DNA from: a virus
Taxonomy: Duplodnaviria; Heunggongvirae; Uroviricota; Caudoviricetes
IMG/VR virus record: IMGVR_UViG_2778261535_000013
Location: 1-43,950 of that record
DNA: 43,950 nucleotides
Direction: 5' to 3' (one strand)
Part shown: one piece after another, positions 1 through 43,950 of the stretch
Layout: each line of letters begins with the position of its first letter
Numbering within the stretch: position 1 is the first letter of the stretch
Notes under the pieces: generated by a model
Seen by the model: only the letters and a program-made list of their open reading frames with translations
Database searches by the model: none
Told to the model about the DNA's origin: nothing
Position numbers and translations under genes: made by a program

Positions 1-2250
1 AAGCGTTTTTTTCTGCGCTTCTGACAGGGTTGATAATTCGCCCTGACTGACCTGATATTTCATCTTAGCCAGTTCAGTATTCTGCCCTGCCAGTGCTATC
101 TGTTCTTTTTGCTGTTTAATCAGCCGTTTATAAATATCTTCTGTTTTTTCCGCTTCGGTCTTTTTATGCGCTTTGGGTTTATTTGCCTGGTTATTTCGCC
201 AGGCATCCAGTGAGTTATTGATATAATTCTGTCTGGCTGTCTGATACGCCTCTCCCACAAAGCCGAGATCATCCGCAGCATAGCCCAGTCGGGCACGCTC
301 ACGCGCTTCCCCCTTAAGGCGGGACAGAGCCAGTTCGCGCTTGCTGTTATTCAGTGCGGTCTGCTGTTTATCATCCAGGGTTGCCTGTGGTAGCCGTAAC
401 GGTACATTCACCAGCCCCTGTCGCTGTTGAAGTAATTCATTACCAAGCCCAAGAAGGCGATTAAACTCGGTATGCTGCCCATTCATGATCAACAGGGACT
501 GATACGCTTTGTTTTGTTCCGCCGCCTGTTGACGGATCAACGCCACCCGTCGCTCCTCCAGCCCGGCAAGCACATCCTGAATGGATTGCGCTTTACCCTG
601 CATTTGAGTGAGGCGAGACTGTTCAACTGCCAGTTGATTTGTTGCTTCTGCAAGCCCTTCTGTGACAGTTTTTACCGACGTCATGTGGTTAATCATAAAA
701 CCGTTATCGGTTGTCCAGCCCGGATTTGCCAGCACATACTGATAGCCAGCAATTTTTTCCTGTAAGGATTTAATCTTACTTTTCTGCTCGTCAATTAACC
801 TGTTCTGCTCCTTCAGTGCCTGTCGCGTCTTTTCCTCATTATCTGACGCTTCAGGAAGCGACATTGCCGACGTTTTCTGGCGAATTTCGTCGATTGTTGC
901 GGCATACTGGCGTGCAGATTCTCTGGCCTGCTCCTGATTCTGATACATCGTGTACCAGGCCGCAGCCCCCAGCATGACGAGTCCCGGCACACCACCAACC
1001 AGCCCCAGCGCGCCACTTAATAAACGACTCCCCACTGACGTAACATTATTCAGCGTTGTCTGTGCCGCTGTTCTGGCCGCAATATTACGGGTAAGTGACG
1101 CCTGGGCAGCTGTCAGCTTCGCTTCTGCTGCGGCCTGCCTTTCGGTACCGCGAGCAGCAACAACCGCCTGTTGCGCACGATAAACCGCCGCACGCGCCCT
1201 GGCGGTTGCTATCTGTGTCCCCCGAAGTTGCACTTCAGCAAGAGCCACTTCGTTTCTGGCTGCAGTAATTAATCCAGCAGTTGCAGATCCAGCAGACGAC
1301 GCCATATTGCCAAAATATCGGGCTACCCCGACGGCAACCAGAGCACCGGCAGCGGTTGCCACGGTGTCAATATTGCCTGCAATACCATTCAGCACACCGG
1401 AGAGCGTCTTCGTCACTCCGCTTGCCTCGTTCGCACCACCGACCCAGGCCATAAAGGCGTTTTCAACTTTGGTTGCAGAGGATGAAACCGTATCAGGCAT
1501 TGCCGCATATTCATCACGTAATGCCCCAAGCTGACTAATCAGTGCAGGAACAACCTTATCGGCGGTCAACTTTCCGTTATCCGCCATGGCCTTCAGATCC
1601 TTACGGGCAACCCCCATTCCCGCAGCCAGCGCACGAATAACACGATCGCCGTTCTCATTCACCGAGTTAAACTCTTCACCGCGCAGCACTCCCTGCGCCA
1701 GTGCCTGACTGAACTGCGTGATCACCGAACTGGCTTCTGCTGTACTGGCACCGGATAATTTCAGGCCCGTGGAGATCGCCTCGGTGACTTTCAGTACCTC
1801 CTCAGAACTGTAACCATACTCCCGCATGGAAGCTGCAGAACGGGCAAAAAGGCTGGCGTTATCAGAAAACGCCGTCCCCGTTCTCTGGCTGATCGCCATT
1901 AATTCACGCTGTGATGCCTGAAAATCATCACTGGACTGTGAGGCCTGCTTCAGACGGGCATTTACTGAATTCCACTCATCGGCGAGAGAAATAAGATGAC
2001 CGGTAGCAAAAGCCCCGGCAAATGCCCCCGCCATATTCAGTGCCGAAGATTTAGCTGTATTTATCTGATCCGTCACTTCTGCCAGTGCACGCCGCATTTC
2101 ACGGGATGCAGCAGCGGACTGCCGGCCCCCGTTCTGCATGGTACGGTAGTAATCCTGCCCCATACGCGAAGCCCGGGAGATCTCTGACTGGAATGACCGG
2201 GAATTTGCCGAGATTTTAATAATCAGTTCACGTAGTGTCGCCACACTCAT
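1..2250 (-). CDS. tail tape measure protein, N-terminal ~750 aa (3' end runs past window start)
   Basis: ATG at 2250-2248 with an open frame to position 1 (not in ORF track because no stop in window); translation MSVATLRELIIKISANSRSFQ...; Ala/Gln-rich coiled-coil-like sequence typical of tape measure proteins; located directly downstream of the G/GT chaperone genes. Confidence 0.85.
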   Translation of the reverse strand, partial: MSVATLRELIIKISANSRSFQSEISRASRMGQDYYRTMQNGGRQSAAASREMRRALAEVTDQINTAKSSALNMAGAFAGAFATGHLISLADEWNSVNARLKQASQSSDDFQASQRELMAISQRTGTAFSDNASLFARSAASMREYGYSSEEVLKVTEAISTGLKLSGASTAEASSVITQFSQALAQGVLRGEEFNSVNENGDRVIRALAAGMGVARKDLKAMADNGKLTADKVVPALISQLGALRDEYAAMPDTVSSSATKVENAFMAWVGGANEASGVTKTLSGVLNGIAGNIDTVATAAGALVAVGVARYFGNMASSAGSATAGLITAARNEVALAEVQLRGTQIATARARAAVYRAQQAVVAARGTERQAAAEAKLTAAQASLTRNIAARTAAQTTLNNVTSVGSRLLSGALGLVGGVPGLVMLGAAAWYTMYQNQEQARESARQYAATIDEIRQKTSAMSLPEASDNEEKTRQALKEQNRLIDEQKSKIKSLQEKIAGYQYVLANPGWTTDNGFMINHMTSVKTVTEGLAEATNQLAVEQSRLTQMQGKAQSIQDVLAGLEERRVALIRQQAAEQNKAYQSLLIMNGQHTEFNRLLGLGNELLQQRQGLVNVPLRLPQATLDDKQQTALNNSKRELALSRLKGEARERARLGYAADDLGFVGEAYQTARQNYINNSLDAWRNNQANKPKAHKKTEAEKTEDIYKRLIKQQKEQIALAGQNTELAKMKYQVSQGELSTLSEAQKKTL

Positions 2251-2260
2251 TCTCCGGACG

Positions 2261-2281
2261 AAAAAAACCGCCGAAGCGGTT
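2261..2281 (-). terminator. hairpin plus U-run (terminator-like) between GT chaperone stop and tape measure start
   Basis: minus-strand ACCGC-TTCG-GCGGT stem-loop followed by TTTTTTT, 10 nt upstream of the tape measure ATG. Confidence 0.35.
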
Positions 2282-2289
2282 ATATTGAC

Positions 2290-2580
2290 TCACTGAGACA
2301 CTATTAAAAGCGCGTTTTCCAGTCCGGCAAATGGATCTGATACGCCTTCTGTCTGCTCTTGTCCCCACTGAAGAAGCGCATCATTCAGTGGTACTTTGAC
2401 ACCCTGTGCACCGTAAACCGCAGAAACTATCTGGGCAGCCCGGATATCAGCCCGCTCGTCACCCAGCGGGCTGAACCTGTCAAATTCTGCCCACATCATG
2501 ATTTCTGATGCGGACATTTCCCTGCGTAACTCTGACAATGTGCGCCCCATCCTGAGCGCCAGCATCATCAGAAAACGCAC
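2290..2580 (-). CDS. tail assembly chaperone T-frame segment, probably expressed as a G-T fusion by -1 frameshift
   Basis: ORF lies in the -1 frame relative to the upstream G-like ORF with no stop between the slippery run and this ORF; position between major tail and tape measure as in lambda G/GT. Confidence 0.6.
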   Translation of the reverse strand: MRFLMMLALRMGRTLSELRREMSASEIMMWAEFDRFSPLGDERADIRAAQIVSAVYGAQGVKVPLNDALLQWGQEQTEGVSDPFAGLENALLIVSQ

Positions 2581-2591
2581 CCCCGGAAGCG

Positions 2592-2978
2592 CTACTTTTT
2601 TTTAACCTCGCCGGCATCACTGATCAGTTCCAGAGACTGCCGAAGAAGCCGCGCATGCACCGGGCCATACACGGCAATCACCTGTTCACGATCATCCTCT
2701 GAAAATACAGGTTGCAGTCCGGTATCACACAGAACATCAATGAACAGTTCAACATCTGCCTCCAGATTTCGGCGGGCGCGCTCAGCAACGGATAACGGTG
2801 TCTCATCATCTTTTGCTTTAACGATCTCCTGCCAGCGCAACCAGGCTTCTGCAGAAGGTTCCCGTAATACAACCGTTGCCCCTTCCCATTCAGGCACATC
2901 AACAGTTTTATGGCGAAACCCCGACATCGTTGCCAGTGCCAGATTACGGATATTTTTAGTCATCACATCTATCCTCAT
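2592..2978 (-). CDS. tail assembly chaperone (lambda gpG-like)
   Basis: 128 aa ORF immediately downstream of major tail gene and upstream of tape measure; ends ...GEVKKK at the slippery run. Confidence 0.7.
   Translation of the reverse strand: MRIDVMTKNIRNLALATMSGFRHKTVDVPEWEGATVVLREPSAEAWLRWQEIVKAKDDETPLSVAERARRNLEADVELFIDVLCDTGLQPVFSEDDREQVIAVYGPVHARLLRQSLELISDAGEVKKK
2596..2603 (-). promoter_or_regulatory. candidate programmed -1 frameshift slippery site (A8 followed by G on coding strand)
   Basis: coding strand reads GAG GTT AAA AAA AAG TAG at the 3' end of the G-like ORF; shifting -1 here reads through into the T-frame ORF. Confidence 0.5.
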
Positions 2979-3682
2979 TAACTGACGGTAACAGTGCAGG
3001 AAGTGGAGGTCACCTTGTTAACCGGGCTTGCTGAATCAGAAATCTCGCAGGTATACGCACCGGCATCACCGGATGCTGCTGATGCCTTACTGAACGTTGC
3101 CGCCGTCTGTCCGGAAACAGGAGAACCACCTTTCTTCCAGACATAAGAATAAGGCGGCACACCACCGGCAGCCTCAACCACCATTTCGAGTTTCGAACCG
3201 GAAGCAACCTGCAGCGTGCTGTTTAAATCAACCTTCACTTTCAGCGGAACTGTCGTCAGCACAGGTTTACCTTTCAGACGCAGGGAAAACGTTGCAGCCA
3301 CAACACCATTGGTTCCTGCAGACCAGGTATGCTGACGCACCTCTGCCATAAAGGTAAATCCGTTGCCTGACGGAAAAATAACTTTAAAGCCATACGTGGT
3401 GTCATTGTCATAGGCACTGCGCAACGCGTTCTGGGCAGCATTGAGGTAAAAGTTGCCTGACATGGAAATCTCTGACGCGGCACCAAGACCGTTAATATTT
3501 TCCTGCTCAACAGAACACAGCGTGGTGACATCAATATCCTGCTTTTGTCCTGCGGTAAACTGCACCTCTTTGATTGTACAGCTCAGGCCAAGATAGCTGG
3601 CAGAATCCAGGGTTTCTGCTGTTACCGGTGCAGACGAAATCATAATTTTCGTCAGTTGCGAACGCTCAAAATTAGAGGACAT
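2978..3682 (-). CDS. major tail protein with C-terminal Ig-like domain
   Basis: 234 aa; position upstream of G/GT; C-terminal region (…VEAAGGVPPYSYVWKKGGSPVSGQTAATFSKASAASGDAGAYTCEISDSA…) resembles bacterial Ig-like domains found on lambda gpV-type tail proteins. Confidence 0.75.
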   Translation of the reverse strand: MSSNFERSQLTKIMISSAPVTAETLDSASYLGLSCTIKEVQFTAGQKQDIDVTTLCSVEQENINGLGAASEISMSGNFYLNAAQNALRSAYDNDTTYGFKVIFPSGNGFTFMAEVRQHTWSAGTNGVVAATFSLRLKGKPVLTTVPLKVKVDLNSTLQVASGSKLEMVVEAAGGVPPYSYVWKKGGSPVSGQTAATFSKASAASGDAGAYTCEISDSASPVNKVTSTSCTVTVS

Positions 3683-3695
3683 ACTCGTCTCCTGA

Positions 3696-3722
3696 AAATA
3701 AAAAAACCCGCCAGCGGCGGGT
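3696..3722 (-). terminator. hairpin plus U-run upstream of major tail gene
   Basis: minus-strand CCCGCCGCTGGCGGG stem-loop followed by a T-run, then RBS CAGGAG and the major tail ATG. Confidence 0.35.
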
Positions 3723-3742
3723 GGGTAAAATCATTAATGACC

Positions 3743-4087
3743 TCAGGCTATTACCTGGAATTCAAGCGTGGCTCTGCTCAGACGGGAGTCAGGATCATAA
3801 CCCTGCGTTTTAGAAATAACGGAGGGTGCCAGTTTTCTTACCGCATCAAGCGCCTGCTCACGGATATCATCTGCGTCATCAGGTACTGTTGCCCAGACAT
3901 CGATCTGCACGGTAATTCTGGATTCAGCCTGACCATCAAGCACATCAGACGCAGTGTCAGACACCACAGAAAATACCAGCCATGGCGGAGATACCGCAGG
4001 CTTTCCCTCCGTCAGCGGGACCACATAAGGATAAACCTGTCCTCCGGCCAGTTGAGACAGCAGGGAATACAGTGTGGTCTCTCTCAT
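3743..4087 (-). CDS. putative tail terminator / tail completion protein
   Basis: 114 aa ORF in the syntenic position between the HK97 gp10-like gene and the major tail gene; no motif-level identification. Confidence 0.4.
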   Translation of the reverse strand: MRETTLYSLLSQLAGGQVYPYVVPLTEGKPAVSPPWLVFSVVSDTASDVLDGQAESRITVQIDVWATVPDDADDIREQALDAVRKLAPSVISKTQGYDPDSRLSRATLEFQVIA

Positions 4088-4533
4088 TTACTTAAGACCT
4101 CATCAATAGCCTGATTCATTCGCTGTATGGCAATCTGTGCTGCCAGTTCCTCTGTCGTATCGAAAGCCGGGCGAATGAACGGATGCGCGGGCATGTTTAC
4201 CGTTCCCAGCTCCACAAAGCGCCAGTAAAACGCATTTCGGGGATCACTGGCTTTCATGCTGTTATCACTGTTTCCGGTTCGCAGGTTCCGTCCACGAATG
4301 TGGACACCCGAGATAATTTCCCCCCGACGCTTTGAACGCTGAGTGAGAACAACCACATTTTTCTTCAGTTTCCCGGTTCGCTCCGGCGCACGTTCAACAA
4401 CTGCATCCCGCATAACTTCAGCACCGGCACGGGTGGCATCGCGCAGTACCTTATTGTTTTCTGCCCTGCTGAGCGTCTCCAGATCCCGTGCAATATCCGC
4501 CAGACCTGAAAAATCAAGACTGAAATCCATCAC
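4084..4533 (-). CDS. HK97 gp10-family tail component
   Basis: 149 aa; sequence features (…GTVNMPAHPFIRPAFD…) and position match the HK97 gp10 family. Confidence 0.65.
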   Translation of the reverse strand: MMDFSLDFSGLADIARDLETLSRAENNKVLRDATRAGAEVMRDAVVERAPERTGKLKKNVVVLTQRSKRRGEIISGVHIRGRNLRTGNSDNSMKASDPRNAFYWRFVELGTVNMPAHPFIRPAFDTTEELAAQIAIQRMNQAIDEVLSK

Positions 4534-4868
4534 ACATTCCCCTTCTGAGAACAGAGTATCTCAAGCCGTGTGGCACGGGCATCCGGTATCGGCGGACCGT
4601 CTATACTCAGAATCGCGCCTTTGAATGCACCAGTCAGCACTTTCAGACATGAAGTTGCTGTCACATCTCGCCGGAATCTCATCCAGACCTTCACTGTAGC
4701 CTGAGCAGTTTCTGCACCTCCGGATATTCTCTCCCTGCCACTGATTCCCTTAACTTCTGCCCATATGGTTGCCCCCTCCGTCATTGTTTCCACAGGGTGC
4801 CCTGACGGAGACCGAACGGTGGTGGCATTCAGAATAACCACACGATCACGTAATCTTCCTGCCTGCAT
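4530..4868 (-). CDS. head closure / head-tail joining protein
   Basis: 112 aa, N-terminus MQAGRLRDRVVIL… typical of head-tail joining proteins; located after the gp6-like connector. Confidence 0.65.
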   Translation of the reverse strand: MQAGRLRDRVVILNATTVRSPSGHPVETMTEGATIWAEVKGISGRERISGGAETAQATVKVWMRFRRDVTATSCLKVLTGAFKGAILSIDGPPIPDARATRLEILCSQKGNV

Positions 4869-4876
4869 GAATCCTC

Positions 4877-5182
4877 CTATGTTCCGGGATGAAGCCGATA
4901 CATCCGCAGTCCGGTATAGAAAAAATCAGGCACTGCATCCTGCATTTCCCTGTTCTCGTACCAGTAGCCAACCAGTTGCATAAGACGCAGTTTTATCAGA
5001 GGTGTTATTACAAGCCCGGTCGTATCCTGCTCAGAAACAGTTTCATCGTAAAGCGTTCGGTTTAAAAACTTTTCAGCCTCTTCCCTGGCAGCATCCAGAT
5101 ACATCATAAGAAGAGAATTCTCCTGTTCATTGTCATCATCAATCCGGCACTGAACACGAAGCTCTTCCAGAGTGGGCATCAT
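4877..5182 (-). CDS. head-tail connector protein (gp6-like)
   Basis: 101 aa ORF directly downstream of capsid gene region; acidic N-terminus and size typical of gp6-like connectors. Confidence 0.65.
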   Translation of the reverse strand: MMPTLEELRVQCRIDDDNEQENSLLMMYLDAAREEAEKFLNRTLYDETVSEQDTTGLVITPLIKLRLMQLVGYWYENREMQDAVPDFFYTGLRMYRLHPGT

Positions 5183-5193
5183 TTGGGCAACCT

Positions 5194-5382
5194 CTATGAA
5201 TGCTGTTTTTTAGACTTATCAGCCCCCCGCGCAACAGGTGTTCTCTTATCAGAGACAATCCCAGCTGCAGTGGCAATTTCGCGTACCCGTTCGGGTAATT
5301 CTTTATCTTCATACTCACCGGCCCGAATGATCTCAACACTCATACCGTCCGGTGACCATTTCAGATCTTGTTTCAGGATCAT
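5194..5382 (-). CDS. hypothetical small protein
   Basis: 62 aa ORF between capsid and connector genes; no recognisable motif. Confidence 0.3.
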   Translation of the reverse strand: MILKQDLKWSPDGMSVEIIRAGEYEDKELPERVREIATAAGIVSDKRTPVARGADKSKKQHS

Positions 5383-5430
5383 GATTCTTCACCCGTCAGA
5401 ACAGGGGCGCGGTTCCGCGCCCCTGAGTGA

Positions 5431-6636
5431 TTACGCCGCTGCAATCTTCAGCAGTTTGATGGCCTGCGAATCGACCAGCATCCCGCCGGTGCGCTTGGTG
5501 GTATAAAAACCGACAAACGGTTTATTGGTGTACGGGTCACGCAGAATGCGGGTGCCGATACGGTCAACGATGGTGTAACCCCGTTTGAAGTTACCAAATG
5601 CAATGGCTTTCGCATCAGCGGCGATATCCGGCATCTGTTCGTTTTCAGCGATACCGTAACCCGCCAGAGAGGACGGCTGCCCCAGTTCCAGCCCCGGACG
5701 CCACAGATAGTTACCCTCGCTGTCTTTAAGCAGACGGATGGCAAACAGGCTGTTGTTGTTCATCATGAACTTCGCGCCAGTGCGGTGTGCCTTACGCAGC
5801 GTGTAAATCAGTTTGATAATGGCGTCTGCGGTCACCGCCGTCGCTTCGCCGGATACAATATGCTGAAGTTTGCCGAACGCCCGGACCTTATCGGTTTCAT
5901 CAGTGGATTCATACGCCAGGAACCCTTTCGGCTTCTTGGTACCATCGCCGGTGGTAAAGGCAATTTCTTCCTGTTCGGCAAATTCGGTTGCCAGCTCGCT
6001 GTTGATCCAGGCCTCCACGTTGAAAAAGGCATCATCCAGCATTTTCTGGGTGGCCTGCGGGTTACCGTAGATTTCCCCCATGAAAGGTTCAATCAGGCCC
6101 AGTTTTGAGGTGGCAGTCTGGGAGCGCGCGTCAGTCTCGCCAACCCATCCGGAAGCCGTGCCACCCAGATTCACCAGTTTTTTGTAGTCGGAACCACCAA
6201 CGGTGATCACCGTGGCTTCCTGGCGCATCACCACTTCATCTTTCAGCAGGGTGAGAATGTTGCGATCCAGTGCTTCCGGCACGGCATAGCCGCCGTCTTC
6301 ATCGGTGCCCACCTGTAATGCCTTGCGCTCCAGATCGCGCAGACCATCTTCACGGCCTTTACGCAGGAAGCCCACAAACGCTTCTTTATGCTCGGTGGCC
6401 AGTTTATTTTGCGCACCACCTGCCGGACGTTTCAGCTCAAGCAGCTCTTTTTCAAGATCGCTTTTGAGGTTTTCCAGCTCGCTGAGTTTCCCGTTCAGGG
6501 TTTCCACCTGCCCGGCAAGTTTGCCTTTTTCCTGCTCAATCGCATCCACGCGCTTGTCGTTCTTTGCTTTGAAGTCGTCAAACTTCTGCTGCAGCTCCTG
6601 CGCGACCTGTTCGACATCTTTAATATCAACCGCCAT
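5431..6636 (-). CDS. major capsid protein, HK97 family
   Basis: 401 aa; N-terminal coiled-coil delta-like region followed by HK97-fold-like sequence; preceded by protease and portal genes. Confidence 0.9.
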   Translation of the reverse strand: MAVDIKDVEQVAQELQQKFDDFKAKNDKRVDAIEQEKGKLAGQVETLNGKLSELENLKSDLEKELLELKRPAGGAQNKLATEHKEAFVGFLRKGREDGLRDLERKALQVGTDEDGGYAVPEALDRNILTLLKDEVVMRQEATVITVGGSDYKKLVNLGGTASGWVGETDARSQTATSKLGLIEPFMGEIYGNPQATQKMLDDAFFNVEAWINSELATEFAEQEEIAFTTGDGTKKPKGFLAYESTDETDKVRAFGKLQHIVSGEATAVTADAIIKLIYTLRKAHRTGAKFMMNNNSLFAIRLLKDSEGNYLWRPGLELGQPSSLAGYGIAENEQMPDIAADAKAIAFGNFKRGYTIVDRIGTRILRDPYTNKPFVGFYTTKRTGGMLVDSQAIKLLKIAAA

Positions 6637-6650
6637 CGTATTTCTCCTGA

Positions 6651-7337
6651 TTAGAAGTTCAGATTTTTCAGTGCATTCAGTGCAGAGCCCACATCCTCAG
6701 CGTCGCGCAGGGACAGTGCGCCATAGCCCCCGGCCATGAATGCTTTGGCCTGGGTACGGGAGAGTCCGACATCACGCAGGACTCTTTCGATTTTTTTCTG
6801 TTCGGGGATTTCCCCGCGGGCCAGCGCGTTCTTGACGTCGCTGATCCGCGCCTCGTCGTTAGACGGAAACGTCACCAGACTGACTTCCCAGAGGTCGATT
6901 TCTTTCAGCAGAAAGGCTTCTTTCGTCCGGTCGTATTCCCAGTCCTTCAGGACGTACCCAATAGAAAGGCCGGTTAACGAACCGGCCTTCATGTGTGCAT
7001 GTGCGCGTTTTGCCAGGGGATCATCATCAATGAGCAACCGCCCCCTGACGTAAAGCCCGACATCGTCTTCCTTCATTTCGGTGTAAACACCGATGGGCTC
7101 ATCCATGCGGTGCTGCCAGAGCAGCGCAGGCAACGCTTTTCTGTCACTCCACGCCCGCAGGGAAGCAGCAAATGCCCCGGACATCACCACATCATCGTGA
7201 CTGTCCTTTACACCAAAGACGGAGCCATATCCTTCAAACTCACCGGAGTCACTGACAGATTTCAGACTCAGCGGTACATCAAGACGTTGTTTCGTCTGCA
7301 TTGGCGTTATCCTTCTGCTTACCGGCTTTACTGCCAT
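6651..7337 (-). CDS. prohead protease, HK97 family
   Basis: 228 aa; position between portal and capsid; sequence features of the U35/S78 prohead protease family. Confidence 0.85.
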   Translation of the reverse strand: MAVKPVSRRITPMQTKQRLDVPLSLKSVSDSGEFEGYGSVFGVKDSHDDVVMSGAFAASLRAWSDRKALPALLWQHRMDEPIGVYTEMKEDDVGLYVRGRLLIDDDPLAKRAHAHMKAGSLTGLSIGYVLKDWEYDRTKEAFLLKEIDLWEVSLVTFPSNDEARISDVKNALARGEIPEQKKIERVLRDVGLSRTQAKAFMAGGYGALSLRDAEDVGSALNALKNLNF

Positions 7338-8520
7338 CGGAGGGTTTCGTGGTCATGTTCATCGGTGTGAGATAGACATCACCACCGGGACGCGGATTCA
7401 TATCTTCCAGGTCACGGCAGTCATTGGGAGAGTAAATTCCCCAGTTAATCCCGGTGGCGTAGGCTTCAAAACGGGACTTCATATCCCCGCGCAGTAACGC
7501 CCCGGCGTTAAATTTGGCGTAATAAACGCCCTGCTTACTTTTTCGTACCAGTCCGGTGTTGATCCGCTGTTCGATGCGGGTCAGATACGGCACCAGTGAA
7601 TAGTTGATAAATCCGAGCCCCAGTTCTTCGATATTGTTGAAGGTGGCGCGATCGGTGTTCTGTACCATGTGCAACGGCACCCGGAACAAACGACAGATTT
7701 CTTCAAGCTGAAACTTGCGGGTTTCCAGGAACTGGCTGTCCTCGGCGTTCAGCGCCATCGACTTCCAGTCCAGCCCCATCTCAAGGATCATCGGGCGGTG
7801 AGCATTACCAAGCCCGGTGTGACGCTCCTCAAAATCTTTCTTCAGGCGCTCATAAGCCTGATCCGACAGCGTCTGTTCAGTACGCAACACACCGGACGTC
7901 ACCGCACCATTGCTGAACAGCCTGGCCCCGTGCTCTTCGGTCGCAGCTGCCAGCGATATTGCCTCGCGGGCATAGGCGATGGGATTCAGTCCCACCAGAC
8001 CGTCCAGCGTCAGCGTGCGCACATGCCAGATATCCTCCTGGGTCAGCACATCCGTGGAGCCGTCCGGGAATGTGACCTGATAGACCGGTTCCCAGCTACT
8101 GTTAAGCTTCGGTACCACACAGCCGGGATCGACGGGCAGCAGTTCAGCCACTTCGCCAAATGCTTTCACTTTGTAGGCGTAAAAGTTTCCCCGCAGGCAC
8201 AGACAGGTGACCACCAGCTCCCAGAACTCCTGCGGCGTCATATAGCCATTGGGATGCGTGGAGATCAGCTTATGCAGACGTTCGTCGGTGGCTCTCTGTT
8301 TCAGGCTGCCGTTCAGGTGATACAGATTGCAGGGCAACATCCCGACCGACTCTGCCAACACCCTGACGCAGGAAAAAACCGCCGTCAGTCGCATGGCCCG
8401 CTGGCTGCTGATCTGCTTTCCGGTATAGGTGTCATATGACAGCCCGATAGCATCCGCCAGCTTTGCTGGCGTGGTCACCGGCGCGTCACTTTTTCGTTGA
8501 AATAATCCCGAAAAGAACAC
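7279..8520 (-). CDS. portal protein, HK97 family
   Basis: 413 aa; upstream of protease and capsid; typical portal-family sequence; 3' end overlaps the protease ORF. Confidence 0.85.
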   Translation of the reverse strand: MFFSGLFQRKSDAPVTTPAKLADAIGLSYDTYTGKQISSQRAMRLTAVFSCVRVLAESVGMLPCNLYHLNGSLKQRATDERLHKLISTHPNGYMTPQEFWELVVTCLCLRGNFYAYKVKAFGEVAELLPVDPGCVVPKLNSSWEPVYQVTFPDGSTDVLTQEDIWHVRTLTLDGLVGLNPIAYAREAISLAAATEEHGARLFSNGAVTSGVLRTEQTLSDQAYERLKKDFEERHTGLGNAHRPMILEMGLDWKSMALNAEDSQFLETRKFQLEEICRLFRVPLHMVQNTDRATFNNIEELGLGFINYSLVPYLTRIEQRINTGLVRKSKQGVYYAKFNAGALLRGDMKSRFEAYATGINWGIYSPNDCRDLEDMNPRPGGDVYLTPMNMTTKPSDGSKAGKQKDNANADETTS

Positions 8521-8702
8521 TATTTACCTCCGCCGACAGACGGCTGTGTACGGTCGAGATATCGCGCCACCAACCACGACCAGAACAGGCACAGCACCCC
8601 GGCAACAACAAAACCCGCCGGGGGATAAATCAGCCAGGCACCATACGCCAGCAAAAGCGCCCCCAGCACGCCCACCAGTGGCGCGAGAATTATCAGAAAC
8701 AT
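8520..8702 (-). CDS. small membrane protein (hypothetical)
   Basis: 60 aa hydrophobic ORF between the terL remnant and portal. Confidence 0.3.
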
Positions 8703-8713
8703 AATGACCTCGG

Positions 8714-9450
8714 TTAAAGCGAGCGGATGCCCACGCTGACCAGATGTTCAGACAGATCCGGCTCCGGTTCACCACCATTGACCAGCATCCGGCTCATTGC
8801 TGTAAACATCGCAACAGGGCCGTCGATTTTGGCTTCCGGCGTGGATTTATTCGGGAAGATGTTGTCGTTTTTGTCCGGTTTTACCGTAACGTTAGACATC
8901 ATCCAGTTCATGACCGGATGATTGCTGTGATGGAAACGCCCGGCATAGACCAGTGATTCCGTTTCCTTCATGGCCTCTGACAGATTGCGAACCGTCTGCG
9001 GAACCTCCACCAGCGGTATCCCTTCTTCAGCCAGTGCCAGGCTGAACTGCATCGCGCTCCACGGGTCAAATCCCAGTTCCCTGAGGTTTTCACCACCAAT
9101 CCATTCCAGTAAGTCACTTTTTATCTGAGCATGATCGATAACATCACCATCCGTCAGAATCAGCTTATCCATCTCCGCCCACTTCCGGTAAAGTTCTGCC
9201 TGCTGCCGCGAGCATCGTTCCAGCCGTCCTTCCGGAAGCCAGAATTTAAAATCGGCATGAACATGCCCGTTATCCGTTCGCCAGAGTTTTGCCGCCGCAC
9301 AGATATCAATCTTATGAGCAAGGTCAACGCCGACCCACATGGGATACGTTTTCAGCTCATGTCGTGGGGCAATGTATTCGCACTTCTCCCACTTAATCAT
9401 GTCCATCCAGGCAGACTCTGCTGTTACCCACACATTCATGTGTTTGGTAA
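8714..9450 (-). pseudogene. terL: terminase large subunit, C-terminal (nuclease-domain) fragment of an interrupted gene
   Basis: 241 aa ORF begins …TKHMNVWVTAESAWMDM…; the frame is open upstream only to the insertion junction at 9450; it continues the N-terminal fragment at 24089-25116 when the insert is removed. Confidence 0.8.
9444..9450. repeat. att core copy (TTGGTAA) at left junction of the inserted element
   Basis: identical 7-mer at 24089-24095; joining left flank plus core plus right flank restores the terL reading frame. Confidence 0.6.
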
Positions 9451-9525
9451 GAATATTTCAAGTTTTTTAAAATCACCTGTATATCAATCGTTTAACATGA
9501 AAAAACAGTCTTTATAAATCATCAA

Positions 9526-9546
9526 GCAATACACAGCGCAATACAC
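9526..9546. repeat. GCAATACACAGCGCAATACAC, candidate integrase arm-type site (left arm)
   Basis: near-identical 21-mer (one mismatch) at 23938-23958 just inside the opposite end of the element. Confidence 0.4.
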
Positions 9547-9731
9547 GTATCTGTATTGTTTTAATGCTGATACACACCGTTTTTTGATACAGTGATTCGA
9601 CCTACCATCGCGAAGAATTTTTTATTTCTTGTGTGTAACAATCTGACGAGGTGAGCACTCAAAGAGATAAGAGGCAGTAGAAATTTCGATCCCCCCTGAA
9701 TGCAATTTTTCGTATATATATACAAAACAGC

Positions 9732-9885
9732 GCGGGTTATGCGGGTTAGCGGGTTATCTTCGCGTGCTAAGCATTTTTTACTCTTTAATATCAATAAGTT
9801 AAAAAAACAACGTATTTAAATATCAGCCAGAATATAACCCGCAAGACATTCAAAATAACCCGCAAACACCCCTCAAATAACCCGC
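9732..9885. repeat. iteron cluster A: three tandem GCGGGTTA(T/G) copies, an AT-rich spacer, and three inverted ATAACCCGC copies
   Basis: direct reading of the sequence; the same 9-mer recurs at 17572-17694. Confidence 0.55.
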
Positions 9886-9966
9886 AAAAACATCCCTGAA
9901 AGTGGGCGCTGGTAATACTGAAAATTTATTCCATTAAATGAGCATTGTCCTCTCTCATCCATTCCG

Positions 9967-11628
9967 TTACACACCATCAAACGCCGCAAGCCGCTCTTTG
10001 TGGCTGTCGCTCATATCGAATGCAAATTCCTCATGCTCTGCCTGGAATGTGCCAAACGCCATCAGCGCCGCAACGCTCGGGTCTATCTTGTTGGATGATT
10101 TTTTCTTGTTCGGCTTGATATTGGCGTTCGCGTCACTCTGCATCACAACATTACTCATTGACCAGGCCAACACCGGATCACCACGATGCACAATCACCTT
10201 CCGGTTAACAAAAACTTCGAACGATTTCGCCGCCGGACTGAAACGAAGATATGTTTGCGGGAACGGCTCCACCTCAAATCCTGCTCCCTGTAGCTGCGTC
10301 CTCAGGTGCGTGGCGTTCCATGTATCGAAGCCCACCAGCCTGATATTGAAATTCTCTGCATCCGCCATGATGTCATCACGGATACGGTCATAATCAATGC
10401 AGTCACCCGGTGTTGTGCGTATCCAGCCCGCCTTTACCCACTGGCGATAGATGGCGCGGTTTTTATTGGCGGGATTCTGTAGCTGAAATTCCGGCAGATA
10501 GTGACGGGAAACCAGCATAATCTTTTTACCGACCGGGAAGGCATAGCACACGCTGGAAATATCGCTGGTTGATGATAAGTCCAGCCCCGCGTAGCACTCC
10601 TGCCCGTATAAATCCGCCTCCGCGAACGTTCCGGCACACTCCGCCCATGCACCGTTACCCATCCACGGCGTAGCCCCCTGACACCAGATATTGAATCGCT
10701 TGGTGAGCATTTCCACCCACTGCGACGGAATACCCCGCGCTTTCTGGATGGTTGAGGCCAGTTTTTCACGATCGACGGAAACATCGATATTGGGATTCGC
10801 CTTTATCCACATCGCCGGATCGTCAACCTCGCTTTCATCATCCAGCTCGTAAATCAGCACGAACATGGATTCGTTCACCTCTTCACCATCCAGTATCTGG
10901 CAGCAATAGTCGTAGTGTTGTTTACAGGCTGAAACAACGTTGCTCCCCGATGTGGTGATGGCAAATAATACCCCCTCTGGACGCGCCCCCATTCCCAGTT
11001 CAAGCGCGGAATAAACCCCGTTGTCAGGGTGCAGGTGATATTCATCCACAATGGCAAGACTCGGGTTTTTCCCCTCAATGGTTGCCGCTTTTGCTGCCAG
11101 TGGCGTTAACAGGCTGTTGGTTTTCGGGTGTATCACCTTGTGCGCCTGAATATTTACCCGCTTTCGTAACGGTCGGGATAAAAGGCACATCTGACGCGCA
11201 TCATCAAACACGATCCGCGCCTGATCACGACTCACGGCGGCGGTGTAAATATCCTGCTGCCCGTTTTCCATAACCAGAAACCAGTTAGCTAGGATAGCGG
11301 CGACCGTGGATTTGGCATTTTTTCGCGGTACTTCAATGAATGCGCTGGTGTATTTGCGCCGTCCGGTGGCCTTAACCTTAAAGCCCAGGATGCAGGAAAA
11401 GGCGAACTGCTGCCACGGCTCCAGTTCAATGGGGCTACCGCGCATTGCGCCTTTTACGTGCGGACACACCCTGGAAAAGGCAATAAACCGCTCCACGACC
11501 TCCTGATCGAACGTGTAAAGGGGGTTTTCGAGGTCAGAAAAATATCGTTTAACGGCCTGTTTCAGTCGTTTACAGGCCGTAATTTTGCCGTTTTTTACGC
11601 CTTCTGCGTACTCATGCCAGGCGGTCAA
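9967..11628 (-). CDS. terminase large subunit (element-encoded)
   Basis: 553 aa with ATPase-like N-terminal and nuclease-like C-terminal regions; translationally coupled to the upstream TerS. Confidence 0.9.
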   Translation of the reverse strand: MTAWHEYAEGVKNGKITACKRLKQAVKRYFSDLENPLYTFDQEVVERFIAFSRVCPHVKGAMRGSPIELEPWQQFAFSCILGFKVKATGRRKYTSAFIEVPRKNAKSTVAAILANWFLVMENGQQDIYTAAVSRDQARIVFDDARQMCLLSRPLRKRVNIQAHKVIHPKTNSLLTPLAAKAATIEGKNPSLAIVDEYHLHPDNGVYSALELGMGARPEGVLFAITTSGSNVVSACKQHYDYCCQILDGEEVNESMFVLIYELDDESEVDDPAMWIKANPNIDVSVDREKLASTIQKARGIPSQWVEMLTKRFNIWCQGATPWMGNGAWAECAGTFAEADLYGQECYAGLDLSSTSDISSVCYAFPVGKKIMLVSRHYLPEFQLQNPANKNRAIYRQWVKAGWIRTTPGDCIDYDRIRDDIMADAENFNIRLVGFDTWNATHLRTQLQGAGFEVEPFPQTYLRFSPAAKSFEVFVNRKVIVHRGDPVLAWSMSNVVMQSDANANIKPNKKKSSNKIDPSVAALMAFGTFQAEHEEFAFDMSDSHKERLAAFDGV

Positions 11629-11968
11629 GCTCGTCCTCCTCCTCTGTTTCCGGTGGATTTCTGCGGCGGCTTACCGGGTCAAAACCCAGCAAAGAAGCCA
11701 TTTTGATCATTATTCTTTCCGCGTCAGCCTTTGCGCTCAGGGCGGGGTTTCTGCTCTCGCTGCCCTGACTGTTAACAATGCTGAAGCCGCGCGTCGCAAG
11801 GTCTTCGACGGCTTTGCGGTATATGGAGTAGTTAACGCAATACAGTTCCAGATTGCTCCAGTCGGCGGGGGTAAGGTCTTCCCGCCCGGAAAGCTGGCGC
11901 GATTTTTCCTTCCACTGCCTGACCGCGATTTCATCCAGGTAAGCGGGGGCTTTTGGTGGTCTTGCCAT
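11612..11968 (-). CDS. terminase small subunit, P27 family
   Basis: likely start MARPPKAPAYLDE… at 11968; the ORF track extends further upstream to 12109; directly upstream of TerL. Confidence 0.7.
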   Translation of the reverse strand: MARPPKAPAYLDEIAVRQWKEKSRQLSGREDLTPADWSNLELYCVNYSIYRKAVEDLATRGFSIVNSQGSESRNPALSAKADAERIMIKMASLLGFDPVSRRRNPPETEEEDELDRLA

Positions 11969-12256
11969 GTTCTTTTTTCGCCCAATTATTTTCAAAAAAA
12001 TTCCCGTGCACAAAAATTTGAGGAGGCGGTCGGTGTCCGGCAGGGACGGTTTTGTCCTGAAAACCTCCCCCACCCCCTCTGACGGCCTCACCAGCGATTG
12101 CGAAAACATTCCATGACCTCGCGGTCACGGTCGGTTAATTGCTTCGCTGTGGTGCGTTCTGTGCGCCCTGTCCTGTTGGCTTTGTGCCCTGTCTCCTGTG
12201 TCTTCCATAAGTCACGCTGCCTTATCAGTCCACGTATCAGCCTGTTTTGCTCCTGT

Positions 12257-12697
12257 TCAGTCATCATCGCCATACATCCAGTCGTTACGGTGTGCCGCCC
12301 GTTCTTCCTGCTCGCGATACATGCCCGCCTTACGGTTCGCTTTCGTGGCTGGATCTTCCCGTGTCGTCTTACGGTTGTGGCACGTCTGGCACAATGCCTG
12401 GTGATTCCACTCAGGCCAGAAGAGAACATCACCGCCGCCATTGATGGGAATGATGTGATCCACCACAAGAGCTGGCGTATAAATCCCCTTAGCCAGACAA
12501 CGCACGCATAACGGGTTTTTGCTCAGGTACAGGGCGCGGTATTTGTCCCACTGTCGGGAATACCCGCGCGCGCGGCGGTGTCCCCGTCTGGCATCCTCTG
12601 CACGCCATGCAGCCCGCCTGTGCTCTTCACACTTTCCGGACTTCACGCGCTTATTACAGCCCGGCTCAGTGCAGCGCCTTAATGGTTGCCACGGCAT
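12257..12697 (-). CDS. HNH endonuclease (packaging-associated)
   Basis: 146 aa with Cys-rich N-terminus and VVDHIIP…H…C HNH motif; positioned next to TerS. Confidence 0.8.
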   Translation of the reverse strand: MPWQPLRRCTEPGCNKRVKSGKCEEHRRAAWRAEDARRGHRRARGYSRQWDKYRALYLSKNPLCVRCLAKGIYTPALVVDHIIPINGGGDVLFWPEWNHQALCQTCHNRKTTREDPATKANRKAGMYREQEERAAHRNDWMYGDDD

Positions 12698-12996
12698 CAG
12701 TACACCCCCACATCACGATAAACCGACCAGAGCGCAGAAATAGCCATAGGCAGTTCAGACTGCTCCACAGGTGAAACCGCTTCCCTGTTCTCGTACAGGA
12801 AAGCGATGTACATCAGGCAACCAACACGTATTGCCGGGGTAAATTCCAGCCCGTCTTCAAAACGTTTCCCGATATGCTTCTGGCAGGCTTCCAGCGCCGC
12901 ATCGGTATACATTTTCAGAAGTTCGCCTTCTCCGGAAAAGTCATCAAGGCGAAGATGTGCCCTGACTTCATCAGGTGTAATTTTGTCTTCACTCAT
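12697..12996 (-). CDS. head-tail connector (gp6-like)
   Basis: likely start MSEDKITPDEVRAHLRLDDF… at 12996; similar in pattern to the resident gp6-like protein. Confidence 0.6.
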   Translation of the reverse strand: MSEDKITPDEVRAHLRLDDFSGEGELLKMYTDAALEACQKHIGKRFEDGLEFTPAIRVGCLMYIAFLYENREAVSPVEQSELPMAISALWSVYRDVGVY

Positions 12997-14203
12997 CTTT
13001 TTCACCTTTAATTTCCACAGTCTGCTTCCATGCCTGGCTGAACTCGTCGCCACCTTCACGCGGCGGCATTCCCTCACGCTCACGGGCTTCGTTCGGATTC
13101 ATGATCCCGTTCTTAATCCCTTTCTCATACGTGGCGTAACGTTCAGTAGGTGTGGCGCGCAGTAAATCGGCTGAATCAAACTCAACCAGATAACGGGTAC
13201 CAGGTACGGGAGAAGCCACCAGCAAAGCGGCCTTGATTTGCTGTTCGAAGTTCGCCAGCCACGGACGCATTGTCATAGTCAGAAACGCGCGGCTTGCCTC
13301 ACTGAAATTGCTGTAGGTGCTGTTGCTGTATTCCTGCAGAAAAATCGGCGACACGTTGAACATCCGGGCGATGTCTTCAATGGAGAAGCGACGGGAGGCC
13401 AGCCATTCCGCATCCTGGTTACTCATCCCCAGTTGCTTGTAATCCATGCCCCCTTCAAGGATTGGCGTTTTTCCGGCATTTTTCGCCCCCTTGTAGCGTT
13501 CCAGTGCGTCTAATGCCTGTTTACCTTTCACGCCGTCCAGCCATTCGCCTGACGTGATAATCCCTGCCGCCATCATGCCATCTTTCATAATGCTGGCTCC
13601 GTGACGCTGTTGAGCAAGGCCAAGCCCCAGCGCCTCACGGCAAATCGTGATGGGGGAGCGTCCCAGAAAGCCATCATCCGAGGCATAGCGGAGATGCAGA
13701 ACTTCTTCCTGTAAATACGTGCGCACCGTTCCTGTACAGGGTTCGGTGATGGTATAGCGGTATTTGTGTGCGCCTGTGCGTTCCGGTACAACACACCCCG
13801 GCGCATAAGGATGAAGTGATTTTGGCTGACCGTCCCGCCCCCATTCAATAACCGCATAGGCGTTACCGTTCAGCAGGCAGTGACGCATCATTGTGCGTTT
13901 AAACTGGTAAGGTGTCTGGCACGAATTAGGCTGCTCATTCAGCAGAATATCTACCGGATGACTGTCCAGCCATTCCCGCGCCTCCCTGCCCTTGTCATTA
14001 CGTACCAGATACAGATAACACGGCATCGTGGCCACCGCCTCAGCGATGACGGAAACCGCGTTCATCACTGCGGGCAATGATTCAGCCGTCCCGGCAGAAA
14101 CATATTCTCCGGATCCGGTATTCGGTACGCCGGACAGCACCAGAAAATCATCAATGGACAGGTTACGTTGCTCGCTTTTTTTACGACTAAAAGGCCACCA
14201 CAT
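12989..14203 (-). CDS. portal protein, HK97 family
   Basis: likely start MWWPFSRKK… at 14203, one nucleotide after the protease stop; the ORF track extends upstream to 14422 across the protease gene. Confidence 0.8.
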   Translation of the reverse strand: MWWPFSRKKSEQRNLSIDDFLVLSGVPNTGSGEYVSAGTAESLPAVMNAVSVIAEAVATMPCYLYLVRNDKGREAREWLDSHPVDILLNEQPNSCQTPYQFKRTMMRHCLLNGNAYAVIEWGRDGQPKSLHPYAPGCVVPERTGAHKYRYTITEPCTGTVRTYLQEEVLHLRYASDDGFLGRSPITICREALGLGLAQQRHGASIMKDGMMAAGIITSGEWLDGVKGKQALDALERYKGAKNAGKTPILEGGMDYKQLGMSNQDAEWLASRRFSIEDIARMFNVSPIFLQEYSNSTYSNFSEASRAFLTMTMRPWLANFEQQIKAALLVASPVPGTRYLVEFDSADLLRATPTERYATYEKGIKNGIMNPNEAREREGMPPREGGDEFSQAWKQTVEIKGEKDE

Positions 14204-14204
14204 A

Positions 14205-14765
14205 TCACAACCCCGCCAGCTCTGCCCAGCGATGACGATTATTTCCTGCCGGGCGTAATTCAGGGTGCTGTGCAAACAACGAACGGTGGGCAATCTCCAC
14301 GCCAGATTCGGGATAAGCAGGCATCGACGTGATCGTGATTTCCCTGAGTTCTGCAGCGGTAACAGTACGCAGATACGGTTTTTGCGCGATATTCCACTCT
14401 TCGCATAATGCGCGAAAGCCAAAGCTCATCCCTGTAATGTCGCCACGCTCCACCAGCGTAAGCACATCTTTTCCAAGCTGGGTATCAGGCGGTGTCAGTT
14501 CAAAACGTAGCCCGGTGTTGTCCTCAGTCAGTACCAGAGTGCCGGATTTGGTGCGCCCCAGCAGTTGGGTATAGTCATGCTCATACAGGCAGCGCACATC
14601 ATTACCCGCCGCCAGATAGTCAGCAAAAGCCCCCGGCGTGAACTGTTCGCGGAATTCGTCCCAGATAATTTCTGAAAGGCTGTTCCAGCGAACGGCATAC
14701 CCCACCAGCTTTTTATTGCTGGCGGTCAGTTCAGATGTGCGGATTTCAAAATCGGTGTTTTTCAT
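14205..14765 (-). CDS. prohead protease, HK97 family
   Basis: 186 aa; sequence pattern of HK97 prohead proteases; lies between capsid and portal genes. Confidence 0.85.
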   Translation of the reverse strand: MKNTDFEIRTSELTASNKKLVGYAVRWNSLSEIIWDEFREQFTPGAFADYLAAGNDVRCLYEHDYTQLLGRTKSGTLVLTEDNTGLRFELTPPDTQLGKDVLTLVERGDITGMSFGFRALCEEWNIAQKPYLRTVTAAELREITITSMPAYPESGVEIAHRSLFAQHPELRPAGNNRHRWAELAGL

Positions 14766-14819
14766 CGGTGTACTCCATAAAGCTGAAAAAGGAGGCCGCA
14801 GCCTCCTCCTTACTCATGA

Positions 14820-15989
14820 CTAGCCAGCTTTCATTTCCAGAATTTTGATGGCGTTTGAATCCACCACACCACCGCCCAGATATTTATCCGTGTGGACCTT
14901 GTAGAATCCGGGTTCAGTAATGTTGTCCGGTCGGGTGCGAATCCCTGTTACATGATCAACGATGAAATAACCACGACTGAAATCGCCAACCGCTAGCGGT
15001 GCTTTTCCTGCGCCGATGTCCGGCATGGACTCCAGGCAGAAAACAGGACGACCAAGCAACATATCCGGCGCACCTTCTTTAAGGCTGTCGCGCCAGATAT
15101 AATCGCCATTCTCATTTTTCAGCTTCTGTAGTGTCCCTGCCGTGCCCGAGTTCATCACCCAGACGGCATTTTTGCGGTATTTCGCTTTCAGCTTGTAGAG
15201 AATGTCGATCAGTTCGTCCGCTGTAATGGCGGTTCCACTTGCCGCTACCACTTTTTCAATGGTGCCAAAAGCGCGGGTTTTGTCACTGGTCGCCGCACGG
15301 GTGTAAGCCATGAAGCCTTTCGGCTTGCCGTTACCGTCGCCATTAACAAAATCATCCTCTTCGGTGCTGGCGAACGTGTCGGCAATTTCGGAGGATAACC
15401 AGCCCAAAATATCCACCTCTGAAAAATCCAGGATTTCCTGCGTGGTTTTCGGGTAGGCGTAGATCTGATTCAGCTTGATGGTTACACGTTCAATTTTCGG
15501 GGTGTTGGTTTCACTACGTGCGCTGCCTTCTGTGCCTCGTCCTACAGTTGCGCCGCCAGTGGAAACCAGTTTCTGAAACTCATTTGATTTTGCGGTCTTC
15601 ACGGTCGCGATCACGCGCATAACACTGTCATCCTGTAGCTGGCGCATGACTTCGCGATCAAGCTCAGGAATTACGGTATATCCGCCATCCCTGCCGCTGT
15701 CAGTGCTGGTGGACAGTGATCGCACATCTCCGGTTACGATGTAGTTACGCAATTCATCAGATGATAATTTCTGGATGCCCGTTCCTGGCTTGCTGCGTTC
15801 TTCATCAGCCACAGACTCGAGGCGGTAAATTTCTGTGTCGAGGGAATCGGCTTTTGCACGCAGTTCATCAAACTGTTTGCCCTCGTCATCGTTCAGGCTG
15901 CGGTTTTCACTGTCGGCTTTTTCCAGCAGGGATCGCATCTGGTTTTTCAGGGCGGTTTTTTGCTGGCGGAGTTCGATTAATTTCTTCAT
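14820..15989 (-). CDS. major capsid protein, HK97 family
   Basis: 389 aa; N-terminal coiled-coil region then capsid-fold sequence closely paralleling the resident capsid protein (…GDGNGKPKGF…). Confidence 0.9.
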   Translation of the reverse strand: MKKLIELRQQKTALKNQMRSLLEKADSENRSLNDDEGKQFDELRAKADSLDTEIYRLESVADEERSKPGTGIQKLSSDELRNYIVTGDVRSLSTSTDSGRDGGYTVIPELDREVMRQLQDDSVMRVIATVKTAKSNEFQKLVSTGGATVGRGTEGSARSETNTPKIERVTIKLNQIYAYPKTTQEILDFSEVDILGWLSSEIADTFASTEEDDFVNGDGNGKPKGFMAYTRAATSDKTRAFGTIEKVVAASGTAITADELIDILYKLKAKYRKNAVWVMNSGTAGTLQKLKNENGDYIWRDSLKEGAPDMLLGRPVFCLESMPDIGAGKAPLAVGDFSRGYFIVDHVTGIRTRPDNITEPGFYKVHTDKYLGGGVVDSNAIKILEMKAG

Positions 15990-16226
15990 GAAGGTTTTCT
16001 CGTATTGGTTAAGATTCAGGACGTGAAACCAACACGGAGGGAGCGCCGCCCGACACTCTCGGCATCTCGCAGATCAACCCGGCATCGCGCAGGGGGTCAG
16101 GCGGCATTGTGGCGGCTCACGTCTGAGTGCCACACGCCAACATATACATAAAAATCAGTATGTAAACATCAGCCAGAATCACCGAACAACCTGGAACAAC
16201 CACGAACAAATAATTTACAAAACCTG

Positions 16227-16255
16227 AAAAAAAGACCTGGAGAAAATCCAGGCCT
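16227..16255 (-). terminator. intrinsic terminator after the replication/accessory operon
   Basis: minus-strand stem CCTGGA/TCCAGG with loop, followed by TTTTTTT. Confidence 0.5.
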
Positions 16256-16263
16256 TTATCGCT

Positions 16264-16512
16264 TTATTGTTTCACTGGATCCCGCATTCTGCGTCTTATT
16301 TTCCACAGATATTCGATCATCGCTTCCACCTGCTCACGATTGGTTGCGAAAATTTCCCCGGTCAGTGAGCTGCGCAGAAAATCATGATGATCCACAACAA
16401 ACAACGCATCGGAAGAAAGCAGACGGCGATATTTTTTTGCTGTCGTGGTTTCCAGATCATCAAAACCATGAAACTTTTTATGTTGCTGGACTTCTTCAAA
16501 TGTCACTGGCAT
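16264..16512 (-). CDS. hypothetical protein
   Basis: 82 aa ORF overlapping the ProQ/FinO-like gene stop; no motif. Confidence 0.35.
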   Translation of the reverse strand: MPVTFEEVQQHKKFHGFDDLETTTAKKYRRLLSSDALFVVDHHDFLRSSLTGEIFATNREQVEAMIEYLWKIRRRMRDPVKQ

Positions 16513-17045
16513 GTATCCCCCTTTGCTGCCCGGCGCTGGCGCTTGTGCTTCTCATTCAGCGCCATCAGCCGCGTTTCTGCCTCCTGCTGTTCCTGTGGTG
16601 TCACTTCCCCACATGGCTGGCCTTTCAGGTCGTATCGTACCCCACCAGCAACCAGGGCGCGGTAATAGCGCGGAGACTGCGCATAAGATGCCAGCGTCGC
16701 ACGTAATGCCCCCGGCCCGAATGCCAGCCCCCTGACGGCGAGATCCTGCATCAGGTCGTCGAATATCCCCACCTTAAGCGGCTTCGGTGCTTCCCTGTTG
16801 AATAAGTCAGGCCACATCTCAGTGAGGCGGTTAACGCGCCTGCGGTTTTTGCGCTGGCGTTTGGTCATATGCCGCCACGGTGTCACCCCTGTGGGCTGCC
16901 CTTTGCGGCTCTGCTGTGCGTTCTGATTGCCGGGTATCACTTTATGCGCCGATGTGGTTTTATCCCGCTCTTGCGCCGCCTGCGTCGTTTTCTGCGGCGT
17001 GCCGTAAATGCCTTTCGGTTTTCGGTTAATGGTCAGCTTTGTCAT
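16503..17045 (-). CDS. ProQ/FinO-domain RNA-binding protein
   Basis: C-terminal region …WPDLFNREAPKPLKVGIFDDLMQDL…YAQSPRYYRAL…RYDLKGQPCGEVTPQE… aligns by eye with the ProQ N-terminal FinO domain; basic N-terminus. Confidence 0.7.
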   Translation of the reverse strand: MTKLTINRKPKGIYGTPQKTTQAAQERDKTTSAHKVIPGNQNAQQSRKGQPTGVTPWRHMTKRQRKNRRRVNRLTEMWPDLFNREAPKPLKVGIFDDLMQDLAVRGLAFGPGALRATLASYAQSPRYYRALVAGGVRYDLKGQPCGEVTPQEQQEAETRLMALNEKHKRQRRAAKGDTCQ

Positions 17046-17081
17046 GCCTTCCCCTGTAATTACTCTGTTCGCTGTTGTGAA

Positions 17082-17507
17082 TTAAAACTGTATGTTATCC
17101 CCGTACAGGTCATCGTGCTGGCCTGTCTGTTGTTTTGCCCTGTTCAGTGCGTCAGTGGCCTGCCCCTGTTGGCCTTTTTTGCCGCCCGGTCGCGCCGTTC
17201 TCGCACTGATTACGCTGTCTGCGATGACCTGCCAGCCCTGCCGCGTTTCGCCGTTCTGCCCTGTCCACTGGCTTACCTGCATGTTACCCGCCACGTTCAC
17301 CAGTTCGCCTTTGCGGTGTTTTGCCAGTGCGTCGGCCTGTCTGCCAAACGCCAGGACGGATAACCACATCGTCGCCGTTCCGTCATCTGCCTGGCTGCAT
17401 GGCAGGGGAACCGCCATACTCGCCATCGCCATTTGTGTTCCCTTGCTGGTGGTCTTTAACTGCGGGTCAGCCACCAGCCGCCCGTAAGCCGCTATCTGTG
17501 CTGTCAT
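17082..17507 (-). CDS. ssb: single-stranded DNA-binding protein
   Basis: 141 aa; N-terminal OB-fold-like sequence, Gly/Gln-rich linker and acidic C-terminal tail DDLYGDNIQF. Confidence 0.7.
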   Translation of the reverse strand: MTAQIAAYGRLVADPQLKTTSKGTQMAMASMAVPLPCSQADDGTATMWLSVLAFGRQADALAKHRKGELVNVAGNMQVSQWTGQNGETRQGWQVIADSVISARTARPGGKKGQQGQATDALNRAKQQTGQHDDLYGDNIQF

Positions 17508-17571
17508 GCTGTCTGCTCTCCGGTTTTAACGTTGATGGTTACGCTTGTTTACACCCTTACGGTGAAATTCT

Positions 17572-17694
17572 GCGGGTTATAATCGCACTTTTGCGGGTTA
17601 TAACTGCCGTTTTGCGGGTTACGTGCGGGTTATTGATTTCCTTTTTATTCATACAGTTAATGCACTTATATACATGATAACCCGCATAACCCGC
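17572..17694. repeat. iteron cluster B: four GCGGGTTA(T/C) copies, an AT-rich spacer, and two inverted ATAACCCGC copies; candidate origin
   Basis: direct reading; lies immediately downstream of the replication gene. Confidence 0.6.
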
Positions 17695-17717
17695 AACTTT
17701 TCACCTCACACAGGGGG

Positions 17718-19841
17718 TTAATCTTCTGCCTCAGGCTGGAACATCAGCACGTAAAAAACATGCTGCTTCCCCCCAATTTTGCCGAGCGCCTTTTTCTTGT
17801 AACGGCGATCGTTACCCGCTTCCAGCATTCCGGCAGCACTCAACGCGCGGGCAAAGTGAGACGGATTAAATCCCTGTGCTATCTCACCCTCAAATACATG
17901 CGGGAACGTGTAAAAACGGAACTCGTCATCTTCGTTTCTGATACTCCCCTTTCTGTATCCGGCAAGTTCTTTAATCGGTAAATCACGCTCGTCGGTATTG
18001 GGCCACGGAAGGTATCTGCTGAATCCGAACGACGCTAAAAAAGCTTCTGCCTGTTCAACCATCTGTTTAAATTCCCTGTTACCCGTGCCGAACTCCTTCA
18101 CCCAGGCATTAAAATTATGCTGTATGGCATCGCGGCATTCCTGCTCATCCCAGCCAGTAACATGACCTGAAAGCACAAGCGCGGCCTCCAGTATGGCAAA
18201 TCGCTCCCCCACACGGTGAACCTGTTCGCCGTAGCTCTCCGGTATCAGGTTGCGCCACCGCTCACGGCATGTCCTTACCGTGTCCTTTGCCTCCTGCTGG
18301 TGTTCTGCCAGCCATTTAACCCACTCACGACCCGCCGCCCCGTGATTTTCTGTCCAGGCATCCTTTAACGCGTCTGCGTGCGCCTTTCCGGTGCTGTATT
18401 CGTGAAATTGCGTGGCTTTTTCCATCGGAACGTTAAGCAGGCGGACAAGCTGCCCCGCTTTGACTTTTATCCCCTCCGTTTTGAGGAATGTCTCAACGTC
18501 CATTTCTCCGGTGCTGATTGCCACCGTGCGCCAGTGTTTGATCTCCCTGTTGCCGCCGTCCTTCGCCCCCTGTAATTTCCCCGAACCGTTAAACAGCGTA
18601 TAGGCTGACGTGGACACCTCCCGCGCGTTTCCGGCCTGGCCTATTTCATCCAGGGGTAAAAGCCCGTCATTGTGTGCCTCTGCTTCGTTGGCGATACCTA
18701 ACGCTGTGCCGTACCAGGTCAGCCGCTGCGCGTCCGGCTCTCCCCATAAACTTGATGCGATGTTCTGTGTGGTGGTTTTCCCTGCCGATGACTGTTCGAA
18801 AAGATGTACCCCGAAGCCGTCAGCGCCCACCAGCCCGATTAATGGTGCGGATAACGATACCGCCACACCCAGCATCATGGACGGATTACCACCAGCCAGC
18901 CGCGCAACGGTATCGCGCCAGCCCTCCGCCGTTCCTGCCACGGAATAGCCATTAACAGCAGCCGTTTTTCCGGTAAACAGGACTGGCTTTTCGCAATCAC
19001 CAATGACCGAACCGTCCGGCATGATGTACGCGCCAAAATGCCAGCCCGTTGTTGTGCTTAACTGCCATTCCTCATGGCTTCCGCTTAACTGCATCCAGTC
19101 AGCCAGGATAGCCCTGTATTTACCGTTGGTTGTTACGTTCAGTCCGTGGTCTTTCAGCAACCGCCAGCCGTCACGGTCGCCAATGCCACCGCACGGAACC
19201 GCCATTGTGATGACTTCATGGTTTGCTAATTTTTTCCAGCGCATCACGCGGTAATGCTCTTTACCGATTGTCCCCGTTCCCAGTAGTTCAAGCGGGGAAC
19301 ATAACCACGTCTCAGGCCGGATAATTTCGCCTGACTGCTTATCCACTTTTGGCGTTACCCAGAAAACACCATCGGCGCGACTTTCAACGCGGGGCTTTAA
19401 TTCATCATCGCCCTGGATTTCTGTGATTTTTTTCTTTAAGGGCAACACCAGACTTTCCCCGCGCTCGTATTCGTCTTTGAGGCGAGGCAACTGGTCGGAT
19501 AAATCCGCCGGGCTGATGTCAGTTATCCCCGCGTATTCGTATACGGTCTTCACGCCAGCCACAGCCAGCAACGTGACGATCTGTGTAAGGCTACGTTCAG
19601 TGATGTGCCCTGCGCGGTAAACACGCACACACTGACGGCTATCATCAATAATTTGATAACCGGTAATATCTTTCAGGTGTTCATCTGACAGAACGACAGG
19701 CGGCACATTGTCGGCGGCAATATGCTTACCTGCCCATTCCTGCCACTCTTTCGCATGGCTCCACGCATCACTACCCGCAAAGATGATAACCTCCGTCATT
19801 TTGTCGGCTGGCTGGTGCTTTAAGTTTGGTGCGCGCTTCAT
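17718..19841 (-). CDS. replication protein, primase-helicase-like, with Walker A motif
   Basis: 707 aa; GxxxxGKT (…EQSSAGKTTT…); size and position beside the iterons match PICI/P4-type replication proteins. Confidence 0.65.
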   Translation of the reverse strand: MKRAPNLKHQPADKMTEVIIFAGSDAWSHAKEWQEWAGKHIAADNVPPVVLSDEHLKDITGYQIIDDSRQCVRVYRAGHITERSLTQIVTLLAVAGVKTVYEYAGITDISPADLSDQLPRLKDEYERGESLVLPLKKKITEIQGDDELKPRVESRADGVFWVTPKVDKQSGEIIRPETWLCSPLELLGTGTIGKEHYRVMRWKKLANHEVITMAVPCGGIGDRDGWRLLKDHGLNVTTNGKYRAILADWMQLSGSHEEWQLSTTTGWHFGAYIMPDGSVIGDCEKPVLFTGKTAAVNGYSVAGTAEGWRDTVARLAGGNPSMMLGVAVSLSAPLIGLVGADGFGVHLFEQSSAGKTTTQNIASSLWGEPDAQRLTWYGTALGIANEAEAHNDGLLPLDEIGQAGNAREVSTSAYTLFNGSGKLQGAKDGGNREIKHWRTVAISTGEMDVETFLKTEGIKVKAGQLVRLLNVPMEKATQFHEYSTGKAHADALKDAWTENHGAAGREWVKWLAEHQQEAKDTVRTCRERWRNLIPESYGEQVHRVGERFAILEAALVLSGHVTGWDEQECRDAIQHNFNAWVKEFGTGNREFKQMVEQAEAFLASFGFSRYLPWPNTDERDLPIKELAGYRKGSIRNEDDEFRFYTFPHVFEGEIAQGFNPSHFARALSAAGMLEAGNDRRYKKKALGKIGGKQHVFYVLMFQPEAED

Positions 19842-20152
19842 TTTGCCTTTCCCCGTTCACGAATAATTTCACGTACTGCCTTAATGCGTTCCATTCCTGT
19901 AACGCGCATGATTCTGTCGATGTCGCTTAATTCTGCTGGTGGTGCTTTACTTACCAAGGTGAACTCCCTGTCAAAGCGCATATGTGACGACACGCAGGGA
20001 TGCGCATAACCTTCGCGGATATAGGTCACACGAAAATCATCGACGGTTTTGATCGTTATCGTGCTGCCGTATTTATCCTGGAAAATATCGCCGGGGCGGA
20101 TTTCAGGCCGAGCGGGGCCGCTGGCAGTAAAGCCAGAATTTTTCTTTTTCAT
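19838..20152 (-). CDS. hypothetical protein
   Basis: 104 aa ORF, stop overlaps the replication gene start. Confidence 0.4.
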   Translation of the reverse strand: MKKKNSGFTASGPARPEIRPGDIFQDKYGSTITIKTVDDFRVTYIREGYAHPCVSSHMRFDREFTLVSKAPPAELSDIDRIMRVTGMERIKAVREIIRERGKAK

Positions 20153-20157
20153 GTTTT

Positions 20158-20406
20158 TTACTCCAGAGGCAGCTTTTTAGCGGCGAGCTCAATATCAGAT
20201 GTCAGAGAAACCTGTGTATTTGCCAGGTCTAACAACAAAGAAATAAGAATTTCTTCTCTGCTATCGGATTTATCGGTGCTAAGGCTGTTCATCCACATAT
20301 TGACGACTTCCCTGATTTTTTTCGCAGAGTGCAGGGCTTCAAATGCCAGGTCTTCAATATCATGTTTATTTCGCATAATCGCCCCCGCCATTTTCACAAT
20401 CAGCAA
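20158..20406 (-). CDS. hypothetical protein
   Basis: 82 aa ORF; true start uncertain. Confidence 0.35.
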   Translation of the reverse strand: MLIVKMAGAIMRNKHDIEDLAFEALHSAKKIREVVNMWMNSLSTDKSDSREEILISLLLDLANTQVSLTSDIELAAKKLPLE

Positions 20407-20611
20407 TCAGGATGGCTTTTGCCTCATTCAGCGCCGTATCAGCACTAAATTGCATGACAGCCAGTGAGTGAGGAACGAAAGCCCCGGCATATTCTGTTTC
20501 GCTGGTGGCGTGCTTATGCGCCTTGTCTGCGATAACAGAAATATCAATCAGCGCGTGCATCAGCGTTCTGATGGCTTCGGCGGCTGCGTCCGGACGGGTG
20601 TTATTACACAT
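20366..20611 (-). CDS. hypothetical protein
   Basis: 81 aa ORF; its ATG overlaps the stop of the upstream 67-aa ORF (ATGTGTAA) with AGGAGG RBS. Confidence 0.4.
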   Translation of the reverse strand: MCNNTRPDAAAEAIRTLMHALIDISVIADKAHKHATSETEYAGAFVPHSLAVMQFSADTALNEAKAILIADCENGGGDYAK

Positions 20612-20807
20612 GGCGTACCTCCTGACGAATACGGGCAGTAAATACCATCACGCAGCCGGCCGGGGATTGCTGGCGGGCTTCCTGTTCGCTGGTGGCCTCA
20701 ATGGTAATCACGCGCGGCTTAGCCGTGCTCAGGGCGATAAAACGCCAGATGTATTTATTCAGGTTGTGCGAGTCCCGCCCTTTCGGGTGTGTGGTATGAT
20801 TTAACAT
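20604..20807 (-). CDS. hypothetical small protein (67 aa), first gene of the leftward operon
   Basis: ATG at 20807 with RBS; corresponds to the C-terminal 67 codons of a long low-complexity ORF-track entry that is otherwise implausible. Confidence 0.4.
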   Translation of the reverse strand: MLNHTTHPKGRDSHNLNKYIWRFIALSTAKPRVITIEATSEQEARQQSPAGCVMVFTARIRQEVRHV

Positions 20808-20904
20808 AGCTACCTCGATACTTTCGCTATCGTTGGTGGTTAGAAGCCCCGTTACTGCTCCAACAGTGCGGGGTTTCGTCGTTTCTGCACCTTGCATAAA
20901 CAAG

Positions 20905-20985
20905 GTGTAAGACACAATGTAAAGCAGCAGTGTCTTACACGTCAATCCTTCAAAATAATTTTTTTTCGTGTATATTGTCTTACAC
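20905..20985. promoter_or_regulatory. divergent promoter region with three copies of operator GTGTAAGACAC / GTGTCTTACAC
   Basis: inverted pair at 20905-20915 and 20930-20940, third copy at 20976-20985 overlapping a TATATT -10-like hexamer about 30 nt upstream of the RHH gene. Confidence 0.5.
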
Positions 20986-21006
20986 CAAAAACATAAGGAG
21001 TTAGAC

Positions 21007-21186
21007 ATGGCAACAGGTCCAAAGAATGCAAAATCACAATCTGTAACTGCACGTATTGCCCATGAAATTATTGAAGGCATGGAAAAAGTGAAAGAAGAAG
21101 GCGAAAGTACAGGGCAGTTTATAAGCGCAGCCATGCGTGGCGAGATCAAACGCCGCCAGCGCCGCAAGGCCAAAGAGCAGGAGTAA
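21007..21186 (+). CDS. small ribbon-helix-helix-like regulator
   Basis: 59 aa from ATG 21007 (MATGPKNAKSQSVTARIAHEIIEGMEK…) with GGAG RBS; sequence pattern compatible with RHH/CopG-type DNA-binding proteins. Confidence 0.45.
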   Translation: MATGPKNAKSQSVTARIAHEIIEGMEKVKEEGESTGQFISAAMRGEIKRRQRRKAKEQE

Positions 21187-21243
21187 CCATCACCAGCGCC
21201 GTGGTGAGAGTAACTACGGCGCATTGCTATGCAGGTGCTTACC

Positions 21244-21423
21244 ATGAACGATAAAGAGTTAAAAAAAACACCACCACAAACACGGAAAGGACAGCGCAAA
21301 AAGATAGCGCATGAGCATGAATCAGAAAGATTCGCCCCCTGTGCGTTTGCTCTTGAGAAATTCCTTAAGGAGCACAAGAAAAAGCTATCATTGCAAACCT
21401 GGGAACGAACCGAATCTGACTGA
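21244..21423 (+). CDS. hypothetical small basic protein
   Basis: 59 aa from MNDKELKK… downstream of the RHH gene; no motif. Confidence 0.3.
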   Translation: MNDKELKKTPPQTRKGQRKKIAHEHESERFAPCAFALEKFLKEHKKKLSLQTWERTESD

Positions 21424-21516
21424 TCAAATTGCCCACCAGCCAGCAAATCGCTATGATGTTCGGGCTTATGTTTAGTGTTTTCCCATTGGCGACCGCCCCC
21501 GGTCGCCTTTGTTTTG

Positions 21517-22095
21517 TCACTGAATGCAGTTGTCAAAGTAAAACTCAGGCTGATATTCACGTATCAGCCTTTTTTCTTCTTCCTCCAGTTCACGCTTTTT
21601 GCGCTTACAGGCCTGTAGCTCCCTCCCCTTCTCACTGGCACTTATTTGATATTGCTCTTTACGGCGGGAAAAATCCTGCAATGCGCCCCACGGGATACCA
21701 TAAGCCCCTGTCTTTCTGATACCTGGTATCACATTCCTGAATACCCAGTTACTGAAACGATGAGCAAATGTGCCAGGCGTCGTTGCTTTGCGGCTGCGGG
21801 CTATTAGTTTGTAGAAACCTGACTCAGAGATAATGCTCATATTCTGATTTCCTCCGGGGGTGTAAGTTAAATTTACTCCCTTTTCATCATCATCAAGCAT
21901 CTGCAACGCCGTACGCGAATTGGTCAGTTCCAGCGCAGCGCAAACATCCTTTGCAACAAACCACGGATCGCCGTTCAGATACACCACGCGAACGTTCACA
22001 CCATCAAAGCGCAGAACGACCAGATCACGAATATCACAGAATTTTTTCACATGACGTGCGTCACCCTTGCCCGTCACGGCAATATTTTTATTCAT
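21517..22095 (-). CDS. Bro-N domain protein (antirepressor-like)
   Basis: …GDPWFVAKDVCAALELTNSRTALQMLDDDEK… matches the conserved Bro-N core. Confidence 0.7.
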   Translation of the reverse strand: MNKNIAVTGKGDARHVKKFCDIRDLVVLRFDGVNVRVVYLNGDPWFVAKDVCAALELTNSRTALQMLDDDEKGVNLTYTPGGNQNMSIISESGFYKLIARSRKATTPGTFAHRFSNWVFRNVIPGIRKTGAYGIPWGALQDFSRRKEQYQISASEKGRELQACKRKKRELEEEEKRLIREYQPEFYFDNCIQ

Positions 22096-22152
22096 CGCTT
22101 TCTACCTCACATACAAAAAACCCCGCATTGCGTGGTGCGGGGTTGTCGGTAA

Positions 22153-22431
22153 TTACTTATTGGCGTTTTTGTATGGGCTGTTTACTTCCTTTACTCCTGG
22201 CGGATGCATAACCCACCAGAGCACATCAGAGAGCAACCAGGAAACAGACACTTTCCCTAAATGAGCACGAGCAGGAAATGCTCCCTCCTGTTCAAGTACC
22301 CAACGTCTGCTTCTTGAAAGCCCGGTACGATTGGCACACTCATGTTCGCGTATACGGCGATCATACGGTTCGCCATGCTCTTTCAGAATCTGAATGCGTT
22401 CTTCGGGTGTAGGATAAATAAATTTTTGCAT
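22153..22431 (-). CDS. AlpA-family regulator (excisionase-like)
   Basis: likely start MQKFIYPTPEE… at 22431; …TGLSRSRRWVLEQEGAFPARAHLGKVSVSWLLSDV… matches the AlpA HTH pattern. Confidence 0.65.
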   Translation of the reverse strand: MQKFIYPTPEERIQILKEHGEPYDRRIREHECANRTGLSRSRRWVLEQEGAFPARAHLGKVSVSWLLSDVLWWVMHPPGVKEVNSPYKNANK

Positions 22432-22494
22432 AAAAATATCACCTATAAAAAAACCCGCCAAAAGACGGGTTGATTATATCTCATTTAATTTAGC

Positions 22495-22728
22495 TCAGGG
22501 TTTCCATTCACCCTTTACCCATTCCAGCACCTCAGATAAGCGCCAGACTTTTGTTTGTGGGCCAATACATATTTTTCGTGGAAATTTTCCTTCCTTTTCA
22601 AGTAACGATCTGTGTCTCCTGCCAAGAGCAGTTAACCATGCACATTCATCTTCCTTAATCATCCTGTCGATTGTTTTATCATTTTCAAGTTCTTCACGCG
22701 TAACTATTTGAATCATTACCATCACCAC
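22495..22728 (-). CDS. AlpA-family regulator (second copy)
   Basis: …LLEKEGKFPRKICIGPQTKVWRLSEVLEWV… matches the AlpA pattern; immediately downstream of the integrase gene. Confidence 0.6.
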   Translation of the reverse strand: MVMVMIQIVTREELENDKTIDRMIKEDECAWLTALGRRHRSLLEKEGKFPRKICIGPQTKVWRLSEVLEWVKGEWKP

Positions 22729-23917
22729 TAATTAGCTTATTCAGGTAGTCGTACCACCAGTTCATAGCTTCTTTTTTTCTGTCCATATACTGGCTTCTGT
22801 TATAAACCCCGGCAACACCGCCTAATGTGTGCCCAAGCAACTGTTCAACCACATTATGTTCAAAACCATGATCACTTAGCTTTGTGGCAAACACTCTTCG
22901 CATATCATGCGCCGTCCATTTCTCCGAGTGTTTCATCCTTTTCCATGTCTTACCGATAGTTACGCTTGCCGTACACTGACGCATATCAAACCCAATCACA
23001 TTTTCTTTGTTACCTGTTATTTTTTTTAACGTAACTAACCAGTTAAACATGCCATCAGGAATCGGTCTGATTATTTCCCTGCCATTTTTGCTATGATCAG
23101 CGGGAACGCGCCATAATTTCTTATCAAAATCCCACTCTCCCCAGGAGGACAGTAATACTTCTGACAGTCGGCAACCAAAAACTACCAGGAAACGTAAAAT
23201 AATTCGGTTTTCATATGATAATTCGTGATTGTCATAATCAGTATTAATACTTCGCCATAAATCTCTGATTTCATCATCTGTTAAAACCCTGCTTCTTCGC
23301 GCAGACTTTTTTCCCACATCACAGACCTCAAGATCATCAATTTCATGACTAATCGCGTATTTTCTTACCCGACAAAATTTAAGCGCCTGTTTTGATATAC
23401 GCAATAAAGCTCCGGCCTGTACAGGTGCTACTTTTTTTATTTTGTCAAAGCACTTGATCCACATAGATATTGAGCAATCACTAAGTGGTACATGACCAAT
23501 CACCGGATAAATATGTTTACCAAAGCACTGCCTGATATGTTCTGCTCCCCTACGCTTATCCATTGCATAATTATCAAGCCAGTATTCAAGCGCCTCACGA
23601 ACGGTAACAGGTTGCAAGGTGGCTTCCCGTTCAATTTTTATCTGAATCCGTGGATCTCTGCCCTCCGCAAGCCAGGTTCGACACTGATCGCGCATCTCTC
23701 TCGCTGATTTGAGACTCAGATCAGGATATTTTCCAAGTGTCAGCCAGATGGGCGCGGTTCCCCTTCCCGCCAGTCTGTAAAAGAAAACAAAACTAACACA
23801 TCCGTATTTACTGACCCGTACCGAAAGCCCGTTACCATCAGCGATGGTTTCCTGCCTCTCACTCCTGCGCCCAAGCAGGGAACGAAGTTTTTTATCGCTC
23901 AGTTTGTTTAGCGCCAT
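22694..23917 (-). CDS. int: tyrosine integrase, P4-type
   Basis: likely start MALNKLSDKKLRSLLG… at 23917; C-terminal catalytic region …HDMRRVFATKL…LLGHT…YNRSQY; adjacent to the right junction. Confidence 0.9.
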   Translation of the reverse strand: MALNKLSDKKLRSLLGRRSERQETIADGNGLSVRVSKYGCVSFVFFYRLAGRGTAPIWLTLGKYPDLSLKSAREMRDQCRTWLAEGRDPRIQIKIEREATLQPVTVREALEYWLDNYAMDKRRGAEHIRQCFGKHIYPVIGHVPLSDCSISMWIKCFDKIKKVAPVQAGALLRISKQALKFCRVRKYAISHEIDDLEVCDVGKKSARRSRVLTDDEIRDLWRSINTDYDNHELSYENRIILRFLVVFGCRLSEVLLSSWGEWDFDKKLWRVPADHSKNGREIIRPIPDGMFNWLVTLKKITGNKENVIGFDMRQCTASVTIGKTWKRMKHSEKWTAHDMRRVFATKLSDHGFEHNVVEQLLGHTLGGVAGVYNRSQYMDRKKEAMNWWYDYLNKLISGDGNDSNSYA

Positions 23918-23937
23918 GTGATTTATAACCCGTTTTT

Positions 23938-23958
23938 GCAATACACAGTGCAATACAC
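23938..23958. repeat. GCAATACACAGTGCAATACAC, candidate integrase arm-type site (right arm)
   Basis: matches 9526-9546 with one mismatch; 20-40 nt upstream of the int start codon. Confidence 0.4.
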
Positions 23959-24088
23959 AAATGATGAAAACAGCCAGAACCTTCCAGAAAAAACAAAAAC
24001 GACGAACAAGAAAAAATCTTTTTCTTTCATTTGGTTACTAAAAAAATCAGGACAGGCCGCACTGTTGTTACGGCGTGATGTTACGTTC

Positions 24089-24095
24089 TTGGTAA
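24089..24095. repeat. att core copy (TTGGTAA) at right junction of the inserted element
   Basis: identical to 9444-9450. Confidence 0.6.
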
Positions 24096-25116
24096 AAAAA
24101 TTCACCCGCGCAGAGACCTGTTCTTTCGCTTTTTTCGCCAGGCGACGCAGATCATCCCAGCGTTTACAGATGCCCAGGCCGGGATTCGCTTTCTGCCAGA
24201 CCGTTTCATCAAACGGATCATCTCCCTCATCGAGGGTGTAAATAATCGCAAAGTAGGAGTCGTCTTTTACCGCGCCCTCCACGTCGCTGTTATAGCCACG
24301 CAATACCTTGATGGCGTAATCACGCTGCTCGTAACAAATCCCTTCCTTGTTAAACCCTGCCGTGGTGATACCAAATAAAAGGGACTGCAGACGGGCACCG
24401 GTTGCCGTTTCCAGAACGTCCCACACGTCACGGGTTTTATGTGCATGCAGCTCATCAATAATGGCGCAGTGGATGTTCAGACCATCCAGGTTGTTTGCAT
24501 CCGAAGAAAGCGGTTCAAATTTTGATGCGCTCTGCTCCTGGTAAATCGCCAGCTTGTTGAAATCAAACAACCGCCCGAGTGTCGACCGGGCTTTTCTGAC
24601 CATATTTTTGGCGTCTTCAAACACGATTCTGGCCTGGTCACGCGTAGTTGCGGCTGAATACACCTCAGCACCGCCTTCACCATCTGCCCCCGTCATATAC
24701 AGACCGATACCCGATGACAGGGTTGATTTTGCGTTTTTACGGGCGACTTCGTTGTACGCCGTCCGGAACCGGCGCACCATCACCGGACGTCCGCTGCCAT
24801 CGCTGCGCATGACAACTTCCCCGGTCTCTTCATTGACCAGCGGAATGACAAAACCAAAAATATTAATGAGGATAAATACATGCCAGTCCATCAACTCAAT
24901 AGGCTGGCCTGCCAGCGCCCCTTTTACATGAGGCACAAATTTGTAGAAATTCAGGATGTGCTGCGCACGGGGTTCACTGAAATAAATCCCCCGCTCTTCG
25001 CCGTACTTCAGATCATCAAGAAAACGCTGGCAGGCCAGACGGACAAATTCGCCAGCGACAATTTCTCCTGCAACAACACGTTCGGCGTAGCGGATCCCGT
25101 CAGCCACTTTTGCCAT
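24089..25116 (-). pseudogene. terL: terminase large subunit, N-terminal (ATPase-domain) fragment of an interrupted gene
   Basis: authentic terminase sequence up to …QVSARVNFFTK at the junction, then about 50 codons of element-derived sequence before a stop at 23923; ORF-track entry 23923-25116. Confidence 0.85.
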
Positions 25117-25598
25117 CAGTCTCTCGCTTTTAAAAGTTCCGCCAGCGGATCAACATCATCCGGTCCGGCGGTATTTACTTTCGCCCGGCTTGCCGGTGAC
25201 ATACCAAACTCTGCAAGCATCGCCCGGATCCGCTTCCAGGCATCCGCTTTCATCGCAGCAGCCGGGTGTGCCTTAATCAGCACATCACCGTTCTGCGTTT
25301 CCGTGCGGTAGGTATAACCCTCAGCATCAAGTGTTTCGCAGTGATGCCGGTATTCGGTGTAGGCTTCCACCAGTAACTCGAGTGCACGCGCATCAAGCTG
25401 AGAAATGATCCCTTCCGCATTCAGTTCTTCCGCCATTCGCCTGAACCAGTACTTCCCCTGCGACCCTAAATGTTGCGGAATTTTAGGGAGACCTTTTTCA
25501 TCCTTTTTAGCGGTTTTTTTTGGGTCTTTAACGGGGCGCTTTGAGGGGTTGCCTCGTATCAAATGCAGGCGTGGCGGGGTTTTCGGGGGTCCTGACAT
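25116..25598 (-). CDS. terminase small subunit, P27 family
   Basis: 160 aa, basic N-terminus …LIRGNPSKRP…; stop overlaps the terL start. Confidence 0.75.
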   Translation of the reverse strand: MSGPPKTPPRLHLIRGNPSKRPVKDPKKTAKKDEKGLPKIPQHLGSQGKYWFRRMAEELNAEGIISQLDARALELLVEAYTEYRHHCETLDAEGYTYRTETQNGDVLIKAHPAAAMKADAWKRIRAMLAEFGMSPASRAKVNTAGPDDVDPLAELLKARD

Positions 25599-25746
25599 AA
25601 TCGGTTTTACCTATCAATCATTTAATCACATTCCCAAAAAAAAGTTTTCGAACCTGCGGCGATGTGAGGAAGGGTCAGGCGGCGGTACTGAGCAGCCAGG
25701 GCTGCAGAGATTTGACCCGCCCCTCCCCTACAGATGGGAACTGTTA

Positions 25747-26097
25747 TCAATTGATGCGTTCGCGCGCTGTTTTTGCTTTATGACAGGGCCAGCACAGACT
25801 CTGCAGGTTACTGTCTGCATCCGTGCCACCATGAGCTTTCGGAATGATGTGGTCCACAGTTCTGGCTTCAACGGCTCTCCCATTGCGCATGCAGTTCTGA
25901 CACAGATGATTATCACGCTTCAGTATGCGCGCACGTATGGCATCCCATTTCGAGCCATAGCCACGCTGGTGGCGGCTCAGTCCGCGCTGATGCTGTACCC
26001 ATCCTTCGCCACGATGTTTATCGCAGTAACCAGAACTGTCTGTGGTTGTACCTGCACATCCACGCTTACGGCAGGCGCGCGGGATTTGTGATGGCAT
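25747..26097 (-). CDS. HNH endonuclease (packaging-associated)
   Basis: likely start MPSQIPRACRKRGCAG… at 26097; …VDHIIPKAHGGTDADSNLQSLCWPCH… HNH motif. Confidence 0.8.
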   Translation of the reverse strand: MPSQIPRACRKRGCAGTTTDSSGYCDKHRGEGWVQHQRGLSRHQRGYGSKWDAIRARILKRDNHLCQNCMRNGRAVEARTVDHIIPKAHGGTDADSNLQSLCWPCHKAKTARERIN

Positions 26098-26139
26098 AGA
26101 ATTTCGCTCCTCTAAAAAATATTCTGCTCTCACCGTCGG

Positions 26140-26322
26140 TCAGTTCTGCATACACTGCCGGACACCGTCGACAATTTCGCAGACCTGAGAAGCCATATCG
26201 AAAAGCTGGCGCGCCTTATCCATGCTGACGCATCCCACCAAGAAAAAAGGCACCAGTATCGCTACCAGTGCCCATTTCGCCGTTGTTCGCGGCATTCTGT
26301 GTATCCAGTGTTTTCTGCTCAT
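26140..26322 (-). CDS. putative lipoprotein (spanin candidate)
   Basis: from MSRKHWIHRMPRTTAKWALVAILVPFFLVGC… with lipobox L-V-G-C; 5' end is embedded in the 3' end of the endolysin ORF. Confidence 0.4.
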   Translation of the reverse strand: MSRKHWIHRMPRTTAKWALVAILVPFFLVGCVSMDKARQLFDMASQVCEIVDGVRQCMQN

Positions 26323-26336
26323 AACACACCTGGTTA

Positions 26337-26720
26337 TCAGCGTTTCAACTGAAAGTGAGGCCCGTCTTTCAGTGTTTTCCAGTCCCCGCCCCATTCGATG
26401 GCAGTTCCCAGCTCTGCGGCAGCCTGCTTAAATGCCTGCGCGATTTTCTCGTACAGAGCCCAGTCCCATGACACCTGGCTGCCAACGTAAGCCACAACAT
26501 CCACCGCATCACCGGTCAGGTGACGACTGTTCATGGTCTGGCTCTTGCCTTCTGCAACCAGCTGTTTCTGGCGTTCTTTCGTGCGCAGGCCTTCCGTAAT
26601 ACCGAAATCAACCTCCGTCAGCTCCAGCGCACGGCGAACGACAGCAACCAGCTGTGGTTTAACGCCCTCCAGATTTCTTTCGCTACGACAACTGAATCTG
26701 AATTTCCCCGGCATACTCAC
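26337..26720 (-). CDS. endolysin, peptidase M15 (L-alanyl-D-glutamate peptidase-like)
   Basis: 127 aa; …VDFGITEGLRTKERQKQL…SRHLTGDAVDV… matches the M15 zinc-peptidase endolysin pattern. Confidence 0.8.
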   Translation of the reverse strand: MSMPGKFRFSCRSERNLEGVKPQLVAVVRRALELTEVDFGITEGLRTKERQKQLVAEGKSQTMNSRHLTGDAVDVVAYVGSQVSWDWALYEKIAQAFKQAAAELGTAIEWGGDWKTLKDGPHFQLKR

Positions 26721-27007
26721 CTCAACAATGGAAAGATTCTTGTGACGTTCCCGCGTGCACGTATCACCAGCACGCAGAACAGCAGATTAAAAAACACTTC
26801 AGGCCAGCCCGTTGCTAACGGGCGACCACACAGATAGCTGAGGGGCGCAAAGGCATACAGCAGCATCAACAGCCAGGCCAGCCATGACATCAGCGGTTTA
26901 TGTCTGGAATCACGGCGACGATAAAAAAAGAGCGTCAGCACGATAACCGTGCATAACGCCACATTCAGCAATCCGGGAAGGTTACTTAACATTGCCGCCT
27001 CCTCCAC
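26717..27007 (-). CDS. membrane protein of the lysis cassette (holin or antiholin candidate)
   Basis: hydrophobic 2-TM-like ORF between holin-like gene and endolysin; true start uncertain. Confidence 0.4.
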   Translation of the reverse strand: MEEAAMLSNLPGLLNVALCTVIVLTLFFYRRRDSRHKPLMSWLAWLLMLLYAFAPLSYLCGRPLATGWPEVFFNLLFCVLVIRARGNVTRIFPLLR

Positions 27008-27374
27008 CCCGCAGGCGGGAGAACAGGCCGGACACCAGCGATGTAATATCCTGCTGGTGGATGAACGAGAGAATCTTCACCGACACCACTGACACCAGCA
27101 CTGCACACAGTGCGTCGACGGGTGCACCGTCAAACTCTGTATGCTTTACCAGCCAGGATGCCAGAACCTCTGCGCCCAGCACGCCGATAATGAACGACAC
27201 CAGAAAATGCGCCGCCACACGCCAGGCTGAAAGCGCCTGCGGCATCGTTGCCACAAATAACGCCCCGGCGAACGCACCAAACACAATCCCGAAATCCGTT
27301 CCGGTAAACAGCCCGAATACCGTCGCTCCACCGAGCGCCGCAGCCGTGCCGGAACCGGATAAGGGTTCAGACAT
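26982..27374 (-). CDS. holin-like membrane protein
   Basis: likely start MSEPLSGSG… at 27374 with CAGGAG RBS; multiple hydrophobic segments; directly upstream of the endolysin. Confidence 0.5.
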   Translation of the reverse strand: MSEPLSGSGTAAALGGATVFGLFTGTDFGIVFGAFAGALFVATMPQALSAWRVAAHFLVSFIIGVLGAEVLASWLVKHTEFDGAPVDALCAVLVSVVSVKILSFIHQQDITSLVSGLFSRLRGGGGGNVK

Positions 27375-27462
27375 ACTTTTTCTCCTGTAAATAAAAAAGG
27401 GCCACCAGCGACCCATAAAAAACACCCCGTCAAAGGCACCCGCAGATGCCTTTTGTGTGGTG

Positions 27463-27615
27463 TTATTCAGATTTACGCAGTAAAGGCCGGAGCACGACCA
27501 GCGCCATCGCCACCAGCACACCATCTGCCAGCACCGACATCAGTCGTCCGGTGAAATCCACCACCACTACCAGAAACAGCAGGATGGCAGCCAGTACAGG
27601 GCGCGCACTTTTCAC
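27463..27615 (-). CDS. small membrane protein (50 aa, GTG start), low confidence
   Basis: GTG overlapping the stop of the upstream ORF (CTGTGA); hydrophobic; not in the ORF track because it is short. Confidence 0.25.
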   Translation of the reverse strand: MKSARPVLAAILLFLVVVVDFTGRLMSVLADGVLVAMALVVLRPLLRKSE

Positions 27616-28037
27616 AGATACTGCTCCAGCGGCAACTGCAGCGCCTGCGCAATTTTCTTGAGCTGTGCTTCTTCATCCGGACCAATGCCGTCCTGGTCAG
27701 CGATATCCAGACACAGGCACAGCACATCAACCGCTTCGGCGGTTCCTGCCACATCAGCCAGTTCACGCAAAGCCTGAGCATTCGCACTACGAGGTGACGC
27801 TTCATAACGGGCGCGGATATTTGCACTCATTTGTGCAATCTCACCGGAGAACGGCGCAAAGGCAGGAAGTGCTGCAATGGTTTTTTCCAGTACCGCAATT
27901 TCTTTCGCGTCACAGGTGCCGTCAGCGTATGCAATGGAATACGCACCCCAGACGGTTGCCTCCACTGCGTCGCGGTTCTCCATCTTCTTCACTTCGGTAA
28001 TGGCCTTGCGGGTTTTCTTTTTGAAAATACCAAACAT
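27612..28037 (-). CDS. TerB-like domain protein
   Basis: 141 aa; sequence pattern …YADGTCDAKEIAVLEKTIAAL… and …DIADQDGIGPDEEAQLKKIA… resembles TerB-family repeats; first gene of the lysis cassette. Confidence 0.45.
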   Translation of the reverse strand: MFGIFKKKTRKAITEVKKMENRDAVEATVWGAYSIAYADGTCDAKEIAVLEKTIAALPAFAPFSGEIAQMSANIRARYEASPRSANAQALRELADVAGTAEAVDVLCLCLDIADQDGIGPDEEAQLKKIAQALQLPLEQYL

Positions 28038-28354
28038 CGTGACGTTTCCTTTTAGTGGGTGAGCCTCCGCCCTGGGGTGACCAGCCCACAGAGAAAGTCA
28101 CACTGACCATCCCGTAAGCTCACCCCTGAAAGGCTCTGTGGTTTTTGATGTGCGCCGGGCGTGACGCAAAGAAATGAAATAAGAATTACCTGAAATTAAG
28201 GTTAATCTGAGGATTTAAACCATTTTTAATGCTTAGTAATATAAATACGTCTCTCTGGAGGAGAGAGATGCTTATTCTTCTTCATGGACTTTGTCCCGCG
28301 GCTTTAATCCGACAGCCGCGCCCTTTTTTCGCCAATATAAACCGGGTTGAACTC

Positions 28355-28379
28355 ATACAAAAAGCTCGCCGAAGCGAGC
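28355..28379 (-). terminator. intrinsic terminator downstream of tRNA-like gene 1
   Basis: minus-strand stem GCTCGC/GCGAGC with loop TTCG, followed by TTTTTGT. Confidence 0.45.
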
Positions 28380-28407
28380 CTGTTAAAAGTATATTTACCG
28401 TTACAAA

Positions 28408-28490
28408 TGGACCGTCACCGGGGACTCGAACCCCGCACCACAAAACAACAATACGTGTTATGCACTCTTACCCGATGAGTTAGTGACGGT
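28408..28490 (-). tRNA. tRNA-like gene with non-canonical anticodon arm (possible GUA anticodon), may be a pseudo-tRNA
   Basis: perfect acceptor stem CCGTCAC/GTGACGG, T-arm CGGGG-TTCGAGT-CCCCG and CCA end, but the anticodon arm only folds as ATAAC-ACGTATT-GTTGT with C at position 33. Confidence 0.45.
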
Positions 28491-28745
28491 TTTTTGTTCT
28501 GTGGGAATCCAGCCTGACGACAGAATTACTGGAACACCTTGCAAAAAAAGCCAGCCACCAGAGACTGGCTGGCAAATGACAGAGTTTAAATGATTCATCA
28601 TACAATCGTCGTTACAGGGGAATCCTGCGGTGCAGCAAGATACAGAAATGTAAGCAAACTAACAATAAGCAAGCACAGCATATTCGGAATTAGTTATAAT
28701 TTTAACGATGCAGTGCTTATTCAGCATGCAATTCTGCAAATTACC

Positions 28746-28771
28746 AAAAAAAAACCGCCTGCTAAGGCGGT
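28746..28771 (-). terminator. intrinsic terminator downstream of the tRNA cluster
   Basis: minus-strand stem ACCGCC/GGCGGT followed by a long T-run. Confidence 0.5.
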
Positions 28772-29135
28772 GGTCAAATCAGTAAGTGCTGAAGAGTATT
28801 ATTATAATACAAGTGAGGTGTCGGGTGCCTCCCGAAATACCTGACATTCCATCAGATACTGTAGTTTCCCGGCTAAACTACTTAAACCACCCCGCACATG
28901 GAGTTCACCTCATTTTGTGATGTTAACAACATCGGGATAGTGCATAATCAGCCCCTGCCAGGAAATATCAAAAATCCCACCAATAATGCACTATTCCGAT
29001 AGCGTCAAAAAACACAGCACCGAAATCATAACTGGTCTCCGTTATAATTCGGGAGCGCGATAAGGGATATACGAGACCTTTTCCCGCGAGAAAAAAAACG
29101 CCAGTGCTGAAAAACCTGTACCTCATTTGTTTTGC

Positions 29136-29210
<75 letters not shown>

Positions 29211-29213
29211 ATA

Positions 29214-29289
<76 letters not shown>

Positions 29290-29291
29290 AC

Positions 29292-29369
29292 TGGACCGCC
29301 ACCGGGGACTCGAACCTCGCACACTCAACTTAAAGGGTTGACGCTCTTTCCTGATGAGCTAGTGGCGGT
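29292..29369 (-). tRNA. tRNA-like gene, possible UUU (Lys) anticodon with C at position 33
   Basis: folds as CCGCCAC-TA-GCTC…GAGC-G-TCAAC-CCTTTAA-GTTGA-GTGTG-CGAGG-TTCGAGT-CCCCG-GTGGCGG-T-CCA with one T-stem mismatch; abuts the next tRNA with no spacer. Confidence 0.5.
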
Positions 29370-29445
29370 TGGTGGCCCTTGCTGGATTTGAACCAGCGAC
29401 CTGGCGATTATGAGTCGCTCGCTCTCACCACTGAGCTAAAGGGCC
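29370..29445 (-). tRNA. tRNA with CAU anticodon (Ile2/lysidine type or elongator Met)
   Basis: 76 nt GGCCCTTTAGCTCAGTGGTGAGAGCGAGCGACTCATAATCGC…GGGCCACCA; resembles E. coli ileX-type tRNA as recalled. Confidence 0.85.
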
Positions 29446-29564
29446 GGGCGCAGGATAATAACGTTACAAAATCAATGTTGCAAGCATTCAAAAATCACCT
29501 GGTTAAAAATCCCCCTTACTTCCTCCACCAGCGCATTCACCATGTCTATCCGAGATAAGTGGCA

Positions 29565-29594
29565 CAAAAAACCCGCATTTCGGCGGGTTTTGTT
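29565..29594. terminator. bidirectional intrinsic terminator (tR'-like) between the Q-like gene and the tRNA cluster
   Basis: stem CCCGC/GCGGG with 6-nt loop flanked by an A-run and a T-run. Confidence 0.5.
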
Positions 29595-29654
29595 TGCTTT
29601 TGCCATCACGTACAAAATCGGCAAAATATCAGATTTGCATGAAATATATGCCTT

Positions 29655-30350
29655 TCAATCTACTTTTGCAACACTTTGCTTTGAAAATGCCGCCTTTTGT
29701 TTTGAACGCGTTCTCATTACAAACAATAAAGCCCCACTATCCAGTCGGTAAAAAATGTGTTTCATTGCAACCCAGTGACGAGTAAATGTTTTGGACCAGT
29801 TTTTAGTTGTCACTCCCGCCAGTAATGCCAGCTCCTGGTATTCATAACCTTCCCCACCAAAAAGTTCTGCTTTTACTGCCTGCGCCGCCAGCCAGATTAA
29901 TTTTTTCAGGCGTTCCTGCGTTTTCCCTGCAATTTTTCTGGTACCGGATTGAGTATTAAATTCATTCCACGCCCACTGTGTTATCGCGATCTGATATTCC
30001 CAACAAATACTCCCGCTGTAACACCACAACAACCAGGCTTTATGATGTTCTTCAAGAGACAGAACAGCCCGCCGCCACGATGATGTCGAAAACTCAACCG
30101 GACTGACCAGAGGAATTGACGTCCCCTTCGCCAGCGATTGCTTTCCCGGAATTGGTGGATTATCCCGCGTTATCATTTTTCCAGTCACTTCATCGCGGTA
30201 CCGGATTTTTTTTCGCCTGTAACGCCCTGTATCGAACATGGCATTCTCTTGCCAGGCTTCAAGCTGACCTTTTGTTGCCCCACTCAAATCAGCGGTGGCG
30301 ATAATGAGCTGCTCACGCACAAACTGTAAATACTGGTTATTCATGCGCAC
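29655..30350 (-). CDS. putative late-gene antiterminator (Q-like), assigned by position
   Basis: 231 aa ORF immediately upstream of the tR'-like terminator, tRNA cluster and lysis genes, and downstream of RusA, as for Q in lambdoid phages; no motif-level confirmation. Confidence 0.4.
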   Translation of the reverse strand: MRMNNQYLQFVREQLIIATADLSGATKGQLEAWQENAMFDTGRYRRKKIRYRDEVTGKMITRDNPPIPGKQSLAKGTSIPLVSPVEFSTSSWRRAVLSLEEHHKAWLLWCYSGSICWEYQIAITQWAWNEFNTQSGTRKIAGKTQERLKKLIWLAAQAVKAELFGGEGYEYQELALLAGVTTKNWSKTFTRHWVAMKHIFYRLDSGALLFVMRTRSKQKAAFSKQSVAKVD

Positions 30351-30706
30351 TCCAGTTCTGTGATTTTTATCCCCAGCCGCCCACCAGGAACGAGCTGACC
30401 GCGCACAATATTGATTTCATCAAACTGCTCGTCGTCTATAAGTAGTCCGGCATGCGTCAGCGCATCCAGTGGTGCCTTCAGGATATTGTCCAGGTCGCGG
30501 CGGCGCTTATCCGGTGGCTCTGCAATAATCTTTATCGCCAGCCTTCCGGACAGGCTTAATTTCAGCCGCTGCTGGCGAACAATTAGCGCCACATCACGGC
30601 GATAACGCTTTCCGGCTTCCGAGATGAAATACGTATTGCCATGACGTCGCCAGTAGGTATTCACCGTCGGCGGGTAAGGCAAAACAAATTCTATGCGTTC
30701 AGTCAT
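30341..30706 (-). CDS. rusA: Holliday junction resolvase RusA
   Basis: 121 aa; …LPYPPTVNTYWRRHGN…PDKRRRDLDNILKAPLDALTHAG… matches RusA closely. Confidence 0.85.
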   Translation of the reverse strand: MTERIEFVLPYPPTVNTYWRRHGNTYFISEAGKRYRRDVALIVRQQRLKLSLSGRLAIKIIAEPPDKRRRDLDNILKAPLDALTHAGLLIDDEQFDEINIVRGQLVPGGRLGIKITELECA

Positions 30707-31765
30707 TCATGCTTTCCACTTCAGGACACCCGAATTTCTCGCGTGCATTAAAAAACGAATCAGCAACAACAGCTGGCTGCCGTGTTTTTCTTCAAAATCT
30801 TTTACCCCGGCGTGCAGTTCGTTATGACATTTACGGCACAGCGGAATAACAAACAAATCATCAGCCTTTGTTCCCATCCCTCCCAGTCCATGACCAATGA
30901 TGTGATGCGGATCATCTGCCTGATTACCGCACGTCATGCATTTCTGCGTTTTTACCCAGCGCGTGTATACAGGCATCTCTTCCCGTTGTGGTTTCTGGCG
31001 CTGGAGATACTGAGCCGGAGACTCCGGATCAACGGCGATGCTTACTAACGTCTTTTCCTGGAGTGGGGGCTGTTGCTGGTGGACGTGAAGTGGCAGCGCA
31101 ATATTTTTTGTGCGCTGCTTCAGTATGCTGGTGGCAGTCTGTTCTCCCGGTACGATGTCACTCTCACGGTATACGGAGCGGATTTTTTCCACCGGTAATC
31201 CCAGTGAACGACACAATACAGACTCCGGAAGCGCATCAGCCACCTGATTGCAGACCGCCCACCAGGATAATTCGGCCAGCGATAACTCCCTCTCCTGCGT
31301 ACCGCTGATTGCGTGACGGATGACGTCAATCATCCATGCTGACAAGTTTTGGTGAGCAAGTTGCTCAAGTGATTCTGAGGTCTGGTCACGCAACTGGTTG
31401 TCGCAGTGCCAGCACAACACCATTGCGCCGGTACCATAACGGTGAATGACGGTTTCACTGTGGTGATAATCACCGTGTGGCCACTGGCAGGATTTAATAT
31501 GGCGCAACAGCCAGTCAGACAGTGCACCAGCGCCGCCAGCAGCACGAATCACACGCTCATTGCTGAAAAATGGCAGTAATGATTTATCCTCCGCCAGCGG
31601 CTGGCGAACGGCAGGGACGACTCCGGATGGCAGGCCGCACATGCTTTTCGGTTCCGGCTCCACCAGCACTCGAGGATTATGAAATATCTGTATGGATTCA
31701 CGGCCCGGCTTAAGGACCACCAGCCCAAGCTCAGGCACCAGAACAGGTCTAAGTAATACCCGCAC
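30707..31765 (-). CDS. nin-region protein with C-terminal HNH-like zinc-binding motif (DUF968-like)
   Basis: C-terminus …CMTCGNQADDPHHIIGHGLGG…IPLCRKCHNELH…; true start uncertain (ORF track gives 352 aa). Confidence 0.45.
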   Translation of the reverse strand: MRVLLRPVLVPELGLVVLKPGRESIQIFHNPRVLVEPEPKSMCGLPSGVVPAVRQPLAEDKSLLPFFSNERVIRAAGGAGALSDWLLRHIKSCQWPHGDYHHSETVIHRYGTGAMVLCWHCDNQLRDQTSESLEQLAHQNLSAWMIDVIRHAISGTQERELSLAELSWWAVCNQVADALPESVLCRSLGLPVEKIRSVYRESDIVPGEQTATSILKQRTKNIALPLHVHQQQPPLQEKTLVSIAVDPESPAQYLQRQKPQREEMPVYTRWVKTQKCMTCGNQADDPHHIIGHGLGGMGTKADDLFVIPLCRKCHNELHAGVKDFEEKHGSQLLLLIRFLMHARNSGVLKWKA

Positions 31766-31766
31766 G

Positions 31767-32039
31767 TTACCTCCAGATCCGTTGCTGGAAAGTGCGGGAC
31801 GGACGTGGTGGGCGTTCGGAATAAGGCAGCCTGACAGAGATTATCCAGTGCCGATAGTCGAGACTGAGAGCTTTCTTAACCTCGAACCCGCGCCTGCGGT
31901 AAGAATGAATCAGCCATTCGGCCTGTTCTTCAGTACATGGTGGGTGTTGGTACCAGTCGGTTTTAAATGCGTGTGAACGCCGCTCATGCCGGATGGCAAG
32001 GTCGGTATCAGAATTGTGAAATTTGGTTTTGTGCGCCAT
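31767..32039 (-). CDS. hypothetical protein
   Basis: 90 aa ORF with stop adjacent to the downstream gene start; no motif. Confidence 0.3.
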   Translation of the reverse strand: MAHKTKFHNSDTDLAIRHERRSHAFKTDWYQHPPCTEEQAEWLIHSYRRRGFEVKKALSLDYRHWIISVRLPYSERPPRPSRTFQQRIWR

Positions 32040-32206
32040 CTGTTTTCTCTGCTGGCGCAGCAGGTGTCAGGTGTTCAGGCTGACGTGCGAATTGTAAACC
32101 AGAATGCCAGGAAAAAACAAAACCCGCCGAAGCGGGTTAAGTGCGGGTGCGTTGAGGATGCCTGACACATCAGAGGTGGCGAGGGATTTCTCCCTCGCCT
32201 GGTCTC

Positions 32207-32362
32207 TTACTCCTCAGGTTCGTAAGCTGTGAAGACAGCGACCTCCGTCTGGCCGGTTCGGATTCGTACCTCGCAGAGGTCTTTCCTCGTTACCAGTGCC
32301 GTCACTATGACGGTTAAACAGATGACGATCAGGGCGATTAACATCGCCTTTTGCTGCTTCAT
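32207..32362 (-). CDS. hokD: Hok/Gef-family type I toxin
   Basis: 51 aa MKQQKAMLIALIVICLTVIVTALVTRKDLCEVRIRTGQTEVAVFTAYEPEE; matches the Hok/RelF family, essentially identical to hokD as recalled; the ORF track extends 19 codons upstream in frame. Confidence 0.75.
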   Translation of the reverse strand: MKQQKAMLIALIVICLTVIVTALVTRKDLCEVRIRTGQTEVAVFTAYEPEE

Positions 32363-32573
32363 AGCCTGCTTCTCCTTGCCTTTCGGCACGTAAGAGGCTA
32401 ACCTAGATTTGCCGTTCATAGATTGAGCCTCAGATTAATGTTAAGCGTTTTGCAGGACGCGTAATGTTAACTGGGGCTTTTCTCTATCTGCCTTTGGTGT
32501 TCATGCCTGAGACAGATAGCCTCAAGCACCCGCAGCCATTCTACTTAACTCCCGTCACCTGGCCAATATAAAA

Positions 32574-32663
32574 TCAATCAGAAAGGCGATCCATAAGAAC
32601 AACAGCAAGACAATAAATTGCCATTACAGCTGCAATAGCCAGCGCACATTTGAGAACCAGCAC
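32574..32663 (-). CDS. candidate small hydrophobic peptide (29 aa, GTG start)
   Basis: AGGAGG RBS 5 nt upstream of GTG; peptide (M)LVLKCALAIAAVMAIYCLAVVLMDRLSD; below the ORF-track size cutoff. Confidence 0.3.
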   Translation of the reverse strand: MLVLKCALAIAAVMAIYCLAVVLMDRLSD

Positions 32664-32710
32664 GACAACCTCCTGTATTGGACGTACACCAGTCCTGATA
32701 AATATGAGGC

Positions 32711-32731
32711 TATCTCATCATTGATGAGATA
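32711..32731. promoter_or_regulatory. perfect 21-bp palindrome TATCTCATCA-T-TGATGAGATA (candidate operator)
   Basis: direct reading; lies about 40 nt upstream of the small peptide RBS. Confidence 0.4.
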
Positions 32732-32948
32732 CAACTATTGGGTATAGTTTCTGTGATTTTGTTCTGTAGAAATGGAACACAACAACCAGTAACCACCAGC
32801 GATTCTTTAAATACGCCAAATCCGACGCAAGCTAACCTTCTAGTCCGCTTTGGGCGAAGACCGGACGTTCGATAGGTGTGAACTAGTAACTTTAAAAACA
32901 TTTAATTACCAGTAAAAAAACAAGAATATACTATCACTTTTCCAATTT

Positions 32949-33986
32949 TTAATTACCCTTATCAATTTTAAGAAATACATTTCCAATCTCATCAGAATAA
33001 TCCTGTATTATTTTTGAAATGACGGCATGATCAATGGTTGGTTTTAAGAATAAAAGTGTCACAGTAATCTGCATCAAACTAATAGCAGTAGCATGGGCTG
33101 GATCAGCCATTCCTGAATCACTTTGCCCGACCAATAATATATCATCACCAGTTTCACAGAGACCAAGCCTATTTCTCATTGCCTTGGAACCGGTGTGTAC
33201 ATTCTGACTCGCCCACTTATAATAAGGGCGCATGTGTTCTAACTGAACATCTTTCTCAATAGCTCCAAACCCCACTTTATTATGGTTAGGGAAAATATAA
33301 GATGCCCACCCATAATTATCTGCATATTTTTTGCCATATTTTTTTATTAATAGATCAAATTGAACTTTACACTCAGCTATTTCTTCAATAGTTGGACCTT
33401 TTGCTTCTAACCGGTGCTCGTACTTTTTGTGTTCCAACATTCCAGTATATGAATCAACCACTTCATGGTAGTAAAAGCGCTCAGCACACTCTTTTCCATG
33501 CTTTGCTATAAACATAGCTGTGGCCGCTACCTCATGAAGTGCTCGCCATCTCGCTTGGGCAGCATCTGCAAATCCATTCTTTAAGAGACACAAAATTTCG
33601 TTGGCGATGTGGCAAGCTCTTGCGTGATGCCGAACAACTAAATCAAAAACCACATCCTCTTCAGAGGCAGCTTGTGGTCTATAAGAACGATTGAACTCTT
33701 CACCGGACTCCGTGCATATCACTATAAGTGTTTCGAGCAAATCAAAAGCCTCTGCCCATCTTGAAATATTTCTCTCAACAAATTCATCACAAAGAGAACG
33801 ATGTTCTCTAAGCATTGCATTGGCCGAGCCAATAAGAGATTTTTTAACAACAATGGCTATTTTGGGAATTAGGTTATTAATTTCTTTTTCGATATCAGCG
33901 TCACCAGATAAATCAAGTCTCTCTTTTAAAAGGCTGTCTATGTGCTCAAGCAAAATATTATGAAAAGTATCCATGTCATATCTCAA
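32949..33986 (-). CDS. orphan 345-aa protein in an AT-rich block (candidate accessory or defence gene)
   Basis: long uninterrupted ORF in a region visibly more AT-rich than its flanks, bounded by about 200 bp of non-coding DNA on each side; no confident family assignment. Confidence 0.5.
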   Translation of the reverse strand: MRYDMDTFHNILLEHIDSLLKERLDLSGDADIEKEINNLIPKIAIVVKKSLIGSANAMLREHRSLCDEFVERNISRWAEAFDLLETLIVICTESGEEFNRSYRPQAASEEDVVFDLVVRHHARACHIANEILCLLKNGFADAAQARWRALHEVAATAMFIAKHGKECAERFYYHEVVDSYTGMLEHKKYEHRLEAKGPTIEEIAECKVQFDLLIKKYGKKYADNYGWASYIFPNHNKVGFGAIEKDVQLEHMRPYYKWASQNVHTGSKAMRNRLGLCETGDDILLVGQSDSGMADPAHATAISLMQITVTLLFLKPTIDHAVISKIIQDYSDEIGNVFLKIDKGN

Positions 33987-34201
33987 TAAGTTTTAAATCC
34001 ATGTGGCACACCCATAATATAAAAATAAACAGCATGCCAGTCTAAGTCTGGCTATTTGTATATCATATCACCTGAAACATTGACAGATGTAACCCACCAA
34101 AATATTATCAATGACCACTCTTGGCACAAAGCGAACAACCACGCTAGCTCTACCTTGTGCCATGAAAATGTCAATGCATATCTGAACTAATGCCCTTTAA
34201 T

Positions 34202-34627
34202 CTAGTAACGTCTAAAATACCTAACATTTCCCTGATAAAATGCCAGAATGCGCTGCATAACTTCGCTCTTCCGGCACTCGCGACAGATTATGTTTAGACA
34301 ACTATCGTAGCGACGTATTTCTCCGTCAGGTAATGACCAGATAAGGTCCGGATCAACCGCAGATGGTTTCTTCAGCTTTGCCCTTGAGAGCTTTTTACGG
34401 GCATTTTGCCAGTCCTTACGCGCCTGTTCAGACGGGAATAACCCGTAACCAGAGTTGTATACATCGCCGCTGGCAACCAGCTCTCTTGCGAGAACGCTCA
34501 TCAGATATCTTGTCGCACCTGTCTTGACTTCCAGTTGCCGTAACGTCTCACGCCCACTCTGGCGTACGAGTTCAACAACCTGTCCTTTAATTTTTTCCCG
34601 CTCTTCTTGTGTAAAAACTTTTGCCAC
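34202..34627 (-). CDS. hypothetical protein
   Basis: 141 aa ORF downstream of the replication initiator gene; basic with a C-terminal Cys cluster. Confidence 0.4.
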   Translation of the reverse strand: MAKVFTQEEREKIKGQVVELVRQSGRETLRQLEVKTGATRYLMSVLARELVASGDVYNSGYGLFPSEQARKDWQNARKKLSRAKLKKPSAVDPDLIWSLPDGEIRRYDSCLNIICRECRKSEVMQRILAFYQGNVRYFRRY

Positions 34628-34667
34628 AAGCCCTCCTGAAAATTACCTCATGACCAGAAATTAACAC

Positions 34668-35744
34668 TTACCCCCTGAAGCCCGGCGGAATTTCGTTATC
34701 CGGTTCAGAAATATGATTCACACAACGCTGGTTGTTCGTGCCGCTTACCGGGAGCAACCAGGGGTTCTCAAAATTCCGGTCCGGTCCAAAAAACGTCGTC
34801 GCTCGCTGAACAAATTCCGTTCCCGTTTTCCCGGTAGCCGCCAGGTATCTTGCGTAACGCCTCACGCCATCCAGCATGGCCTCTGGTGGCACCCCCTCGC
34901 GTAATCTGGCCTTCCAGGCACTGAAAGCTGATTTCTTCGGGTTTGCTCCGGCACGCAACGGGTACTCCCGCCAGACCTGTTCGAACACATCCGGATAATC
35001 CACTCGTCCCACAGACTGCCCGGTGTTTTCCGGGACTACCCGATCGGCTTCCCGCTGAATGGCGGAATCGGCTTCGGGCTGCTGCAGTTGGTGTGATTGC
35101 TCCAGCCTTGCGGTCATCACCTGCTGCACAGCGCCCGAATCGGCTTTCAGCGCATACGCTGAATCGGCTTCCGGTGTCGTGCCTGCTGGCTGACCAAGAT
35201 TGACGGTCTGAACATCCCCTGCCTGGTTCGTGGCGTTTTTTACGCCATGGACCATAGTGTTTTGATCTTCTTGATCTGTATCTTTATCTGTATCTTTATC
35301 TGTCGTGACTCGTCGTGACATGTGCGTGACATTTCGTGACGCGCCGTGACAATCGCCATTTTGTTCCCGCTTTCTTTCCCTCTCTCGCTGCGCCCTCTTG
35401 CGCTCTGCAGGAGATTTTGCGGTTTGCGAAATATTGCCGTTGTCCTCTTTAAGCACCTGGCGTTTTTCCCATCCAGTGATTAAATCACCATCAAGTACCC
35501 GCCCCTGCATCGTCTGCAAAATTGAATCAATTACCTCTTCTGTCACGTCGAGCGCACTTGCCAAATCTTCTGTCGTGACATCAATGTGACCTCGCGTGAC
35601 ATTTCGTGACGCGCTCACCAGGAGGTGGATATACACTGCCATCACTGTTGCAATTGGCTGCCCTGACACCCTGGCAATTGTTCGCCACTTAGGGTCATTT
35701 GGCATGTCATGCCATAATCTGAGCCAGGCGTTAGCCATACTCAC
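34668..35744 (-). CDS. replication initiator (lambda O-like role) containing internal iterons
   Basis: 358 aa; two arrays of CGTGAC repeats inside the coding sequence; C-terminal …FEQVWREYPLRAGANPKKSAFSAWKARL… motif seen in phage replication proteins. Confidence 0.55.
   Translation of the reverse strand: MSMANAWLRLWHDMPNDPKWRTIARVSGQPIATVMAVYIHLLVSASRNVTRGHIDVTTEDLASALDVTEEVIDSILQTMQGRVLDGDLITGWEKRQVLKEDNGNISQTAKSPAERKRAQRERERKREQNGDCHGASRNVTHMSRRVTTDKDTDKDTDQEDQNTMVHGVKNATNQAGDVQTVNLGQPAGTTPEADSAYALKADSGAVQQVMTARLEQSHQLQQPEADSAIQREADRVVPENTGQSVGRVDYPDVFEQVWREYPLRAGANPKKSAFSAWKARLREGVPPEAMLDGVRRYARYLAATGKTGTEFVQRATTFFGPDRNFENPWLLPVSGTNNQRCVNHISEPDNEIPPGFRG
35303..35349. repeat. iteron array 1: five CGTGAC copies at about 10-11 bp spacing
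   Basis: direct reading, inside the replication gene. Confidence 0.55.
35543..35610. repeat. iteron array 2: four (C)GTGAC copies plus one inverted copy
   Basis: direct reading, about 230 bp from array 1, inside the replication gene. Confidence 0.5.
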
Positions 35745-35809
35745 CTCTTCTGATACCGAATCTTTTTACTCACGAGTTGCCGGAAGCGATTCGATATGGC
35801 TATTGTCAG

Positions 35810-36235
35810 TCAATGTACTGCCACAGCATTTCCTGCCGGGCCACCACGGTTCATCTGATTGAAACCGGCGATTGCCACTGCGACAAAATCATCAGCGTCT
35901 CTCACCAGTCGCTCCCGCGTCTCCACCAGCTCCCGAAAATAAGCTGAACTGTGGCTGCGCATTCTGGCCACCAGCAAAGGTGGCATTGCCTTTTCGATCG
36001 CTGGTAACAACGCCTGAATTTTTTCAACTGCATCAGGGGTGTCTTTCTCTACCCAGCGGAAAATTTTCTGGGTATTGCGAGCCAGGGCTTCCGGATGGCT
36101 GTCGTCATACAGTTCTGGGAACGTCATACCCAGTTCAAAATAAGCCCTGGTTATTTCAGCTGCCGGAACTTTTTCACCGTCCGGATGCGCCCAGGCATTC
36201 ATCGCCATGCGGATGTGTTCATGCTTGATTTTCAT
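35810..36235 (-). CDS. YdaT-like protein (CII-like position)
   Basis: 141 aa beginning MKIKHEH…; follows the Cro-like gene as ydaT follows ydaS in Rac-type prophages (from memory). Confidence 0.5.
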   Translation of the reverse strand: MKIKHEHIRMAMNAWAHPDGEKVPAAEITRAYFELGMTFPELYDDSHPEALARNTQKIFRWVEKDTPDAVEKIQALLPAIEKAMPPLLVARMRSHSSAYFRELVETRERLVRDADDFVAVAIAGFNQMNRGGPAGNAVAVH

Positions 36236-36500
36236 GAATCAAGCTCCTAGAAAGTGGTTGTGTTAACGTTTTGGTATCTTCCAGCTCGGGCCAAATATTC
36301 ATCCAATCAAAAGGCCTTAGTTGCTGACGTGTAACTTCACCATTACTGGCTCGCTCAATAAGGACACATAACGATGCCCCTAACACTTGACCTTTACTCA
36401 ATGCCTTTCTTAGATAACCGATGCTGGTACCACACTCGCATGCAAACATACGCTGTTCATCTGACGAAAGAGAATTGAGAAATATTCTTAATTCTTCCAT
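36219..36500 (-). CDS. Cro/YdaS-like HTH regulator
   Basis: 93 aa; …CECGTSIGYLRKALSKGQ… HTH-like; divergent from the repressor gene. Confidence 0.55.
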   Translation of the reverse strand: MEELRIFLNSLSSDEQRMFACECGTSIGYLRKALSKGQVLGASLCVLIERASNGEVTRQQLRPFDWMNIWPELEDTKTLTQPLSRSLIHENQA

Positions 36501-36600
36501 AGCTACTCCTTAGTAAACACAGTAAAGAATACCCACAGGTAAACAAAAGTCAATACCCACAGGTTGTTTACCTTGCGGTAATCGCATCTATTATTTACCT
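36501..36600. promoter_or_regulatory. divergent promoter/operator region between Cro-like and repressor genes
   Basis: two direct copies of AATACCCACAGG (36528-36539, 36552-36563) with flanking inverted GGTAAACAA / TTGTTTACC. Confidence 0.5.
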
Positions 36601-37020
36601 ATGGACAAATATGAATTTAGACGACAGCAACTCATCAAAATTCGTGATGAGAAATGCGATGGTAAAGCGGTTAACGTGGCCAGAAAGATCGGGCGCGAGC
36701 CTTCTTATGTATCAAGAATGTTGTACCCAGAGGGGAAAAAGGGAAAAAAACGGATCGCTGATGATATGGTGGAGATTATCGAAGAGTCCTTTGGGTTACC
36801 CCGGGGATGGATGGATGGTATCGTTTCATCATCAACGAACACAGCCTCCAGTTATGAAACAAGGGTTCTAACGCCACGACAACGTATTTTTTTAGATCTC
36901 TTAGACGAACTGCCAGAAAGTGAAGCGGATAACTTATTAAAAACTCTTGAAGAGAAAAAACAGTATTACAATATGATCTACGAAGAAATCCGTAAAAAGA
37001 AAGCACAAAACGCATCATAG
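36601..37020 (+). CDS. prophage repressor (DicA/RacR-like HTH protein, no peptidase domain)
   Basis: 139 aa; HTH …VARKIGREPSYVSRM…; C-terminal …LTPRQRIFLDLLDELPESEAD… resembles DicA-type repressors (from memory). Confidence 0.55.
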   Translation: MDKYEFRRQQLIKIRDEKCDGKAVNVARKIGREPSYVSRMLYPEGKKGKKRIADDMVEIIEESFGLPRGWMDGIVSSSTNTASSYETRVLTPRQRIFLDLLDELPESEADNLLKTLEEKKQYYNMIYEEIRKKKAQNAS

Positions 37021-37062
37021 CTCACCAAACAACTAGTCACCAGTTAAGACACCGCAAAAAGT

Positions 37063-37099
37063 TACCCATGGGTATTTACTTTTTAAATACCTATGGGTA
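37063..37099. promoter_or_regulatory. second operator-like cluster downstream of the repressor gene (palindromes TACCCATGGGTA and TACCTATGGGTA)
   Basis: direct reading; shares the TACCCA half-site with the 36528-36563 repeats. Confidence 0.35.
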
Positions 37100-37285
37100 T
37101 CCTTCTTTTCATACCAACCCACCCCGCCCCACAGAATGCAGGGCAATACTTCGAGTTACCAGGCAGTGGTCAGGGGTTAAGTAGCCAGCCCGAGGCGTAA
37201 GAACATGACGGCAGGGTTCAACTTTAATAACTATGCAGCAGGTTTTTGTTCCGCTACCCCGGCGTTAAGGGGAAATGAGGTCAAC

Positions 37286-37441
37286 ATGGATACTATCGAT
37301 CTTGGCAACAACGAATCTCTGGTGTACGGCGTGTTTCCCAACCAGGACGGCACATTCACCGCGATGACGTATACCAAAAGCAAAACGTTTAAAACCGAAA
37401 ATGGTGCCCGTCGCTGGCTGGAAAGAAACTCAGGTGAGTGA
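37286..37441 (+). CDS. YdfA-like small protein
   Basis: 51 aa from MDTIDLGNNESLVYGVFPNQDG…; first gene of the rightward early operon. Confidence 0.45.
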   Translation: MDTIDLGNNESLVYGVFPNQDGTFTAMTYTKSKTFKTENGARRWLERNSGE

Positions 37442-37572
37442 TATGGATTTCGACACAATCATGGAAAAGGCTTACGAAGAATACTTCGAAGGTCTTGCCG
37501 AAGGCGAAGAAGCTCTCAGCTTCAACGAATTTAAACAGGCGCTTTCCAGTTCGGCAAAATCTAACGGCTGAT
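37441..37572 (+). CDS. YdfB-like small acidic protein (43 aa)
   Basis: ATG overlapping the previous stop (TGATATGG); MDFDTIMEKAYEEYFEGLAEGEEALSFNEFKQALSSSAKSNG. Confidence 0.35.
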
Positions 37573-37600
37573 AAGCGAAGCAGCACCGCGAGGAATCAGT

Positions 37601-37819
37601 ATGCAGAAACGAGAACCCGTCATCATCGCGCCAGACTATACCGATGATGAACTTTATGAGTGGATGCGCCAGAAAATTAATGCAGCGCAGGATCTGAAAT
37701 GGGCCAATGAAGCCAGGGCTAAGCAGGCTGAAAATCTGTCCGCTCTGGAGCAGGATATCACCAATCTGGAAAAAGCAGCGGCATTAAGCATTGCCAGAAT
37801 GATTACATACCCACGTTAA
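37601..37819 (+). CDS. YdfC-like protein
   Basis: 72 aa ORF with coiled-coil-like sequence. Confidence 0.45.
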   Translation: MQKREPVIIAPDYTDDELYEWMRQKINAAQDLKWANEARAKQAENLSALEQDITNLEKAAALSIARMITYPR

Positions 37820-37841
37820 TAGCTAACCAACGAGGCTAATA

Positions 37842-38249
37842 ATGGAATTTAAAGATTTACCAAAAGAAATCCAGACAATTGCTGCAACGACTCTCGGTGA
37901 TAGTCTGGTGAAAATTGACCCGGCATACACCAAAAAAGAAACCATCGATAATATGGTTCGTAATGTGCGCAATGCTTTTTCTGGGCTATATGGTTCTGAT
38001 AATCAAAAGCAGGAAAGCGATGTTAATGAACGGGTAATTTCTGTTTGCGTGAATGGCCATGTTCTTTCATCAATCAAAACAGAAACAGCGACAGTCTTCG
38101 ATTGCCTTTGCATTGTACAGAGCCTTGTTGATGCCCTGTTTCGTTCAGTGAATTTAGAAAATGATGCAAATCTGCGAGGGCGCACAATAGCACATCCATA
38201 TGCACATACTTTAGGCTCTGTGGATATCAAAGATCCCACAAATCTTTAA
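37842..38249 (+). CDS. hypothetical protein in AT-rich block
   Basis: 135 aa ORF with AGGCTAATAATGG start context; AT-rich relative to flanks. Confidence 0.4.
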   Translation: MEFKDLPKEIQTIAATTLGDSLVKIDPAYTKKETIDNMVRNVRNAFSGLYGSDNQKQESDVNERVISVCVNGHVLSSIKTETATVFDCLCIVQSLVDALFRSVNLENDANLRGRTIAHPYAHTLGSVDIKDPTNL

Positions 38250-38460
38250 TGAAATAGTTAACGCGAATTGTACTTGCTCTTTCAGTTGCTTTCAGAATAC
38301 GCGTTGAAACTGCTGGCGGTAATTTGGTATTCCATTTATTAAAATCATGCCCGGGGAAGTACTCTTCGAAAATACTTTTAACTGCAGACTCGCCTATTGA
38401 AATGCTGCTTACCATGCGATTTTGATAAAGGCATTTAGCAATAAGAGTTGATTTTAACAT
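38227..38460 (-). CDS. hypothetical protein in AT-rich block, convergent with previous gene
   Basis: 77 aa ORF; its 3' end overlaps the 3' end of the plus-strand 135-aa ORF. Confidence 0.35.
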   Translation of the reverse strand: MLKSTLIAKCLYQNRMVSSISIGESAVKSIFEEYFPGHDFNKWNTKLPPAVSTRILKATERASTIRVNYFIKDLWDL

Positions 38461-38793
38461 TCACCCTCCTGAGGGTTGGTAATTAAGGAGTTCTCCACGG
38501 GTGAGGTGGAGTGCGTGCGCCGGACACGGGTGAGCATCCGGCACTGACAGTTTACTGAAAGGATATTTCCATGAAAAGTCAGACCATAACGCGAAAGCGC
38601 ACGGCGAGGTAGCTGGTTCATAGATAGCCTGTCGTTAAATTTTCGTCGACCGTGCGCTTCCGGTTGTGGCACTCCGCGAAATGGCGCGGCGGTAAGTATG
38701 GCGGGGTTATTCCTTCCCCGTTGAGGACACCGGGTTGTCAGGTTGACCATACGCTTAAGTGACAACCCCGCTGCAACGCCCTCTGTTATCAAT

Positions 38794-38846
38794 TTTCTGG
38801 TGACGTTTGGCGGTATCAGTTTTACTCCGTGACTGCTCTGCCGCCC
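38794..38846 (+). ncRNA. dicF: DicF small RNA
   Basis: TTTCTGGTGACGTTTGGCGGTATCAGTTTTACTCCGTGACTGCTCTGCCGCCC followed by TTTTT matches the DicF sRNA sequence as recalled; lies immediately upstream of dicB as in Qin. Confidence 0.7.
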
Positions 38847-39020
38847 TTTTTAAAGTGAATTTTGTGATGCGGTGAATGCGGCTAAGCGCACGCGGAACAG
38901 TTAAAACCAAAAACAGTGTTATGGGTGGATTCTCTGTATCCGGCGTTAATTGTTAACTGGTTAACGTCACCTGGAGGCACCAGGCACCGCATCACAAAAT
39001 TCATTGTTGAGGACGCGATA

Positions 39021-39209
39021 ATGGAAACGTTATTACCAAACGTTAATACGTCTGAAGGTTGTTTTGAAATTGGTGTCACTATCAGTAACCCTGTATTTAC
39101 TGAAGATGCCATTAACAAGAGAAAACACGAACGGGAGTTATTAAATAAAATATGCATTCTTTCAATGCTGGCCCGTTTACGTCCGATACAAAAAGGATGC
39201 TGGCAATGA
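39021..39209 (+). CDS. dicB: cell division inhibitor DicB
   Basis: 62 aa METLLPNVNTSEGCFEIGVTISNPVFTEDAINKRK…KICILSMLARLR… matches DicB. Confidence 0.85.
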   Translation: METLLPNVNTSEGCFEIGVTISNPVFTEDAINKRKHERELLNKICILSMLARLRPIQKGCWQ

Positions 39210-39397
39210 ATACAGCATTTGCACTTGTTCTGACAGTTTTTCTTGTTTCCGGAGAGCCAGTTGATATTGCAGTCAGTGTTCACAGAACAATGCAGGAATG
39301 TATGGCAGCAGCAACCGAACAGAAAATTCCCGGTAACTGTTACCCGGTCGATAAAGTTATTCACCAGGATAGTAACGAAATCCCGGCAGGTCTTTAA
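39206..39397 (+). CDS. ydfD: YdfD-like protein
   Basis: 63 aa MNTAFALVLTVFLVSGEPVDIAVSVHRTMQECMAAATEQKIPGNCYPVDKVIHQD…; start overlaps the dicB stop. Confidence 0.75.
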   Translation: MNTAFALVLTVFLVSGEPVDIAVSVHRTMQECMAAATEQKIPGNCYPVDKVIHQDSNEIPAGL

Positions 39398-39489
39398 AAC
39401 AGTTCCGTAATAAACATCCGATTTCATTCTTATATGCCAGCAATGGCAGGGATTTGTTCACCATTAAATCTGTAATGAGGTAAAACAAA

Positions 39490-41961
39490 ATGAGTAAAGT
39501 CTTTATTTGCGCCGCCATTCCGGACGAACAGGCAATAAAGGAAGAAGGTGCAGTCGCTGTAGCTACTGCCATTGAAGCCGGTGATGAACGTCGCGCCCGC
39601 GCAAAATTTCACTGGCAATTCCTGGAACATTATCCGGCTGCTCAGGACTGCGCTTATAAATTTCTTGTCTGCGAGGATAAACCCGGTATACCCCGCCCTG
39701 CCCTCGATTCCTGGGATGCTGAATATATGCAGGAAAACCGCTGGGATGAGGAGTCTGCTTCCTTTGTCCCGGTTGAGACTGAATCAGATCCGATGAACGT
39801 CACTTTTGACAAGCTGGCCCCTGAAGTACAGAACGCTGTCATGGTTAAGTTCGACACATGTGAAAACATCACTGTTGATATGGTGATTAGCGCACAGGAA
39901 TTGTTGCAGGAAGACATGGCAACATTCGACGGCCATATCGTTGAAGCGTTGATGAAAATGCCAGAAGTAAACGCCATGTATCCGGAGCTTAAGCTGCATG
40001 CCATCGGGTGGGTTAAGCATAAATGTAAGCCTGGTGCCAAATGGCCCGAAATTCAGGCAGAGATGTGCATCTGGAAAAAACGTCGCGAAGGTGAACGCAA
40101 GGAAACCGGAAAATACACGTCTGTTGTTGATCTCGCCCGCGCCAGACCCAATCAACAGAACACTGAAAATTCAACAGGAAAAATCAACCCGGTCATTGCT
40201 GCCACTCATCGCGAATACAAGCAGACATGGAAAACACTGGATGACGAACTGGCCTACGCTCTCTGGCCTGGTGATGTGGATGCCGGAAACATTGACGGCA
40301 GCATCCATCGCTGGGCAAAAAATGAAGTTATCGACAACGACCGCGAAGACTGGAAGCGTATCTCGGCATCAATGCGCAAACAGCCTGATGCCCTTCGCTA
40401 CGACCGCCAGACTATTTTTGGCCTTGTCCGTGAACGTCCGATCGACATTCACAAAGACCCTGTGGCACTGAACAAATACATTACTGAATACCTGACTACA
40501 AAGGGCGTGTTTGAAGATGAAGGAAGAAATCAGAGCGCAACTGATACTCTCTCGTCGCCAGTACCAGAAACTGATGCAGTGGAAACGGCAATTCCGGACA
40601 ACGAAAAAACCGAATGCAAAGTGGAAGTCGAACCATCTGTAGAGCGTGAGGGGCCGTTCTACTTCCTCTTCACCGACAAGAATGGCGAAAAATACGGTCG
40701 CGCAAACAAACTTTCTGGTCTGGATAAGGCGCTGGCTGCCGGGGCTACTGAAATCACGAAAGAAGAATATTTCGCCCGCAAAAACGGTACATACTCAGGT
40801 TCACAACAAAATACTGGTGCATCTGACACGACCGCACAACCAGAGCCGGTAAAAGTTACCGCTGACGAAGTAAACAAAATTATGCAGGCAGCCAATATCA
40901 GCCAGCCTGACGCCGATGAACTGCTTGCAGTATCACGTGGTGAATTTGTTGCAGGGATTAGCGATCCGAATGATCCGAAATGGGTGAAGGGGATTGAAAC
41001 CCGCGATTCTGTGAACCAGAACCAGCAAGAAACGGAACAGAACGACCAGAAAGCGGAACAAAACAGCCCAAATGCGTTACAAAACGAGCCAGAAACGAAA
41101 CAATCCGAACCAGTAGCGCAACAGGAACCGGAAAAAGTCTGCACCGCCTGCGGTCAGAGCGGTGGCGGCAACTGCCCTGATTGTGGCGCGGTGATGGGCG
41201 ACGCAACATACCAGGAAACATTCGATGAAGAGAATCAGGTTGAAGTTCAGGAAAATGATCCGGAGGAAATGGAAGGCGCTGAACATCCACACAAGGAGAA
41301 CCCTGGCGGCAATCAGCATCACGCCAGCGATAATAAAACTGGCGAGGCGACAGATCCCTTAATTAAGGTGAATGGTCATTATAAGCTCACATCCACCAGC
41401 AGAGCGGGGATTCATCTGATGATCGACCTTGAAACAATGGGAAAAAATCCCGATGCCCCGATTATCTCAATAGGCGCAATATTTTTCGATCCACAAACCG
41501 GAGAGATGGGGCCGGAATTTAGCAAGACCATCGATCTGGATACTGCTGGCGGAGTCATTGATCGTGACGTCATTAAATGGTGGCTGAAGCAATCACGTGA
41601 AGCGCAGTCTGCCATTATGACCGATGAAATCCCGTTAGATGATGCACTACTGCAATTGCGGGAATTTATCGACGAAAACTCCGGTGAATTTTTTGTTCAG
41701 GTCTGGGGTAATGGGGCCAACTTCGACAACGTGATTTTACGCCGTTCATACGAACGACAGGGTATCCCCTGCCCGTGGCGCTACTGCAACGATCGCGATG
41801 TACGCACAATCGTTGAGCTGGGGAAAGCCATAGACTTCGATGCCAGAACTGCTATCCCATTCGAAGGTGAGCGCCATAATGCACTTGATGACGCTCGTTA
41901 CCAGGCAAAATACGTTTCAGCTATCTGGCAAAAACTGATCCCGAGTCAGGCTGATTTTTAA
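39490..41961 (+). CDS. large prophage protein with C-terminal DnaQ-like (DEDDh) 3'-5' exonuclease domain
   Basis: 823 aa; exo motifs …MIDLETMG…, …WGNGANFDNVIL…, …HNALDDARYQ…; central CxxC…CPDC zinc-ribbon-like motif; acidic Gln-rich linker. Confidence 0.6.
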   Translation: MSKVFICAAIPDEQAIKEEGAVAVATAIEAGDERRARAKFHWQFLEHYPAAQDCAYKFLVCEDKPGIPRPALDSWDAEYMQENRWDEESASFVPVETESDPMNVTFDKLAPEVQNAVMVKFDTCENITVDMVISAQELLQEDMATFDGHIVEALMKMPEVNAMYPELKLHAIGWVKHKCKPGAKWPEIQAEMCIWKKRREGERKETGKYTSVVDLARARPNQQNTENSTGKINPVIAATHREYKQTWKTLDDELAYALWPGDVDAGNIDGSIHRWAKNEVIDNDREDWKRISASMRKQPDALRYDRQTIFGLVRERPIDIHKDPVALNKYITEYLTTKGVFEDEGRNQSATDTLSSPVPETDAVETAIPDNEKTECKVEVEPSVEREGPFYFLFTDKNGEKYGRANKLSGLDKALAAGATEITKEEYFARKNGTYSGSQQNTGASDTTAQPEPVKVTADEVNKIMQAANISQPDADELLAVSRGEFVAGISDPNDPKWVKGIETRDSVNQNQQETEQNDQKAEQNSPNALQNEPETKQSEPVAQQEPEKVCTACGQSGGGNCPDCGAVMGDATYQETFDEENQVEVQENDPEEMEGAEHPHKENPGGNQHHASDNKTGEATDPLIKVNGHYKLTSTSRAGIHLMIDLETMGKNPDAPIISIGAIFFDPQTGEMGPEFSKTIDLDTAGGVIDRDVIKWWLKQSREAQSAIMTDEIPLDDALLQLREFIDENSGEFFVQVWGNGANFDNVILRRSYERQGIPCPWRYCNDRDVRTIVELGKAIDFDARTAIPFEGERHNALDDARYQAKYVSAIWQKLIPSQADF

Positions 41962-42013
41962 TGTTCAACTGTCGCCAGTTGTCGTTGGTATTCTGCAACT
42001 GGCGCGTTCCGGA

Positions 42014-42292
42014 GTGATAGCCATGAGCGAACAGTACCTGATAACGCTCGATGAGTGGAAGCCAAAACGGTTCAGTCTCCCAATAACAAACACTACCCTG
42101 GTGAAATACGGAAAACTAGGATACATCGTTCCAAGACCACAAAAAATTCGTGGGCGTTGGCTGATAGATCGCCGGGCAGTATTTGTTGGACCTGGTGAAA
42201 TGGGAATTGCGCCGGAAATTCATACTGGCGATGATGATGCACTGAAGGAGATTTTAACTCATGTCACCGAGGCCACGAAAAAACAGCACTGA
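42014..42292 (+). CDS. xis: excisionase-like protein
   Basis: 92 aa ORF immediately upstream of and overlapping the integrase gene. Confidence 0.5.
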   Translation: MIAMSEQYLITLDEWKPKRFSLPITNTTLVKYGKLGYIVPRPQKIRGRWLIDRRAVFVGPGEMGIAPEIHTGDDDALKEILTHVTEATKKQH

Positions 42293-43379
42293 CGTAACCG
42301 GTCTTTACGAAAAGTTTGATCGCAGAACTGGCAGGGTTTACTACCAGTATAAAAATCCTGTGACTGGAAAATTTCACGGACTCGGAACAGACAAAGGTAA
42401 GGCAGAAAAAATCGCTTCCACAGCCAATCAGCGAATAGCTGCAGCAGAAGCTGAATATTTCATGCGCAAAATTGATGAAAGTCCGTCAGCAACAAAACGT
42501 CGGGGTATCAGATTAAAGGCATGGGTTGATCGATATCTGAAAATACAGGACGCGCGACTGAAAAATGGAGATATTGCAGCTACAACTCACAAAGAAAAAG
42601 CCCGAATGGCTGCATACCTGGTTTCCCGTCTGGGAAACCACCCATTGAAAGAACTGGAAGTAAGAGACTTTGCATTAATACTGGATGAGTGGCTGGATAA
42701 AGACATGGTCAGCACAGCGAGAGTAAATCGTGGATTATGGGTTGATATTTATAAAGAAGCACAGCATGCAGGGGAAGTTCCTCCTGGATGGAATCCTCCG
42801 GAGGCTACCCGTAAACCGATCCCTAAAGTAACCAGAGCCAGACTCACCCTGGAGGACTGGCAAAAAATTTACAATTCAACACCAGAAAAACACTTTATCC
42901 GTAACGCAATGCTTCTTGCGATTGTTACTGGTCAGCGCCGTGATGACATTTGCCACATGCGTTTTTCAGATGTGTGGAACGAACACTTGCATATCACCCA
43001 GGGAAAAACCGGAATGCGTCTGGCGTTACCGCTTACGCTACGCTGTGATGCCATTGGAATATCGCTAAAAGAAGTGATTGATGGATGCAAGGACAGAATA
43101 TTGAGTCCATACCTGATTCATAGTCGGCACCAGAAACAACCAAAACCAATGAGTAAAGATAACCTGAGCGACTACTTTGCTAAAGCGCGGGATCTGGCAG
43201 GAATAACTCCACCAGCAGGAAAAACACCACCAACATTTCATGAACAACGCTCCCTGTCAGAACGACTGTACCGCGCACAGGGTATCGATACAAAAACATT
43301 ACTGGGACATAAAGTCCAAGCAACCACCGATCGTTATAACGATACTCGTGGTCAGGAATGGGTTAAATTGGTTGTTTGA
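42261..43379 (+). CDS. int: tyrosine integrase, lambda Int family
   Basis: 372 aa; C-terminus …HEQRSLSERLYRAQGIDTKTLLGHKVQATTDRYNDTRGQEWVKL parallels the lambda Int C-terminus. Confidence 0.9.
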   Translation: MSPRPRKNSTDVTGLYEKFDRRTGRVYYQYKNPVTGKFHGLGTDKGKAEKIASTANQRIAAAEAEYFMRKIDESPSATKRRGIRLKAWVDRYLKIQDARLKNGDIAATTHKEKARMAAYLVSRLGNHPLKELEVRDFALILDEWLDKDMVSTARVNRGLWVDIYKEAQHAGEVPPGWNPPEATRKPIPKVTRARLTLEDWQKIYNSTPEKHFIRNAMLLAIVTGQRRDDICHMRFSDVWNEHLHITQGKTGMRLALPLTLRCDAIGISLKEVIDGCKDRILSPYLIHSRHQKQPKPMSKDNLSDYFAKARDLAGITPPAGKTPPTFHEQRSLSERLYRAQGIDTKTLLGHKVQATTDRYNDTRGQEWVKLVV

Positions 43380-43451
43380 CGAAATAAATACAGCTGTAAC
43401 GTTGCCAGTAATTAACAACCGATAAAAATGTTGATATTGCTTTACTGATGT

Positions 43452-43479
43452 AAAAACCCCGGCATCAGCCGGGGTTTGG
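43452..43479. terminator. bidirectional intrinsic terminator between int and the convergent gene
   Basis: stem CCCCGGC/GCCGGGG with loop ATCA, flanked by A-run and T-run. Confidence 0.5.
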
Positions 43480-43482
43480 AGA

Positions 43483-43950
43483 CTAATCTTGATCAGGTTC
43501 CTGCTTAGAATAATGTTTTCCAACAATAAATGCCGTAACCAATGCAACAAGATCTATTGAAACGAGAGCTCCAGCAAGAACAGTCTCCCCCATGACACCA
43601 AAGACAGCAGCAACGAAGATAATCAATATCGCCAGCCAAAAAGCCTTTGTTTGACCATCTCTGGCAATATCAATGGTATCAGCCACCGTTTTGTGGCGAT
43701 GAGCCTGCTCCTTTTCAGTCAACTCAACAAGCCTATTTGCAAGCCCTGGCATCAGTTGATCATACTTTTTAAGCATTGATGGCGGAGGAACCGGCCCCTG
43801 AAAATGCTGGCAAACAATAGCTCGTACCTGCGGGCTCTCCAAAACCCTGTTTAAGACTTCTGGATTTTCGATTACTCGAGAAACCAGTTCATTGTCCTTT
43901 TGTTCTTCACAAGTGAGTTTGGTGTTCTCACTTTCTTTTTGATCTGGCAT
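43483..43950 (-). CDS. hypothetical membrane protein (start codon at window end)
   Basis: 155 aa ORF with ATG at 43950-43948 and a hydrophobic C-terminal half; convergent with int. Confidence 0.4.
   Translation of the reverse strand: MPDQKESENTKLTCEEQKDNELVSRVIENPEVLNRVLESPQVRAIVCQHFQGPVPPPSMLKKYDQLMPGLANRLVELTEKEQAHRHKTVADTIDIARDGQTKAFWLAILIIFVAAVFGVMGETVLAGALVSIDLVALVTAFIVGKHYSKQEPDQD

Follow-up and report, generated by a model that had tools for sequence, protein, structure and literature searches.

Does a short hydrophobic reading frame beside a hok toxin gene encode a second toxin, and is the perfect palindrome upstream of it an operator? The question arises in a 43,950-nt record of a tailed virus (IMG/VR record IMGVR_UViG_2778261535_000013), which we refer to as a whole as the window. 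The original prediction, which was made from the DNA letters alone, described a hok gene, a 29-codon open reading frame (ORF) with a strong ribosome-binding site, and a 21-bp palindrome, and it proposed that two stacked toxin modules formed an addiction or defence cassette in a nin-like region of a prophage. We found all of these sequence features, every one of them on the minus strand, and the setting was right: the region corresponds to the replication-to-nin/Q segment of an E. coli lambdoid prophage. As for how the pieces fit together, we favor, with some confidence, a reading in which the region holds three separate things: a hok/mok/sok locus, a separate gene for a 29-codon membrane peptide, and a recent palindrome that is not a conserved operator.

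First, judging from its sequence, the hok part is a complete, canonical hok/mok/sok locus of the hokD/hokW type. The toxin gene (32207..32362, minus strand) encodes 51 amino acids (MKQQKAML...). Its product matches HOK_GEF (Pfam PF01848; E = 3e-23, or 81.6 bits, where the cutoff is 22) and PHROG 251, "MokW-like host killing" (E = 8e-33), and RefSeq names the identical protein HokD (WP_000813254.1). The mok frame (70 amino acids; 32207..32419, minus strand), which we took from the list of ORFs, starts upstream of hok, encloses it in the same frame, and maps onto the annotated mokW of phage 933W. The Rfam model for the sok/hok leader (RF01794) covers 32531..32357 over the full length of the model, at 110.1 bits (gathering score 59). 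A promoter scan identified TTGGCC-17-TAGAAT (32538..32566, minus strand), 7 nt upstream of where the Rfam match starts; the end of the -10 box is kept in 127 of 133 copies. A terminator scan identified an intrinsic terminator for the 3' end of the mRNA (32121..32138, minus strand), with AACCCGCTTCGGCGGGTT followed by TTGTTTTTTC. We rejected an isrK-like Rfam match (27.8 bits, gathering score 50), as that site is the 3' end of the hok mRNA. With the protein family, the leader, the promoter, and the terminator all in place, a hok gene that had been called nearly certain is confirmed.

The full-length hok mRNA is predicted, from the Rfam model and from its fold, to run from 32531 to 32116 (32116..32531, minus strand). 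In this fold, the tac element (32531..32520) pairs with fbi (roughly 32157..32145), with GGGUGCUUGAGG paired to CCUCAACGCACCC in the closure of the 5' and 3' ends, and the minimum free energy is -170.3 kcal/mol (z = -7.27). The "long hairpin" that had been noticed in the leader at about 32485-32519 is also there (32484..32519, minus strand), and it corresponds to the 5' hairpin that is standard in hok mRNA: its 10-bp stem (CUAUCUGUCU/AGGCAGAUAG) is present both in the fold of the full mRNA and in Rfam's structure line. The Sok antisense RNA is predicted to lie at 32411..32481 on the plus strand, with coordinates transferred from the sokW misc_RNA that is annotated in 933W. A candidate Sok promoter (TTGCCT-17-TAACCT; 32376..32404, plus strand) was read by eye; the promoter scan did not flag it.

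By analogy, this locus would work as described for the hokD/hokW family. A stable hok mRNA would be made from its own promoter and would be kept translationally inert by the pairing of its ends; translation of hok would run through the mok frame, and Sok, from the opposite strand, would block the translation of mok and hok. The locus belongs to the same family as hokW-sokW of the Stx phages Sp5 and 933W and hokD (relF) of the Qin prophage, and it shares with them the 51-residue Hok/Gef toxin, the mok frame, the Sok antisense region, a promoter and a terminator of its own, the 5' hairpin, and the 5'-3' closure of the mRNA. From 32551 downstream, the DNA matches the annotated hokW/mokW/sokW of 933W at 93% identity. 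Experiments have shown that hokW-sokW, a close homologue, is a toxin-antitoxin system (PMC8621323). By analogy, Hok may be toxic, and be neutralized by Sok, at this copy as well. The hok part is thus already known, and hok/sok adds nothing new here. (Separately, the Hok toxin that sits beside the small ORF has a known influence on phage release.)

Second, the 29-codon ORF (32574..32663, minus strand) lies outside the hok transcript, because it ends 8 nt before the -35 box of hok. As had been predicted, it is on the same strand as hok and about 210 bp upstream (its stop codon is 211 nt before the ATG of hok), and an AGGAGG Shine-Dalgarno sequence (32669..32674, minus strand) lies exactly 5 nt before its GTG start. 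The translation is (M)LVLKCALAIAAVMAIYCLAVVLMDRLSD, and the product is a hydrophobic peptide with a single helix, MLVLKCALAIAAVMAIYCLAVVLMDRLSD: a lysine near the N terminus, a helix of about 20 hydrophobic residues, and a short acidic tail (DRLSD). The mean Kyte-Doolittle hydropathy of residues 2-24 is 2.57, which suggests insertion in the inner membrane with a single pass. Because Hok is also a lysine-led transmembrane helix, we considered whether the peptide might be a truncated paralogue of Hok; this was rejected, because the peptide is missed by HOK_GEF even at E = 1.

We found the ORF region in 2,515 of the 5,426 complete E. coli genomes, at about 2,993 places. A wider query finds 12,647 places, so only some hok loci have the ORF beside them. 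In the Stx phages, there is no small ORF, and the similarity ends within the hok promoter. Where the ORF is present, hok is linked to it on the DNA in 128 of 133 copies, and 5 copies, all from one lineage, have kept the ORF but lost hok. The small gene travels with hok, but it is not a required part of hok/sok.

We found no homologues of the peptide outside of Escherichia and Shigella, and no known copy falls below 75% identity. A protein search with an in-frame stretch of 46 amino acids, 17 of them non-coding, recovered sequences from Escherichia only, each with an identity of 75% or more. With tblastn, 50,697 phage records (E up to 10) yielded matches in just 4 lambdoid phages of E. coli. 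A scan with degenerate codons across one genome per species identified only E. albertii, E. ruysiae, and S. flexneri, plus three contigs from metagenome-assembled genomes (these three look misbinned). The peptide has no family in Pfam, NCBIfam, PHROGs, or PADLOC; its best match in PHROGs is at chance level (E = 0.74).

The ORF had been described as unannotated, which holds for the RefSeq records that we examined: the identical RefSeq record has no feature over the ORF, and it is annotated in none of 40 RefSeq records, among the matches listed. However, some GenBank/RefSeq entries do carry the 29-residue product as a "hypothetical" or "membrane protein" (ACT39199.1 and ACT43394.1 from REL606/BL21), and it is also annotated in E. 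albertii and in a MULTISPECIES entry for Enterobacteriaceae. In a literature search, the peptide string was absent from main texts and was present in just one supplementary table; it was not found in the supplement of a second paper on small ORFs.

Is the ORF a gene? The original prediction had staked the ORF on conservation in related prophages and on a coding signature, and we found both. The 29-residue frame is intact in 135 of 136 complete copies. Within the frame, there were 15 synonymous changes, 16 non-synonymous changes, and no stops; the corresponding counts for the other two frames are 9/19/3 and 7/24/0. Since 30% of changes are expected to be synonymous, frame 0 shows an excess (P = 0.024, binomial test). 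All of the replacements are conservative (mean BLOSUM62 score of +0.35, versus -0.30 expected, P = 0.06), and nucleotide diversity is lowest at the second codon position and highest at the third (0.059, 0.043, and 0.103 for positions 1, 2, and 3), as is typical of coding DNA. We therefore consider that the ORF is probably a real and conserved gene, with a coding signature of moderate significance (P = 0.02 and 0.06).

The main alternative is that the ORF is not functional: it might be young intergenic DNA that hitchhikes beside the hok promoter, is open by chance, and is spuriously translated. The narrow distribution and the shallow divergence of the family fit this idea, and so does the modest significance of the selection tests (P = 0.02 to 0.06), which draw on about 31 substitution events, given that the family is confined to Escherichia/Shigella with all copies at least 75% identical. 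Also, the absence of stop codons says little, because just 0.8% of mutations in this frame would create one. Furthermore, PGAP does not call the ORF in the RefSeq records that we examined. On the other hand, there are no indels in 136 copies of the ORF (27 distinct alleles), whereas the adjacent conserved block has several, namely, a 14-nt deletion and indels of 1-2 nt. The start codon, the stop codon, and the Shine-Dalgarno sequence are retained in alleles whose upstream flanks differ, with AGGAGA or GGGAGG as the Shine-Dalgarno sequence in divergent alleles. In shuffled versions of the window, the combination of AGGAGG, a start codon, and an ORF of 20-60 amino acids with transmembrane-grade hydropathy never arose (0 of 200). 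Given that frame 0 is clearly better than the other two and that the codon positions differ as they do in coding DNA, we view a chance ORF as unlikely.

Independent data also bear on this. The Entero67K set (Fesenko et al., PMC11188072) contains the BL21 allele, VLVLKCTLAIVAVMAIYCLVIVLMDHLSD, in cluster Escherichia_98807 (size 389), which is the same family as our ORF. It was classified there as predicted coding, with a dN/dS of 0.46, and the published table reports a weak translation initiation signal from Ribo-RET (TIS of 13) and an RPF value of 38 (PMC11188072). The classification as coding argues for a gene; the very low TIS counts would be compatible with a non-gene, and the authors of the catalogue caution that many such signals might be due to spurious translation (PMC11188072). 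The catalogue gives no context or function for the ORF, and neither "hok" nor "prophage" appears in its main text (PMC11188072). What is new here, relative to Entero67K, is the link to hok, the hotspot of variable cargo, the promoter-like element, and the palindrome series. Returning to the reading of the ORF as a gene, we propose that it is translated at a low level and is under moderate purifying selection. It is probably a small membrane protein whose role is uncharacterized; most likely, it would serve the prophage as an accessory peptide that is embedded in the membrane and targets either the membrane itself or a protein in it.

How might this gene be transcribed? Comparing the copies, we found that most relatives have a promoter-like element, TTGAAT-17-CATATT, at the position that corresponds to 32701..32729 (minus strand), with 8 of 12 matches to the consensus. 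A -10 box that ends 37 nt before the GTG, along with a matching -35 box, is present in 118 of 133 copies, and two loci with a diverged spacer (L002 and L018) keep the element as TTGAAG-17-CATATT. Thus, in most prophages, the small gene may have its own weak promoter of the sigma-70 type; it may also be read from the early-right transcript of the phage, whose direction is the same. The -35 box of this window reads TCTCAT because the palindrome overwrote TTGAAT, and therefore this copy probably depends on read-through transcription. On the plus strand, the promoter scan identified a promoter-like site, TTGATG-16-TATAGT (32721..32748; 9 of 12 matches), which is back to back with the minus-strand element and points away from the small ORF; its -10 box is kept in 113 of 133 copies.

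Could the small ORF be a second type I toxin? If so, the peptide would damage membranes, and translation of the ORF would be repressed either by a plus-strand antisense RNA or through base pairing between the Shine-Dalgarno sequence and the 3' end of the same mRNA. TisB, ZorO, ShoB, IbsC, DinQ, and Ldr, which are short type I toxins, have about 20-35 residues, one hydrophobic helix, and a short charged end, and TisB and ZorO have 29 amino acids each. The small peptide resembles them in size and shape, and it is encoded next to another type I locus, with the linkage to hok mentioned above. The predicted "type I membrane toxin" was correct in this respect, but this shape is common to many harmless small membrane proteins. 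In other respects, the ORF differs from the short type I toxins: it has no sequence similarity to a curated family, no conserved gene for an antisense RNA, and no significant structure in its leader. Specifically, the search against toxin and defence families in Pfam, NCBIfam, PHROGs, and PADLOC gave no match. The sole candidate for an antisense promoter, a weak site (TTAACT-18-TAAAAT; 32545..32574, plus strand) that was found in the promoter scan, would yield RNA antisense to the 3' end of the ORF, but just 47 of 133 copies have it; in most copies, the sequence is TGAAAT, without the key A. We found no conserved gene for an RNA antisense to the ORF: the terminator scan found no plus-strand terminator over it to end such an RNA, and there is no Rfam family. 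In the minimum-energy fold of the small ORF's mRNA, AGGAGG does pair with CCUUUCU at the end of the ORF, but this fold is not significantly better than that of shuffled sequences (z = -1.07; 31 of 200 shuffles were as good). The Shine-Dalgarno sequence is strong and appears exposed and unobstructed, which is unusual for a type I toxin. Also, the ribosome signal was obtained from BL21 that was growing normally, so basal translation appears to be tolerated. Overall, we think it quite unlikely that the ORF is a second toxin, and the proposal of two stacked toxin modules is speculation.

The defence part of the proposal is true in a different sense. Just upstream of the small ORF is a conserved non-coding block (32732..32866; in class-1 loci, homology starts at about 32866), and beyond it is a slot that is a hotspot of variable cargo. 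In this window, the slot holds a gene for a DUF5677 protein (32949..33986, minus strand; Pfam E = 5.5e-34; PHROG 27456), which has no match in PADLOC. In related prophages, unrelated genes occupy the same slot, and these are often known defence genes (PD-T7-1, PDC-S39, PDC-S06, GmrSD-like, and others). We also considered the conserved block as a small RNA, but neither strand has a conserved fold, and no Rfam family matches.

These surroundings raise the idea that the peptide is a functional partner of its neighbors, either as a membrane effector that needs no antisense RNA or as a modulator of Hok or of the defence cargo during induction or superinfection. We consider this quite unlikely. If it were true, then the conserved unit "block A - small ORF - hok" would serve the lambdoid defence hotspot as a functional flank, beyond being an anchor for recombination.

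Third, the palindrome (32711..32731) is perfect, with 10 + 1 + 10 nt (TATCTCATCA-T-TGATGAGATA), and it lies 37 nt upstream of the ribosome-binding site, close to the 40 nt that had been estimated. However, by comparison of sequences, it is not a conserved operator. It is specific to a lineage: we found the perfect form in just 2 of 5,426 E. coli genomes, and among 137 sampled copies, 2 have it, so it is not conserved along with the ORF, and an exact scan of IMG/VR found it in one contig only. Within the window, it is unique even if up to 3 mismatches are allowed. To our knowledge, it has no convincing match to the consensus sites of LexA, Fur, CRP, or IHF. In most copies of the ORF, the sequence at this position is not palindromic, and the arm lengths among copies form a series: 3 nt (77 copies), 5 nt (33 copies), 8 nt (10 copies), and 10 nt (2 copies). 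The perfect palindrome would then be a recent and derived state, perfected step by step from a non-palindromic or quasi-palindromic ancestor, and a triple change from TGA to CTC looks like a template switch. Stepwise perfection of quasi-palindromes by template-switch mutagenesis is a known mutational process, and it does not require selection.

The perfect palindrome might still be functional in this lineage, as the operator of a dimeric regulator or as a hairpin or cruciform that silences the two promoter-like elements, given that a perfect 10 + 1 + 10 palindrome is not expected by chance (0 of 100 shuffles matched), that it exactly covers the -35 positions of both the minus-strand element (32729..32724, where it overwrote the conserved TTGAAT) and the plus-strand element (32721..32726), and that the drift of the alleles toward longer arms could reflect selection rather than mutational bias, but we consider this very improbable in view of its rarity, the lack of a second copy or a cluster of half-sites in the window, the lack of a candidate regulator, and the sufficiency of mutation alone.

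If the 29-codon ORF is a gene for a membrane peptide, as we think, then which proteins does it resemble? By analogy, we think that the closest functional class is the small regulatory proteins of the inner membrane, such as MgtS, PmrR, KdpF, AcrZ, and CydX. These are in the same size class and also have one helix and a short polar tail; like them, the peptide seems to have low expression and was found only by surveys of small ORFs. Unlike the small ORF, which is carried by prophages and is restricted to Escherichia, they are encoded on the chromosome, each with a known partner protein.

The palindrome series is a natural example of how the stepwise perfection of a quasi-palindrome can inactivate a promoter element; it is illustrative and does not represent a new kind of event. 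The small ORF is a candidate for a prophage-borne membrane microprotein that is present in nearly half of sequenced E. coli, including REL606 and BL21, and yet PGAP annotates it in none of the RefSeq records that we examined. Because its position is fixed, between a slot where defence genes are swapped and hok, it is a cheap and well-defined target for work on small proteins. If the peptide modulates Hok or the integrity of the membrane, then the hok loci of prophages would need to be read differently.

The short ORF (32663 to 32574, minus strand) encodes (M)LVLKCALAIAAVMAIYCLAVVLMDRLSD from a GTG start codon, with AGGAGG exactly 5 nt upstream. When the window was shuffled 200 times, no shuffle (0/200) combined a perfect AGGAGG and a start codon with an ORF of 20-60 aa and transmembrane-grade hydropathy. 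The sequence features that the original prediction reported for hok, the short ORF, and the palindrome are all present, and all are on the minus strand. The stop codon of the short ORF lies 211 nt before the ATG of hok and just 8 nt before the -35 box of hok, so the short ORF lies outside the hok transcript, its leader, and the Sok target.

Most probably, the short ORF is a true gene that encodes a small membrane protein in Escherichia lambdoid prophages. We compared 18 annotated loci and 119 loci from IMG/VR; the latter were anchored only on the Shine-Dalgarno sequence (SD) plus the ORF's first 17 nt, with the remainder free to vary. Leaving aside copies that end at a contig end, the 29-codon frame was found in 135 of 136 copies, and the single exception has a mutated stop codon that adds two residues. 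The copies represent 27 distinct alleles without any indel; by contrast, the adjoining conserved block has a 14-nt deletion and several indels of 1-2 nt. With the anchored bases left out, changes at variable sites comprise 15 that are synonymous, 16 that are non-synonymous, and 0 that create a stop in the ORF's frame, as compared to 9/19/3 and 7/24/0 in the two other frames. Given the observed transition bias, 30% of the changes should be synonymous (binomial P = 0.024, from copies with shallow divergence). Pairwise diversity at codon positions 1, 2, and 3 was 0.059, 0.043, and 0.103. The replacements were all conservative (A/T, A/V, V/I, M/V, M/I, R/H, D/E, and the like), with a mean BLOSUM62 score of +0.35 versus an expectation of -0.30 (P = 0.06). 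Also, alleles with a diverged upstream flank retain the SD, as AGGAGA or GGGAGG. Thus, the original prediction, which had made the short ORF depend on conservation in related prophages and on a coding signature, held up on both counts.

The short ORF is already present in a large-scale microprotein catalogue: in a supplementary table, the authors of "The Cryptic Bacterial Microproteome" list the BL21 allele (NC_012971.2:1591437-1591524) in Entero67K, as a member of cluster Escherichia_98807, which has 389 members (PMC11188072). Entero67K contains sequences that are predicted to be coding by RNAcode and/or the authors' evolutionary score (PMC11188072). For the BL21 allele, the catalogue gives dN = 0.074, dS = 0.161, and dN/dS = 0.46; our own estimate of dN/dS, from different data, is about 0.46. 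The catalogue also reports 13 retapamulin start-site reads and 38 footprints, which are low counts, and its authors caution that spurious translation may account for many signals of this kind (PMC11188072). Overall, we consider it likely that the short ORF is a real, expressed small protein.

In a collection of 5,426 complete E. coli genomes, 2,515 carry the short-ORF region. Pfam, NCBIfam, and PADLOC gave no match to the peptide, and PHROGs gave just a chance-level one. A tblastn search of 50,697 phage genomes (E up to 10) found four E. coli lambdoid phages, and when one genome of each bacterial species was scanned with degenerate codons, there were matches in E. albertii, E. ruysiae, S. flexneri, and three MAG contigs. 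Among 5.8 billion proteins, there were only Escherichia entries (identity of at least 75%), named "hypothetical" or "membrane protein," and the RefSeq records that we examined have no annotation over the short ORF. The peptide family is therefore narrow, uncharacterized, and inconsistently annotated. The three MAG contigs (L138, L139, and L141) are short and are labelled as Collinsella, Candidatus Scatousia, and Haemophilus; the prophage segment is almost unchanged in them, and they are most likely misbinned E. coli prophage DNA. Separately, NZ_CP026085.1 (L005), which is labelled as DH5alpha and is 4.83 Mb, contains the prophage segment with DUF262/AAA-ATPase cargo; neither its size nor its content is what one would expect of a K-12 derivative.

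Related loci form a mosaic, with differing limits of homology to the window. In Stx phages, homology begins only at 32551 and continues downstream, so these have hok without the short ORF. In one class of prophages, homology begins at about 32706 (short ORF and hok), and in the commonest class, at about 32866 (non-coding block, short ORF, and hok). Where there was enough flanking sequence, hok was the next gene after the short ORF in 128 of 133 copies. One lineage (L017, L068, L091, L102, L131, and L143, including a Shigella flexneri genome) kept the short ORF and lost hok at about 32559, in the -35 box of hok. Its ORF is intact (allele ...LMERLSD); beyond the break, the sequence is unrelated and includes a DUF1971 gene on the opposite strand.

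Nothing about the hok locus or its hairpin is out of the ordinary: the locus is canonical, and this is already known biology. The 51-aa product of hok (32362 to 32207, minus strand) matches HOK_GEF from Pfam (3e-23) and PHROG 251, "MokW-like host killing" (8e-33); the identical protein is called HokD by RefSeq, in a genome where the region is present at 100% identity. The mok frame (70 aa; 32419 to 32207, minus strand) encloses hok. The Rfam model of sok and the hok leader matches over its full length at 32531 to 32357 (110 bits; gathering score, 59), which places the 5' end of the hok mRNA at about 32531, downstream of a promoter, TTGGCC-17-TAGAAT (32566 to 32538, minus strand). An intrinsic terminator lies at 32138 to 32121 (minus strand). 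The predicted RNA of 416 nt folds at -170.3 kcal/mol (z = -7.27), and pairing between GGGUGCUUGAGG at its 5' end and CCUCAACGCACCC close to its 3' end forms the tac-fbi closure. In the hok/sok family, this closure holds the full-length mRNA inert. The long hairpin that had been noticed at 32485-32519 is real: it is the 10-bp 5' hairpin of the hok mRNA and is also in the Rfam model. Alignment to phage 933W, with its annotated mokW, hokW, and sokW, predicts Sok RNA at 32411 to 32481 (plus strand), with TTGCCT-17-TAACCT at 32376 to 32404 as its probable promoter. Experimentally, hokW-sokW has been shown to act as a toxin-antitoxin pair and to help phage release (PMC8621323).

Two other calls lie nearby. 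A sub-threshold Rfam match to isrK, an sRNA of the Salmonella Gifsy-1 prophage (32117-32198, minus strand; 27.8 bits versus a gathering score of 50), was rejected as a separate sRNA gene, as it falls on the hok mRNA's 3' end (fbi element and terminator). RefSeq's 59-aa "hypothetical protein" at 31986-32165 (plus strand) overlaps both the terminator of hok and the beginning of the rem-like gene and looks spurious.

A putative sigma-70-like element, TTGAAT-17-CATATT, suggests how the short ORF may be transcribed: it is present in 118 of 133 copies, with its end 37 nt upstream of the GTG (TTGAAG-17-CATATT in loci with a diverged spacer), and it matches only 8 of 12 consensus positions. The BL21 copy lacks this element, yet it has a ribosome signal. 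The short ORF is co-directional with the replication, nin, and Q genes, so it could also be read from the early-right transcript. Could it be a type I toxin, "stacked" with hok, as originally proposed? The defining RNA antitoxin is not supported: the sole promoter-like site antisense to the ORF (32545 to 32574, plus strand) is present in 47 of 133 copies, a terminator scan found no plus-strand terminator over the ORF, and the putative mRNA, whose minimum-energy fold pairs the SD with the 3' end of the ORF, folds no better than shuffles (z = -1.07). We consider a toxin unlikely.

The palindrome (TATCTCATCA-T-TGATGAGATA, 32711 to 32731) is present once in the window and was not found in 100 shuffles. 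It had been proposed as the operator of the short ORF, but it is not conserved with the ORF, and its perfect form is in just 2 of 5,426 complete E. coli genomes. Alleles at the site form a series with stepwise lengthening of the arms: the commonest, TATTGAATCACTGACGAGACAG, has 3-bp arms; a further allele is ...ATCAATGATGAGACAG; TATCTCATCAATGATGAGACAG has 8-bp arms; and the perfect allele, TATCTCATCAATGATGAGATAG, with 10-bp arms, is confined to the window and its identical twin. Across L001-L137, arms of 3, 5, 8, and 10 bp occur in 77, 33, 10, and 2 copies. Through a contiguous change from TGA to CTC, the left arm becomes exactly complementary to the right one. Such changes are a signature of template-switch correction of quasi-palindromes, and this step looks like template-switch mutagenesis. 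It also removes the TTGAAT -35 of the short ORF's promoter-like element and improves the -35 of a putative back-to-back element, TTGATG-16-TATAGT (32721 to 32748, plus strand), with a -10 that 113 of 133 copies share. The latter element points into the conserved non-coding block and, where the cargo is reversed, toward the cargo gene. Judging from these alleles, the palindrome is a rare, derived state of the site rather than the short ORF's operator. It might conceivably be an operator in the window's lineage only, but there is no second site, known regulator, or conservation.

The original idea of a defence cassette fits the neighborhood but not the short ORF itself. A cargo hotspot (32867-33986 in the window, with equivalents in L002-L137) directly adjoins the conserved block on its upstream side and separates the replication genes (replisome organizer and DUF977) from the block, short ORF, and hok; it holds 39 unrelated protein clusters across 101 loci. 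Known or candidate defence cargo includes PD-T7-1, PDC-S39 (DUF7380/DUF4209), PDC-S06, GmrSD/NsnA-like, and Tmn/YobI-like; RefSeq names include HEPN, AIPR, restriction endonuclease, and DUF262 with AAA ATPase. There are also metabolic morons (QueH, HAD hydrolase, and MFS transporter). The window's cargo is a DUF5677 protein (32949 to 33986) without a match in PADLOC, which makes its gene a candidate for a defence gene not yet described. On the downstream side of the variable cargo, the conserved block (32732-32866, roughly 135 bp) has no conserved RNA fold or Rfam family; its outer boundary falls within a short hairpin, GTCCG...CGGAC, and the block probably serves to anchor recombination when cargo is exchanged. 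Interest is modest overall; the main value lies in the short ORF, as a well-defined, widespread, and unstudied microprotein that adjoins hok and a defence hotspot.

Follow-up and report, generated by a model that had tools for sequence, protein, structure and literature searches.

A mobile DUF5677 gene cassette in a motif-bounded cargo hotspot of lambdoid prophages, a candidate single-gene anti-phage defense

The DUF5677 gene described here lies in the early-right region of a lambdoid prophage, within a stretch of 43,950 nt (the window). We found that it forms a self-contained 1.24-kb cargo cassette, or 'moron', which most likely acts as a single-gene defense against phages or other mobile elements, a reading to which we assign a probability of about one half and for which we infer a mechanism below. 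DUF5677 is already catalogued as an uncharacterized family. New here are the structure of the cassette, in which the 5′ region travels along with the gene, the finding that it recurs in mobile-element cargo slots of four kinds, and the evidence that its lambdoid slot is a hotspot bounded by a 24-nt motif and shared with validated defense systems.

The gene, its cassette and its family

An earlier note on this DNA had singled out an AT-rich orphan gene of 345 aa, and the ORF list confirmed a real, intact reading frame at 32949..33986 on the minus strand. The length, however, was an overcall. The TTG start chosen in the note is 12 nt too far upstream, because the RefSeq protein and all homologs begin at the ATG at 33974, which gives 341 aa. 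The RefSeq entry (WP_000379313.1, product name 'DUF5677 domain-containing protein') has the same extent, the homologs all open with an MDTFHN-like N-terminus, and in an alignment of the upstream regions the leader TTGAGAGATGAC followed by ATG was kept in the other contexts of the gene while the upstream TTG was not. The AT-rich block was evident from a GC content of 0.36–0.39 across approximately 32600–34200, compared to 0.48–0.56 in the flanks. Codon positions deviated as well, as the GC of the coding sequence is 0.383 and its GC3 0.30, against a GC3 of 0.45–0.63 in the neighboring prophage genes. Among 859 sliding windows of 1026 nt, the coding sequence had the second lowest GC of the 43,950-bp window, and the lowest windows all overlapped it. 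The gene is flanked by 227 nt of non-coding DNA upstream and by 416 nt downstream, up to the sok match, in line with the non-coding flanks noted before.

To the earlier description of a compositionally distinct single-gene insert we can now add sharp boundaries (Table 1). In a blastn comparison with phage Evi (L002), homology was confined to 32007–32873 and 34115–35000, and the extent of the unique block follows from the fact that homology stops at 32873 and resumes at 34115. Sharp breaks in the alignment were seen with all three related phages that do not carry the gene, which have in the same place a regulator and an acetyltransferase (Evi), a methyltransferase and a hypothetical protein (HannyBb), or four small ORFs (vB_EcoS-640R1). 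The cassette is thus present or absent between collinear phages and deviates in base composition, as expected for a prophage moron, and we found no other ORF on the coding strand within it. Moreover, 125–140 nt upstream and 75–108 nt downstream move with the gene between the lambdoid prophage, a Providencia island, Klebsiella lambdoid prophages and P2-like prophages. As the upstream 125–140 nt can be aligned in the Providencia, Klebsiella and P2-like contexts, the gene travels with its own 5′ region, which we regard as its putative promoter. The part of it that contains the promoter-like site TAGACT-17-TATATT can be aligned between the island, P2-like and lambdoid contexts. Downstream of the gene we detected no intrinsic terminator, and an upstream hairpin (34036..34052) was rejected as a conserved terminator, given that it is not kept as a hairpin in other contexts. 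At the upstream edge of the cassette there is also a near-consensus sigma-70 promoter-like site (TTGACA-17-TATTAT, 11/12 matches, 34080..34108, plus strand), which points away from the DUF5677 gene and runs antisense into DUF977/LygF; its −35 element is not kept in the Providencia copy.

Table 1. Coordinates of the features of the DUF5677 cassette and its surroundings in the window.
Feature	Position	Strand	Remarks
Complete hok/sok-type type I toxin-antitoxin locus	32207..32531	−	mok/hok ORF 32207..32419; Rfam sok 32357..32531, 110 bits
24-nt boundary motif GTCCGGTCTTCGCCCAAAGCGGAC	32843..32866	−	hok-side edge of the cargo slot; unique in the window, 0 expected by chance
Cassette, 1,241 bp	32874..34114	−	Unique block relative to related lambdoid phages; DUF5677 gene with ~140 nt upstream and ~75 nt downstream
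CDS, DUF5677 domain protein, 341 aa	32949..33974	−	Stop codon included; start ATG 33974, not TTG 33986; PF18928, PHROG 27456
Codon for H260, second near-invariant His	33195..33197	−	260/263 sequences; remaining three gapped
Signature motif codons R142-W-R-A-L-H-E148, R-x4-H spacing	33531..33551	−	R142, W143, R144, E148 ~100%, H147 98% in 263 sequences
Shine-Dalgarno-like GAGA (putative)	33981..33984	−	7–10 nt before ATG, within the conserved leader
Sigma-70 promoter-like site TAGACT-17-TATATT (putative)	34016..34044	−	Consensus scan, 9/12 matches

The label of orphan did not hold. The protein matches the Pfam family DUF5677 (PF18928) with 118.1 bits, far above the gathering cut-off of 27.1 (E = 5.5e-34, residues 116–278 of the 345-aa ORF), as do all 74 diverse relatives that we scanned, and it matches PHROG 27456, a group of unknown function, over all 341 residues (E = 4e-210). 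It is a clear, full member of both. A word-index search returned 553 relatives, the best 120 of which are all of approximately 341 aa, share at least 59% identity and come from Enterobacterales, Vibrio, Sulfurovum, Nitrospiraceae and Desulfuromonas. The exhaustive profile search yielded 3,552 clusters at 50% identity (E ≤ 1e-3), distributed over bacteria and archaea, and 442 loci encoding DUF5677 were located in GTDB species representatives, including Chloroflexota, Planctomycetota, Bacillota and one archaeon. The database names of these relatives are solely 'DUF5677 domain-containing protein' or 'hypothetical'. Among the distant members listed, around 40% have an N-terminal extension of 75–100 aa with no assigned domain, and two proteins, P0177 and P0165, are extended at the N-terminus over a long stretch in which visual inspection suggests hydrophobic, membrane-like segments.

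Searches for a more telling relative gave nothing. No PADLOC model matched the protein, with none of the 5,027 models of PADLOC-DB v2.0.0 reaching E ≤ 1, and the NCBIfam scan was also without a match. The PDB sequence search was negative at E ≤ 10 both for the single sequence and for a profile of 74 sequences, and Foldseek with the structure model found nothing at E ≤ 1e-3 in PDB or BFVD. In the 74 diverse members, Pfam detected neither HEPN nor any other family besides DUF5677 at E ≤ 10, and Pfam scans of long or fused members gave no informative extra domain, with the exception of one fusion to NTPase_1 and DUF2478. This rare protein of 633 aa (P0295) combines the three domains in the order NTPase_1, DUF2478, DUF5677 in the precomputed Pfam annotation. 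No solved structure or characterized member of the family turned up in our searches, and a literature search on the family name and the RefSeq accession returned no functional study. Two publications do mention the family. In Salmonella, DUF5677 is merely listed as a marker of the accessory genome (PMC12440251). In Bacillota, it is statistically enriched and co-oriented beside serine recombinases, and one such ORF, a distant homolog of the protein studied here, was assayed in E. faecalis against six phages; five ORFs protected, and the DUF5677 ORF is not listed among them (PMC12632615). An identification with the Gifsy defense protein GiPD474 was considered and rejected, since GiPD474 carries an ATPase domain.

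Cargo slots in prophages, satellites and islands

In the window, the gene is part of a minus-strand, early-right operon of lambdoid type that comprises a YdaT-family gene, the replisome organizer, DUF977/LygF, DUF5677, hok/sok, DUF968, RusA and Q. Its slot lies between the replication and DUF977 (LygF, 'Ren-like') genes and the hok/sok module, in line with the toxin modules that had already been noticed next to it. The identity of hok/sok is supported by the Rfam match to sok. Between the cargo slot and hok/sok we observed an unannotated ORF of 29 hydrophobic aa, VLVLKCALAIAAVMAIYCLAVVLMDRLSD (32574..32663, minus strand), which is preceded at 5 nt by a strong AGGAGG Shine-Dalgarno sequence and is kept in at least 57 of 103 viral contigs, where all substitutions are conservative. 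It might encode a small protein of the membrane or a peptide similar to type I toxins. The genome closest to the window, that of E. coli LR-21-1 (L139), is 99.9% identical over 2.3 kb and has between hokD and the DUF5677 cassette a transposase gene of the IS481 family (L139 2934..4007) that is absent from the window.

An exact-pattern scan with the boundary motif GTCCGGTCTTCGCCCAAAGCGGAC retrieved 108 IMG/VR contigs. On the hok side of the motif, one flank is common to 63 of the 108. The 400 nt next to the motif on the cargo side form 48 clusters (11, 11, 10, 5, 4, ..., 30 singletons), with the DUF5677 cassette as one of the three commonest. Where DUF977 is the left-hand gene (37 contigs), the slot measures 1.3–4.2 kb and shows 14 gene architectures. 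We then scanned 95 representatives of the 122 cargo protein clusters. PADLOC recognized PD-T7-1, PD-T7-3, PD-T7-5, PD-T4-2_A, NsnA, HEC-06, Tmn, UzuA (Uzume), RmrA and several PDC candidates, and Pfam added GmrSD_N (four members), HEPN_RiboL-PSP (two), HEPN_LA2681, HEPN_MAE_28990, SIR2_2 and YobI-ATPase, together with the non-defense families NUDIX, GNAT, MFS, LysR, ChaC and EAL. The PD systems were validated experimentally in a study that describes prophage hotspots as reservoirs of defense genes (Vassallo et al., 2022; PMC9519451). The lambdoid slot of DUF5677 is therefore a location shared with validated defense systems, a motif-bounded hotspot of hypervariable cargo, in line with the statement of the earlier note that single-gene inserts of distinct composition in this part of lambdoid prophages are frequently anti-phage systems. 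Because the slot holds proven anti-phage genes in related phages, the DUF5677 gene can be seen as a promising, if unproven, candidate for one-gene defense. The possibility that GTCCGGTCTTCGCCCAAAGCGGAC forms a stable RNA structure was rejected (z = −0.18), and the motif may be a recombination boundary. Diverged copies of the motif follow the DUF5677 cassette in the Providencia and P2-like contexts, and L014 has a partial, diverged copy approximately 4 kb further along.

The same gene occurs in other settings. Positions 32841..34111 of the window are 89% identical over 1273 nt to an island of Providencia rettgeri, where the gene has an integrase on one side and a 545-aa dCMP-deaminase-like protein on the other, with a 2,147-aa protein that has a faint NACHT match nearby. 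In Klebsiella, it comes after O/P-like genes for replication in another lambdoid prophage; in Enterobacter hormaechei, it is placed at the cargo end of an element with integrase, AlpA and D5 primase, the layout of a P4-like satellite; ten loci in P2-like prophages have it between the genes for tail-completion protein gpS and spike protein gpV, on the strand opposite to the late genes; and in Photobacterium it is inserted on its own amid genes of the chromosome. In the E. hormaechei loci L005–L009, the next gene after DUF5677 invariably encodes a protein of 777–779 aa with a C-terminal SEC-C motif (9200..11533, plus strand), which in L006 is divided between two ORFs. This protein was not seen with the E. 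coli cassette and is possibly a local partner in Enterobacter. In a Winslowiella P2-like prophage (L042), a co-oriented DUF2971 protein (9062..9955, plus strand) shares the gpS–gpV slot.

Neighborhood clustering of 111 loci revealed no conserved partner gene, as the only shared neighbors were genes of the phage backbone. Regarding a toxin-antitoxin partner, no conserved gene or RNA adjoins the DUF5677 gene, and Rfam finds sok alone, which belongs to the separate hok locus. The immediate neighbors in the 111 loci are mixed and include type II and IIG restriction enzymes, PD-Lambda-1, PDC-S03/S15/S48, an LA2681-HEPN protein, transposases and housekeeping genes. The cassette was found in 73 of 5,426 complete E. 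coli genomes with at least 99.4% identity. In 72 of the 73 carriers the gene is intact; the remaining one, E. coli GPEC1054 (NZ_CM142793.1), has IS2 and ISVsa5 insertions within it. One natural carrier is E. coli 55989 (NC_011748.1, 1790356–1791597). In an IMG/VR contig (L241), the ORF is split into pieces of 248 and 108 aa. Compared to the Providencia and P2-like copies, dN/dS was 0.12–0.29, which indicates purifying selection and, together with the size of the family, excludes a non-coding artifact. The gene is rare on plasmids, and among 50,697 sequenced phage records a homolog was present in a single one, Bacillus phage SPR, with 29% identity.

Conserved residues, proposed mechanism and competing explanations

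Conservation was measured in an alignment of 263 family sequences that reaches down to 25% identity. W73, L130, G134, R142, W143, R144, E148, W223 and H260 are conserved in 99–100% of the sequences, H147 in 98%, E240 in 97% and S285 in 95%. Conservation peaks at residues 106–170 and 221–312, and residues 1–60 and 313–341 are variable. The motif R-W-R-x-L-H-E (residues 142–148), which starts six residues into the fourth long predicted helix (136–169), is the most conserved stretch of the family, as picked for the locus search. It takes the place of the stretch RHHARACH, which had been put forward as potentially catalytic: this stretch does exist, at residues 115–122, but only H117 (92%) and C121 (87%) are well conserved in it, and both are less constrained than the residues above. 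A metal site on these two positions was downgraded, as both are replaced in 8–13% of the members.

The invariant residues R142-W-R144-x-L-H147-E148, E240 and H260 suggest an enzyme, possibly similar to HEPN RNases, whose conserved R-x4-6-H is matched by R142-x4-H147. We have not filed the family under HEPN because no HEPN Pfam match was obtained in the 74 members and because hhalign of the DUF5677 profile against the 95 slot cargo representatives, HEPN proteins included, gave no match (best probability 18%). Since there are no acidic clusters and Arg/His pairs of R-x4-H spacing dominate, our best guess for the chemistry is a metal-independent, HEPN-RNase-like cleavage. According to the mechanism we propose, a soluble, all-helical protein of 341 aa would be expressed from its own promoter in the lysogen and would work with no dedicated partner gene. 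The poorly conserved terminal helices (1–60 and 313–341) may confer specificity or sense the invader, and the conserved core (106–170 and 221–312) would be the enzyme, with a putative active site drawn from R142, R144, H147, E148, E240 and H260. It would hydrolyze RNA or a nucleotide by Arg/His-based and probably metal-independent catalysis, and this HEPN-RNase-like cleavage could halt phage growth by abortive infection.

The boundaries of the cassette, the co-travelling flanks, the hotspot cargo, the intactness of the gene, its dN/dS, the invariant core and the enrichment beside serine recombinases (PMC12632615) make a defense function plausible. On the other side are the PADLOC null, the Bacillota ORF that was not protective (PMC12632615), the non-defense cargo of the slot, the lack of a match to HEPN, to any other Pfam family or to the other cargo of the slot, the many distant homologs that adjoin housekeeping genes, the promoter, which is a consensus match only, and the absence of an intrinsic terminator. 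The putative role in defense is based solely on the location of the gene. The competing explanation that deserves most attention is that of a lysogenic-conversion gene with no part in defense, for example an accessory enzyme of the stress response or of the metabolism of nucleotides or small molecules, which gives the host or the prophage an advantage in some niche and does not act on invading phages. This is the kind of cargo that NUDIX proteins, GNAT acetyltransferases, MFS transporters, LysR regulators, ChaC and EAL represent in the same slot, where a NUDIX-containing pair is as frequent as DUF5677; many distant homologs, in Chloroflexota and others, are found amid ordinary chromosomal genes, and the Bacillota homolog came without a phage phenotype (PMC12632615). 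Nevertheless, we think it unlikely, if well worth keeping in mind, in view of the recurrence of DUF5677 in four kinds of mobile-element cargo slot, its adjacency to restriction enzymes, PD-Lambda-1, the dCMP-deaminase-like protein and the large protein with the faint NACHT match, its patchy spread (73 of 5,426 E. coli genomes, yet approximately 60% identity across phyla) and the finding that no metabolic operon is linked to it.

An early gene that benefits the phage, transcribed with the early-right operon and countering host defenses, assisting in host takeover or aiding replication, would be consistent with the orientation of DUF5677, which is that of the replication, RusA and Q genes, and with its position directly after the replication module, which is also that of the Klebsiella lambdoid equivalent downstream of O/P-like genes. 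Such a function is distinctly improbable for a gene that occupies non-phage chromosomal loci in 442 species representatives and islands with no phage genes, that is encoded opposite to the late genes in P2-like prophages, that 50,696 of 50,697 sequenced phage records lack, and whose fellow occupants of the slot include known defense systems. Typical anti-defense proteins are, moreover, smaller than 341 aa. The explanation we find hardest to credit is a selfish toxin of the addiction type, or a remnant in decay that no longer has a function. A single gene with no partner that adjoins a hok/sok addiction module could be read in this way, as could the occasional copies that are split or disrupted by insertion sequences, but there is neither an antitoxin-like conserved neighbor nor a second coding-strand ORF in the cassette, all but one of the 73 E. 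coli copies are intact, purifying selection is strong and the length of the protein is kept across phyla.

Defense by a single gene is thus the reading we retain, and the intuition of the earlier note on the nature of the gene, which was reasonable, is partly supported. A much broader version of it, tentative and on balance doubtful, would make DUF5677 an unrecognized and very widespread single-protein immune effector of bacteria, archaea, temperate phages and satellites, with a helical fold unlike any solved structure and a chemistry of R-W-R-x-L-H-E, E240 and H260 new to defense, and would make the lambdoid slot with the 24-nt motif a rich, unexplored hotspot. If DUF5677 is a defense protein, it would represent a new single-gene immune family of more than 3,500 sequence clusters with no detectable relative among PDB structures, and the motif would provide a simple recipe for mining candidates from a slot whose alternative cargos number in the dozens and often lack annotation. 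Otherwise, it would be a caution that a location inside a hotspot of validated systems does not by itself prove a role in defense.

Comparison with known systems

Single-protein HEPN RNases of abortive infection (AbiD/AbiF Abi_2, ApeA, RiboL-PSP-HEPN, LA2681-HEPN) resemble DUF5677 in being one gene of approximately 340 aa with an all-helical product. They also have in common with it the R-x4-H motif, near-invariant in DUF5677 as R142...H147, and HEPN proteins occupy the same prophage slot. In contrast, DUF5677 resembles no HEPN Pfam family in sequence or profile and has the extra invariant residues R144, E148, W223, E240 and H260. Moreover, the residue that follows the motif Arg is Trp in DUF5677, whereas in HEPN motifs it is usually polar.

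In position, the gene recalls the exclusion genes of the ren and rexAB type in the replication-nin region of lambda. Like them, it is found just after the replication genes, and its left neighbor DUF977/LygF is annotated in some phage records as a 'Ren-like exclusion protein', although DUF5677 itself has no sequence relationship to these genes. As for the validated systems PD-T7-1, PD-T7-3, PD-T7-5 and PD-T4-2 (Vassallo et al., 2022; PMC9519451), they are alternative cargo of the same motif-bounded lambdoid slot, and DUF5677, which is not homologous to them, is a candidate for defense only. Finally, with the cargo of the P2 and P4 hotspots (Rousset et al., 2022; PMC9122126) DUF5677 shares the carriers, as it is also cargo in P2-like prophages and in a P4-like satellite element with integrase and primase, and the position that it takes in the P2-like prophages studied here is the one between gpS and gpV.

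Follow-up and report, generated by a model that had tools for sequence, protein, structure and literature searches.

The initiator gene and its hexamer arrays

The window analyzed here (the whole stretch of phage DNA, 43,950 bp) carries on its minus strand a gene whose product matches PHROG 3729, 'replication initiation protein', over its full length (phrog_3729, E=3e-257). The listed open reading frame encodes 358 aa from a GTG start; PGAP starts the gene 6 nt later, at an ATG at 35738, which gives 356 aa, and labels the product 'hypothetical protein' at a 99.9%-identical Escherichia coli locus. Some sources name it 'phage replisome organizer'. No Pfam family, Phage_rep_O included, was found above threshold in a default-threshold Pfam search of the protein, and Pfam-type searches returned no Rep family matches. 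We found the following features within the gene.

34668-35744, minus strand: replication initiator gene
35352-35744, minus strand: N-terminal module (aa 1-131), a winged-helix-like domain and a basic helix
35574-35610, minus strand: iteron array A; the gene strand has GTCACG four times, once as GTCACA, at steps of 10, 10, and 11 bp
35542-35547, plus strand: single iteron in the opposite orientation, coding for part of LDVTEE, the turn of the helix-turn-helix
35304-35350, minus strand: iteron array B; the gene strand has GTCACG five times without mismatch, at steps of 10, 10, 11, and 10 bp
35255-35303, no strand assigned: AT-rich, strand-asymmetric tract with a period of 6 (ACAGATAAAGATACAGATAAAGATACAGATCAAGAAGATCAAAA on the gene strand), a candidate DNA-unwinding element
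35224-35254, no strand assigned: inverted repeat with 13-nt arms and a 5-nt loop, just past the AT-rich tract
34668-35263, minus strand: C-terminal module, a putative exchangeable partner-interaction part, assigned from PHROG and DnaT-tail matches

An exact search placed the plus-strand copies (CGTGAC) of array B at 35304, 35314, 35325, 35335, and 35345, in steps of 10, 11, 10, and 10 bp. This array codes for aa 132-147, the inter-domain linker. Array A comprises exact copies at 35574, 35595, and 35605 and a one-mismatch copy, TGTGAC, at 35585-35590 (spacing 11, 10, and 10 bp), and codes for aa 45-57 (ASRNVTRGHIDVT), the loop H1-beta1-H2 of the winged helix. The first-pass annotation had reported five copies at 35303-35349 and four at 35574-35610. 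The five are exact but begin and end one base later, and the second group lies where it was placed but contains three exact copies rather than four. Its spacing of about 10-11 bp and its assignment of both arrays to the 358-aa replication gene were reproduced by our search. The iterons are best described as direct repeats of 6-7 bp that recur once per helical turn and are separated by 4 spacer bases under no constraint. Array A lies 260 bp upstream of array B, in the coding region of the DNA-binding domain, and the DNA between the arrays codes for the remainder of the winged-helix domain and the basic helix. We dropped the distance between the arrays as evidence of helical phasing since the gain or loss of one iteron shifts it by 10-11 bp anyway.

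Overall, CGTGAC occurs 26 times on both strands of the window against an expectation of 19.3 +/- 4.3. Eight same-strand copies fall within 307 bp, where about 0.06 would be expected (P about 1e-14, a Poisson estimate from the exact-search counts). A scan of the whole window for hexamers recurring at 10-11 bp revealed no second phased cluster. The inverted copy is found at the identical offset (+64) in Pseudomonas phage phi1 and Aeromonas phage pAEv1818, and the third base of its Val codon (GTG) is 100% conserved in the homologue alignment.

The N-terminal module is presumed to be the iteron-binding, specificity-determining part of the initiator. Its AlphaFold2 model (pLDDT 81.5) contains helices at residues 31-47, 58-65, 69-79, and 112-129, a loop at 48-57, and a hairpin at 80-90. 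The domain aligns to the full length of the Phage_rep_org_N models at sub-threshold scores (TIGR01714, E=0.016, 15.4 bits against a cut-off of 49.8; PF09681, E=0.12). Comparison with the PDB by sequence profile and Foldseek gave nothing significant, with weak matches to MarR/CRP-type winged helices at E>0.1. In the model the predicted 'recognition' helix (aa 69-79) is acidic, which we counted against DNA reading by this domain. The C-terminal module matches phrog_18526 and phrog_1701, 'DnaD-like helicase loader', and the last ~24 residues of the protein resemble the C-terminal tail of DnaT (E about 7e-4). In relatives the C-terminal module is a full DnaT-type ssDNA-binding domain.

Constraint and co-variation of the hexamers among relatives

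We questioned whether the repeats might have arisen as a by-product of peptide repeats (SRNVT / VT), or by slippage within a low-complexity linker, and have no function as DNA. Both arrays do encode ASRNVT...VTT, and array B lies in a disordered linker that would tolerate tandem duplication. However, the hexamer GTCACG is translated in all three frames (S-R, V-T, and G-H), and its spacing of 10/11 bp is no multiple of 3. Furthermore, among 26 homologues of the GTCAC class with about 65-75% aa identity (from Escherichia, Rahnella, Serratia, Bordetella, Pseudomonas, Aquitalea, Acidovorax, Gilvimarinus, and others), the synonymous third positions within the hexamers are frozen while neighboring codons drift. 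In array A, the 8 synonymous sites inside hexamers have an entropy of 0.14 bit compared to 1.34 bit at 60 other synonymous sites (Mann-Whitney p=5e-6), and the spacer codons between the hexamers are free to vary. Comparison of these homologues shows that selection acts on the hexamers at the DNA level. According to the first-pass annotation, the origin assignment would fail if the repeats were conserved only as far as the protein requires; the near-invariant synonymous sites, the three reading frames, and the concerted switching described below show conservation beyond that requirement.

To follow the hexamer across the family, we used 76 loci from 80 species' genomes; since these loci share descent, all locus counts given here exceed the number of independent events. 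We found that both arrays of one locus carry the same hexamer and that the hexamer varies by clade, with GTCACG at 26 loci, CGAACG at 21, GTAACG and GTGACG at 4 each, GCAACG at 3, and GGAACG at 1. Array B shares the hexamer of array A, with at least 2 exact copies, at 57 of the 76 loci, and its copies are distributed about equally over the reading frames across the family (77/64/64). At least three phased exact repeats were found in 48 of 68 target regions and in 0 of 544 control segments. These comparisons show that the hexamer has been switched in concert in both arrays between relatives. Distant homologues swap every copy, and the peptide follows: the loop residue behind a conserved Arg-Gly tracks the iteron, being His with CAC, Asn with AAC, and Asp with GAC. 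We regard an origin of the repeats as a mere by-product of the protein sequence as extremely improbable.

Array B is present in essentially all family members. Array A is missing from about 10 of 65 relatives, and the family can thus do without it; insertions in array A are of 21 bp, i.e., 7 codons or two iterons. Outside the loop encoded by the array, we found no convincing class-specific residues separable from phylogeny. All loci returned by a scan of IMG/VR had 100%-identical N-terminal domains and were of no use for divergence tests.

The AT-rich tract, the hairpin, and module exchange

The DNA beside array B differs in composition from the rest of the gene. In the 50 nt past the array A+T amounts to 72%, compared to 46% in the gene, and at 64 of 65 loci such a tract is found beside array B, with an A+T excess of +0.20. 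Of all 40-mers in the gene, the least stable one lies in this tract (dG -43.4 vs a mean of -57.3) and ranks in the top 0.44% of the window. Within it a purine-rich motif, AGA[TG]A, repeats at a period of 6, with the first copy usually 2 nt past the last iteron, and this periodic tract is conserved whatever the iteron class or reading frame. The AT-rich tract of lambda is likewise purine-rich on one strand. Tandem Repeats Finder reported a 12-bp tandem repeat, TCTTTATCTGTA x2.9, at 35269-35303, which codes for DKDTDKDTD. This is the Asp/Thr/Lys repeat that the first-pass annotation had put between the arrays; it lies instead just outside array B, on the gene-downstream side and inside the AT-rich tract. 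We also considered the tandem repeat as an oriC 13-mer (GATCTnTTnTTTT) and rejected it, as the match at 35273 has 2 mismatches and the window holds 26 such matches against 16 expected, i.e., chance. DnaA boxes with up to 1 mismatch are absent from 34668-35744, and their window-wide counts are at chance level.

The inverted repeat just past the tract folds as DNA with a dG of -10.9 kcal/mol (z=-4.95). Across loci, mean folding energy dips 30-60 nt past array B, and stems of at least 7 bp occur in this interval at 15 of 60 loci compared to 30 of 600 control segments (p=2e-11). The antisense strand gives the better hairpin fold at 52 of 60 loci, a strand bias that base composition could account for.

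The arrays might alternatively be operator or roadblock sites for regulation of the replication operon by the initiator or some other DNA-binding protein of the phage, with the origin located elsewhere. Array A falls within the gene's first 170 nt, and a protein bound there could halt RNA polymerase. Co-variation of the arrays with the N-terminal domain would be seen for any operator and its cognate protein, and about 10 relatives do without array A. The meltable AT-rich tract at a fixed distance past array B (64/65 loci), followed by a hairpin, is instead the signature of an origin. Moreover, the 44-kb window contains no other phased repeat cluster, and in lambda, P22, and SPP1 the origin sits at exactly such a place. 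Iterons lie within O or gene 18 in lambda, P22, and L (PMC8022706, PMC7466680), and in SPP1 gene 38 contains oriL, whose repeats precede a DNA-unwinding element (PMC6316719, PMC5737612). We therefore consider a purely regulatory function of the arrays unlikely. The two roles are compatible, as array A may be regulatory and array B the origin.

Our data further indicate that the N-terminal module and both arrays recombine as one cassette while C-terminal modules are swapped. The same N-terminal module and arrays are paired with different C-terminal modules and loaders, and in one relative (L166) a 'replication protein P' is encoded downstream of the initiator. Conversely, an O157 prophage and Stx phage 75/02 have the C-terminal module of the window joined to an unrelated N-terminal domain, and that domain has its own two arrays, of AAGGGGCTT. 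The two-array layout is found in at least two N-terminal domain families that lack detectable sequence similarity. These mosaics show that the iteron sites are co-inherited with the N-terminal module.

Such mosaicism raises another explanation, that the arrays are a signal for recombination and module exchange, or another cis site such as a packaging site, and not an origin. The junction between N- and C-terminal modules does fall at about 35263-35281, within the AT-rich tandem repeat beside array B, and a second mosaic boundary lies near 35146, in GAATCGGCTT repeats. Yet junctions in an inter-domain linker are expected for any two-domain protein, and a change of N-terminal domain is accompanied by a change of array sequence, which suggests that protein and DNA are cognate. 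Lambdoid phages have their packaging sites at the terminase end of the genome, which counts against the packaging variant. We judge both forms of this explanation very unlikely, more so than the regulatory one, and the reading of the arrays as part of an origin is retained below.

Downstream of the initiator the window contains no helicase or loader gene, and a DUF977/Ren-like gene is found there; recruitment of a helicase would therefore need host proteins. Relatives do carry such genes, including a helicase in an Aeromonas phage, dnaB in a Ralstonia phage, and a P / DnaB-like gene in a Pseudomonas phage. The initiator gene is present in 2,699 of 5,426 complete E. coli genomes, free-living phages have it at 98-99% identity, and it occurs in inducible phages. 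In the plasmid collection it was found in large E. coli plasmids or mis-filed chromosomes and in two 50.9-kb circular phage-like records of P. aeruginosa, and in no small replicon.

A candidate lambdoid origin and its relation to known systems

We compared the locus with known origins. In ori-lambda, as in Stx phages 933W and P27 and in gene 18 of P22, the origin is placed mid-gene in the initiator, as is the candidate origin of the window. The initiator belongs to an early rightward operon in which it follows cro- and cII-like genes, and the order of iterons, AT-rich tract, and palindrome is common to both. The two also share the division of the initiator into an origin-specific N-terminal and a partner-specific C-terminal domain, with the gene mosaic at the linker (PMC7466680, PMC8022706). 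The lambda analogy proposed earlier for this locus holds for the intragenic iterons, the meltable AT-rich flank, and the inverted repeat, but the initiator is not a homologue of lambda O, and the 19-bp sites with dyad symmetry are absent. The window has 6-7-bp direct repeats rather than four (to six) iterons of ~19-20 bp with internal dyad symmetry, it has two arrays 260 bp apart, one of them within the coding region of a folded DNA-binding domain, and its replication module is without a P gene.

SPP1 oriL and G38P provide a similar arrangement, in which an organizer-type initiator binds direct repeats in its own gene that adjoin an AT-rich DNA-unwinding element (PMC6316719, PMC5737612). The full-length alignment of the N-terminal domain to the Phage_rep_org_N models may be a further likeness, but its scores are below threshold. 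Unlike SPP1, the window has a proteobacterial host, no loader and helicase of the gene 39/40 type behind the initiator, a C-terminal module that is DnaT-tail-like, and no second repeat set (oriR) in its 44 kb, where the other CGTGAC copies are isolated. In Salmonella phage L, an origin was proposed from sequence alone on the basis of six imprecise 11-bp repeats (TGTCCAACGGA) in gene 18 (PMC8022706). Phage L resembles the window in having short direct repeats with an 11-bp period in a lambdoid initiator gene, recognized as iterons in the same manner; it differs in that a single array was described and that its initiator is paired with a DnaB-type helicase, gp12. Phage L was absent from our tblastn matches, and no sequence relationship to the window initiator was detected.

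The Rac prophage of E. coli K-12 (ydaU-ydaV; oriJ) likewise has racR-, ydaS-, and ydaT-like genes followed by an initiator, and the C-terminus of YdaU (AIPPGFRG) resembles that of the window protein (EIPPGFRG). Within ydaU we found three GTGTTCAAAC-like copies, then AAAGATACAGATAAAGATCTAAAA and a C-rich hairpin. Rac oriJ is an active origin (PMC3945230), and oriJ plasmids are cited in PMC11014345. However, the N-terminal domain of YdaU is DUF1376, and the ydaU repeats are fewer, semi-palindromic, and without the 10-11 bp spacing. Iteron plasmids (RepA / pPS10 / R6K) have iterons of 17-22 bp outside the rep gene, one or more DnaA boxes, and a WH1-WH2 Rep; the window differs from this type in its intragenic hexamers, its lack of a DnaA box, and its lack of a Rep family match. 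Origins of staphylococcal pathogenicity islands (SaPIs) have very short hexamer or octamer iterons in two sets that flank an AT-rich region outside the gene, and the SaPI initiator is itself a helicase. Both sets in the window are instead intragenic and lie to the same side of the AT-rich tract. We found no published description of a GTCACG/CGTGAC origin, which is weak evidence of absence as subscription journals were thinly covered.

Given the phased clustering, the DNA-level constraint, the three reading frames, the co-variation, the AT-rich tract, the hairpin, the modularity, and the precedents, we consider it highly probable that the hexamer arrays, tract, and hairpin form the replication origin of a lambdoid prophage inside its own initiator gene. 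The prophage origin suggested by the first-pass annotation is supported by the comparison with relatives. Judged by these sequence features, the locus would be an origin of the iteron and unwinding-element kind represented by lambda O and SPP1 G38P, ordinary in type, of which this very common E. coli version is a new and apparently undescribed member.

We propose that GTCACG (gene strand), occurring once per helical turn, would be the iteron bound by the N-terminal winged-helix module. The origin core would consist of array B (35304-35350), the AT-rich period-6 tract (35255-35303), and the inverted repeat (35224-35254). Initiators occupying these phased sites would be aligned along a single helical face and may oligomerize and distort the DNA, upon which the adjoining low-stability tract would melt. 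The C-terminal module with its DnaT-like tail could then retain the opened single strand and recruit DnaB/DnaC of the host or a phage loader. Array A and the inverted copy would serve as auxiliary binding sites, which may loop to array B or throttle transcription of the initiator gene.

A more far-reaching and rather doubtful possibility is that these features reflect a two-array design rule, with a dictated loop, a single-strand landing track, and a hairpin signal, that has gone unrecognized in many proteobacterial phage initiators. Under such a rule, one array of the initiator's own sites would be written into the sequence coding for its DNA-binding domain, and the binding site would dictate a surface loop (His, Asn, or Asp with C, A, or G in the iteron), such that a shift to another origin specificity would require about 9 sites and the protein to change in one go. 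The period-6 purine tract would be more than AT-rich DNA: much like DnaA-trios, it would act in single-stranded form as a landing track whose sequence is recognized by the DnaT-like C-terminal domain, and the conserved hairpin might be a signal for priming or primosome assembly.

Our analysis provides a candidate cis element for a lambdoid replication module that is among the commonest, occurring in about half of the complete E. coli genomes. The iteron classes (GTCACG, GTAACG, CGAACG, GCAACG, and GTGACG) may permit sequence-based prediction of replication-specificity or incompatibility groups of prophages. The N-terminal domain, iterons, and unwinding tract make up a compact candidate cassette for phage-derived vectors, and the same cassette is also a candidate for phage resistance by origin decoy ('Per'-type). 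Lastly, the locus represents an unusually clean natural case of overlapping codes, in which an array of DNA sites dictates amino acids of a folded protein.

Phased repeats within a prophage initiator gene

An exact search of the window for CGTGAC recovered five plus-strand copies beginning at 35304, 35314, 35325, 35335 and 35345 and three more at 35574, 35595 and 35605, with TGTGAC at 35585 (one mismatch) as the missing member of the latter array. The first-pass annotation had located both arrays correctly to within one base. The step between copies is 10 or 11 bp throughout both arrays, and a single copy lies in the opposite orientation. Both strands of the 43,950-bp window hold 26 copies of CGTGAC versus 19.3 ± 4.3 expected, and 307 bp hold eight copies on the same strand versus approximately 0.06 expected; when hexamers of any sequence were scanned for recurrence at 10-11 bp, no comparable second site appeared in the window. 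Tandem Repeats Finder reported a period-10/11 array adjoined by a 12-bp tandem repeat (35269-35303). This Asp/Thr/Lys-coding repeat had been placed between the arrays; it lies instead directly past array B, on the gene-downstream side. Arrays and tandem repeat all fall within one 358-aa ORF, on whose strand the hexamer reads GTCACG.

Features of the initiator gene and its surroundings in the window (coordinates, strand, description)
34668-35744, minus: initiator gene
35574-35610, plus (as CGTGAC): array A; residues 45-57, surface loop in the H1-beta1-H2 connection (AlphaFold2 model)
35542-35547, opposite orientation: inverted copy; turn of the helix-turn-helix (AlphaFold2 model)
35304-35350, plus (as CGTGAC): array B; residues 132-147, inter-domain linker
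34202-34627, minus: DUF977/Ren-like exclusion protein gene
32949-33986, minus: DUF5677 protein gene
38795-38846, 32357-32531, 29136-29445 and 28408-28489: DicF antisense RNA, sok antitoxin RNA (hok/sok) and tRNA cluster

Full-length similarity links the initiator protein to PHROG 3729 ('replication initiation protein'), and no Pfam family scored above threshold for it. The operon also includes, upstream, YdaS/Cro-like and YdaT/CII-like genes, and the repressor gene is divergent. Since the downstream genes encode DUF977/Ren-like and DUF5677 proteins, the replication module of the window seems to lack a loader or helicase gene. In a 99.9%-identical E. coli locus the initiator gene is annotated 'hypothetical protein'; the prophage there is of the ordinary lambdoid kind, carrying Q, RusA, DicB and ydfB/C and an integrase beside mtfA. 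Lambdoid prophages of the Qin/DicB type typically carry DicF, hok/sok and tRNAs; the tRNA cluster comprises four genes (Gly, Thr, Lys, Met), with a doubtful tRNA-Val call in addition. The initiator gene is present in 2,699 of 5,426 complete E. coli genomes, and isolated phages carrying it at 98-99% identity include Tritos, Evi and vB_EcoS-689R5. Further tandem repeats of the window lie at 41013-41103 (21-bp unit, 4.3 copies; GAAACAAAACGAGCCAGAAAC) and 17571-17621 (21-bp unit, 2.4 copies).

Selection on the DNA of the arrays and the adjoining tract

Phages supplied one set of homologues of the N-terminal approximately 125 residues; a second set, drawn from a single genome for each species, comprises 80 loci at 37-99% identity from Gamma-, Beta- and Alphaproteobacteria and a few other groups. 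In Aeromonas phage pAEv1818 and Pseudomonas phage phi1 the protein is approximately 70% identical, GTCAC(G) stands at matching offsets, and the 10/10/11 spacing, an inter-array distance of 259-260 bp and the inverted copy are all shared. Nucleotide conservation beyond what the protein needs, on which the first-pass annotation had made its origin reading depend, was evident when 26 GTCAC-class sequences, drawn from many genera, were aligned by codon. Eight synonymous sites in the array A hexamers have a mean entropy of 0.14 bit (top base 98%) versus 1.34 bit, near saturation, at 60 other synonymous sites of the same domain (top base 56%; Mann-Whitney p = 5e-6). The spacer Arg codon varies in this alignment (CGA, CGC, CGT, CGG). 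Three low-entropy synonymous sites lie outside the arrays, one being the third base of a Val GTG codon in the inverted copy and another the base just before an iteron. Within one array, copies of the hexamer fall in every reading frame (S-R, V-T, G-H), array B copies across all loci divide about equally by frame (77/64/64), and the overwhelming majority of spacings are 10 bp (192) or 11 bp (44).

In distant homologues the two-array architecture is kept and the word changed; a Ralstonia phage uses GCAACG(C) in both arrays and a spring-water phage CGAACGC in both. Clear phased arrays of an NNNACG word were found in 59 of 76 analysable loci: GTCACG in 26, CGAACG in 21, GTAACG in 4, GTGACG in 4, GCAACG in 3 and GGAACG in 1, with arrays A and B of each locus built from one word. 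At least three phased exact repeats occur in 48 of 68 target regions versus 0 of 544 flanking control segments. The residue after a conserved Arg-Gly tracks the iteron (His for CAC, Asn for AAC, Asp for GAC), and in other classes the array A peptide changes from VT to AT or VVT, etc.; judged from these alignments, the peptide simply follows the DNA word. Insertions into array A, seen in E. albertii, in Erwinia and in a prophage of E. coli, measure 21 bp, the length of seven codons and of two iterons; approximately 10 relatives, mostly alphaproteobacterial, lack array A and keep array B.

The 50 nt past the last iteron are 72% A+T in the window versus 46% for the gene, and A+T enrichment past array B recurs in 64 of 65 loci (mean +0.20, limited to approximately 45 nt). 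By nearest-neighbour calculation, this tract is the gene's least stable 40-mer by a wide margin (dG -43.4 versus a mean of -57.3 kcal/mol) and ranks in the top 0.44% of all window 40-mers for instability. Nearly every locus, of any iteron class, carries a period-6 repeat whose coding strand is purine-rich (AGATAAAGATAAAGA, AGATACAGATACA or AGAGAAGAGAAG); taken over 35255-35303 of the window and the equivalent places in related loci L001-L004 and L086-L164, the repeat is AGATAAAGATAAAGA, AGATACAGATACA or AGAGAAGAG. The tract is 71% purine versus 56% for the gene; in 33 of 60 loci its repeat begins 2 nt past the last iteron, and its translations, in differing frames, include DKDK, DTDT, REEKSRE and RLDKRRVDK. 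Beyond mere AT-richness, the tract could be a sequence-specific single-strand binding track.

Past the tract, an inverted repeat (window 35224-35254) folds with a dG of -10.9 kcal/mol (z = -4.95). Family-wide, the longest perfect stem in the zone 30-60 nt past array B averages 5.7 bp versus 4.5 bp in controls, and stems of at least 7 bp occur past the tract in 15 of 60 loci versus 30 of 600 controls (p = 2e-11). From locus to locus the stem sequence varies, loops are often CC-T[A/G]AC-GG, and of the two strands the antisense one gives the better fold in 52 of 60 loci, which base composition may explain. Given that the tract follows array B and the inverted repeat follows the tract, iterons, melt-prone tract and palindrome stand in order, an order shared with ori-lambda. 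At the level of sequence comparison, our data show that hexamers and tract are under DNA-level selection and that the hexamers co-evolve with the N-terminal module; such selection on the hairpin is less strongly shown.

Modular architecture of the initiator

An AlphaFold2 model of residues 1-131 (46-sequence alignment, pLDDT 81.5) is winged-helix-like, with helix 31-47, a loop at 48-57 containing a short strand, helices 58-65 and 69-79, a beta hairpin at 80-90, a disordered stretch and a basic helix at 112-129. Seven-residue insertions are tolerated in the loop encoded by array A. Foldseek with this domain gave weak MarR/CRP-type matches at best, and a PDB profile search gave no match. Phage_rep_org_N models aligned over their full length below threshold (TIGR01714, E = 0.016; PF09681, E = 0.12), and membership in the replisome-organizer family is only suggested. 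Seven metagenomic matches to the N-terminal domain (P0043, P0061, P0062, P0076, P0107, P0109, P0117; approximately 180-190 aa) contain HNH endonuclease domains (PF01844, PF14279), which could point to a homing endonuclease that inserted into the initiator gene or became fused to it. A GTCACG-class N-terminal domain, its initiator ORF absent from the listed annotation, is also carried by CP137943.1 and CP124671.1 (locus L169), 50.9-kb circular, non-mobilizable P. aeruginosa 'plasmids' that are lambdoid phage genomes and may be replicating or circularised phage DNA caught at assembly.

The N-terminal half (window approximately 35281-35744) and the C-terminal half (approximately 34670-35263) are found separately in E. 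coli genomes. In one prophage, a DnaT-type ssDNA-binding domain (PF17948, E = 1e-17) is joined to the N-terminal module with its GTCACG arrays, and a lambda-P-like gene follows. Conversely, the window's C-terminal module stands on an N-terminal domain with no detectable similarity to the window's in an E. coli O157-type prophage (L167, 1499-2590) and in Shigella/Stx phage 75/02 (L168, 1801-2889). That domain has two arrays of its own, placed in the corresponding loop and linker; their 9-bp word, AAGGGGCTT, is spaced at 11 bp, and in 75/02 the second array is inverted. Because both types of fusion occur, the N-terminal module moves with its sites and the partner-interaction module is exchanged, a behaviour long known for lambda O. 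The linker of the C-terminal module contains a 36-nt imperfect duplication, 96 bp apart (35043-35174), with four GAATCGGCTT(C) copies in one reading frame (EADS / KADS / EADS / EADR); the homology boundary with 75/02 falls within it, at approximately 35146, and protein-level duplication seems the likeliest explanation.

The last approximately 24 residues of the window protein are similar to DnaT's C-terminal tail (E about 7e-4); the C-terminal domain of DnaT filaments on single-stranded DNA, and DnaT is thought to recruit DnaB/DnaC (PMC13377028). We propose that initiator monomers would bind the hexamers in phase on one helix face, that the resulting oligomer would distort the DNA and melt the adjoining tract, and that the C-terminal module would capture the single strand and recruit host DnaB/DnaC; in relatives, the recruited partner would be phage P, DnaC or DnaB. 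Transcription through the gene from the early promoter may help, as in lambda. For array A, two roles can be envisaged: bridging to array B by an approximately 260-bp loop, or acting as a roadblock limiting initiator synthesis.

Relation to known intragenic origins

Origins within initiator genes, with iterons and an AT-rich tract, are textbook in lambda and Stx relatives (PMC7466680); P22 and L gene 18 are proposed examples (PMC8022706), and SPP1 oriL in gene 38 is a reconstituted one (PMC6316719, PMC5737612). The window locus probably works like these origins. The lambda analogy initially suggested holds for the arrays inside the initiator gene and extends to the AT-rich flank; however, the protein is no lambda O homologue, and the iterons, unlike those of lambda, are short direct repeats.

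The Rac region of K-12 has an active oriJ (PMC3945230), and Rac ydaU is a looser form of the window layout that shares the IPPGFRG C-terminus. Within ydaU (DUF1376; L170, 3620-4477), three GTGTTCAAAC-like copies in 70 bp are followed by AAAGATACAGATAAAGATCTAAAA and then a CCCCCCC...GGGGG hairpin, and YdaU ends in AIPPGFRG, like the window protein. These repeats may be the sequence basis of oriJ.

We found no description of the GTCACG origin in the literature searched, which omits most older subscription papers. The repeat arrays are real, and the sequence evidence supports the origin reading well. This is very probably an origin of known kind, itself undescribed, belonging to a prophage replication module that is very common in E. 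coli. Less usual are the second array inside the coding sequence of the DNA-binding domain and the class-independent period-6 purine tract.

Follow-up and report, generated by a model that had tools for sequence, protein, structure and literature searches.

Results and Discussion

A convergent gene pair between ydfC and dicF

Two small convergent genes, here called orfA and orfB, separate ydfC from the DicF sRNA in a viral sequence of Qin type, at a site where the Qin prophage of E. coli K-12 carries no gene. The locus raises the question of what the pair is, whether it was gained or lost with respect to the reference operon, and what role it might have next to dicF and dicB. Its features are collected in Table 1, with positions counted along the window, i.e. 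the whole 43,950-nt stretch of DNA that was analysed. The initial annotation had described the two ORFs as AT-rich and overlapping at their 3' ends, and its coordinates turned out to be exact, with an overlap of 23 bp. The composition agreed as well, the cassette showing a GC content of 0.393 against 0.476 and 0.491 in the equal-sized flanks and 0.498 in the whole window, with just 3% of 634-bp segments reaching a value as low.

Table 1. Features of the orfA/orfB cassette and its surroundings in the window
Feature	Position	Strand	Description
ydfC, left neighbour	37601..37819	+	annotated YdfC in 99.9%-identical genomes; phrog_1744
orfA Shine-Dalgarno, GAGG	37832-37835	+	6 nt 5' of ATG; in the flank that K-12 retains
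Two-gene cassette	37840..38473		634-bp indel relative to K-12 Qin (BLASTN)
orfA	37842..38249	+	135 aa, ATG start (ORF list); phrog_1363; early-left (dicBF operon) strand
orfA N-terminal module	37842..38009	+	residues 1-56; specific to E. coli/Salmonella prophages
A-core	38010..38249	+	orfA residues 57-135; conserved partner domain of orfB
3' coding overlap orfA/orfB	38227..38249		23 bp, TCAAAGATCCCACAAATCTTTAA; quasi-palindrome
orfB	38227..38460	-	77 aa, ATG start (ORF list); phrog_10348; antisense to early-left operon
orfB Shine-Dalgarno, GGAGG	38465-38469	-	4 nt 5' of ATG; within the cassette
Region 5' of orfB	38474..38580	-	common to K-12; inverted repeat and weak sigma-70 candidate
DicF sRNA, right neighbour	38795-38846	+	Rfam RF00039, 76.7 bits, E 5.6e-16
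dicB	39024-39209		PF05358; 3' of DicF

Within the window orfA is the fourth gene of the dicBF operon, and a DUF1482 gene (Pfam) comes after dicB. No terminator-like site was predicted on the plus strand between 37100 and 39100, and to arrive at dicF and dicB the early-left (dicBF) transcript has to run antisense through the full length of orfB. The antisense overlap, from which the initial annotation had suggested a possible coupling, therefore extends over all of orfB and not just 23 bp, and the notion of a coupled unit was borne out by the survey of loci described below. In the overlap region both proteins terminate in the same pattern, IKD..[DN]L. The hairpin AAAGAT-N7-ATCTTT of the overlap was considered as a bidirectional terminator and rejected, being too AT-rich and not called by prediction. 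Rfam, searched at a permissive threshold over positions 37700-38900, returned nothing besides DicF.

Coding reality and predicted structure of the two proteins

orfA matched phrog_1363 (E 2.4e-46, residues 1-130 of 135) and orfB matched phrog_10348 (E 1.1e-47, residues 1-77 of 77), the function of both families being unassigned. In Klebsiella, Dickeya, Xenorhabdus, Serratia, Yersinia, Morganella and Salmonella, homologues 55-72% identical to orfB are likewise 77 aa long. Compared with the window copy, they show a non-synonymous divergence of about 0.3 and a synonymous divergence of 0.6-0.8, which is near saturation. A search of 1.84 billion representatives with orfB yielded 157 clusters at E <= 0.001, and with few exceptions these are standalone proteins of 74-80 aa. 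The positions conserved in orfB include C10, W43/N44 and F70-W75. Since the PHROG matches, the constant length of orfB across genera and its low non-synonymous divergence all agree, orfA and orfB are, on sequence criteria, genuine genes and not chance ORFs.

These PHROGs without function were the only families matched. The Pfam scan of both proteins at E <= 0.01 gave no family and, in particular, no SieB domain, the PADLOC-DB v2 defence models returned 0 families at E <= 1 for either of them, and NCBIfam gave nothing meaningful, with PpsR (E 0.037) as the sole match. Sequence and profile searches of the PDB with both proteins did not find any match either.

The model predicted for orfB is a five-helix domain (pLDDT 97.3, pTM 0.87) whose fold has no relative in the PDB or in BFVD, and both this model and the amino acid composition (GRAVY -0.13) indicate a soluble rather than a hydrophobic protein. 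The AF2 model of orfA was poor (mean pLDDT 63.5), showing two helices at the N-terminus, disorder in the linker formed by residues 46-59 and, with low confidence, a hairpin and two helices in the A-core. Fold searches with orfA and orfB detected no DNA-binding fold, the orfA model used there being of low confidence. The E. coli pair is oppositely charged, with a pI of 5.3 for orfA and 9.5 for orfB; charge complementarity was nevertheless rejected as a sign of interaction, because the family does not conserve opposite charges.

The conserved unit consists of the A-core and orfB

The A-core aligned over its full length, at 37-43% identity, with the 77-79-aa convergent partners found in Dickeya, Serratia and Klebsiella, and a profile search collected 105 homologues. 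The motif of the domain reads VNG..(15)..AVAADY..(20)..LE.EANASGKTI.H..F..FGS.PI. Residues 1-56 of orfA are missing from the 75-80-aa partners of other genera. The same N-terminal module also occurs fused to unrelated C-termini (P0042, P0044, P0045, P0051) and matches phrog_9419, 2151, 6937 and 33007, while the O157 copy of orfA has its first ~30 residues replaced. Other lineages place a ClpX-type zinc finger or an extension of ~120 aa N-terminal to the A-core; among all 57 members of the A-core family Pfam recognised no domain other than this zinc finger, which two of the proteins with an N-terminal extension carry. Alternative C-terminal partners of the N-terminal module and replacement ORFs gave no match in Pfam. 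On these alignments the conserved unit is the A-core together with orfB, and the E. coli/Salmonella N-terminal module appears as an add-on that gives rise to orfA.

The coupling of the two genes was surveyed at 95 orfB loci taken from genome contigs, IMG/VR and exact look-ups and spanning Escherichia, Serratia, Klebsiella, Dickeya, Proteus and other genera. A convergent, 3'-overlapping A-core gene stands beside orfB in 91 of the 95, with an overlap of 23 bp in 87 and 26 bp in 4. As near-identical E. coli copies account for many of the 95 loci, these represent closer to 20 independent lineages. The remaining 4/95, which hold no intact pair, are each frameshifted or located at a contig end. The pairing extends to Hafnia-type, Citrobacter and zinc-finger-fused variants: a divergent Citrobacter orfB is accompanied by a likewise divergent A-core with an overlap of 51 bp, and an orfB relative of only 32% identity has a convergent 73-aa partner that overlaps by 33 bp and ends in the A-core motif FGSLPI. 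We know of no described equivalent of a convergent coding overlap kept from 100% down to 32% identity.

The distance matrices of orfB and the A-core were correlated with a Mantel r of 0.84 over 36 unique pairs and of 0.52 over the 21 divergent pairs only, a value reached in either case by 0/2000 permutations, although tight physical linkage alone could explain both this correlated divergence and the co-inheritance. For this reason we weighed the reading that orfA and orfB are unrelated accessory genes, which travel together only because they adjoin and overlap, within one recombination module of a compacted genome. It would suit lambdoid early regions, which are mosaics of small unrelated genes, and the recombination of the orfA N-terminal module with unrelated C-termini. 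It accounts poorly, however, for a pair that is kept in 91/91 intact loci despite wholly different flanks (it comes after CI in Dickeya, Hafnia, Klebsiella and Serratia and after ydfC in E. coli, and ahead of kil in phage Evi), and it leaves aside the matching divergence of the Citrobacter pair and the persistence of the pairing at 32% identity. We therefore give unrelated neighbours a slim chance. Very probably, the A-core and orfB form a cassette of two genes that is mobile and inherited as one among the temperate lambdoid phages of Enterobacterales.

The two members of the cassette differ in their occurrence. At least two lineages have an A-core but no orfB, a Serratia form of 208 aa (L101/L102) and an E. 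coli form of 201 aa (L012), the latter with a different small convergent ORF in the place of orfB. An intact orfB without an A-core was found at none of the 95 orfB loci.

Position next to the repressor and signals upstream of orfB

Outside E. coli the gene order around the cassette is a Cro-like gene, a CI-type repressor (HTH_3 and Peptidase_S24, with a HIRAN gene after the repressor in some loci), a gap of ~120-300 bp, the A-core with orfB opposite to it and, after a further 130-500 bp, early-left genes such as RdgC, YfdP, DUF2303 and ParB-like. The gap before the A-core holds pL-like consensus matches, TTGACC-18-TATTAT in locus L007 and TTGACG-16-TAAACT in locus L005, in the latter case beyond a terminator-like hairpin behind CI. 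Judging from gene order and these predicted promoters, the early-left operon outside E. coli starts with the A-core, and orfB runs antisense to this operon. The A-core was also considered as an N-like antiterminator, for which its position is right; the candidate was discarded because the protein has no arginine-rich motif and its charge is acidic to neutral.

Directly 5' of orfB, an element of ~65 nt is conserved across the non-E. coli genera, TTGTGTGCCTG-TCTTTTCACCACaTCAGGCtcGGTGGTAtCTTGG-GTTCtCACACAACCAAGAAG, and is more conserved than the synonymous coding sites. It contains an extended -10, TGgTATCTT, ~30 nt 5' of the ATG, a weak -35 and, in the spacer, an inverted repeat CCAC-N9-11-GTGG, and it may represent a promoter for orfB, perhaps combined with an operator. 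In E. coli the region upstream of orfB retains just the inverted repeat, CTCCAC-N7-GTGGAG (38493-38511). The right flank that the window shares with K-12 still holds CTCCACCTCA...GTGG, which corresponds to the most conserved core of the non-E. coli element. The overall similarity of this flank to the canonical element is faint and partial.

The best minus-strand sigma-70 candidate in the window, TTTTCA-17-TAAACT at 38577..38549, had a PWM score of 10.2, which lies between the median (8.2) and the 95th percentile (11.8) of shuffled sequences; the window thus holds no significant sigma-70 promoter 5' of orfB. Since the canonical element is largely missing as well, expression of orfB from its own promoter is only putative in the window.

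The head-on arrangement would also be compatible with a module acting in cis, in which transcription from an orfB promoter throttles the early-left read-through into dicF and dicB and the two proteins are secondary or unrelated to this role. The transcript leading to DicF (38795) crosses all of orfB in antisense with no plus-strand terminator predicted in between, dicF and dicB of K-12 are co-transcribed with ydfABC (PMC5069750), and other genera carry the conserved non-coding element 5' of orfB. Such a module would nevertheless have no need of the constraint observed at the protein level (orfB pN ~0.3, pS near-saturated, constant 77 aa, 157 clusters) and it would call for a convincing orfB promoter, which E. 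coli does not show. A mainly cis-acting role is thus quite improbable.

The K-12 arrangement as a probable deletion derivative

The K-12 Qin sequence (L010) agreed with the arrangement expected for this prophage, as its order is ydfA-ydfB-ydfC-dicF-dicB and the 340 bp between ydfC and dicF contain 0 genes. BLASTN aligned K-12 2471-3062 with window 37248-37839 at 97.3% identity and K-12 3063-4089 with window 38474-39500 at 96.3% identity. The two collinear blocks adjoin in K-12 (3062|3063) and are separated in the window by exactly 634 bp. The dicBF operon flanks of the cassette are thus 96-97% identical to K-12, and the pair is extra with respect to K-12 Qin as a clean indel. The initial annotation had called the pair inserted; the direction of the event is not established by the alignment, and its details favour a deletion in K-12.

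The tetranucleotide TAAT is present at both cassette junctions (37840-37843, with the second copy from 38474), and K-12 holds one copy. The left edge of the cassette falls 2 nt 5' of the orfA ATG and the right edge 13 nt beyond the orfB ATG; because of the latter, the cassette has no space for an orfB promoter, though it includes the orfB Shine-Dalgarno sequence. The orfA Shine-Dalgarno sequence persists as an orphan in the K-12 flank. A single TAAT copy is the residue expected of a microhomology deletion, and K-12 keeps both the orphan orfA Shine-Dalgarno sequence and the right-flank remnant of the orfB upstream element. On this comparison of flanks, we consider it fairly likely that the K-12 arrangement is the derived form, produced by deletion in the K-12 lineage, and the mechanism of the loss was probably a microhomology-mediated deletion. 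The current picture of the "standard" dicBF operon would be corrected even in the absence of a known function for the pair, the K-12 form being probably a deletion derivative.

Distribution and annotation of the pair

The cassette was found in 646 of 5426 complete E. coli genomes (~12%), and the cassette-free junction of K-12 type in 2850 of the same 5426. The E. coli carriers include EHEC of serotypes O157:H7, O26, O111 and O145, where it resides in the ompW prophage, as well as porcine ETEC and phage Evi, in which kil comes after the cassette instead of dicF/dicB. Prophages of Klebsiella, Serratia, Proteus, Dickeya, Citrobacter, Hafnia and Yersinia carry it too. Among sequenced phage isolates it is rare, with 12 of 50,697 records, all of E. 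coli prophage type. The initial annotation had held that its reading would fail if the two genes were standard conserved members of this operon with known functions in related prophages; the 646 carrier genomes bear this out in part, since the pair is not rare, but no known function is attached to either gene.

Database entries for both genes already existed, under the label of hypothetical protein and in PHROGs without function. The orfA record is the hypothetical protein WP_032166907.1, and all annotations of the two genes read 'hypothetical protein'. A cluster of orfB carries the source name 'dGTP triphosphohydrolase', which we regard as a mis-annotation since nothing backs such an identity. 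The literature search found the protein accessions of orfA and orfB in no paper, and the dicBF operon literature searched does not mention the pair. What is new here is the conserved convergent overlapping two-gene unit at the junction between the immunity and early-left regions, together with the orphan predicted fold of orfB.

Comparison with known systems

The closest layout is that of lambda, where sieB (34482-35036, plus strand) is convergent with and abuts N (35037-35438, minus strand) beside OL/pL. In the same manner, at loci L002-L009 and L099-L106, orfB lies beside the repressor, antisense within the early-left operon and facing the first pL gene in convergent orientation; in the window, where the pair belongs to dicBF, orfA comes fourth and not first. 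SieB is a membrane-associated protein of ~190 aa, and Esc is an in-frame truncated product of SieB. By contrast, orfB is a helical protein of 77 aa, predicted to be soluble and showing neither sequence nor fold similarity to SieB, and the candidate antidote, the A-core, is a separate protein encoded on the opposite strand rather than in frame within its partner. SieB is an exclusion function expressed in the lysogen and countered by Esc and by the sas antisense RNA (PMC12197685, PMC7067206).

Prophage defences endowed with cognate self-immunity have been described as BstA/aba in Salmonella BTP1 (PMC8585504) and as TerI/anti-TerI in Listeria (bioRxiv 10.1101/2025.02.27.640495). Both resemble the logic proposed below in that an anti-phage protein expressed in the lysogen is encoded beside the regulatory region and a cognate element spares the phage's own lytic cycle; moreover, the orfB and A-core variants diverge in pairs, like cognate BstA-aba pairs. 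Neither system is homologous to the present one, aba is a DNA element of 63 bp and not a protein, TerI/anti-TerI belongs to Gram-positive phages with another gene arrangement, and the conserved convergent coding overlap of orfB and the A-core is found in neither. The pair thus belongs to none of SieB/Esc/sas, BstA/aba and TerI/anti-TerI.

The dicBF operon of Qin (ydfABC-dicF-dicB-ydfD) is itself a known system in which the cassette is embedded in the window; the reference K-12 operon is without orfA and orfB, and other genera carry the cassette beside CI-type repressors without dicF or dicB.

The initial annotation had suggested a toxin-antitoxin or exclusion module. Homology searches (Pfam, NCBIfam, PADLOC, PDB, BFVD) lent no support to either, and the fit to toxin-antitoxin types I and II is poor, while the architecture better fits an exclusion gene with self-immunity. 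Type I loci such as par/fst of pAD1, txpA/RatA and bsrG/SR4 do have convergent transcripts with overlapping 3' ends. The likeness comprises convergent genes, overlapping 3' ends and the possibility of antisense pairing, but those loci consist of a non-coding RNA antitoxin and a short hydrophobic toxin, whereas two conserved soluble proteins are encoded here. Type II systems, for instance the RelBE of sister prophages, share small proteins, tight linkage and prophage location; on the other hand, orfA and orfB do not form an operon, belong to no known family and have no recognisable DNA-binding antitoxin domain.

In a classical addiction system stabilising the prophage, a stable toxin and a labile antitoxin would both be made in the lysogen. 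Two small, tightly coupled proteins, the opposite charges of the E. coli pair and the presence of RelBE in the same region of related prophages are in line with this reading. The convergent genes are not co-transcribed, though, and as the early-left partner would be repressed in the lysogen it could not provide a continuously made antitoxin. Pfam, NCBIfam and PADLOC gave no match to a toxin or antitoxin family, no DNA-binding fold was detected, orfB is soluble whereas type I toxins are hydrophobic, and it is paired with a conserved protein instead of a non-coding RNA. An addiction module is therefore highly improbable.

A possible exclusion effector with a cognate antidote

As homology searches gave nothing, the argument on the mechanism was built on the anatomy of the locus, and from it we infer the expression timing, the protein-protein neutralisation and the anti-phage activity proposed here. 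What was observed directly is how the locus is built and conserved, that the two genes are inherited together, where they stand with respect to the repressor and that their occurrence is asymmetric. An antisense position with respect to the lytic genes of a prophage has been described as a hallmark of accessory loci (PMC7067206). Since orfB is antisense to the lytic early operon and has a promoter-like element of its own outside E. coli, we read it as an accessory gene that would be expressed in the lysogen. The A-core, being encoded on the repressed early-left strand, would be made in lytic development only.

By analogy with the systems described above, we tentatively propose, as a possibility well short of even, that orfB is a lysogen-expressed effector against lytic growth and the A-core its early-expressed cognate neutraliser, with convergent transcription reinforcing the switch. 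In the lysogen, with the early-left promoter kept repressed, orfB would be transcribed from a promoter of its own. The small soluble protein would leave the host unharmed and prevent infecting phages from growing lytically, through exclusion or abortive infection. Induction of the resident prophage, or infection by a relative bearing the cassette, would trigger early-left transcription with two consequences. The A-core would be produced and would bind and neutralise orfB, thus providing cognate self-immunity, and the head-on passage of transcription through the entire orfB gene would lower orfB levels by transcriptional collision and antisense pairing.

The asymmetry of occurrence points in the same direction, because the existence of lineages with the A-core only, and of no intact locus with orfB only, suggests that orfB is harmful to the phage unless the antidote is present. 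The predicted models hint faintly at pairing, in that a poorly modelled A-core, as seen for partners folding upon binding, stands beside a well-folded orfB. The exclusion model also predicts orphan antidotes in free phages, for which the 50,697 phage-isolate records offered no support.

The coupling and orientation data are also compatible with reversed roles, in which the A-core or orfA would be a toxic early host-takeover protein of the Kil/DicB kind and orfB, made constitutively in the lysogen, would neutralise its leaky early-left expression and be overridden on induction. DicF, DicB and YdfD, neighbours in the same operon, are toxic when expressed (PMC5069750), and the conserved promoter-like element 5' of orfB outside E. 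coli would serve this scheme as well. What makes it unlikely is that the A-core occurs without orfB (L101/L102, L012) and orfB never without the A-core, the opposite of what would be expected, an argument softened by the other small convergent ORF that takes the place of orfB in L012. Furthermore, the well-folded partner is orfB and not the A-core. The exclusion reading is thus the most probable of those weighed here, with part of the probability left to explanations outside this set.

With orfB as the effector and the A-core as the antidote, the pair might constitute an undescribed prophage system of defence plus self-immunity, combining a 77-aa effector of new fold, a protein antidote made only in lytic growth and an overlap working as a transcriptional toggle, the same toggle gating the read-through into dicF/dicB in EHEC and ETEC prophages. 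This fuller claim is more speculative and we hold it as doubtful. Should the exclusion mechanism hold, the pair would be a compact new example of a prophage that protects its host while leaving its own induction unimpeded. According to the title of a paper cited in PMC10448788, DicF has a link to virulence control in EHEC. Since the cassette lies directly upstream of dicF in E. coli, it could alter the DicF/DicB output of that copy.

Modular organization of the orfA proteins

The locus directly after ydfC looks like a polymorphic site in which the head stays constant and the tails can be exchanged. The first 56 residues of orfA, the plus-strand gene of the cassette between ydfC and dicF, form a module that is common to E. 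coli and Salmonella prophage proteins with wholly different, unannotated C-terminal domains; four such proteins of 124-212 aa (P0042, P0044, P0045 and P0051) carry the orfA-type N-terminus followed by unlike C-termini. The positions of this and the other features are reported in the table.

Coordinates of features in the window and in compared loci (L) and proteins (P)
Feature	Location	Coordinates	Strand	Remark
orfA N-terminal module, residues 1-56	window	37842-38009		MEFKDLPKEIQ...NVRNAFSGLY
201-aa orfA variant	L012 (E. coli B7A)	3001-3606	+	
ORF in orfB's place	L012 (E. coli B7A)	3584-3784	-	
Zinc-finger A-core proteins	L103/L104; P0114, P0148, P0150, P0151	3501-3902 (L103)		
Region of the orfB upstream element, example	L007	3915-4003		
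Strong Shine-Dalgarno-like AAGGAG	window	38478-38483		immediately right of cassette junction
10-bp direct repeat CACGGGTGAG	window	38496-38505 and 38525-38534		ydfC-dicF leader
13-codon Arg/Lys-rich ORF (MKSQTITRKRTAR), AGGA site	window	38571-38612		leader upstream of dicF
Immunity-region genes	window	36219-36500; 35810-36235; 36601-37020	-; -; +	
Palindrome, 16-bp stem and T-run	window	37063-37099		DicA-like-ydfA gap

The A-core, the conserved domain of orfA that is partnered with the minus-strand gene orfB, also occurs in other architectures. In E. coli and Salmonella, a 201-aa variant (P0003-P0029) in which a C-terminal extension follows the A-core is common, and this wide family contradicts the RefSeq label "truncated pseudogene" given to the L012 orfA. 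Here orfB is swapped for an unrelated minus-strand ORF of 63-66 aa, which again overlaps the 3' end of its partner by 23 bp. In some A-core proteins the N-terminus bears a C4 zinc finger of the ClpX type (PF06689, best E 9.6e-10); these are still paired with orfB, with an overlap of 26 bp.

One public source names the 77-aa protein of the orfB cluster "dGTP triphosphohydrolase", a name for which sequence, profile and fold searches returned no support.

Non-coding elements flanking the cassette

A non-coding element of about 65 nt lies within the roughly 95 nt that precede the orfB ATG in L003-L009, L014, L083-L097, L103 and L105, and across genera it is better conserved than the coding region is at synonymous sites. 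The element contains an extended -10 (TGgTATCTT) and the inverted repeat CCAC-N9-11-GTGG, together with an outer inverted repeat, TTGTGTG...CACACAA. It is probably either a promoter combined with an operator or, on the early-left (pL-type) transcript, a structured element.

On the dicF side, one E. coli prophage group (L065, L068 and L071) has a shorter leader, consistent with a deletion between the two copies of the 10-bp repeat that took the CTCCAC/GTGGAG inverted repeat with it. The AAGGAG site in the window has no obvious ORF behind it, and both this site and the 13-codon ORF are present in K-12 too.

Immunity region and repressor neighbourhood

The immunity region of the window prophage is of the Rac/Qin type, comprising a YdaS-like Cro (weak PF15943 match), a YdaT-family gene and a 139-aa DicA-like regulator (phrog_5736) with no Pfam match. 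In L001 (ETEC1749), the closest relative, a relB/relE pair (2924-3395) separates the DUF1391 (ydfA) gene from that of the DicA-like regulator, whereas in the window these two genes are 185 bp apart (37020-37205), which leaves no room for relB/relE.

In the Citrobacter- and Serratia-type prophages (L099, L101-L104), a 172-174-aa HIRAN-domain protein (PF08797) is encoded directly downstream of the CI-type repressor, in the same orientation and just before the A-core gene, a position resembling the rexAB slot.

Follow-up and report, generated by a model that had tools for sequence, protein, structure and literature searches.

A conserved multi-helix RNA element upstream of DicF in the dicBF division-inhibition module of a lambdoid prophage

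The window analyzed here, the whole 43,950-nt stretch of IMG/VR virus record IMGVR_UViG_2778261535_000013, is a lambdoid prophage, and within its early-left operon lies a division-inhibition cassette in the order ydfA-ydfB-ydfC-(insert)-leader-DicF-dicB-ydfD-exonuclease-xis-int (Table 1). The first-pass annotation, made from the letters alone, had recognized a 53-nt DicF small RNA followed by a T-run, a 62-aa dicB, and a ydfD-like open reading frame (ORF) whose start overlaps the dicB stop, and each of these was borne out. The 53-mer is identical to the K-12 dicF gene b1574 at 53/53 positions, and the covariance model of Rfam family RF00039 matches positions 38795-38846 of the plus strand with 76.7 bits (gathering score 48 and E-value 2.5e-15), spanning model positions 1-52 of 52 with no mismatched pairs. 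The Rfam scan found this one copy only in the whole window. The terminator hairpin of the RNA (-15.9 kcal/mol) is directly followed by the T-run (TTTTT); Rfam score, sequence identity to K-12, and terminator hairpin plus U-run all place it in the DicF family. In NZ_CP122712.1, the closest record, the RefSeq annotation names dicB and the DUF1482 gene and has no ncRNA feature for DicF despite the K-12-identical sequence. Since RefSeq omits the RNA there, flagging DicF is useful for annotation. When the DicF core pattern was searched in one genome per species, only seven loci were found, all of them in Escherichia, Shigella, or probably contaminated metagenome bins.

The two proteins encoded next to DicF score above the curated cut-offs of their families. 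DicB matches both Pfam PF05358 with 127.4 bits (cut-off 27) and NCBIfam NF049927 (CellDivInhibDicB) with 132.7 bits (cut-off 100), over residues 1-62 of 62, and it is identical to K-12 DicB at 55/62 residues. Because seven residues differ, four of which are within the last eight, a potency equal to that of K-12 DicB can only be assumed. YdfD matches Pfam PF07358 (DUF1482) with 88.1 bits (cut-off 25) and shares 58/63 residues with the K-12 protein, which is labelled "lysis protein" in RefSeq. While the longest-ORF listing gives ydfD a length of 81 aa, RefSeq starts the gene at an internal ATG (39206), which is also the K-12 start, and this start overlaps the dicB stop in the tetranucleotide ATGA (39206-39209). 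The DicF-dicB-ydfD cassette is already known and very common, to the point of being textbook material (Faubladier 1990; Balasubramanian 2016, PMC5069750; Ragunathan 2019, 2023, PMC6832061, PMC10448788), and nothing argues against its identification. We have hardly any doubt that positions 38794-39397 correspond to the canonical dicBF division-inhibition module in the early-left (PL-type) operon of a lambdoid prophage.

Table 1. Features of the prophage early-left operon and its surroundings, with positions in the window
Feature	Position	Strand	Description or basis
cII-like gene	35810-36235	-	Divergent, upstream of repressor
Cro-like gene	36219-36500	-	Divergent, upstream of repressor
Prophage repressor (cI analogue, not DicA)	36601-37020	+	PHROG 5736 "transcriptional regulator", 235 bits
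Putative left operators	TACCCATGGGTA 37063-37074; TACCTATGGGTA 37088-37099	+	Palindrome count
Putative PL-like promoter	37063-37103 region	+	-35 TTTACT, 17-nt spacer, -10 TATCCT; read by eye
ydfA	37286-37441	+	Protein identical to K-12; Pfam DUF1391
ydfB	37443-37571	+	One residue different from K-12
ydfC	37601-37819	+	Protein identical to K-12
Insert, 654 bp	37820-38473		Between ydfC and leader; alignment gap versus K-12 Qin and phage Tritos
Insert ORF, 135 aa	37842-38249	+	PHROG 1363; hypothetical protein in RefSeq
Insert ORF, 77 aa	38227-38460	-	PHROG 10348; hypothetical protein in RefSeq; convergent, overlaps 135-aa ORF
Untranslated structured leader	38474-38793	+	Homologous to K-12 ydfC-dicF region
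Long hairpin	38584-38669	+	-37.4 kcal/mol, z-score -3.4
Conserved multi-helix RNA element, ~115 nt	38663-38777	+	RNAalifold consensus, 35 variants
Element helix P0	38663-38670/38770-38777	+	Closing helix
Element helix H0	38674-38678/38685-38689	+	Internal stem
Element helix P2	38690-38693/38729-38732	+	Encloses HA
Element helix HA	38703-38706/38716-38719	+	Inside P2
Element helix HB	38734-38743/38753-38766	+	Long stem
Candidate pseudoknot	38696-38701/38747-38752	+	GUAUGG with CCAUAC in HB loop; added by hand to the RNAalifold fold
DicF, 53 nt	38794-38846	+	Rfam RF00039; identical to K-12 b1574; single-stranded 5' part, then terminator hairpin
U-run of intrinsic terminator	38847-38851	+	From sequence; role in setting the 53-nt DicF 3' end from literature
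Structured DicF-dicB spacer	38844-39053	+	Folding z-score -5.3
dicB, 62-aa cell-division inhibitor	39021-39209	+	Pfam PF05358; NCBIfam NF049927; K-12 identity
ydfD, 63-aa DUF1482 lysis protein	39206-39397	+	Pfam PF07358; K-12 identity
Exonuclease, 823 aa	39490-41961	+	RefSeq annotation; Pfam Rv2179c-like domain
Excisionase	42023-42292	+	RefSeq annotation of strain 99.6% identical over 37111-43950
Integrase	42261-43379	+	RefSeq annotation of strain 99.6% identical over 37111-43950

The cassette had also been described as Qin-like. This is true of the ydfA-to-ydfD part of the operon, whose gene order, spacing, and ATGA overlap are those of K-12, but not for the prophage, in which neither the repressor nor the operators nor the promoter region is of the Qin (DicA/DicC) immunity type. 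The promoter-proximal genes of the dicBF operon, ydfA, ydfB, and ydfC, show 97-99% nucleotide identity to K-12; this homology begins ~45 nt ahead of ydfA, and the promoter region is nonhomologous. Against the DicA model, the repressor reaches 23.9 bits (cut-off 101), in a match confined to its C-terminal third. Four copies of the palindrome TACC-N4-GGTA are present in the window, versus 0.22 expected, a count reached by 0/100 shuffles. All four copies adjoin the repressor gene, with none elsewhere in the window: two lie between the cro-like and repressor genes (36530-36580), and two just past the repressor. Judging from the sequence, these palindromes are likely to be right and left operators, in an immunity system of another type than DicA. 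The left pair flanks and overlaps the putative PL-like promoter, at whose hexamers a consensus promoter scan made no call. Because of this arrangement, we expect an operon that stays silent in the lysogen and is switched on at repressor loss, which has a parallel in the control of dicBp by DicA in K-12.

Neither ORF of the insert that separates ydfC from the leader has a match in Pfam, NCBIfam, or PADLOC (defence systems), and PADLOC also returned nothing for the small proteins. The insert ORFs lengthen the transcript, and the antisense 77-aa ORF could affect read-through. O157:H7 PPompW prophages have at least the last 34 bp of the insert (38440-38473) in common with the window. In the 823-aa protein downstream of the cassette, for which the annotation is "exonuclease" or "exodeoxyribonuclease VIII", Pfam recognizes an Rv2179c-like 3'-5' exonuclease domain at the C-terminal end (residues 642-813, 223 bits) and no family in the first 640 residues. 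Elsewhere in the window, Rfam detects a sok antitoxin RNA at 32357-32531 on the minus strand (110.1 bits; gathering score 59), which points to a type I toxin-antitoxin locus of the hok/sok kind in the prophage. Also on the minus strand, at 29136-29445 and 28408-28489, is a cluster of four prophage tRNA genes (Gly-UCC, Thr-UGU, Lys-UUU, and Met-CAU), located upstream of where the window aligns to the antiterminator Q gene of ETEC1749. An 82-nt tRNA-Val(AAC), called by ARAGORN alone and absent from the Rfam result, is doubtful.

How widespread is the cassette? A 981-bp query (38440-39420) is present in 4,748/5,426 complete E. coli genomes, with a median of two and a maximum of 10 cassette copies per carrying genome, and it matches 60 phage records, inducible phages such as Tritos included. 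Most copies are 95-99% identical. The match is 100% identical in porcine ETEC1749 and rl0044 and 98.6% identical in many O157:H7 strains; in O157:H7 PPompW phages, identity is 96.8% over the initial 693 bases of the query, a segment that begins within the insert (38440-38473). Compared to ETEC1749 (NZ_CP122712.1), the window is a mosaic that is collinear only over 37111-43950 (99.6%). The immunity region has relBE in NZ_CP122712.1 and the cI-like repressor in the window, and window positions 9458-24088 have no counterpart in the 43,950-bp stretch compared from that record. The value for annotation is small, with the cassette present in most E. coli genomes and both dicB and the DUF1482 gene already named by RefSeq.

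The leader upstream of DicF had been noted as a GC-rich, structured stretch at 38460-38790. It is indeed GC-rich, folded, and noncoding, but it starts at 38474, positions 38460-38473 being part of the insert. GC content across 38500-38800 is 0.52-0.57, versus ~0.36-0.43 in the flanks, and the folding z-score of the whole leader is -2.5. The leader is identical to the K-12 ydfC-dicF untranslated region at 313/320 positions (97.8%), and is thus more conserved at the nucleotide level than ydfD (95.3%) or dicB (93.1%). A reading in which this GC-rich stretch encodes a 112-aa protein on the minus strand (38454-38792) starts from a 112-codon open frame with a TTG start, at which some phage records have an annotated hypothetical protein. 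However, this ORF has no match in Pfam, PHROG, or NCBIfam, is unannotated in RefSeq, K-12, and phage Tritos, and runs antisense to a transcribed operon. Moreover, the frame is shortened to 56-107 codons in 56/81 distinct homologous leaders and is full-length in 25/81. We rejected it as a gene and regard a protein encoded there as extremely improbable, in agreement with the first-pass annotation, which had found this ORF implausible. Since the frame is without a family match and broken in most homologs, we consider the leader to be noncoding.

Two long duplexes in this untranslated RNA can be related to the known processing of DicF. In K-12, the 5' end of a 190-nt DicF precursor is RNase III dependent, and the transcript that stops at DicF is a major species (PMC10448788). 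The long hairpin at 38584-38669 is likely to be the RNase III substrate giving the 5' end of this precursor. Since both 190-nt and 53-nt species have been reported (PMC10448788), the 5' end would be expected at ~38657-38662, in the 3' arm of the hairpin. The second duplex lies in the DicF-dicB spacer, which contains a long-range stem of 19 bp between 38856-38874 and 38985-39003. The two arms form an inverted repeat that is 100% complementary, the stem ends 5 nt ahead of the dicB Shine-Dalgarno sequence, and its differences from K-12 and Tritos are G-C versus G-U, which keeps the pairing. The 72-nt form of DicF is an RNase III product of read-through transcripts (PMC5069750), and the 19-bp stem is likely to be the RNase III site for it, with a 3' end expected near 38865, in the 5' arm.

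A 13-codon ORF on the plus strand (38572-38613, MKSQTITRKRTAR) extends into the 5' arm of the leader hairpin. Its ATG, 7 nt past AAGGA (a good Shine-Dalgarno sequence), arises by one C-to-A substitution, the triplet being CTG in both K-12 and Tritos. We did not retain this ORF as a gene since its ATG is not conserved, and it is probably incidental.

The only new point is the multi-helix element at 38663-38777, the fold of which appears to be undescribed. When 37100-39500 was scanned permissively against Rfam (E up to 5), the hits were DicF, a subthreshold STnc100 match, and noise, with no family for the leader. In the literature on "dicF-like", on DicF together with P1 ban, and on the structure of the 190-nt precursor, we found no description of a leader fold, although Faubladier & Bouche 1994 (PMC205167), on dicF-related prophage sequences, may already have described the homology. 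Two pattern scans of IMG/VR gave at least 120 contigs each, and 35 variants were aligned after duplicate removal; the patterns fix part of the element and diversity is low, with an effective sequence number of 1.56. In this alignment, 96.5% of cells are paired, and nine pairs change on both sides, a number reached by 0/500 shuffles. In slid controls, where partners were moved by 1-3 columns, 31-55% of cells are paired, with at most four double-changed pairs. Helix HA changes in its whole sequence and length among variants and is still a stem, while the most conserved bases of the element are in loops and junctions. The positions of the candidate pseudoknot read GCAUGG/CCAUGC in P1, with U-G or G-U intermediates in other variants; its support is one covarying pair. 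The 5' strand of P0 has an alternative pairing inside the RNase III hairpin. The covariance model of the element finds one copy in the window, with 159.7 bits (next best 10.2 bits), and its scores in P1 and phage pPE4 are 92 and 93 bits, respectively.

Might the leader be a mere spacer, conserved through the recent spread of the cassette, the structure of which is a by-product of its GC content? With most copies 95-99% identical, conservation alone says little, and the single-sequence folding z-score of the element alone is only -1.0. The low effective number of sequences, in homologs whose retrieval patterns prescribe part of the element, points in the same direction. Yet the diverged copies in P1 (78-82% identity) and pPE4 retain the helices via compensatory changes, P0 not being evident in P1, and HA has been rewritten and remains a stem. 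The count of double-changed pairs also argues against a mere spacer, as does a leader that is closer to K-12 than either dicB or ydfD. We consider this explanation unlikely.

In sensitive blastn searches of phage records, the leader proved to be modular, with ~38663-38785 recurring separately. The element is found 1) in the PL operon of the cdtI, Ayreon, and Stx2c phages, where it follows cI and is 89% identical, 2) at 78-82% identity in P1 and P7, ~40 nt after C1-controlled Pban promoters, where the P1 copy overlaps the "dicF-like region" of the record, and 3) ahead of kil and an exonuclease VIII gene in a phage whose deposited name is Actinobacillus phage pPE4. The element is always just upstream of a small-RNA/terminator slot with varying sequence. 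In other phages, the cdtI type and P1 among them, the DicF slot is occupied by at least seven other terminator-hairpin RNAs with differing 5' single-stranded parts. Around the swapped slot, the upstream element is kept and the downstream spacer (TTTTTAAAGTGAATTTTGTGATG...) is mostly kept. This suggests that the small RNAs in the exchangeable slot form a prophage family whose members differ by swapped targeting regions.

The constant position of the element ahead of an intrinsic terminator, with the terminator varying and the element kept, would also fit a cis-acting control of elongation. As a put-like antiterminator or a riboswitch-like attenuator, the element would set read-through of the DicF terminator into the genes from dicB to int. 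The location in the PL operon of lambdoid phages is in line with this, and so are the concentration of the highest conservation in loops and junctions and the arrangement in P1, where the element soon after Pban is followed by a terminator to be passed for ban. However, the covariance model has no match at HK022 putL/putR, and the PR side lacks a further copy, the next best score in the window being that of 10.2 bits. One phage has the leader part ahead of the element (38474-38668) in an operon encoding an N antiterminator, the DicF-terminated transcript is a major species in K-12, and by eye no complementary strand was seen for an alternative antiterminator pairing. On balance, we judge elongation control to be improbable.

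We favor a role in the processing of the transcript, for which a mechanism can be proposed if, because of the sequence identity, the processing and functions established in K-12 are assumed for this copy. Transcription would start from a promoter near 37075-37103, under two palindromic operators of the resident repressor, and the operon would be off in the lysogen and on when the prophage's own repressor is lost. In K-12 Qin, an RNase III cut in the long leader hairpin of the polycistronic RNA generates the 190-nt precursor (PMC10448788), and an RNase E cut generates the DicF 5' end (PMC10448788, PMC5069750). The 3' end is made in two ways: transcripts that terminate intrinsically at the U-run yield the 53-nt form, and RNase III cleavage of read-through transcripts in the 19-bp stem yields the 72-nt form (PMC5069750). 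According to the K-12 literature, DicF together with Hfq pairs with ftsZ and other mRNAs and blocks their translation, DicB indirectly blocks FtsZ-ring assembly and also inhibits inner-membrane phage receptor proteins, and YdfD leads to lysis when produced. In the prophage, the GC-rich leader would supply both the RNase III substrate and a compact domain, the latter being the 5' body of the 190-nt precursor.

We see an even chance that the element is a processing/stability scaffold that sets the RNase III and RNase E cut sites and keeps a long untranslated stretch structured. Alternatively, it may act through some other function of the 190-nt RNA. More tentatively, and with odds that we place below even, it may be more than a passive RNase substrate, namely an undescribed functional structured RNA motif of lambdoid and P1-like phages. 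Such a motif could, for example, set read-through into the division-inhibitor/recombination genes or act as the functional 5' domain of the 190-nt RNA. If functional, the element would explain why the 190-nt precursor exists, and why P1 and Qin-like lambdoid phages attach different small RNAs to a common upstream module. As for the cassette itself, derepression of the prophage should lead to filamentation and DicF-dependent changes in host expression, with the switch predicted to be under a non-DicA repressor.

Several known systems can be compared to this locus. The DicF-dicB spacer aligns full-length to Rfam STnc100 (RF02076), the long closing helix included, and was rejected as a member of that family at 39.1 bits, below the gathering score of 47. 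The HK022 put RNA resembles the element in being a compact multi-stem structure that precedes terminators and belongs to the leader of an early operon under repressor control. In contrast, put is ~70 nt with two stems (PMC9378689) and comes as an L/R pair, whereas the element, a single copy, spans ~115 nt and has four or five helices. HK022 putL/putR share with the leader only the 9-mer GCGCGGCGG. The element was rejected as a put-family member on account of the covariance model missing putL/putR and of the lack of a second window copy, which leaves room for a functional analogy with the put antiterminator. The "dicF-like region" of P1/P7 shares the element (78-82%, 92 bits) and then a terminator hairpin. 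Unlike the prophage, P1 is without the DicF sequence, dicB, the RNase III hairpin, and an evident P0, and its element leads to tRNA genes, tciABC, and ban.

The closest parallels are found in E. coli and its phages. Escherichia phage Tritos has a cassette with DicF annotated and a gene order identical to that reported here, but lacks the 654-bp insert. The dicBF operon of K-12 Qin (ydfABC-dicF-dicB-ydfD) has the same genes, in the same order and with the same spacing, and the nucleotide identity is 53/53 for DicF, 97.8% for the leader, 98.3% for the DicF-dicB spacer, 93.1% for dicB, and 95.3% for ydfD. The two prophages differ in that 1) Qin has DicA/DicC immunity, whereas the one described here has another repressor and other operators, 2) the two-ORF insert of 654 bp is present here and not in Qin, and 3) downstream, Qin has ydfE and intQ pseudogenes and an IS2, whereas here the exonuclease, xis, and int are intact.

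Follow-up and report, generated by a model that had tools for sequence, protein, structure and literature searches.

Genomic context

The window, by which we mean the whole 43,950-nucleotide stretch of caudoviral DNA analyzed here (IMG/VR record IMGVR_UViG_2778261535_000013), carries at 39490..41961 of the + strand an open reading frame, the sole long one at that place, which begins with ATG and encodes 823 residues (Table I). The protein is 100% identical to WP_032084640.1, an 'exonuclease' in the RefSeq annotation of Escherichia coli ETEC1749, and its match to PHROG 2082 spans residues 1-823 of 823. Residues 1-256 share 96% identity with the K-12 pseudogene ydfE (b1577, Qin prophage), and homologues in the YdfE family at 91-96% identity carry precomputed PF27430 (YdfE_N) and PF27432 (YdfE_C) assignments. 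By sequence, the gene is the intact form of K-12 ydfE, from Qin-type lambdoid prophages. It is already named and catalogued, is very common, and belongs to a known and ordinary family: of the 5426 complete E. coli genomes, 3533 (65%) have the intact gene, which sequenced phages carry as well, and split or partial copies also exist. Literature searches on ydfE/YdfE, on PF16473/Rv2179c, and on DEDDh domains with RecE found no functional (enzymatic or genetic) study of the protein, and those on PDB entry 7T2S returned DinG papers only.

The complete Qin-type early-left operon (ydfA-ydfB-ydfC, DicF, dicB, ydfD, ydfE, xis, int) is kept. Running from the repressor toward int, the order is DUF1391/ydfA, ydfB, ydfC, a 135-residue hypothetical protein, DicF, dicB, DUF1482/ydfD, the gene described here, and xis. 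K-12 Qin and the phages Tritos and 606R7 have the same order, with this gene as the final early-left gene ahead of xis-int. In Rac, the corresponding place is taken by recE-recT, in agreement with an earlier sequence-only reading that located the gene in the recombination-exonuclease slot of lambda and Rac. The same reading held that no RecT/Bet-like gene lies before xis, which RefSeq annotation and a Pfam scan bear out: RecT, Bet, and Erf are absent from the unassigned early genes scanned, and no annealase is annotated in the early-left operon. A crude promoter scan found no promoter-like site just upstream of the gene.

Table I. Features of the ydfE-family gene, the protein it encodes, and the flanking operon
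Feature	Coordinates	Strand	Basis
DicF sRNA, upstream, same operon	38795..38846	+	Rfam RF00039, 76.7 bits vs gathering score 48
dicB and ydfD (DUF1482), directly upstream	39021..39397	+	RefSeq annotation of 99.6%-identical stretch; PF07358
Shine-Dalgarno GAGG	39477..39480	+	9 nt ahead of ATG, read straight from the sequence
Whole gene, intact ydfE-family 'exonuclease', 823 aa	39490..41961	+	ORF list, WP_032084640.1, PHROG 2082, K-12 ydfE
Domain 1 (aa 1-100), alpha/beta; probable remote homologue of RecE N-terminal domain (PF06630)	39490..39789	+	
Domain 2 (aa 105-205), all-helical; probably part of YdfE_N, limits inferred	39802..40104	+	AF2 pLDDT 80-92; PF27430 in homologues
Domain 3 (aa 240-340), helical; probably YdfE_C, limits inferred	40207..40509	+	AF2 pLDDT 80-89; PF27432 in homologues
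Domain 4 (aa 385-435), small beta-hairpin and helices, motif ERxGPFY...GRANK...EI..EE	40642..40794	+	AF2 pLDDT 81-88
Middle segment shared with RecE (aa 474-624): RGEFVxGISDPNDPKW motif, Q/E-rich linker, putative zinc ribbon, acidic linker	40909..41361	+	
Putative zinc ribbon (aa 547-570), C551-x2-C554-x7-C562-x2-C565	41128..41199	+	Cys positions, CTAC-x7-CPDC
DEDDh 3'-5' exonuclease domain, DexA/Rv2179c-like (aa 642-813)	41413..41928	+	PF16473, T4 DexA match, catalytic residues
Excisionase and integrase, directly downstream, no annealing-protein gene between	42023..43379	+	ORFs, RefSeq annotation

The C-terminal exonuclease domain

The C-terminal domain matches PF16473 (Rv2179c-like 3'-5' exonuclease) over profile positions 2-177 of 177, with an E value of 2.6e-66 and a score of 223.1 bits against a cut-off of 27. 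Searches of the PDB highlight T4 DexA (8KEL/8KEN; E 1.4e-5), and the RNase Rv2179c gave no match at E <= 1 in these searches, profile search included. Judged by sequence, the closest solved relative is T4 DexA, which carries the annotation of a 3'-5' DNA exonuclease (PMC12153337). On alignment, D646, E648, D746, H796, and D801 pair with DexA D7, E9, D119, H186, and D191, so that the D-x-E, D, H-x4-D catalytic pattern is complete. The five residues are kept in 120 cluster representatives, bar one E648K substitution. Together with the lack of a PD-(D/E)xK domain, the Pfam match and the DexA alignment uphold the earlier description of a DnaQ-like C-terminus with no RecE-type nuclease.

The two proteins share a Pfam family and approximately 26% identity over the domain, with all five DEDDh residues aligned. 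DexA, however, is a stand-alone protein of 227 residues with extra loops, encoded by a virulent phage, whereas 630 additional residues precede the domain in the present protein.

Affiliation with this family raises two alternatives to the DNA-end trimming favored below. The first is a 3'-5' exoribonuclease acting on phage or host RNA, either in trimming or turnover of early transcripts or in degradation of small RNAs and oligonucleotides. The Pfam family is named for Mycobacterium tuberculosis Rv2179c, a 3'-5' exoribonuclease, NCBI names follow, and the operon is shared with the processed sRNA DicF. DNA and RNA are both substrates for many DEDDh enzymes. That the Pfam family takes its name from an RNase, and that many NCBI copies are entitled '3'-5' exoribonuclease', counts against the reading we prefer. 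Even so, we consider an RNase role unlikely, given that the domain is nearer in sequence to DexA than to any solved RNase, Rv2179c being absent at the threshold given above, and that the attached scaffold also occurs in proteins of DNA recombination, namely RecE and a Rad52-fold annealase.

The second is a prophage defence or superinfection-exclusion nuclease that, like EcD, would selectively digest the 5hmC-modified DNA of infecting T-even phages. EcD, a stand-alone E. coli homologue of DexA, is reported to degrade the T4 genome while leaving unmodified dsDNA intact and to confer protection against T4, and Escherichia is said to contribute the biggest fraction of DexA homologues in bacteria (PMC12153337). 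The gene shares its Pfam family with DexA and EcD, and its wide distribution (65% of complete E. coli genomes) would suit such a role. A defence function is nonetheless improbable. EcD is a different, short protein, and neither of the DexA residues tied to 5hmC recognition, W152 and D169 (PMC12153337), is conserved: W152 aligns with C766 (H, C, Y, T, or S in 120 homologues) and D169 with A780 (A in 120). Furthermore, the gene lies deep in a repressed early-left operon without a promoter-like site upstream, unlike typical defence morons, which are expressed in the lysogen.

The non-catalytic scaffold

The approximately 630 non-catalytic residues comprise four small folded domains, disordered acidic or Gln-rich linkers, and a Cys4 zinc-ribbon motif. 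A multi-domain protein with long acidic, Gln-rich linkers had been anticipated from the sequence, and is recovered in the AF2 domains and the linker composition (35% Q/N and 22% D/E in residues 501-546; 27% D/E in residues 571-629). When domain 1 was aligned as a profile to the profile of RecE-type N-termini, hhalign gave a probability of 92.8% and an E value of 3.9e-7, with no direct PF06630 match in Pfam. Domain 3 displays weak similarity to Rac-SA53 RecE (residues 262-336 against 295-368; 27% identity, E 2e-4), and the middle segment is closely related to the same protein (residues 474-624 against 471-614; 74% identity, E 2e-68). Domain 4 accounts for the majority of invariant positions in the family alignment and is kept regardless of which C-terminal module comes after. 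No informative fold match was obtained for the scaffold folds, domain 2 included. Taken together, the non-catalytic body appears homologous to that of RecE.

The CxxC...CPDC motif pointed out in the sequence-only reading corresponds to C551, C554, C562, and C565 (CTAC-x7-CPDC). All four are retained by each of 120 close homologues, and Rac RecE has them as well; they are missing from more distant DEDDh relatives among representatives selected at 50% identity. The match to the Pfam double-zinc-ribbon family (DZR) is sub-threshold (E 0.12). We regard the zinc ribbon as a conserved motif and, as a fold, putative.

Similarity to RecE along the entire length, PD-(D/E)xK domain included, against which the sequence-only reading had set its own account, was not found. 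With the NCBIfam RecE equivalog NF007259 the protein reaches 283.8 bits, the cut-off being 1269, and the match is confined to residues 444-626; Pfam detects no PF12684-type PD-(D/E)xK domain in the protein, in contrast to genuine RecE and RecE-type relatives. This partial match, and phage records bearing the names 'exodeoxyribonuclease VIII' and 'exonuclease VIII, ds DNA exonuclease', would suggest orthology to canonical RecE (exodeoxyribonuclease VIII, which degrades dsDNA 5'-3'). It was rejected, and its probability is vanishingly small: the domain content, with a DEDDh C-terminus where PF12684 would be expected, refutes it, as do the equivalog score and the lack of recT. The sequence-only reading was correct in that the nuclease is not of RecE type but understated the link to RecE, since the zinc-ribbon motif and most of the 630 non-catalytic residues are RecE-type scaffold. 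On these comparisons, the protein is best read as a RecE with its nuclease swapped, only the nuclease module being different.

Exchange of C-terminal modules

The first homologue search was saturated with E. coli sequences of at least 91% identity and was uninformative on diversity, whereas representatives at 50% identity were informative. Among about 60 long representatives at this level, the same N-terminal modules are joined to a RecE-type PDDEXK nuclease in 13, to a Rad52-fold module in 21, to a DEDDh domain in 11, and to an unknown module in 7. DEDDh domains are repeatedly found fused to scaffolds that diverge from one another, a RecE-type N-terminus among them.

This recurrence bears on the proposal that the gene is a functionless mosaic, generated by recombination between prophages and passively carried. 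Extensive mosaicism is typical of lambdoid prophages, similarity between the window and the ETEC1749 prophage comes in blocks only, the K-12 version is truncated by IS2, and split or partial copies occur elsewhere. Against this stand the full-length frame, which 3533 genomes and sequenced phages have retained, the invariance of the zinc cysteines and conservation of the catalytic residues (with the one exception noted above) across 120 cluster representatives, and the repeated fusion of DEDDh domains to divergent scaffolds. Passive carriage is consequently very unlikely.

It is tempting to speculate that the RecE/YdfE scaffold is a general platform delivering interchangeable DNA-end effectors to one cellular target, and that its DEDDh version represents an annealase-independent pathway of phage DNA-end processing. 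If so, the DEDDh version might degrade 3' tails and thereby channel ends into a host pathway, or might disarm a host or defence function. We know of no description of such a pathway for lambdoid phages, and rate the idea as rather doubtful. What the census does provide is a set of natural domain-swap variants for probing the scaffold, the 600-residue N-terminal body of RecE recurring with four different C-terminal effectors.

Proposed function

The explanation that we favor, at somewhat better than even chances, is a modular early-operon nuclease of Qin-type prophages, in which a RecE-like scaffold is combined with a DexA-like DEDDh domain that trims DNA 3' ends. We infer three of its elements, namely a DNA rather than an RNA substrate, the timing of expression, and the biological role. 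The early-left operon would be transcribed after induction, and the gene would be expressed early in lytic growth; this timing is proposed because of the operon position and the crude promoter scan. The scaffold would most likely serve as a tether or adaptor, through self-association or by engaging a partner protein or DNA ends, a role suggested by domain swapping, the folds themselves matching nothing informative. The DEDDh domain, in the place of the RecE nuclease, would most likely strip nucleotides from DNA 3' ends by two-metal catalysis, with the predicted trimming taking place during phage replication or recombination.

The protein is not a two-component recombinase of the RecET or Red type, because there is no dedicated annealase. 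In addition, a 3'-5' exonuclease destroys the 3' tails used by RecA and annealases, and a recombination-promoting role is therefore not obvious.

The finding is not a discovery, but it is useful for annotation and for RecE biology. One protein currently goes by several names: 'exodeoxyribonuclease VIII', which is wrong here; '3'-5' exoribonuclease', which is unproven; and 'exonuclease'. It is a modest question why approximately two thirds of complete E. coli genomes have a prophage "recombination slot" with a predicted 3'-5' exonuclease and no annealase.

Comparison with known systems

EcD, also termed 'HREX' (PMC12153337), resembles the protein in being a DEDDh member of the DexA family encoded in E. 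coli. It differs in being short and in its termini, which from the cloning primers start with MIDTET and end with TIPETYD. Identity with this defence exonuclease was rejected on the basis of the primer-derived termini and the non-conserved recognition residues.

K-12 YdfE (b1577) has the same surroundings, with ydfA-ydfB-ydfC-dicF-dicB-ydfD upstream and an integrase downstream. There, however, IS2E cuts the gene after approximately 256 matching residues, leaving it without domains 3 and 4, the putative zinc ribbon, and the exonuclease, whereas the copy in the window is complete.

Rac RecE occupies the same operon slot, as the last large early-left gene before xis/int, and has a probably homologous N-terminal domain, a similar domain 3, and a middle segment with GISDPNDPKW and the Cys4 zinc-ribbon motif. 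The N-terminal body of RecE has no known function and is dispensable for nuclease activity, yet enhances linear-linear recombination (PMC11611040). One difference is the C-terminal PD-(D/E)xK 5'-3' nuclease (PF12684) of RecE, replaced by the DEDDh 3'-5' domain in the protein described here. Likewise, recT comes next after the RecE of Rac-SA53 and after P0129, a scaffold relative of RecE type, whereas here xis comes next, with no recT partner.

Finally, SynExo-type recombinases (lambda Exo/Bet and RecE/RecT) correspond to the gene in genomic position and, as far as its expression can be predicted, in early timing. The scaffold family also includes true members of this type, in which the scaffold carries the RecE nuclease and is followed by RecT, or is fused to a Rad52-fold annealase. 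In contrast to these, the intact YdfE protein combines the shared scaffold with neither a 5'-3' nuclease nor an annealase, has no Rad52-like module, and ends instead in a DEDDh domain.

Gene identity and operon context

The 823-residue ORF is a prophage gene already known and named; it is very abundant, and its architecture has been catalogued. Its DNA is 100% identical to the 'exonuclease' gene (WP_032084640.1) of the porcine E. coli ETEC1749; 3533 of 5426 complete E. coli genomes contain a match covering at least 80% of it, and sequenced phages carrying it include mEp460_ev081, Evi, Tritos, HannyBb and PPompW prophages. The protein matches PHROG 2082 ('exonuclease') end to end, and residues 1–256 share 96% identity with the K-12 pseudogene ydfE (b1577, Qin prophage), which, unlike the window copy, is interrupted by IS2E. 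Pfam names the N-terminal regions of the family YdfE_N (PF27430) and YdfE_C (PF27432). Taken alone, these claims of identity and architecture are held with high confidence. Databases list the family under discordant names ('exodeoxyribonuclease VIII', 'exonuclease VIII, ds DNA exonuclease', '3'-5' exoribonuclease', 'exonuclease' and 'Exodeoxyribonuclease encoded by cryptic prophage CP-933P'), and no functional study of a ydfE-type protein was found in the literature searched.

The gene order is that of the Qin early-left operon (after the repressor: DUF1391/ydfA, ydfB, ydfC, DicF, dicB, ydfD/DUF1482, ydfE-family gene, xis, int). No promoter-like site was seen directly 5' of the ydfE-family gene, so the simplest reading would be that the gene is expressed together with the early operon upon induction. 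The sequence-only reading had noted that no RecT/Bet-like partner precedes xis, and no single-strand annealing protein was found in the early-left operon or the other early genes scanned. Just past a repressor-like gene and ahead of the operon is a hairpin with a T-rich run behind it, which resembles a terminator or a regulatory element.

Compared with the ETEC1749 prophage, the window is a mosaic: 37111–43950 alone is collinear with unchanged coordinates (99.6% identity), the remaining blocks are 95–98% identical but displaced, and the immunity regions are different. Five tRNA genes were called by ARAGORN; in the 95%-identical ETEC1749 stretch RefSeq labels two corresponding genes tRNA-Arg and tRNA-Ile, and the tRNA identities therefore differ between callers or between phages. 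GC content in the window is lowest (0.39 in 33001–34000 versus about 0.5 elsewhere) where the DUF5677 gene lies; the ETEC1749 prophage, though otherwise related, lacks this gene at the corresponding position, and it may have been acquired as an accessory gene.

Features of the window (nt) and of the N-terminal part of the ydfE-family protein (aa)
Feature	Position	Strand	Description
tRNA genes	28408–29445	−	Val-aac, Gly-tcc, Thr-tgt, Lys-ttt, Met-cat; between Q antiterminator and lysis genes
DUF5677 gene	32949–33986	−	344 aa
Repressor-like gene	36601–37020		139 aa
Hairpin	37063–37099	+	16-bp stem
DicF antisense sRNA	38795–38846	+	Rfam RF00039, 76.7 bits; flanked by ydfC and dicB, the arrangement of K-12 Qin
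Ribosome-binding site	9 nt 5' of ATG		GAGG, ydfE-family gene
Intact ydfE-family gene	39490–41961	+	single 823-aa ORF, ATG start
Domain 1	aa 1–100		alpha/beta (AF2)
Domain 2	aa 105–205		helical (AF2)
Domain 3	aa 240–340		helical (AF2)
Domain 4	aa 385–435		beta-hairpin and helices, near-invariant ERxGPFY...GRANK motif (AF2)

Exonuclease domain

The C-terminal DEDDh exonuclease domain proposed by the sequence-only reading is borne out by a full-length match to PF16473 (Rv2179c-like 3'-5' exonuclease, DnaQ/DEDDh clan; residues 642–813, E = 2.6e-66) and by alignment of D646, E648, D746, H796 and D801 with D7, E9, D119, H186 and D191 of DexA (T4 exonuclease A), the nearest solved relative (PDB 8KEL/8KEN, E = 1.4e-5). 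With the exception of one E648K, the catalytic residues are invariant in 120 cluster representatives, homologues at least 91% identical. By itself the domain is found in 732 phage records, for the most part as stand-alone proteins of ~170–190 residues, and a DEDDh gene also lies close 5' of the integrase in Yersinia phage YeP2 and Salmonella phage As1.

An intact DEDDh active site is thus carried on a RecE-type scaffold, the non-catalytic ~630 N-terminal residues, in the early operon's recombination slot. We lean, slightly, toward a protein that would act early in lytic growth as a Mg-dependent 3'-5' exonuclease on DNA ends, positioned by the scaffold; this activity is predicted. DNA is favored over RNA as substrate because DexA, the nearest characterized relative, is a DNA exonuclease, because Rv2179c (an M. 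tuberculosis 3'-5' exoribonuclease) went undetected in the PDB searches, and because the other enzymes found on the scaffold act in DNA recombination; the exoribonuclease of NCBI naming is improbable. A defense nuclease in the manner of EcD/HREX, a stand-alone E. coli DexA homolog (PMC12153337), is also doubtful: EcD is a different, short protein, its proposed 5hmC-recognition residues are not conserved here (C766, A780), and the operon position speaks against expression in the lysogen. Conservation and recurrence make an inert mosaic remnant unlikely. Because 3'-5' resection removes the tails used by annealases and RecA, a recombination-promoting role for the predicted exonuclease is not obvious.

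Scaffold and exchange of C-terminal modules

An AF2 model of residues 1–470 (mean pLDDT 73; its low pTM fits a beads-on-a-string protein) comprises four folded units. Beyond them the protein continues with the conserved motif RGEFVxGISDPNDPKW, a linker rich in Q and E, the putative zinc ribbon, a second linker of acidic composition and finally the exonuclease. The sequence-only reading's ribbon stands in part: its cysteines (C551, C554, C562, C565; CTAC-x7-CPDC) are invariant in 120/120 cluster representatives (at least 91% identity), while the Pfam match is sub-threshold and the putative ribbon is a conserved motif only. The flanking linkers are 35% Q/N with 22% D/E on one side and 27% D/E on the other.

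Residues 1–470, searched exhaustively against 50%-identity representatives (E ≤ 0.001), retrieved only 191 proteins, and the closer relatives with organism names are all Enterobacteriaceae. Module mapping of ~60 long representatives revealed that the same N-terminal modules carry differing C-termini: a module with a KKSLTDAxKKALSxLGF motif (21 representatives), a RecE-type PDDEXK nuclease (13), the DEDDh domain (11) and an unknown module (7; PHROG 26058), with no recognized module in eight. The first of these, initially recognized by motif only and given no name by sequence methods, yields an AF2 model (pLDDT 83, pTM 0.70) that matches Rad52-family annealases, and is on this basis a predicted Rad52-fold annealase. 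Gene context agrees: a RecT homolog (39% identical to RecT of the Rac prophage Rac-SA53; E = 1e-61) comes after a RecE-type member (P0129), and a Rad52-fusion member (P0128) is flanked by a weak Gam match and Sipho_Gp157. Modules and context thus tie the scaffold to phage recombination functions, and the DEDDh variant is the family form with neither 5'-3' nuclease nor annealase. The fourth module (~200 residues; P0125, P0215, P0220, P0229, P0245 and P0262, from Enterobacter and relatives) bears LLSGRT..M...EAEGVVSCTGH and QQLT.AAL.GLCANPA motifs, and has no Pfam match; its sole match is PHROG 26058, of unknown function.

Relation to RecE

The gene is an ordinary object that leaves a small, testable question; our analysis adds its identification as intact ydfE, the link to the RecE scaffold, and effector swapping that includes a scaffold-Rad52 fusion. 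The sequence-only observation was confirmed and its interpretation supported, although it had contrasted the protein with RecE, which most of the non-catalytic portion in fact resembles. Residues 474–624, including the putative ribbon, are 74% identical to Rac-SA53 RecE 471–614, which accounts for a partial NCBIfam RecE match (283.8 bits versus a cut-off of 1269). Domain 3 shares 27% identity with RecE 295–368, and Domain 1 is remotely homologous to the PF06630 domain at the RecE N-terminus (hhalign Prob 92.8%, E = 3.9e-7). The N-terminal body of RecE is not needed for nuclease activity and has no known function, yet it stimulates linear-linear recombination (PMC11611040). A canonical RecE is refuted by the NCBIfam score, by the missing recT neighbor and by the catalytic module, which is PD-(D/E)xK (PF12684) in RecE and DEDDh in the window protein.
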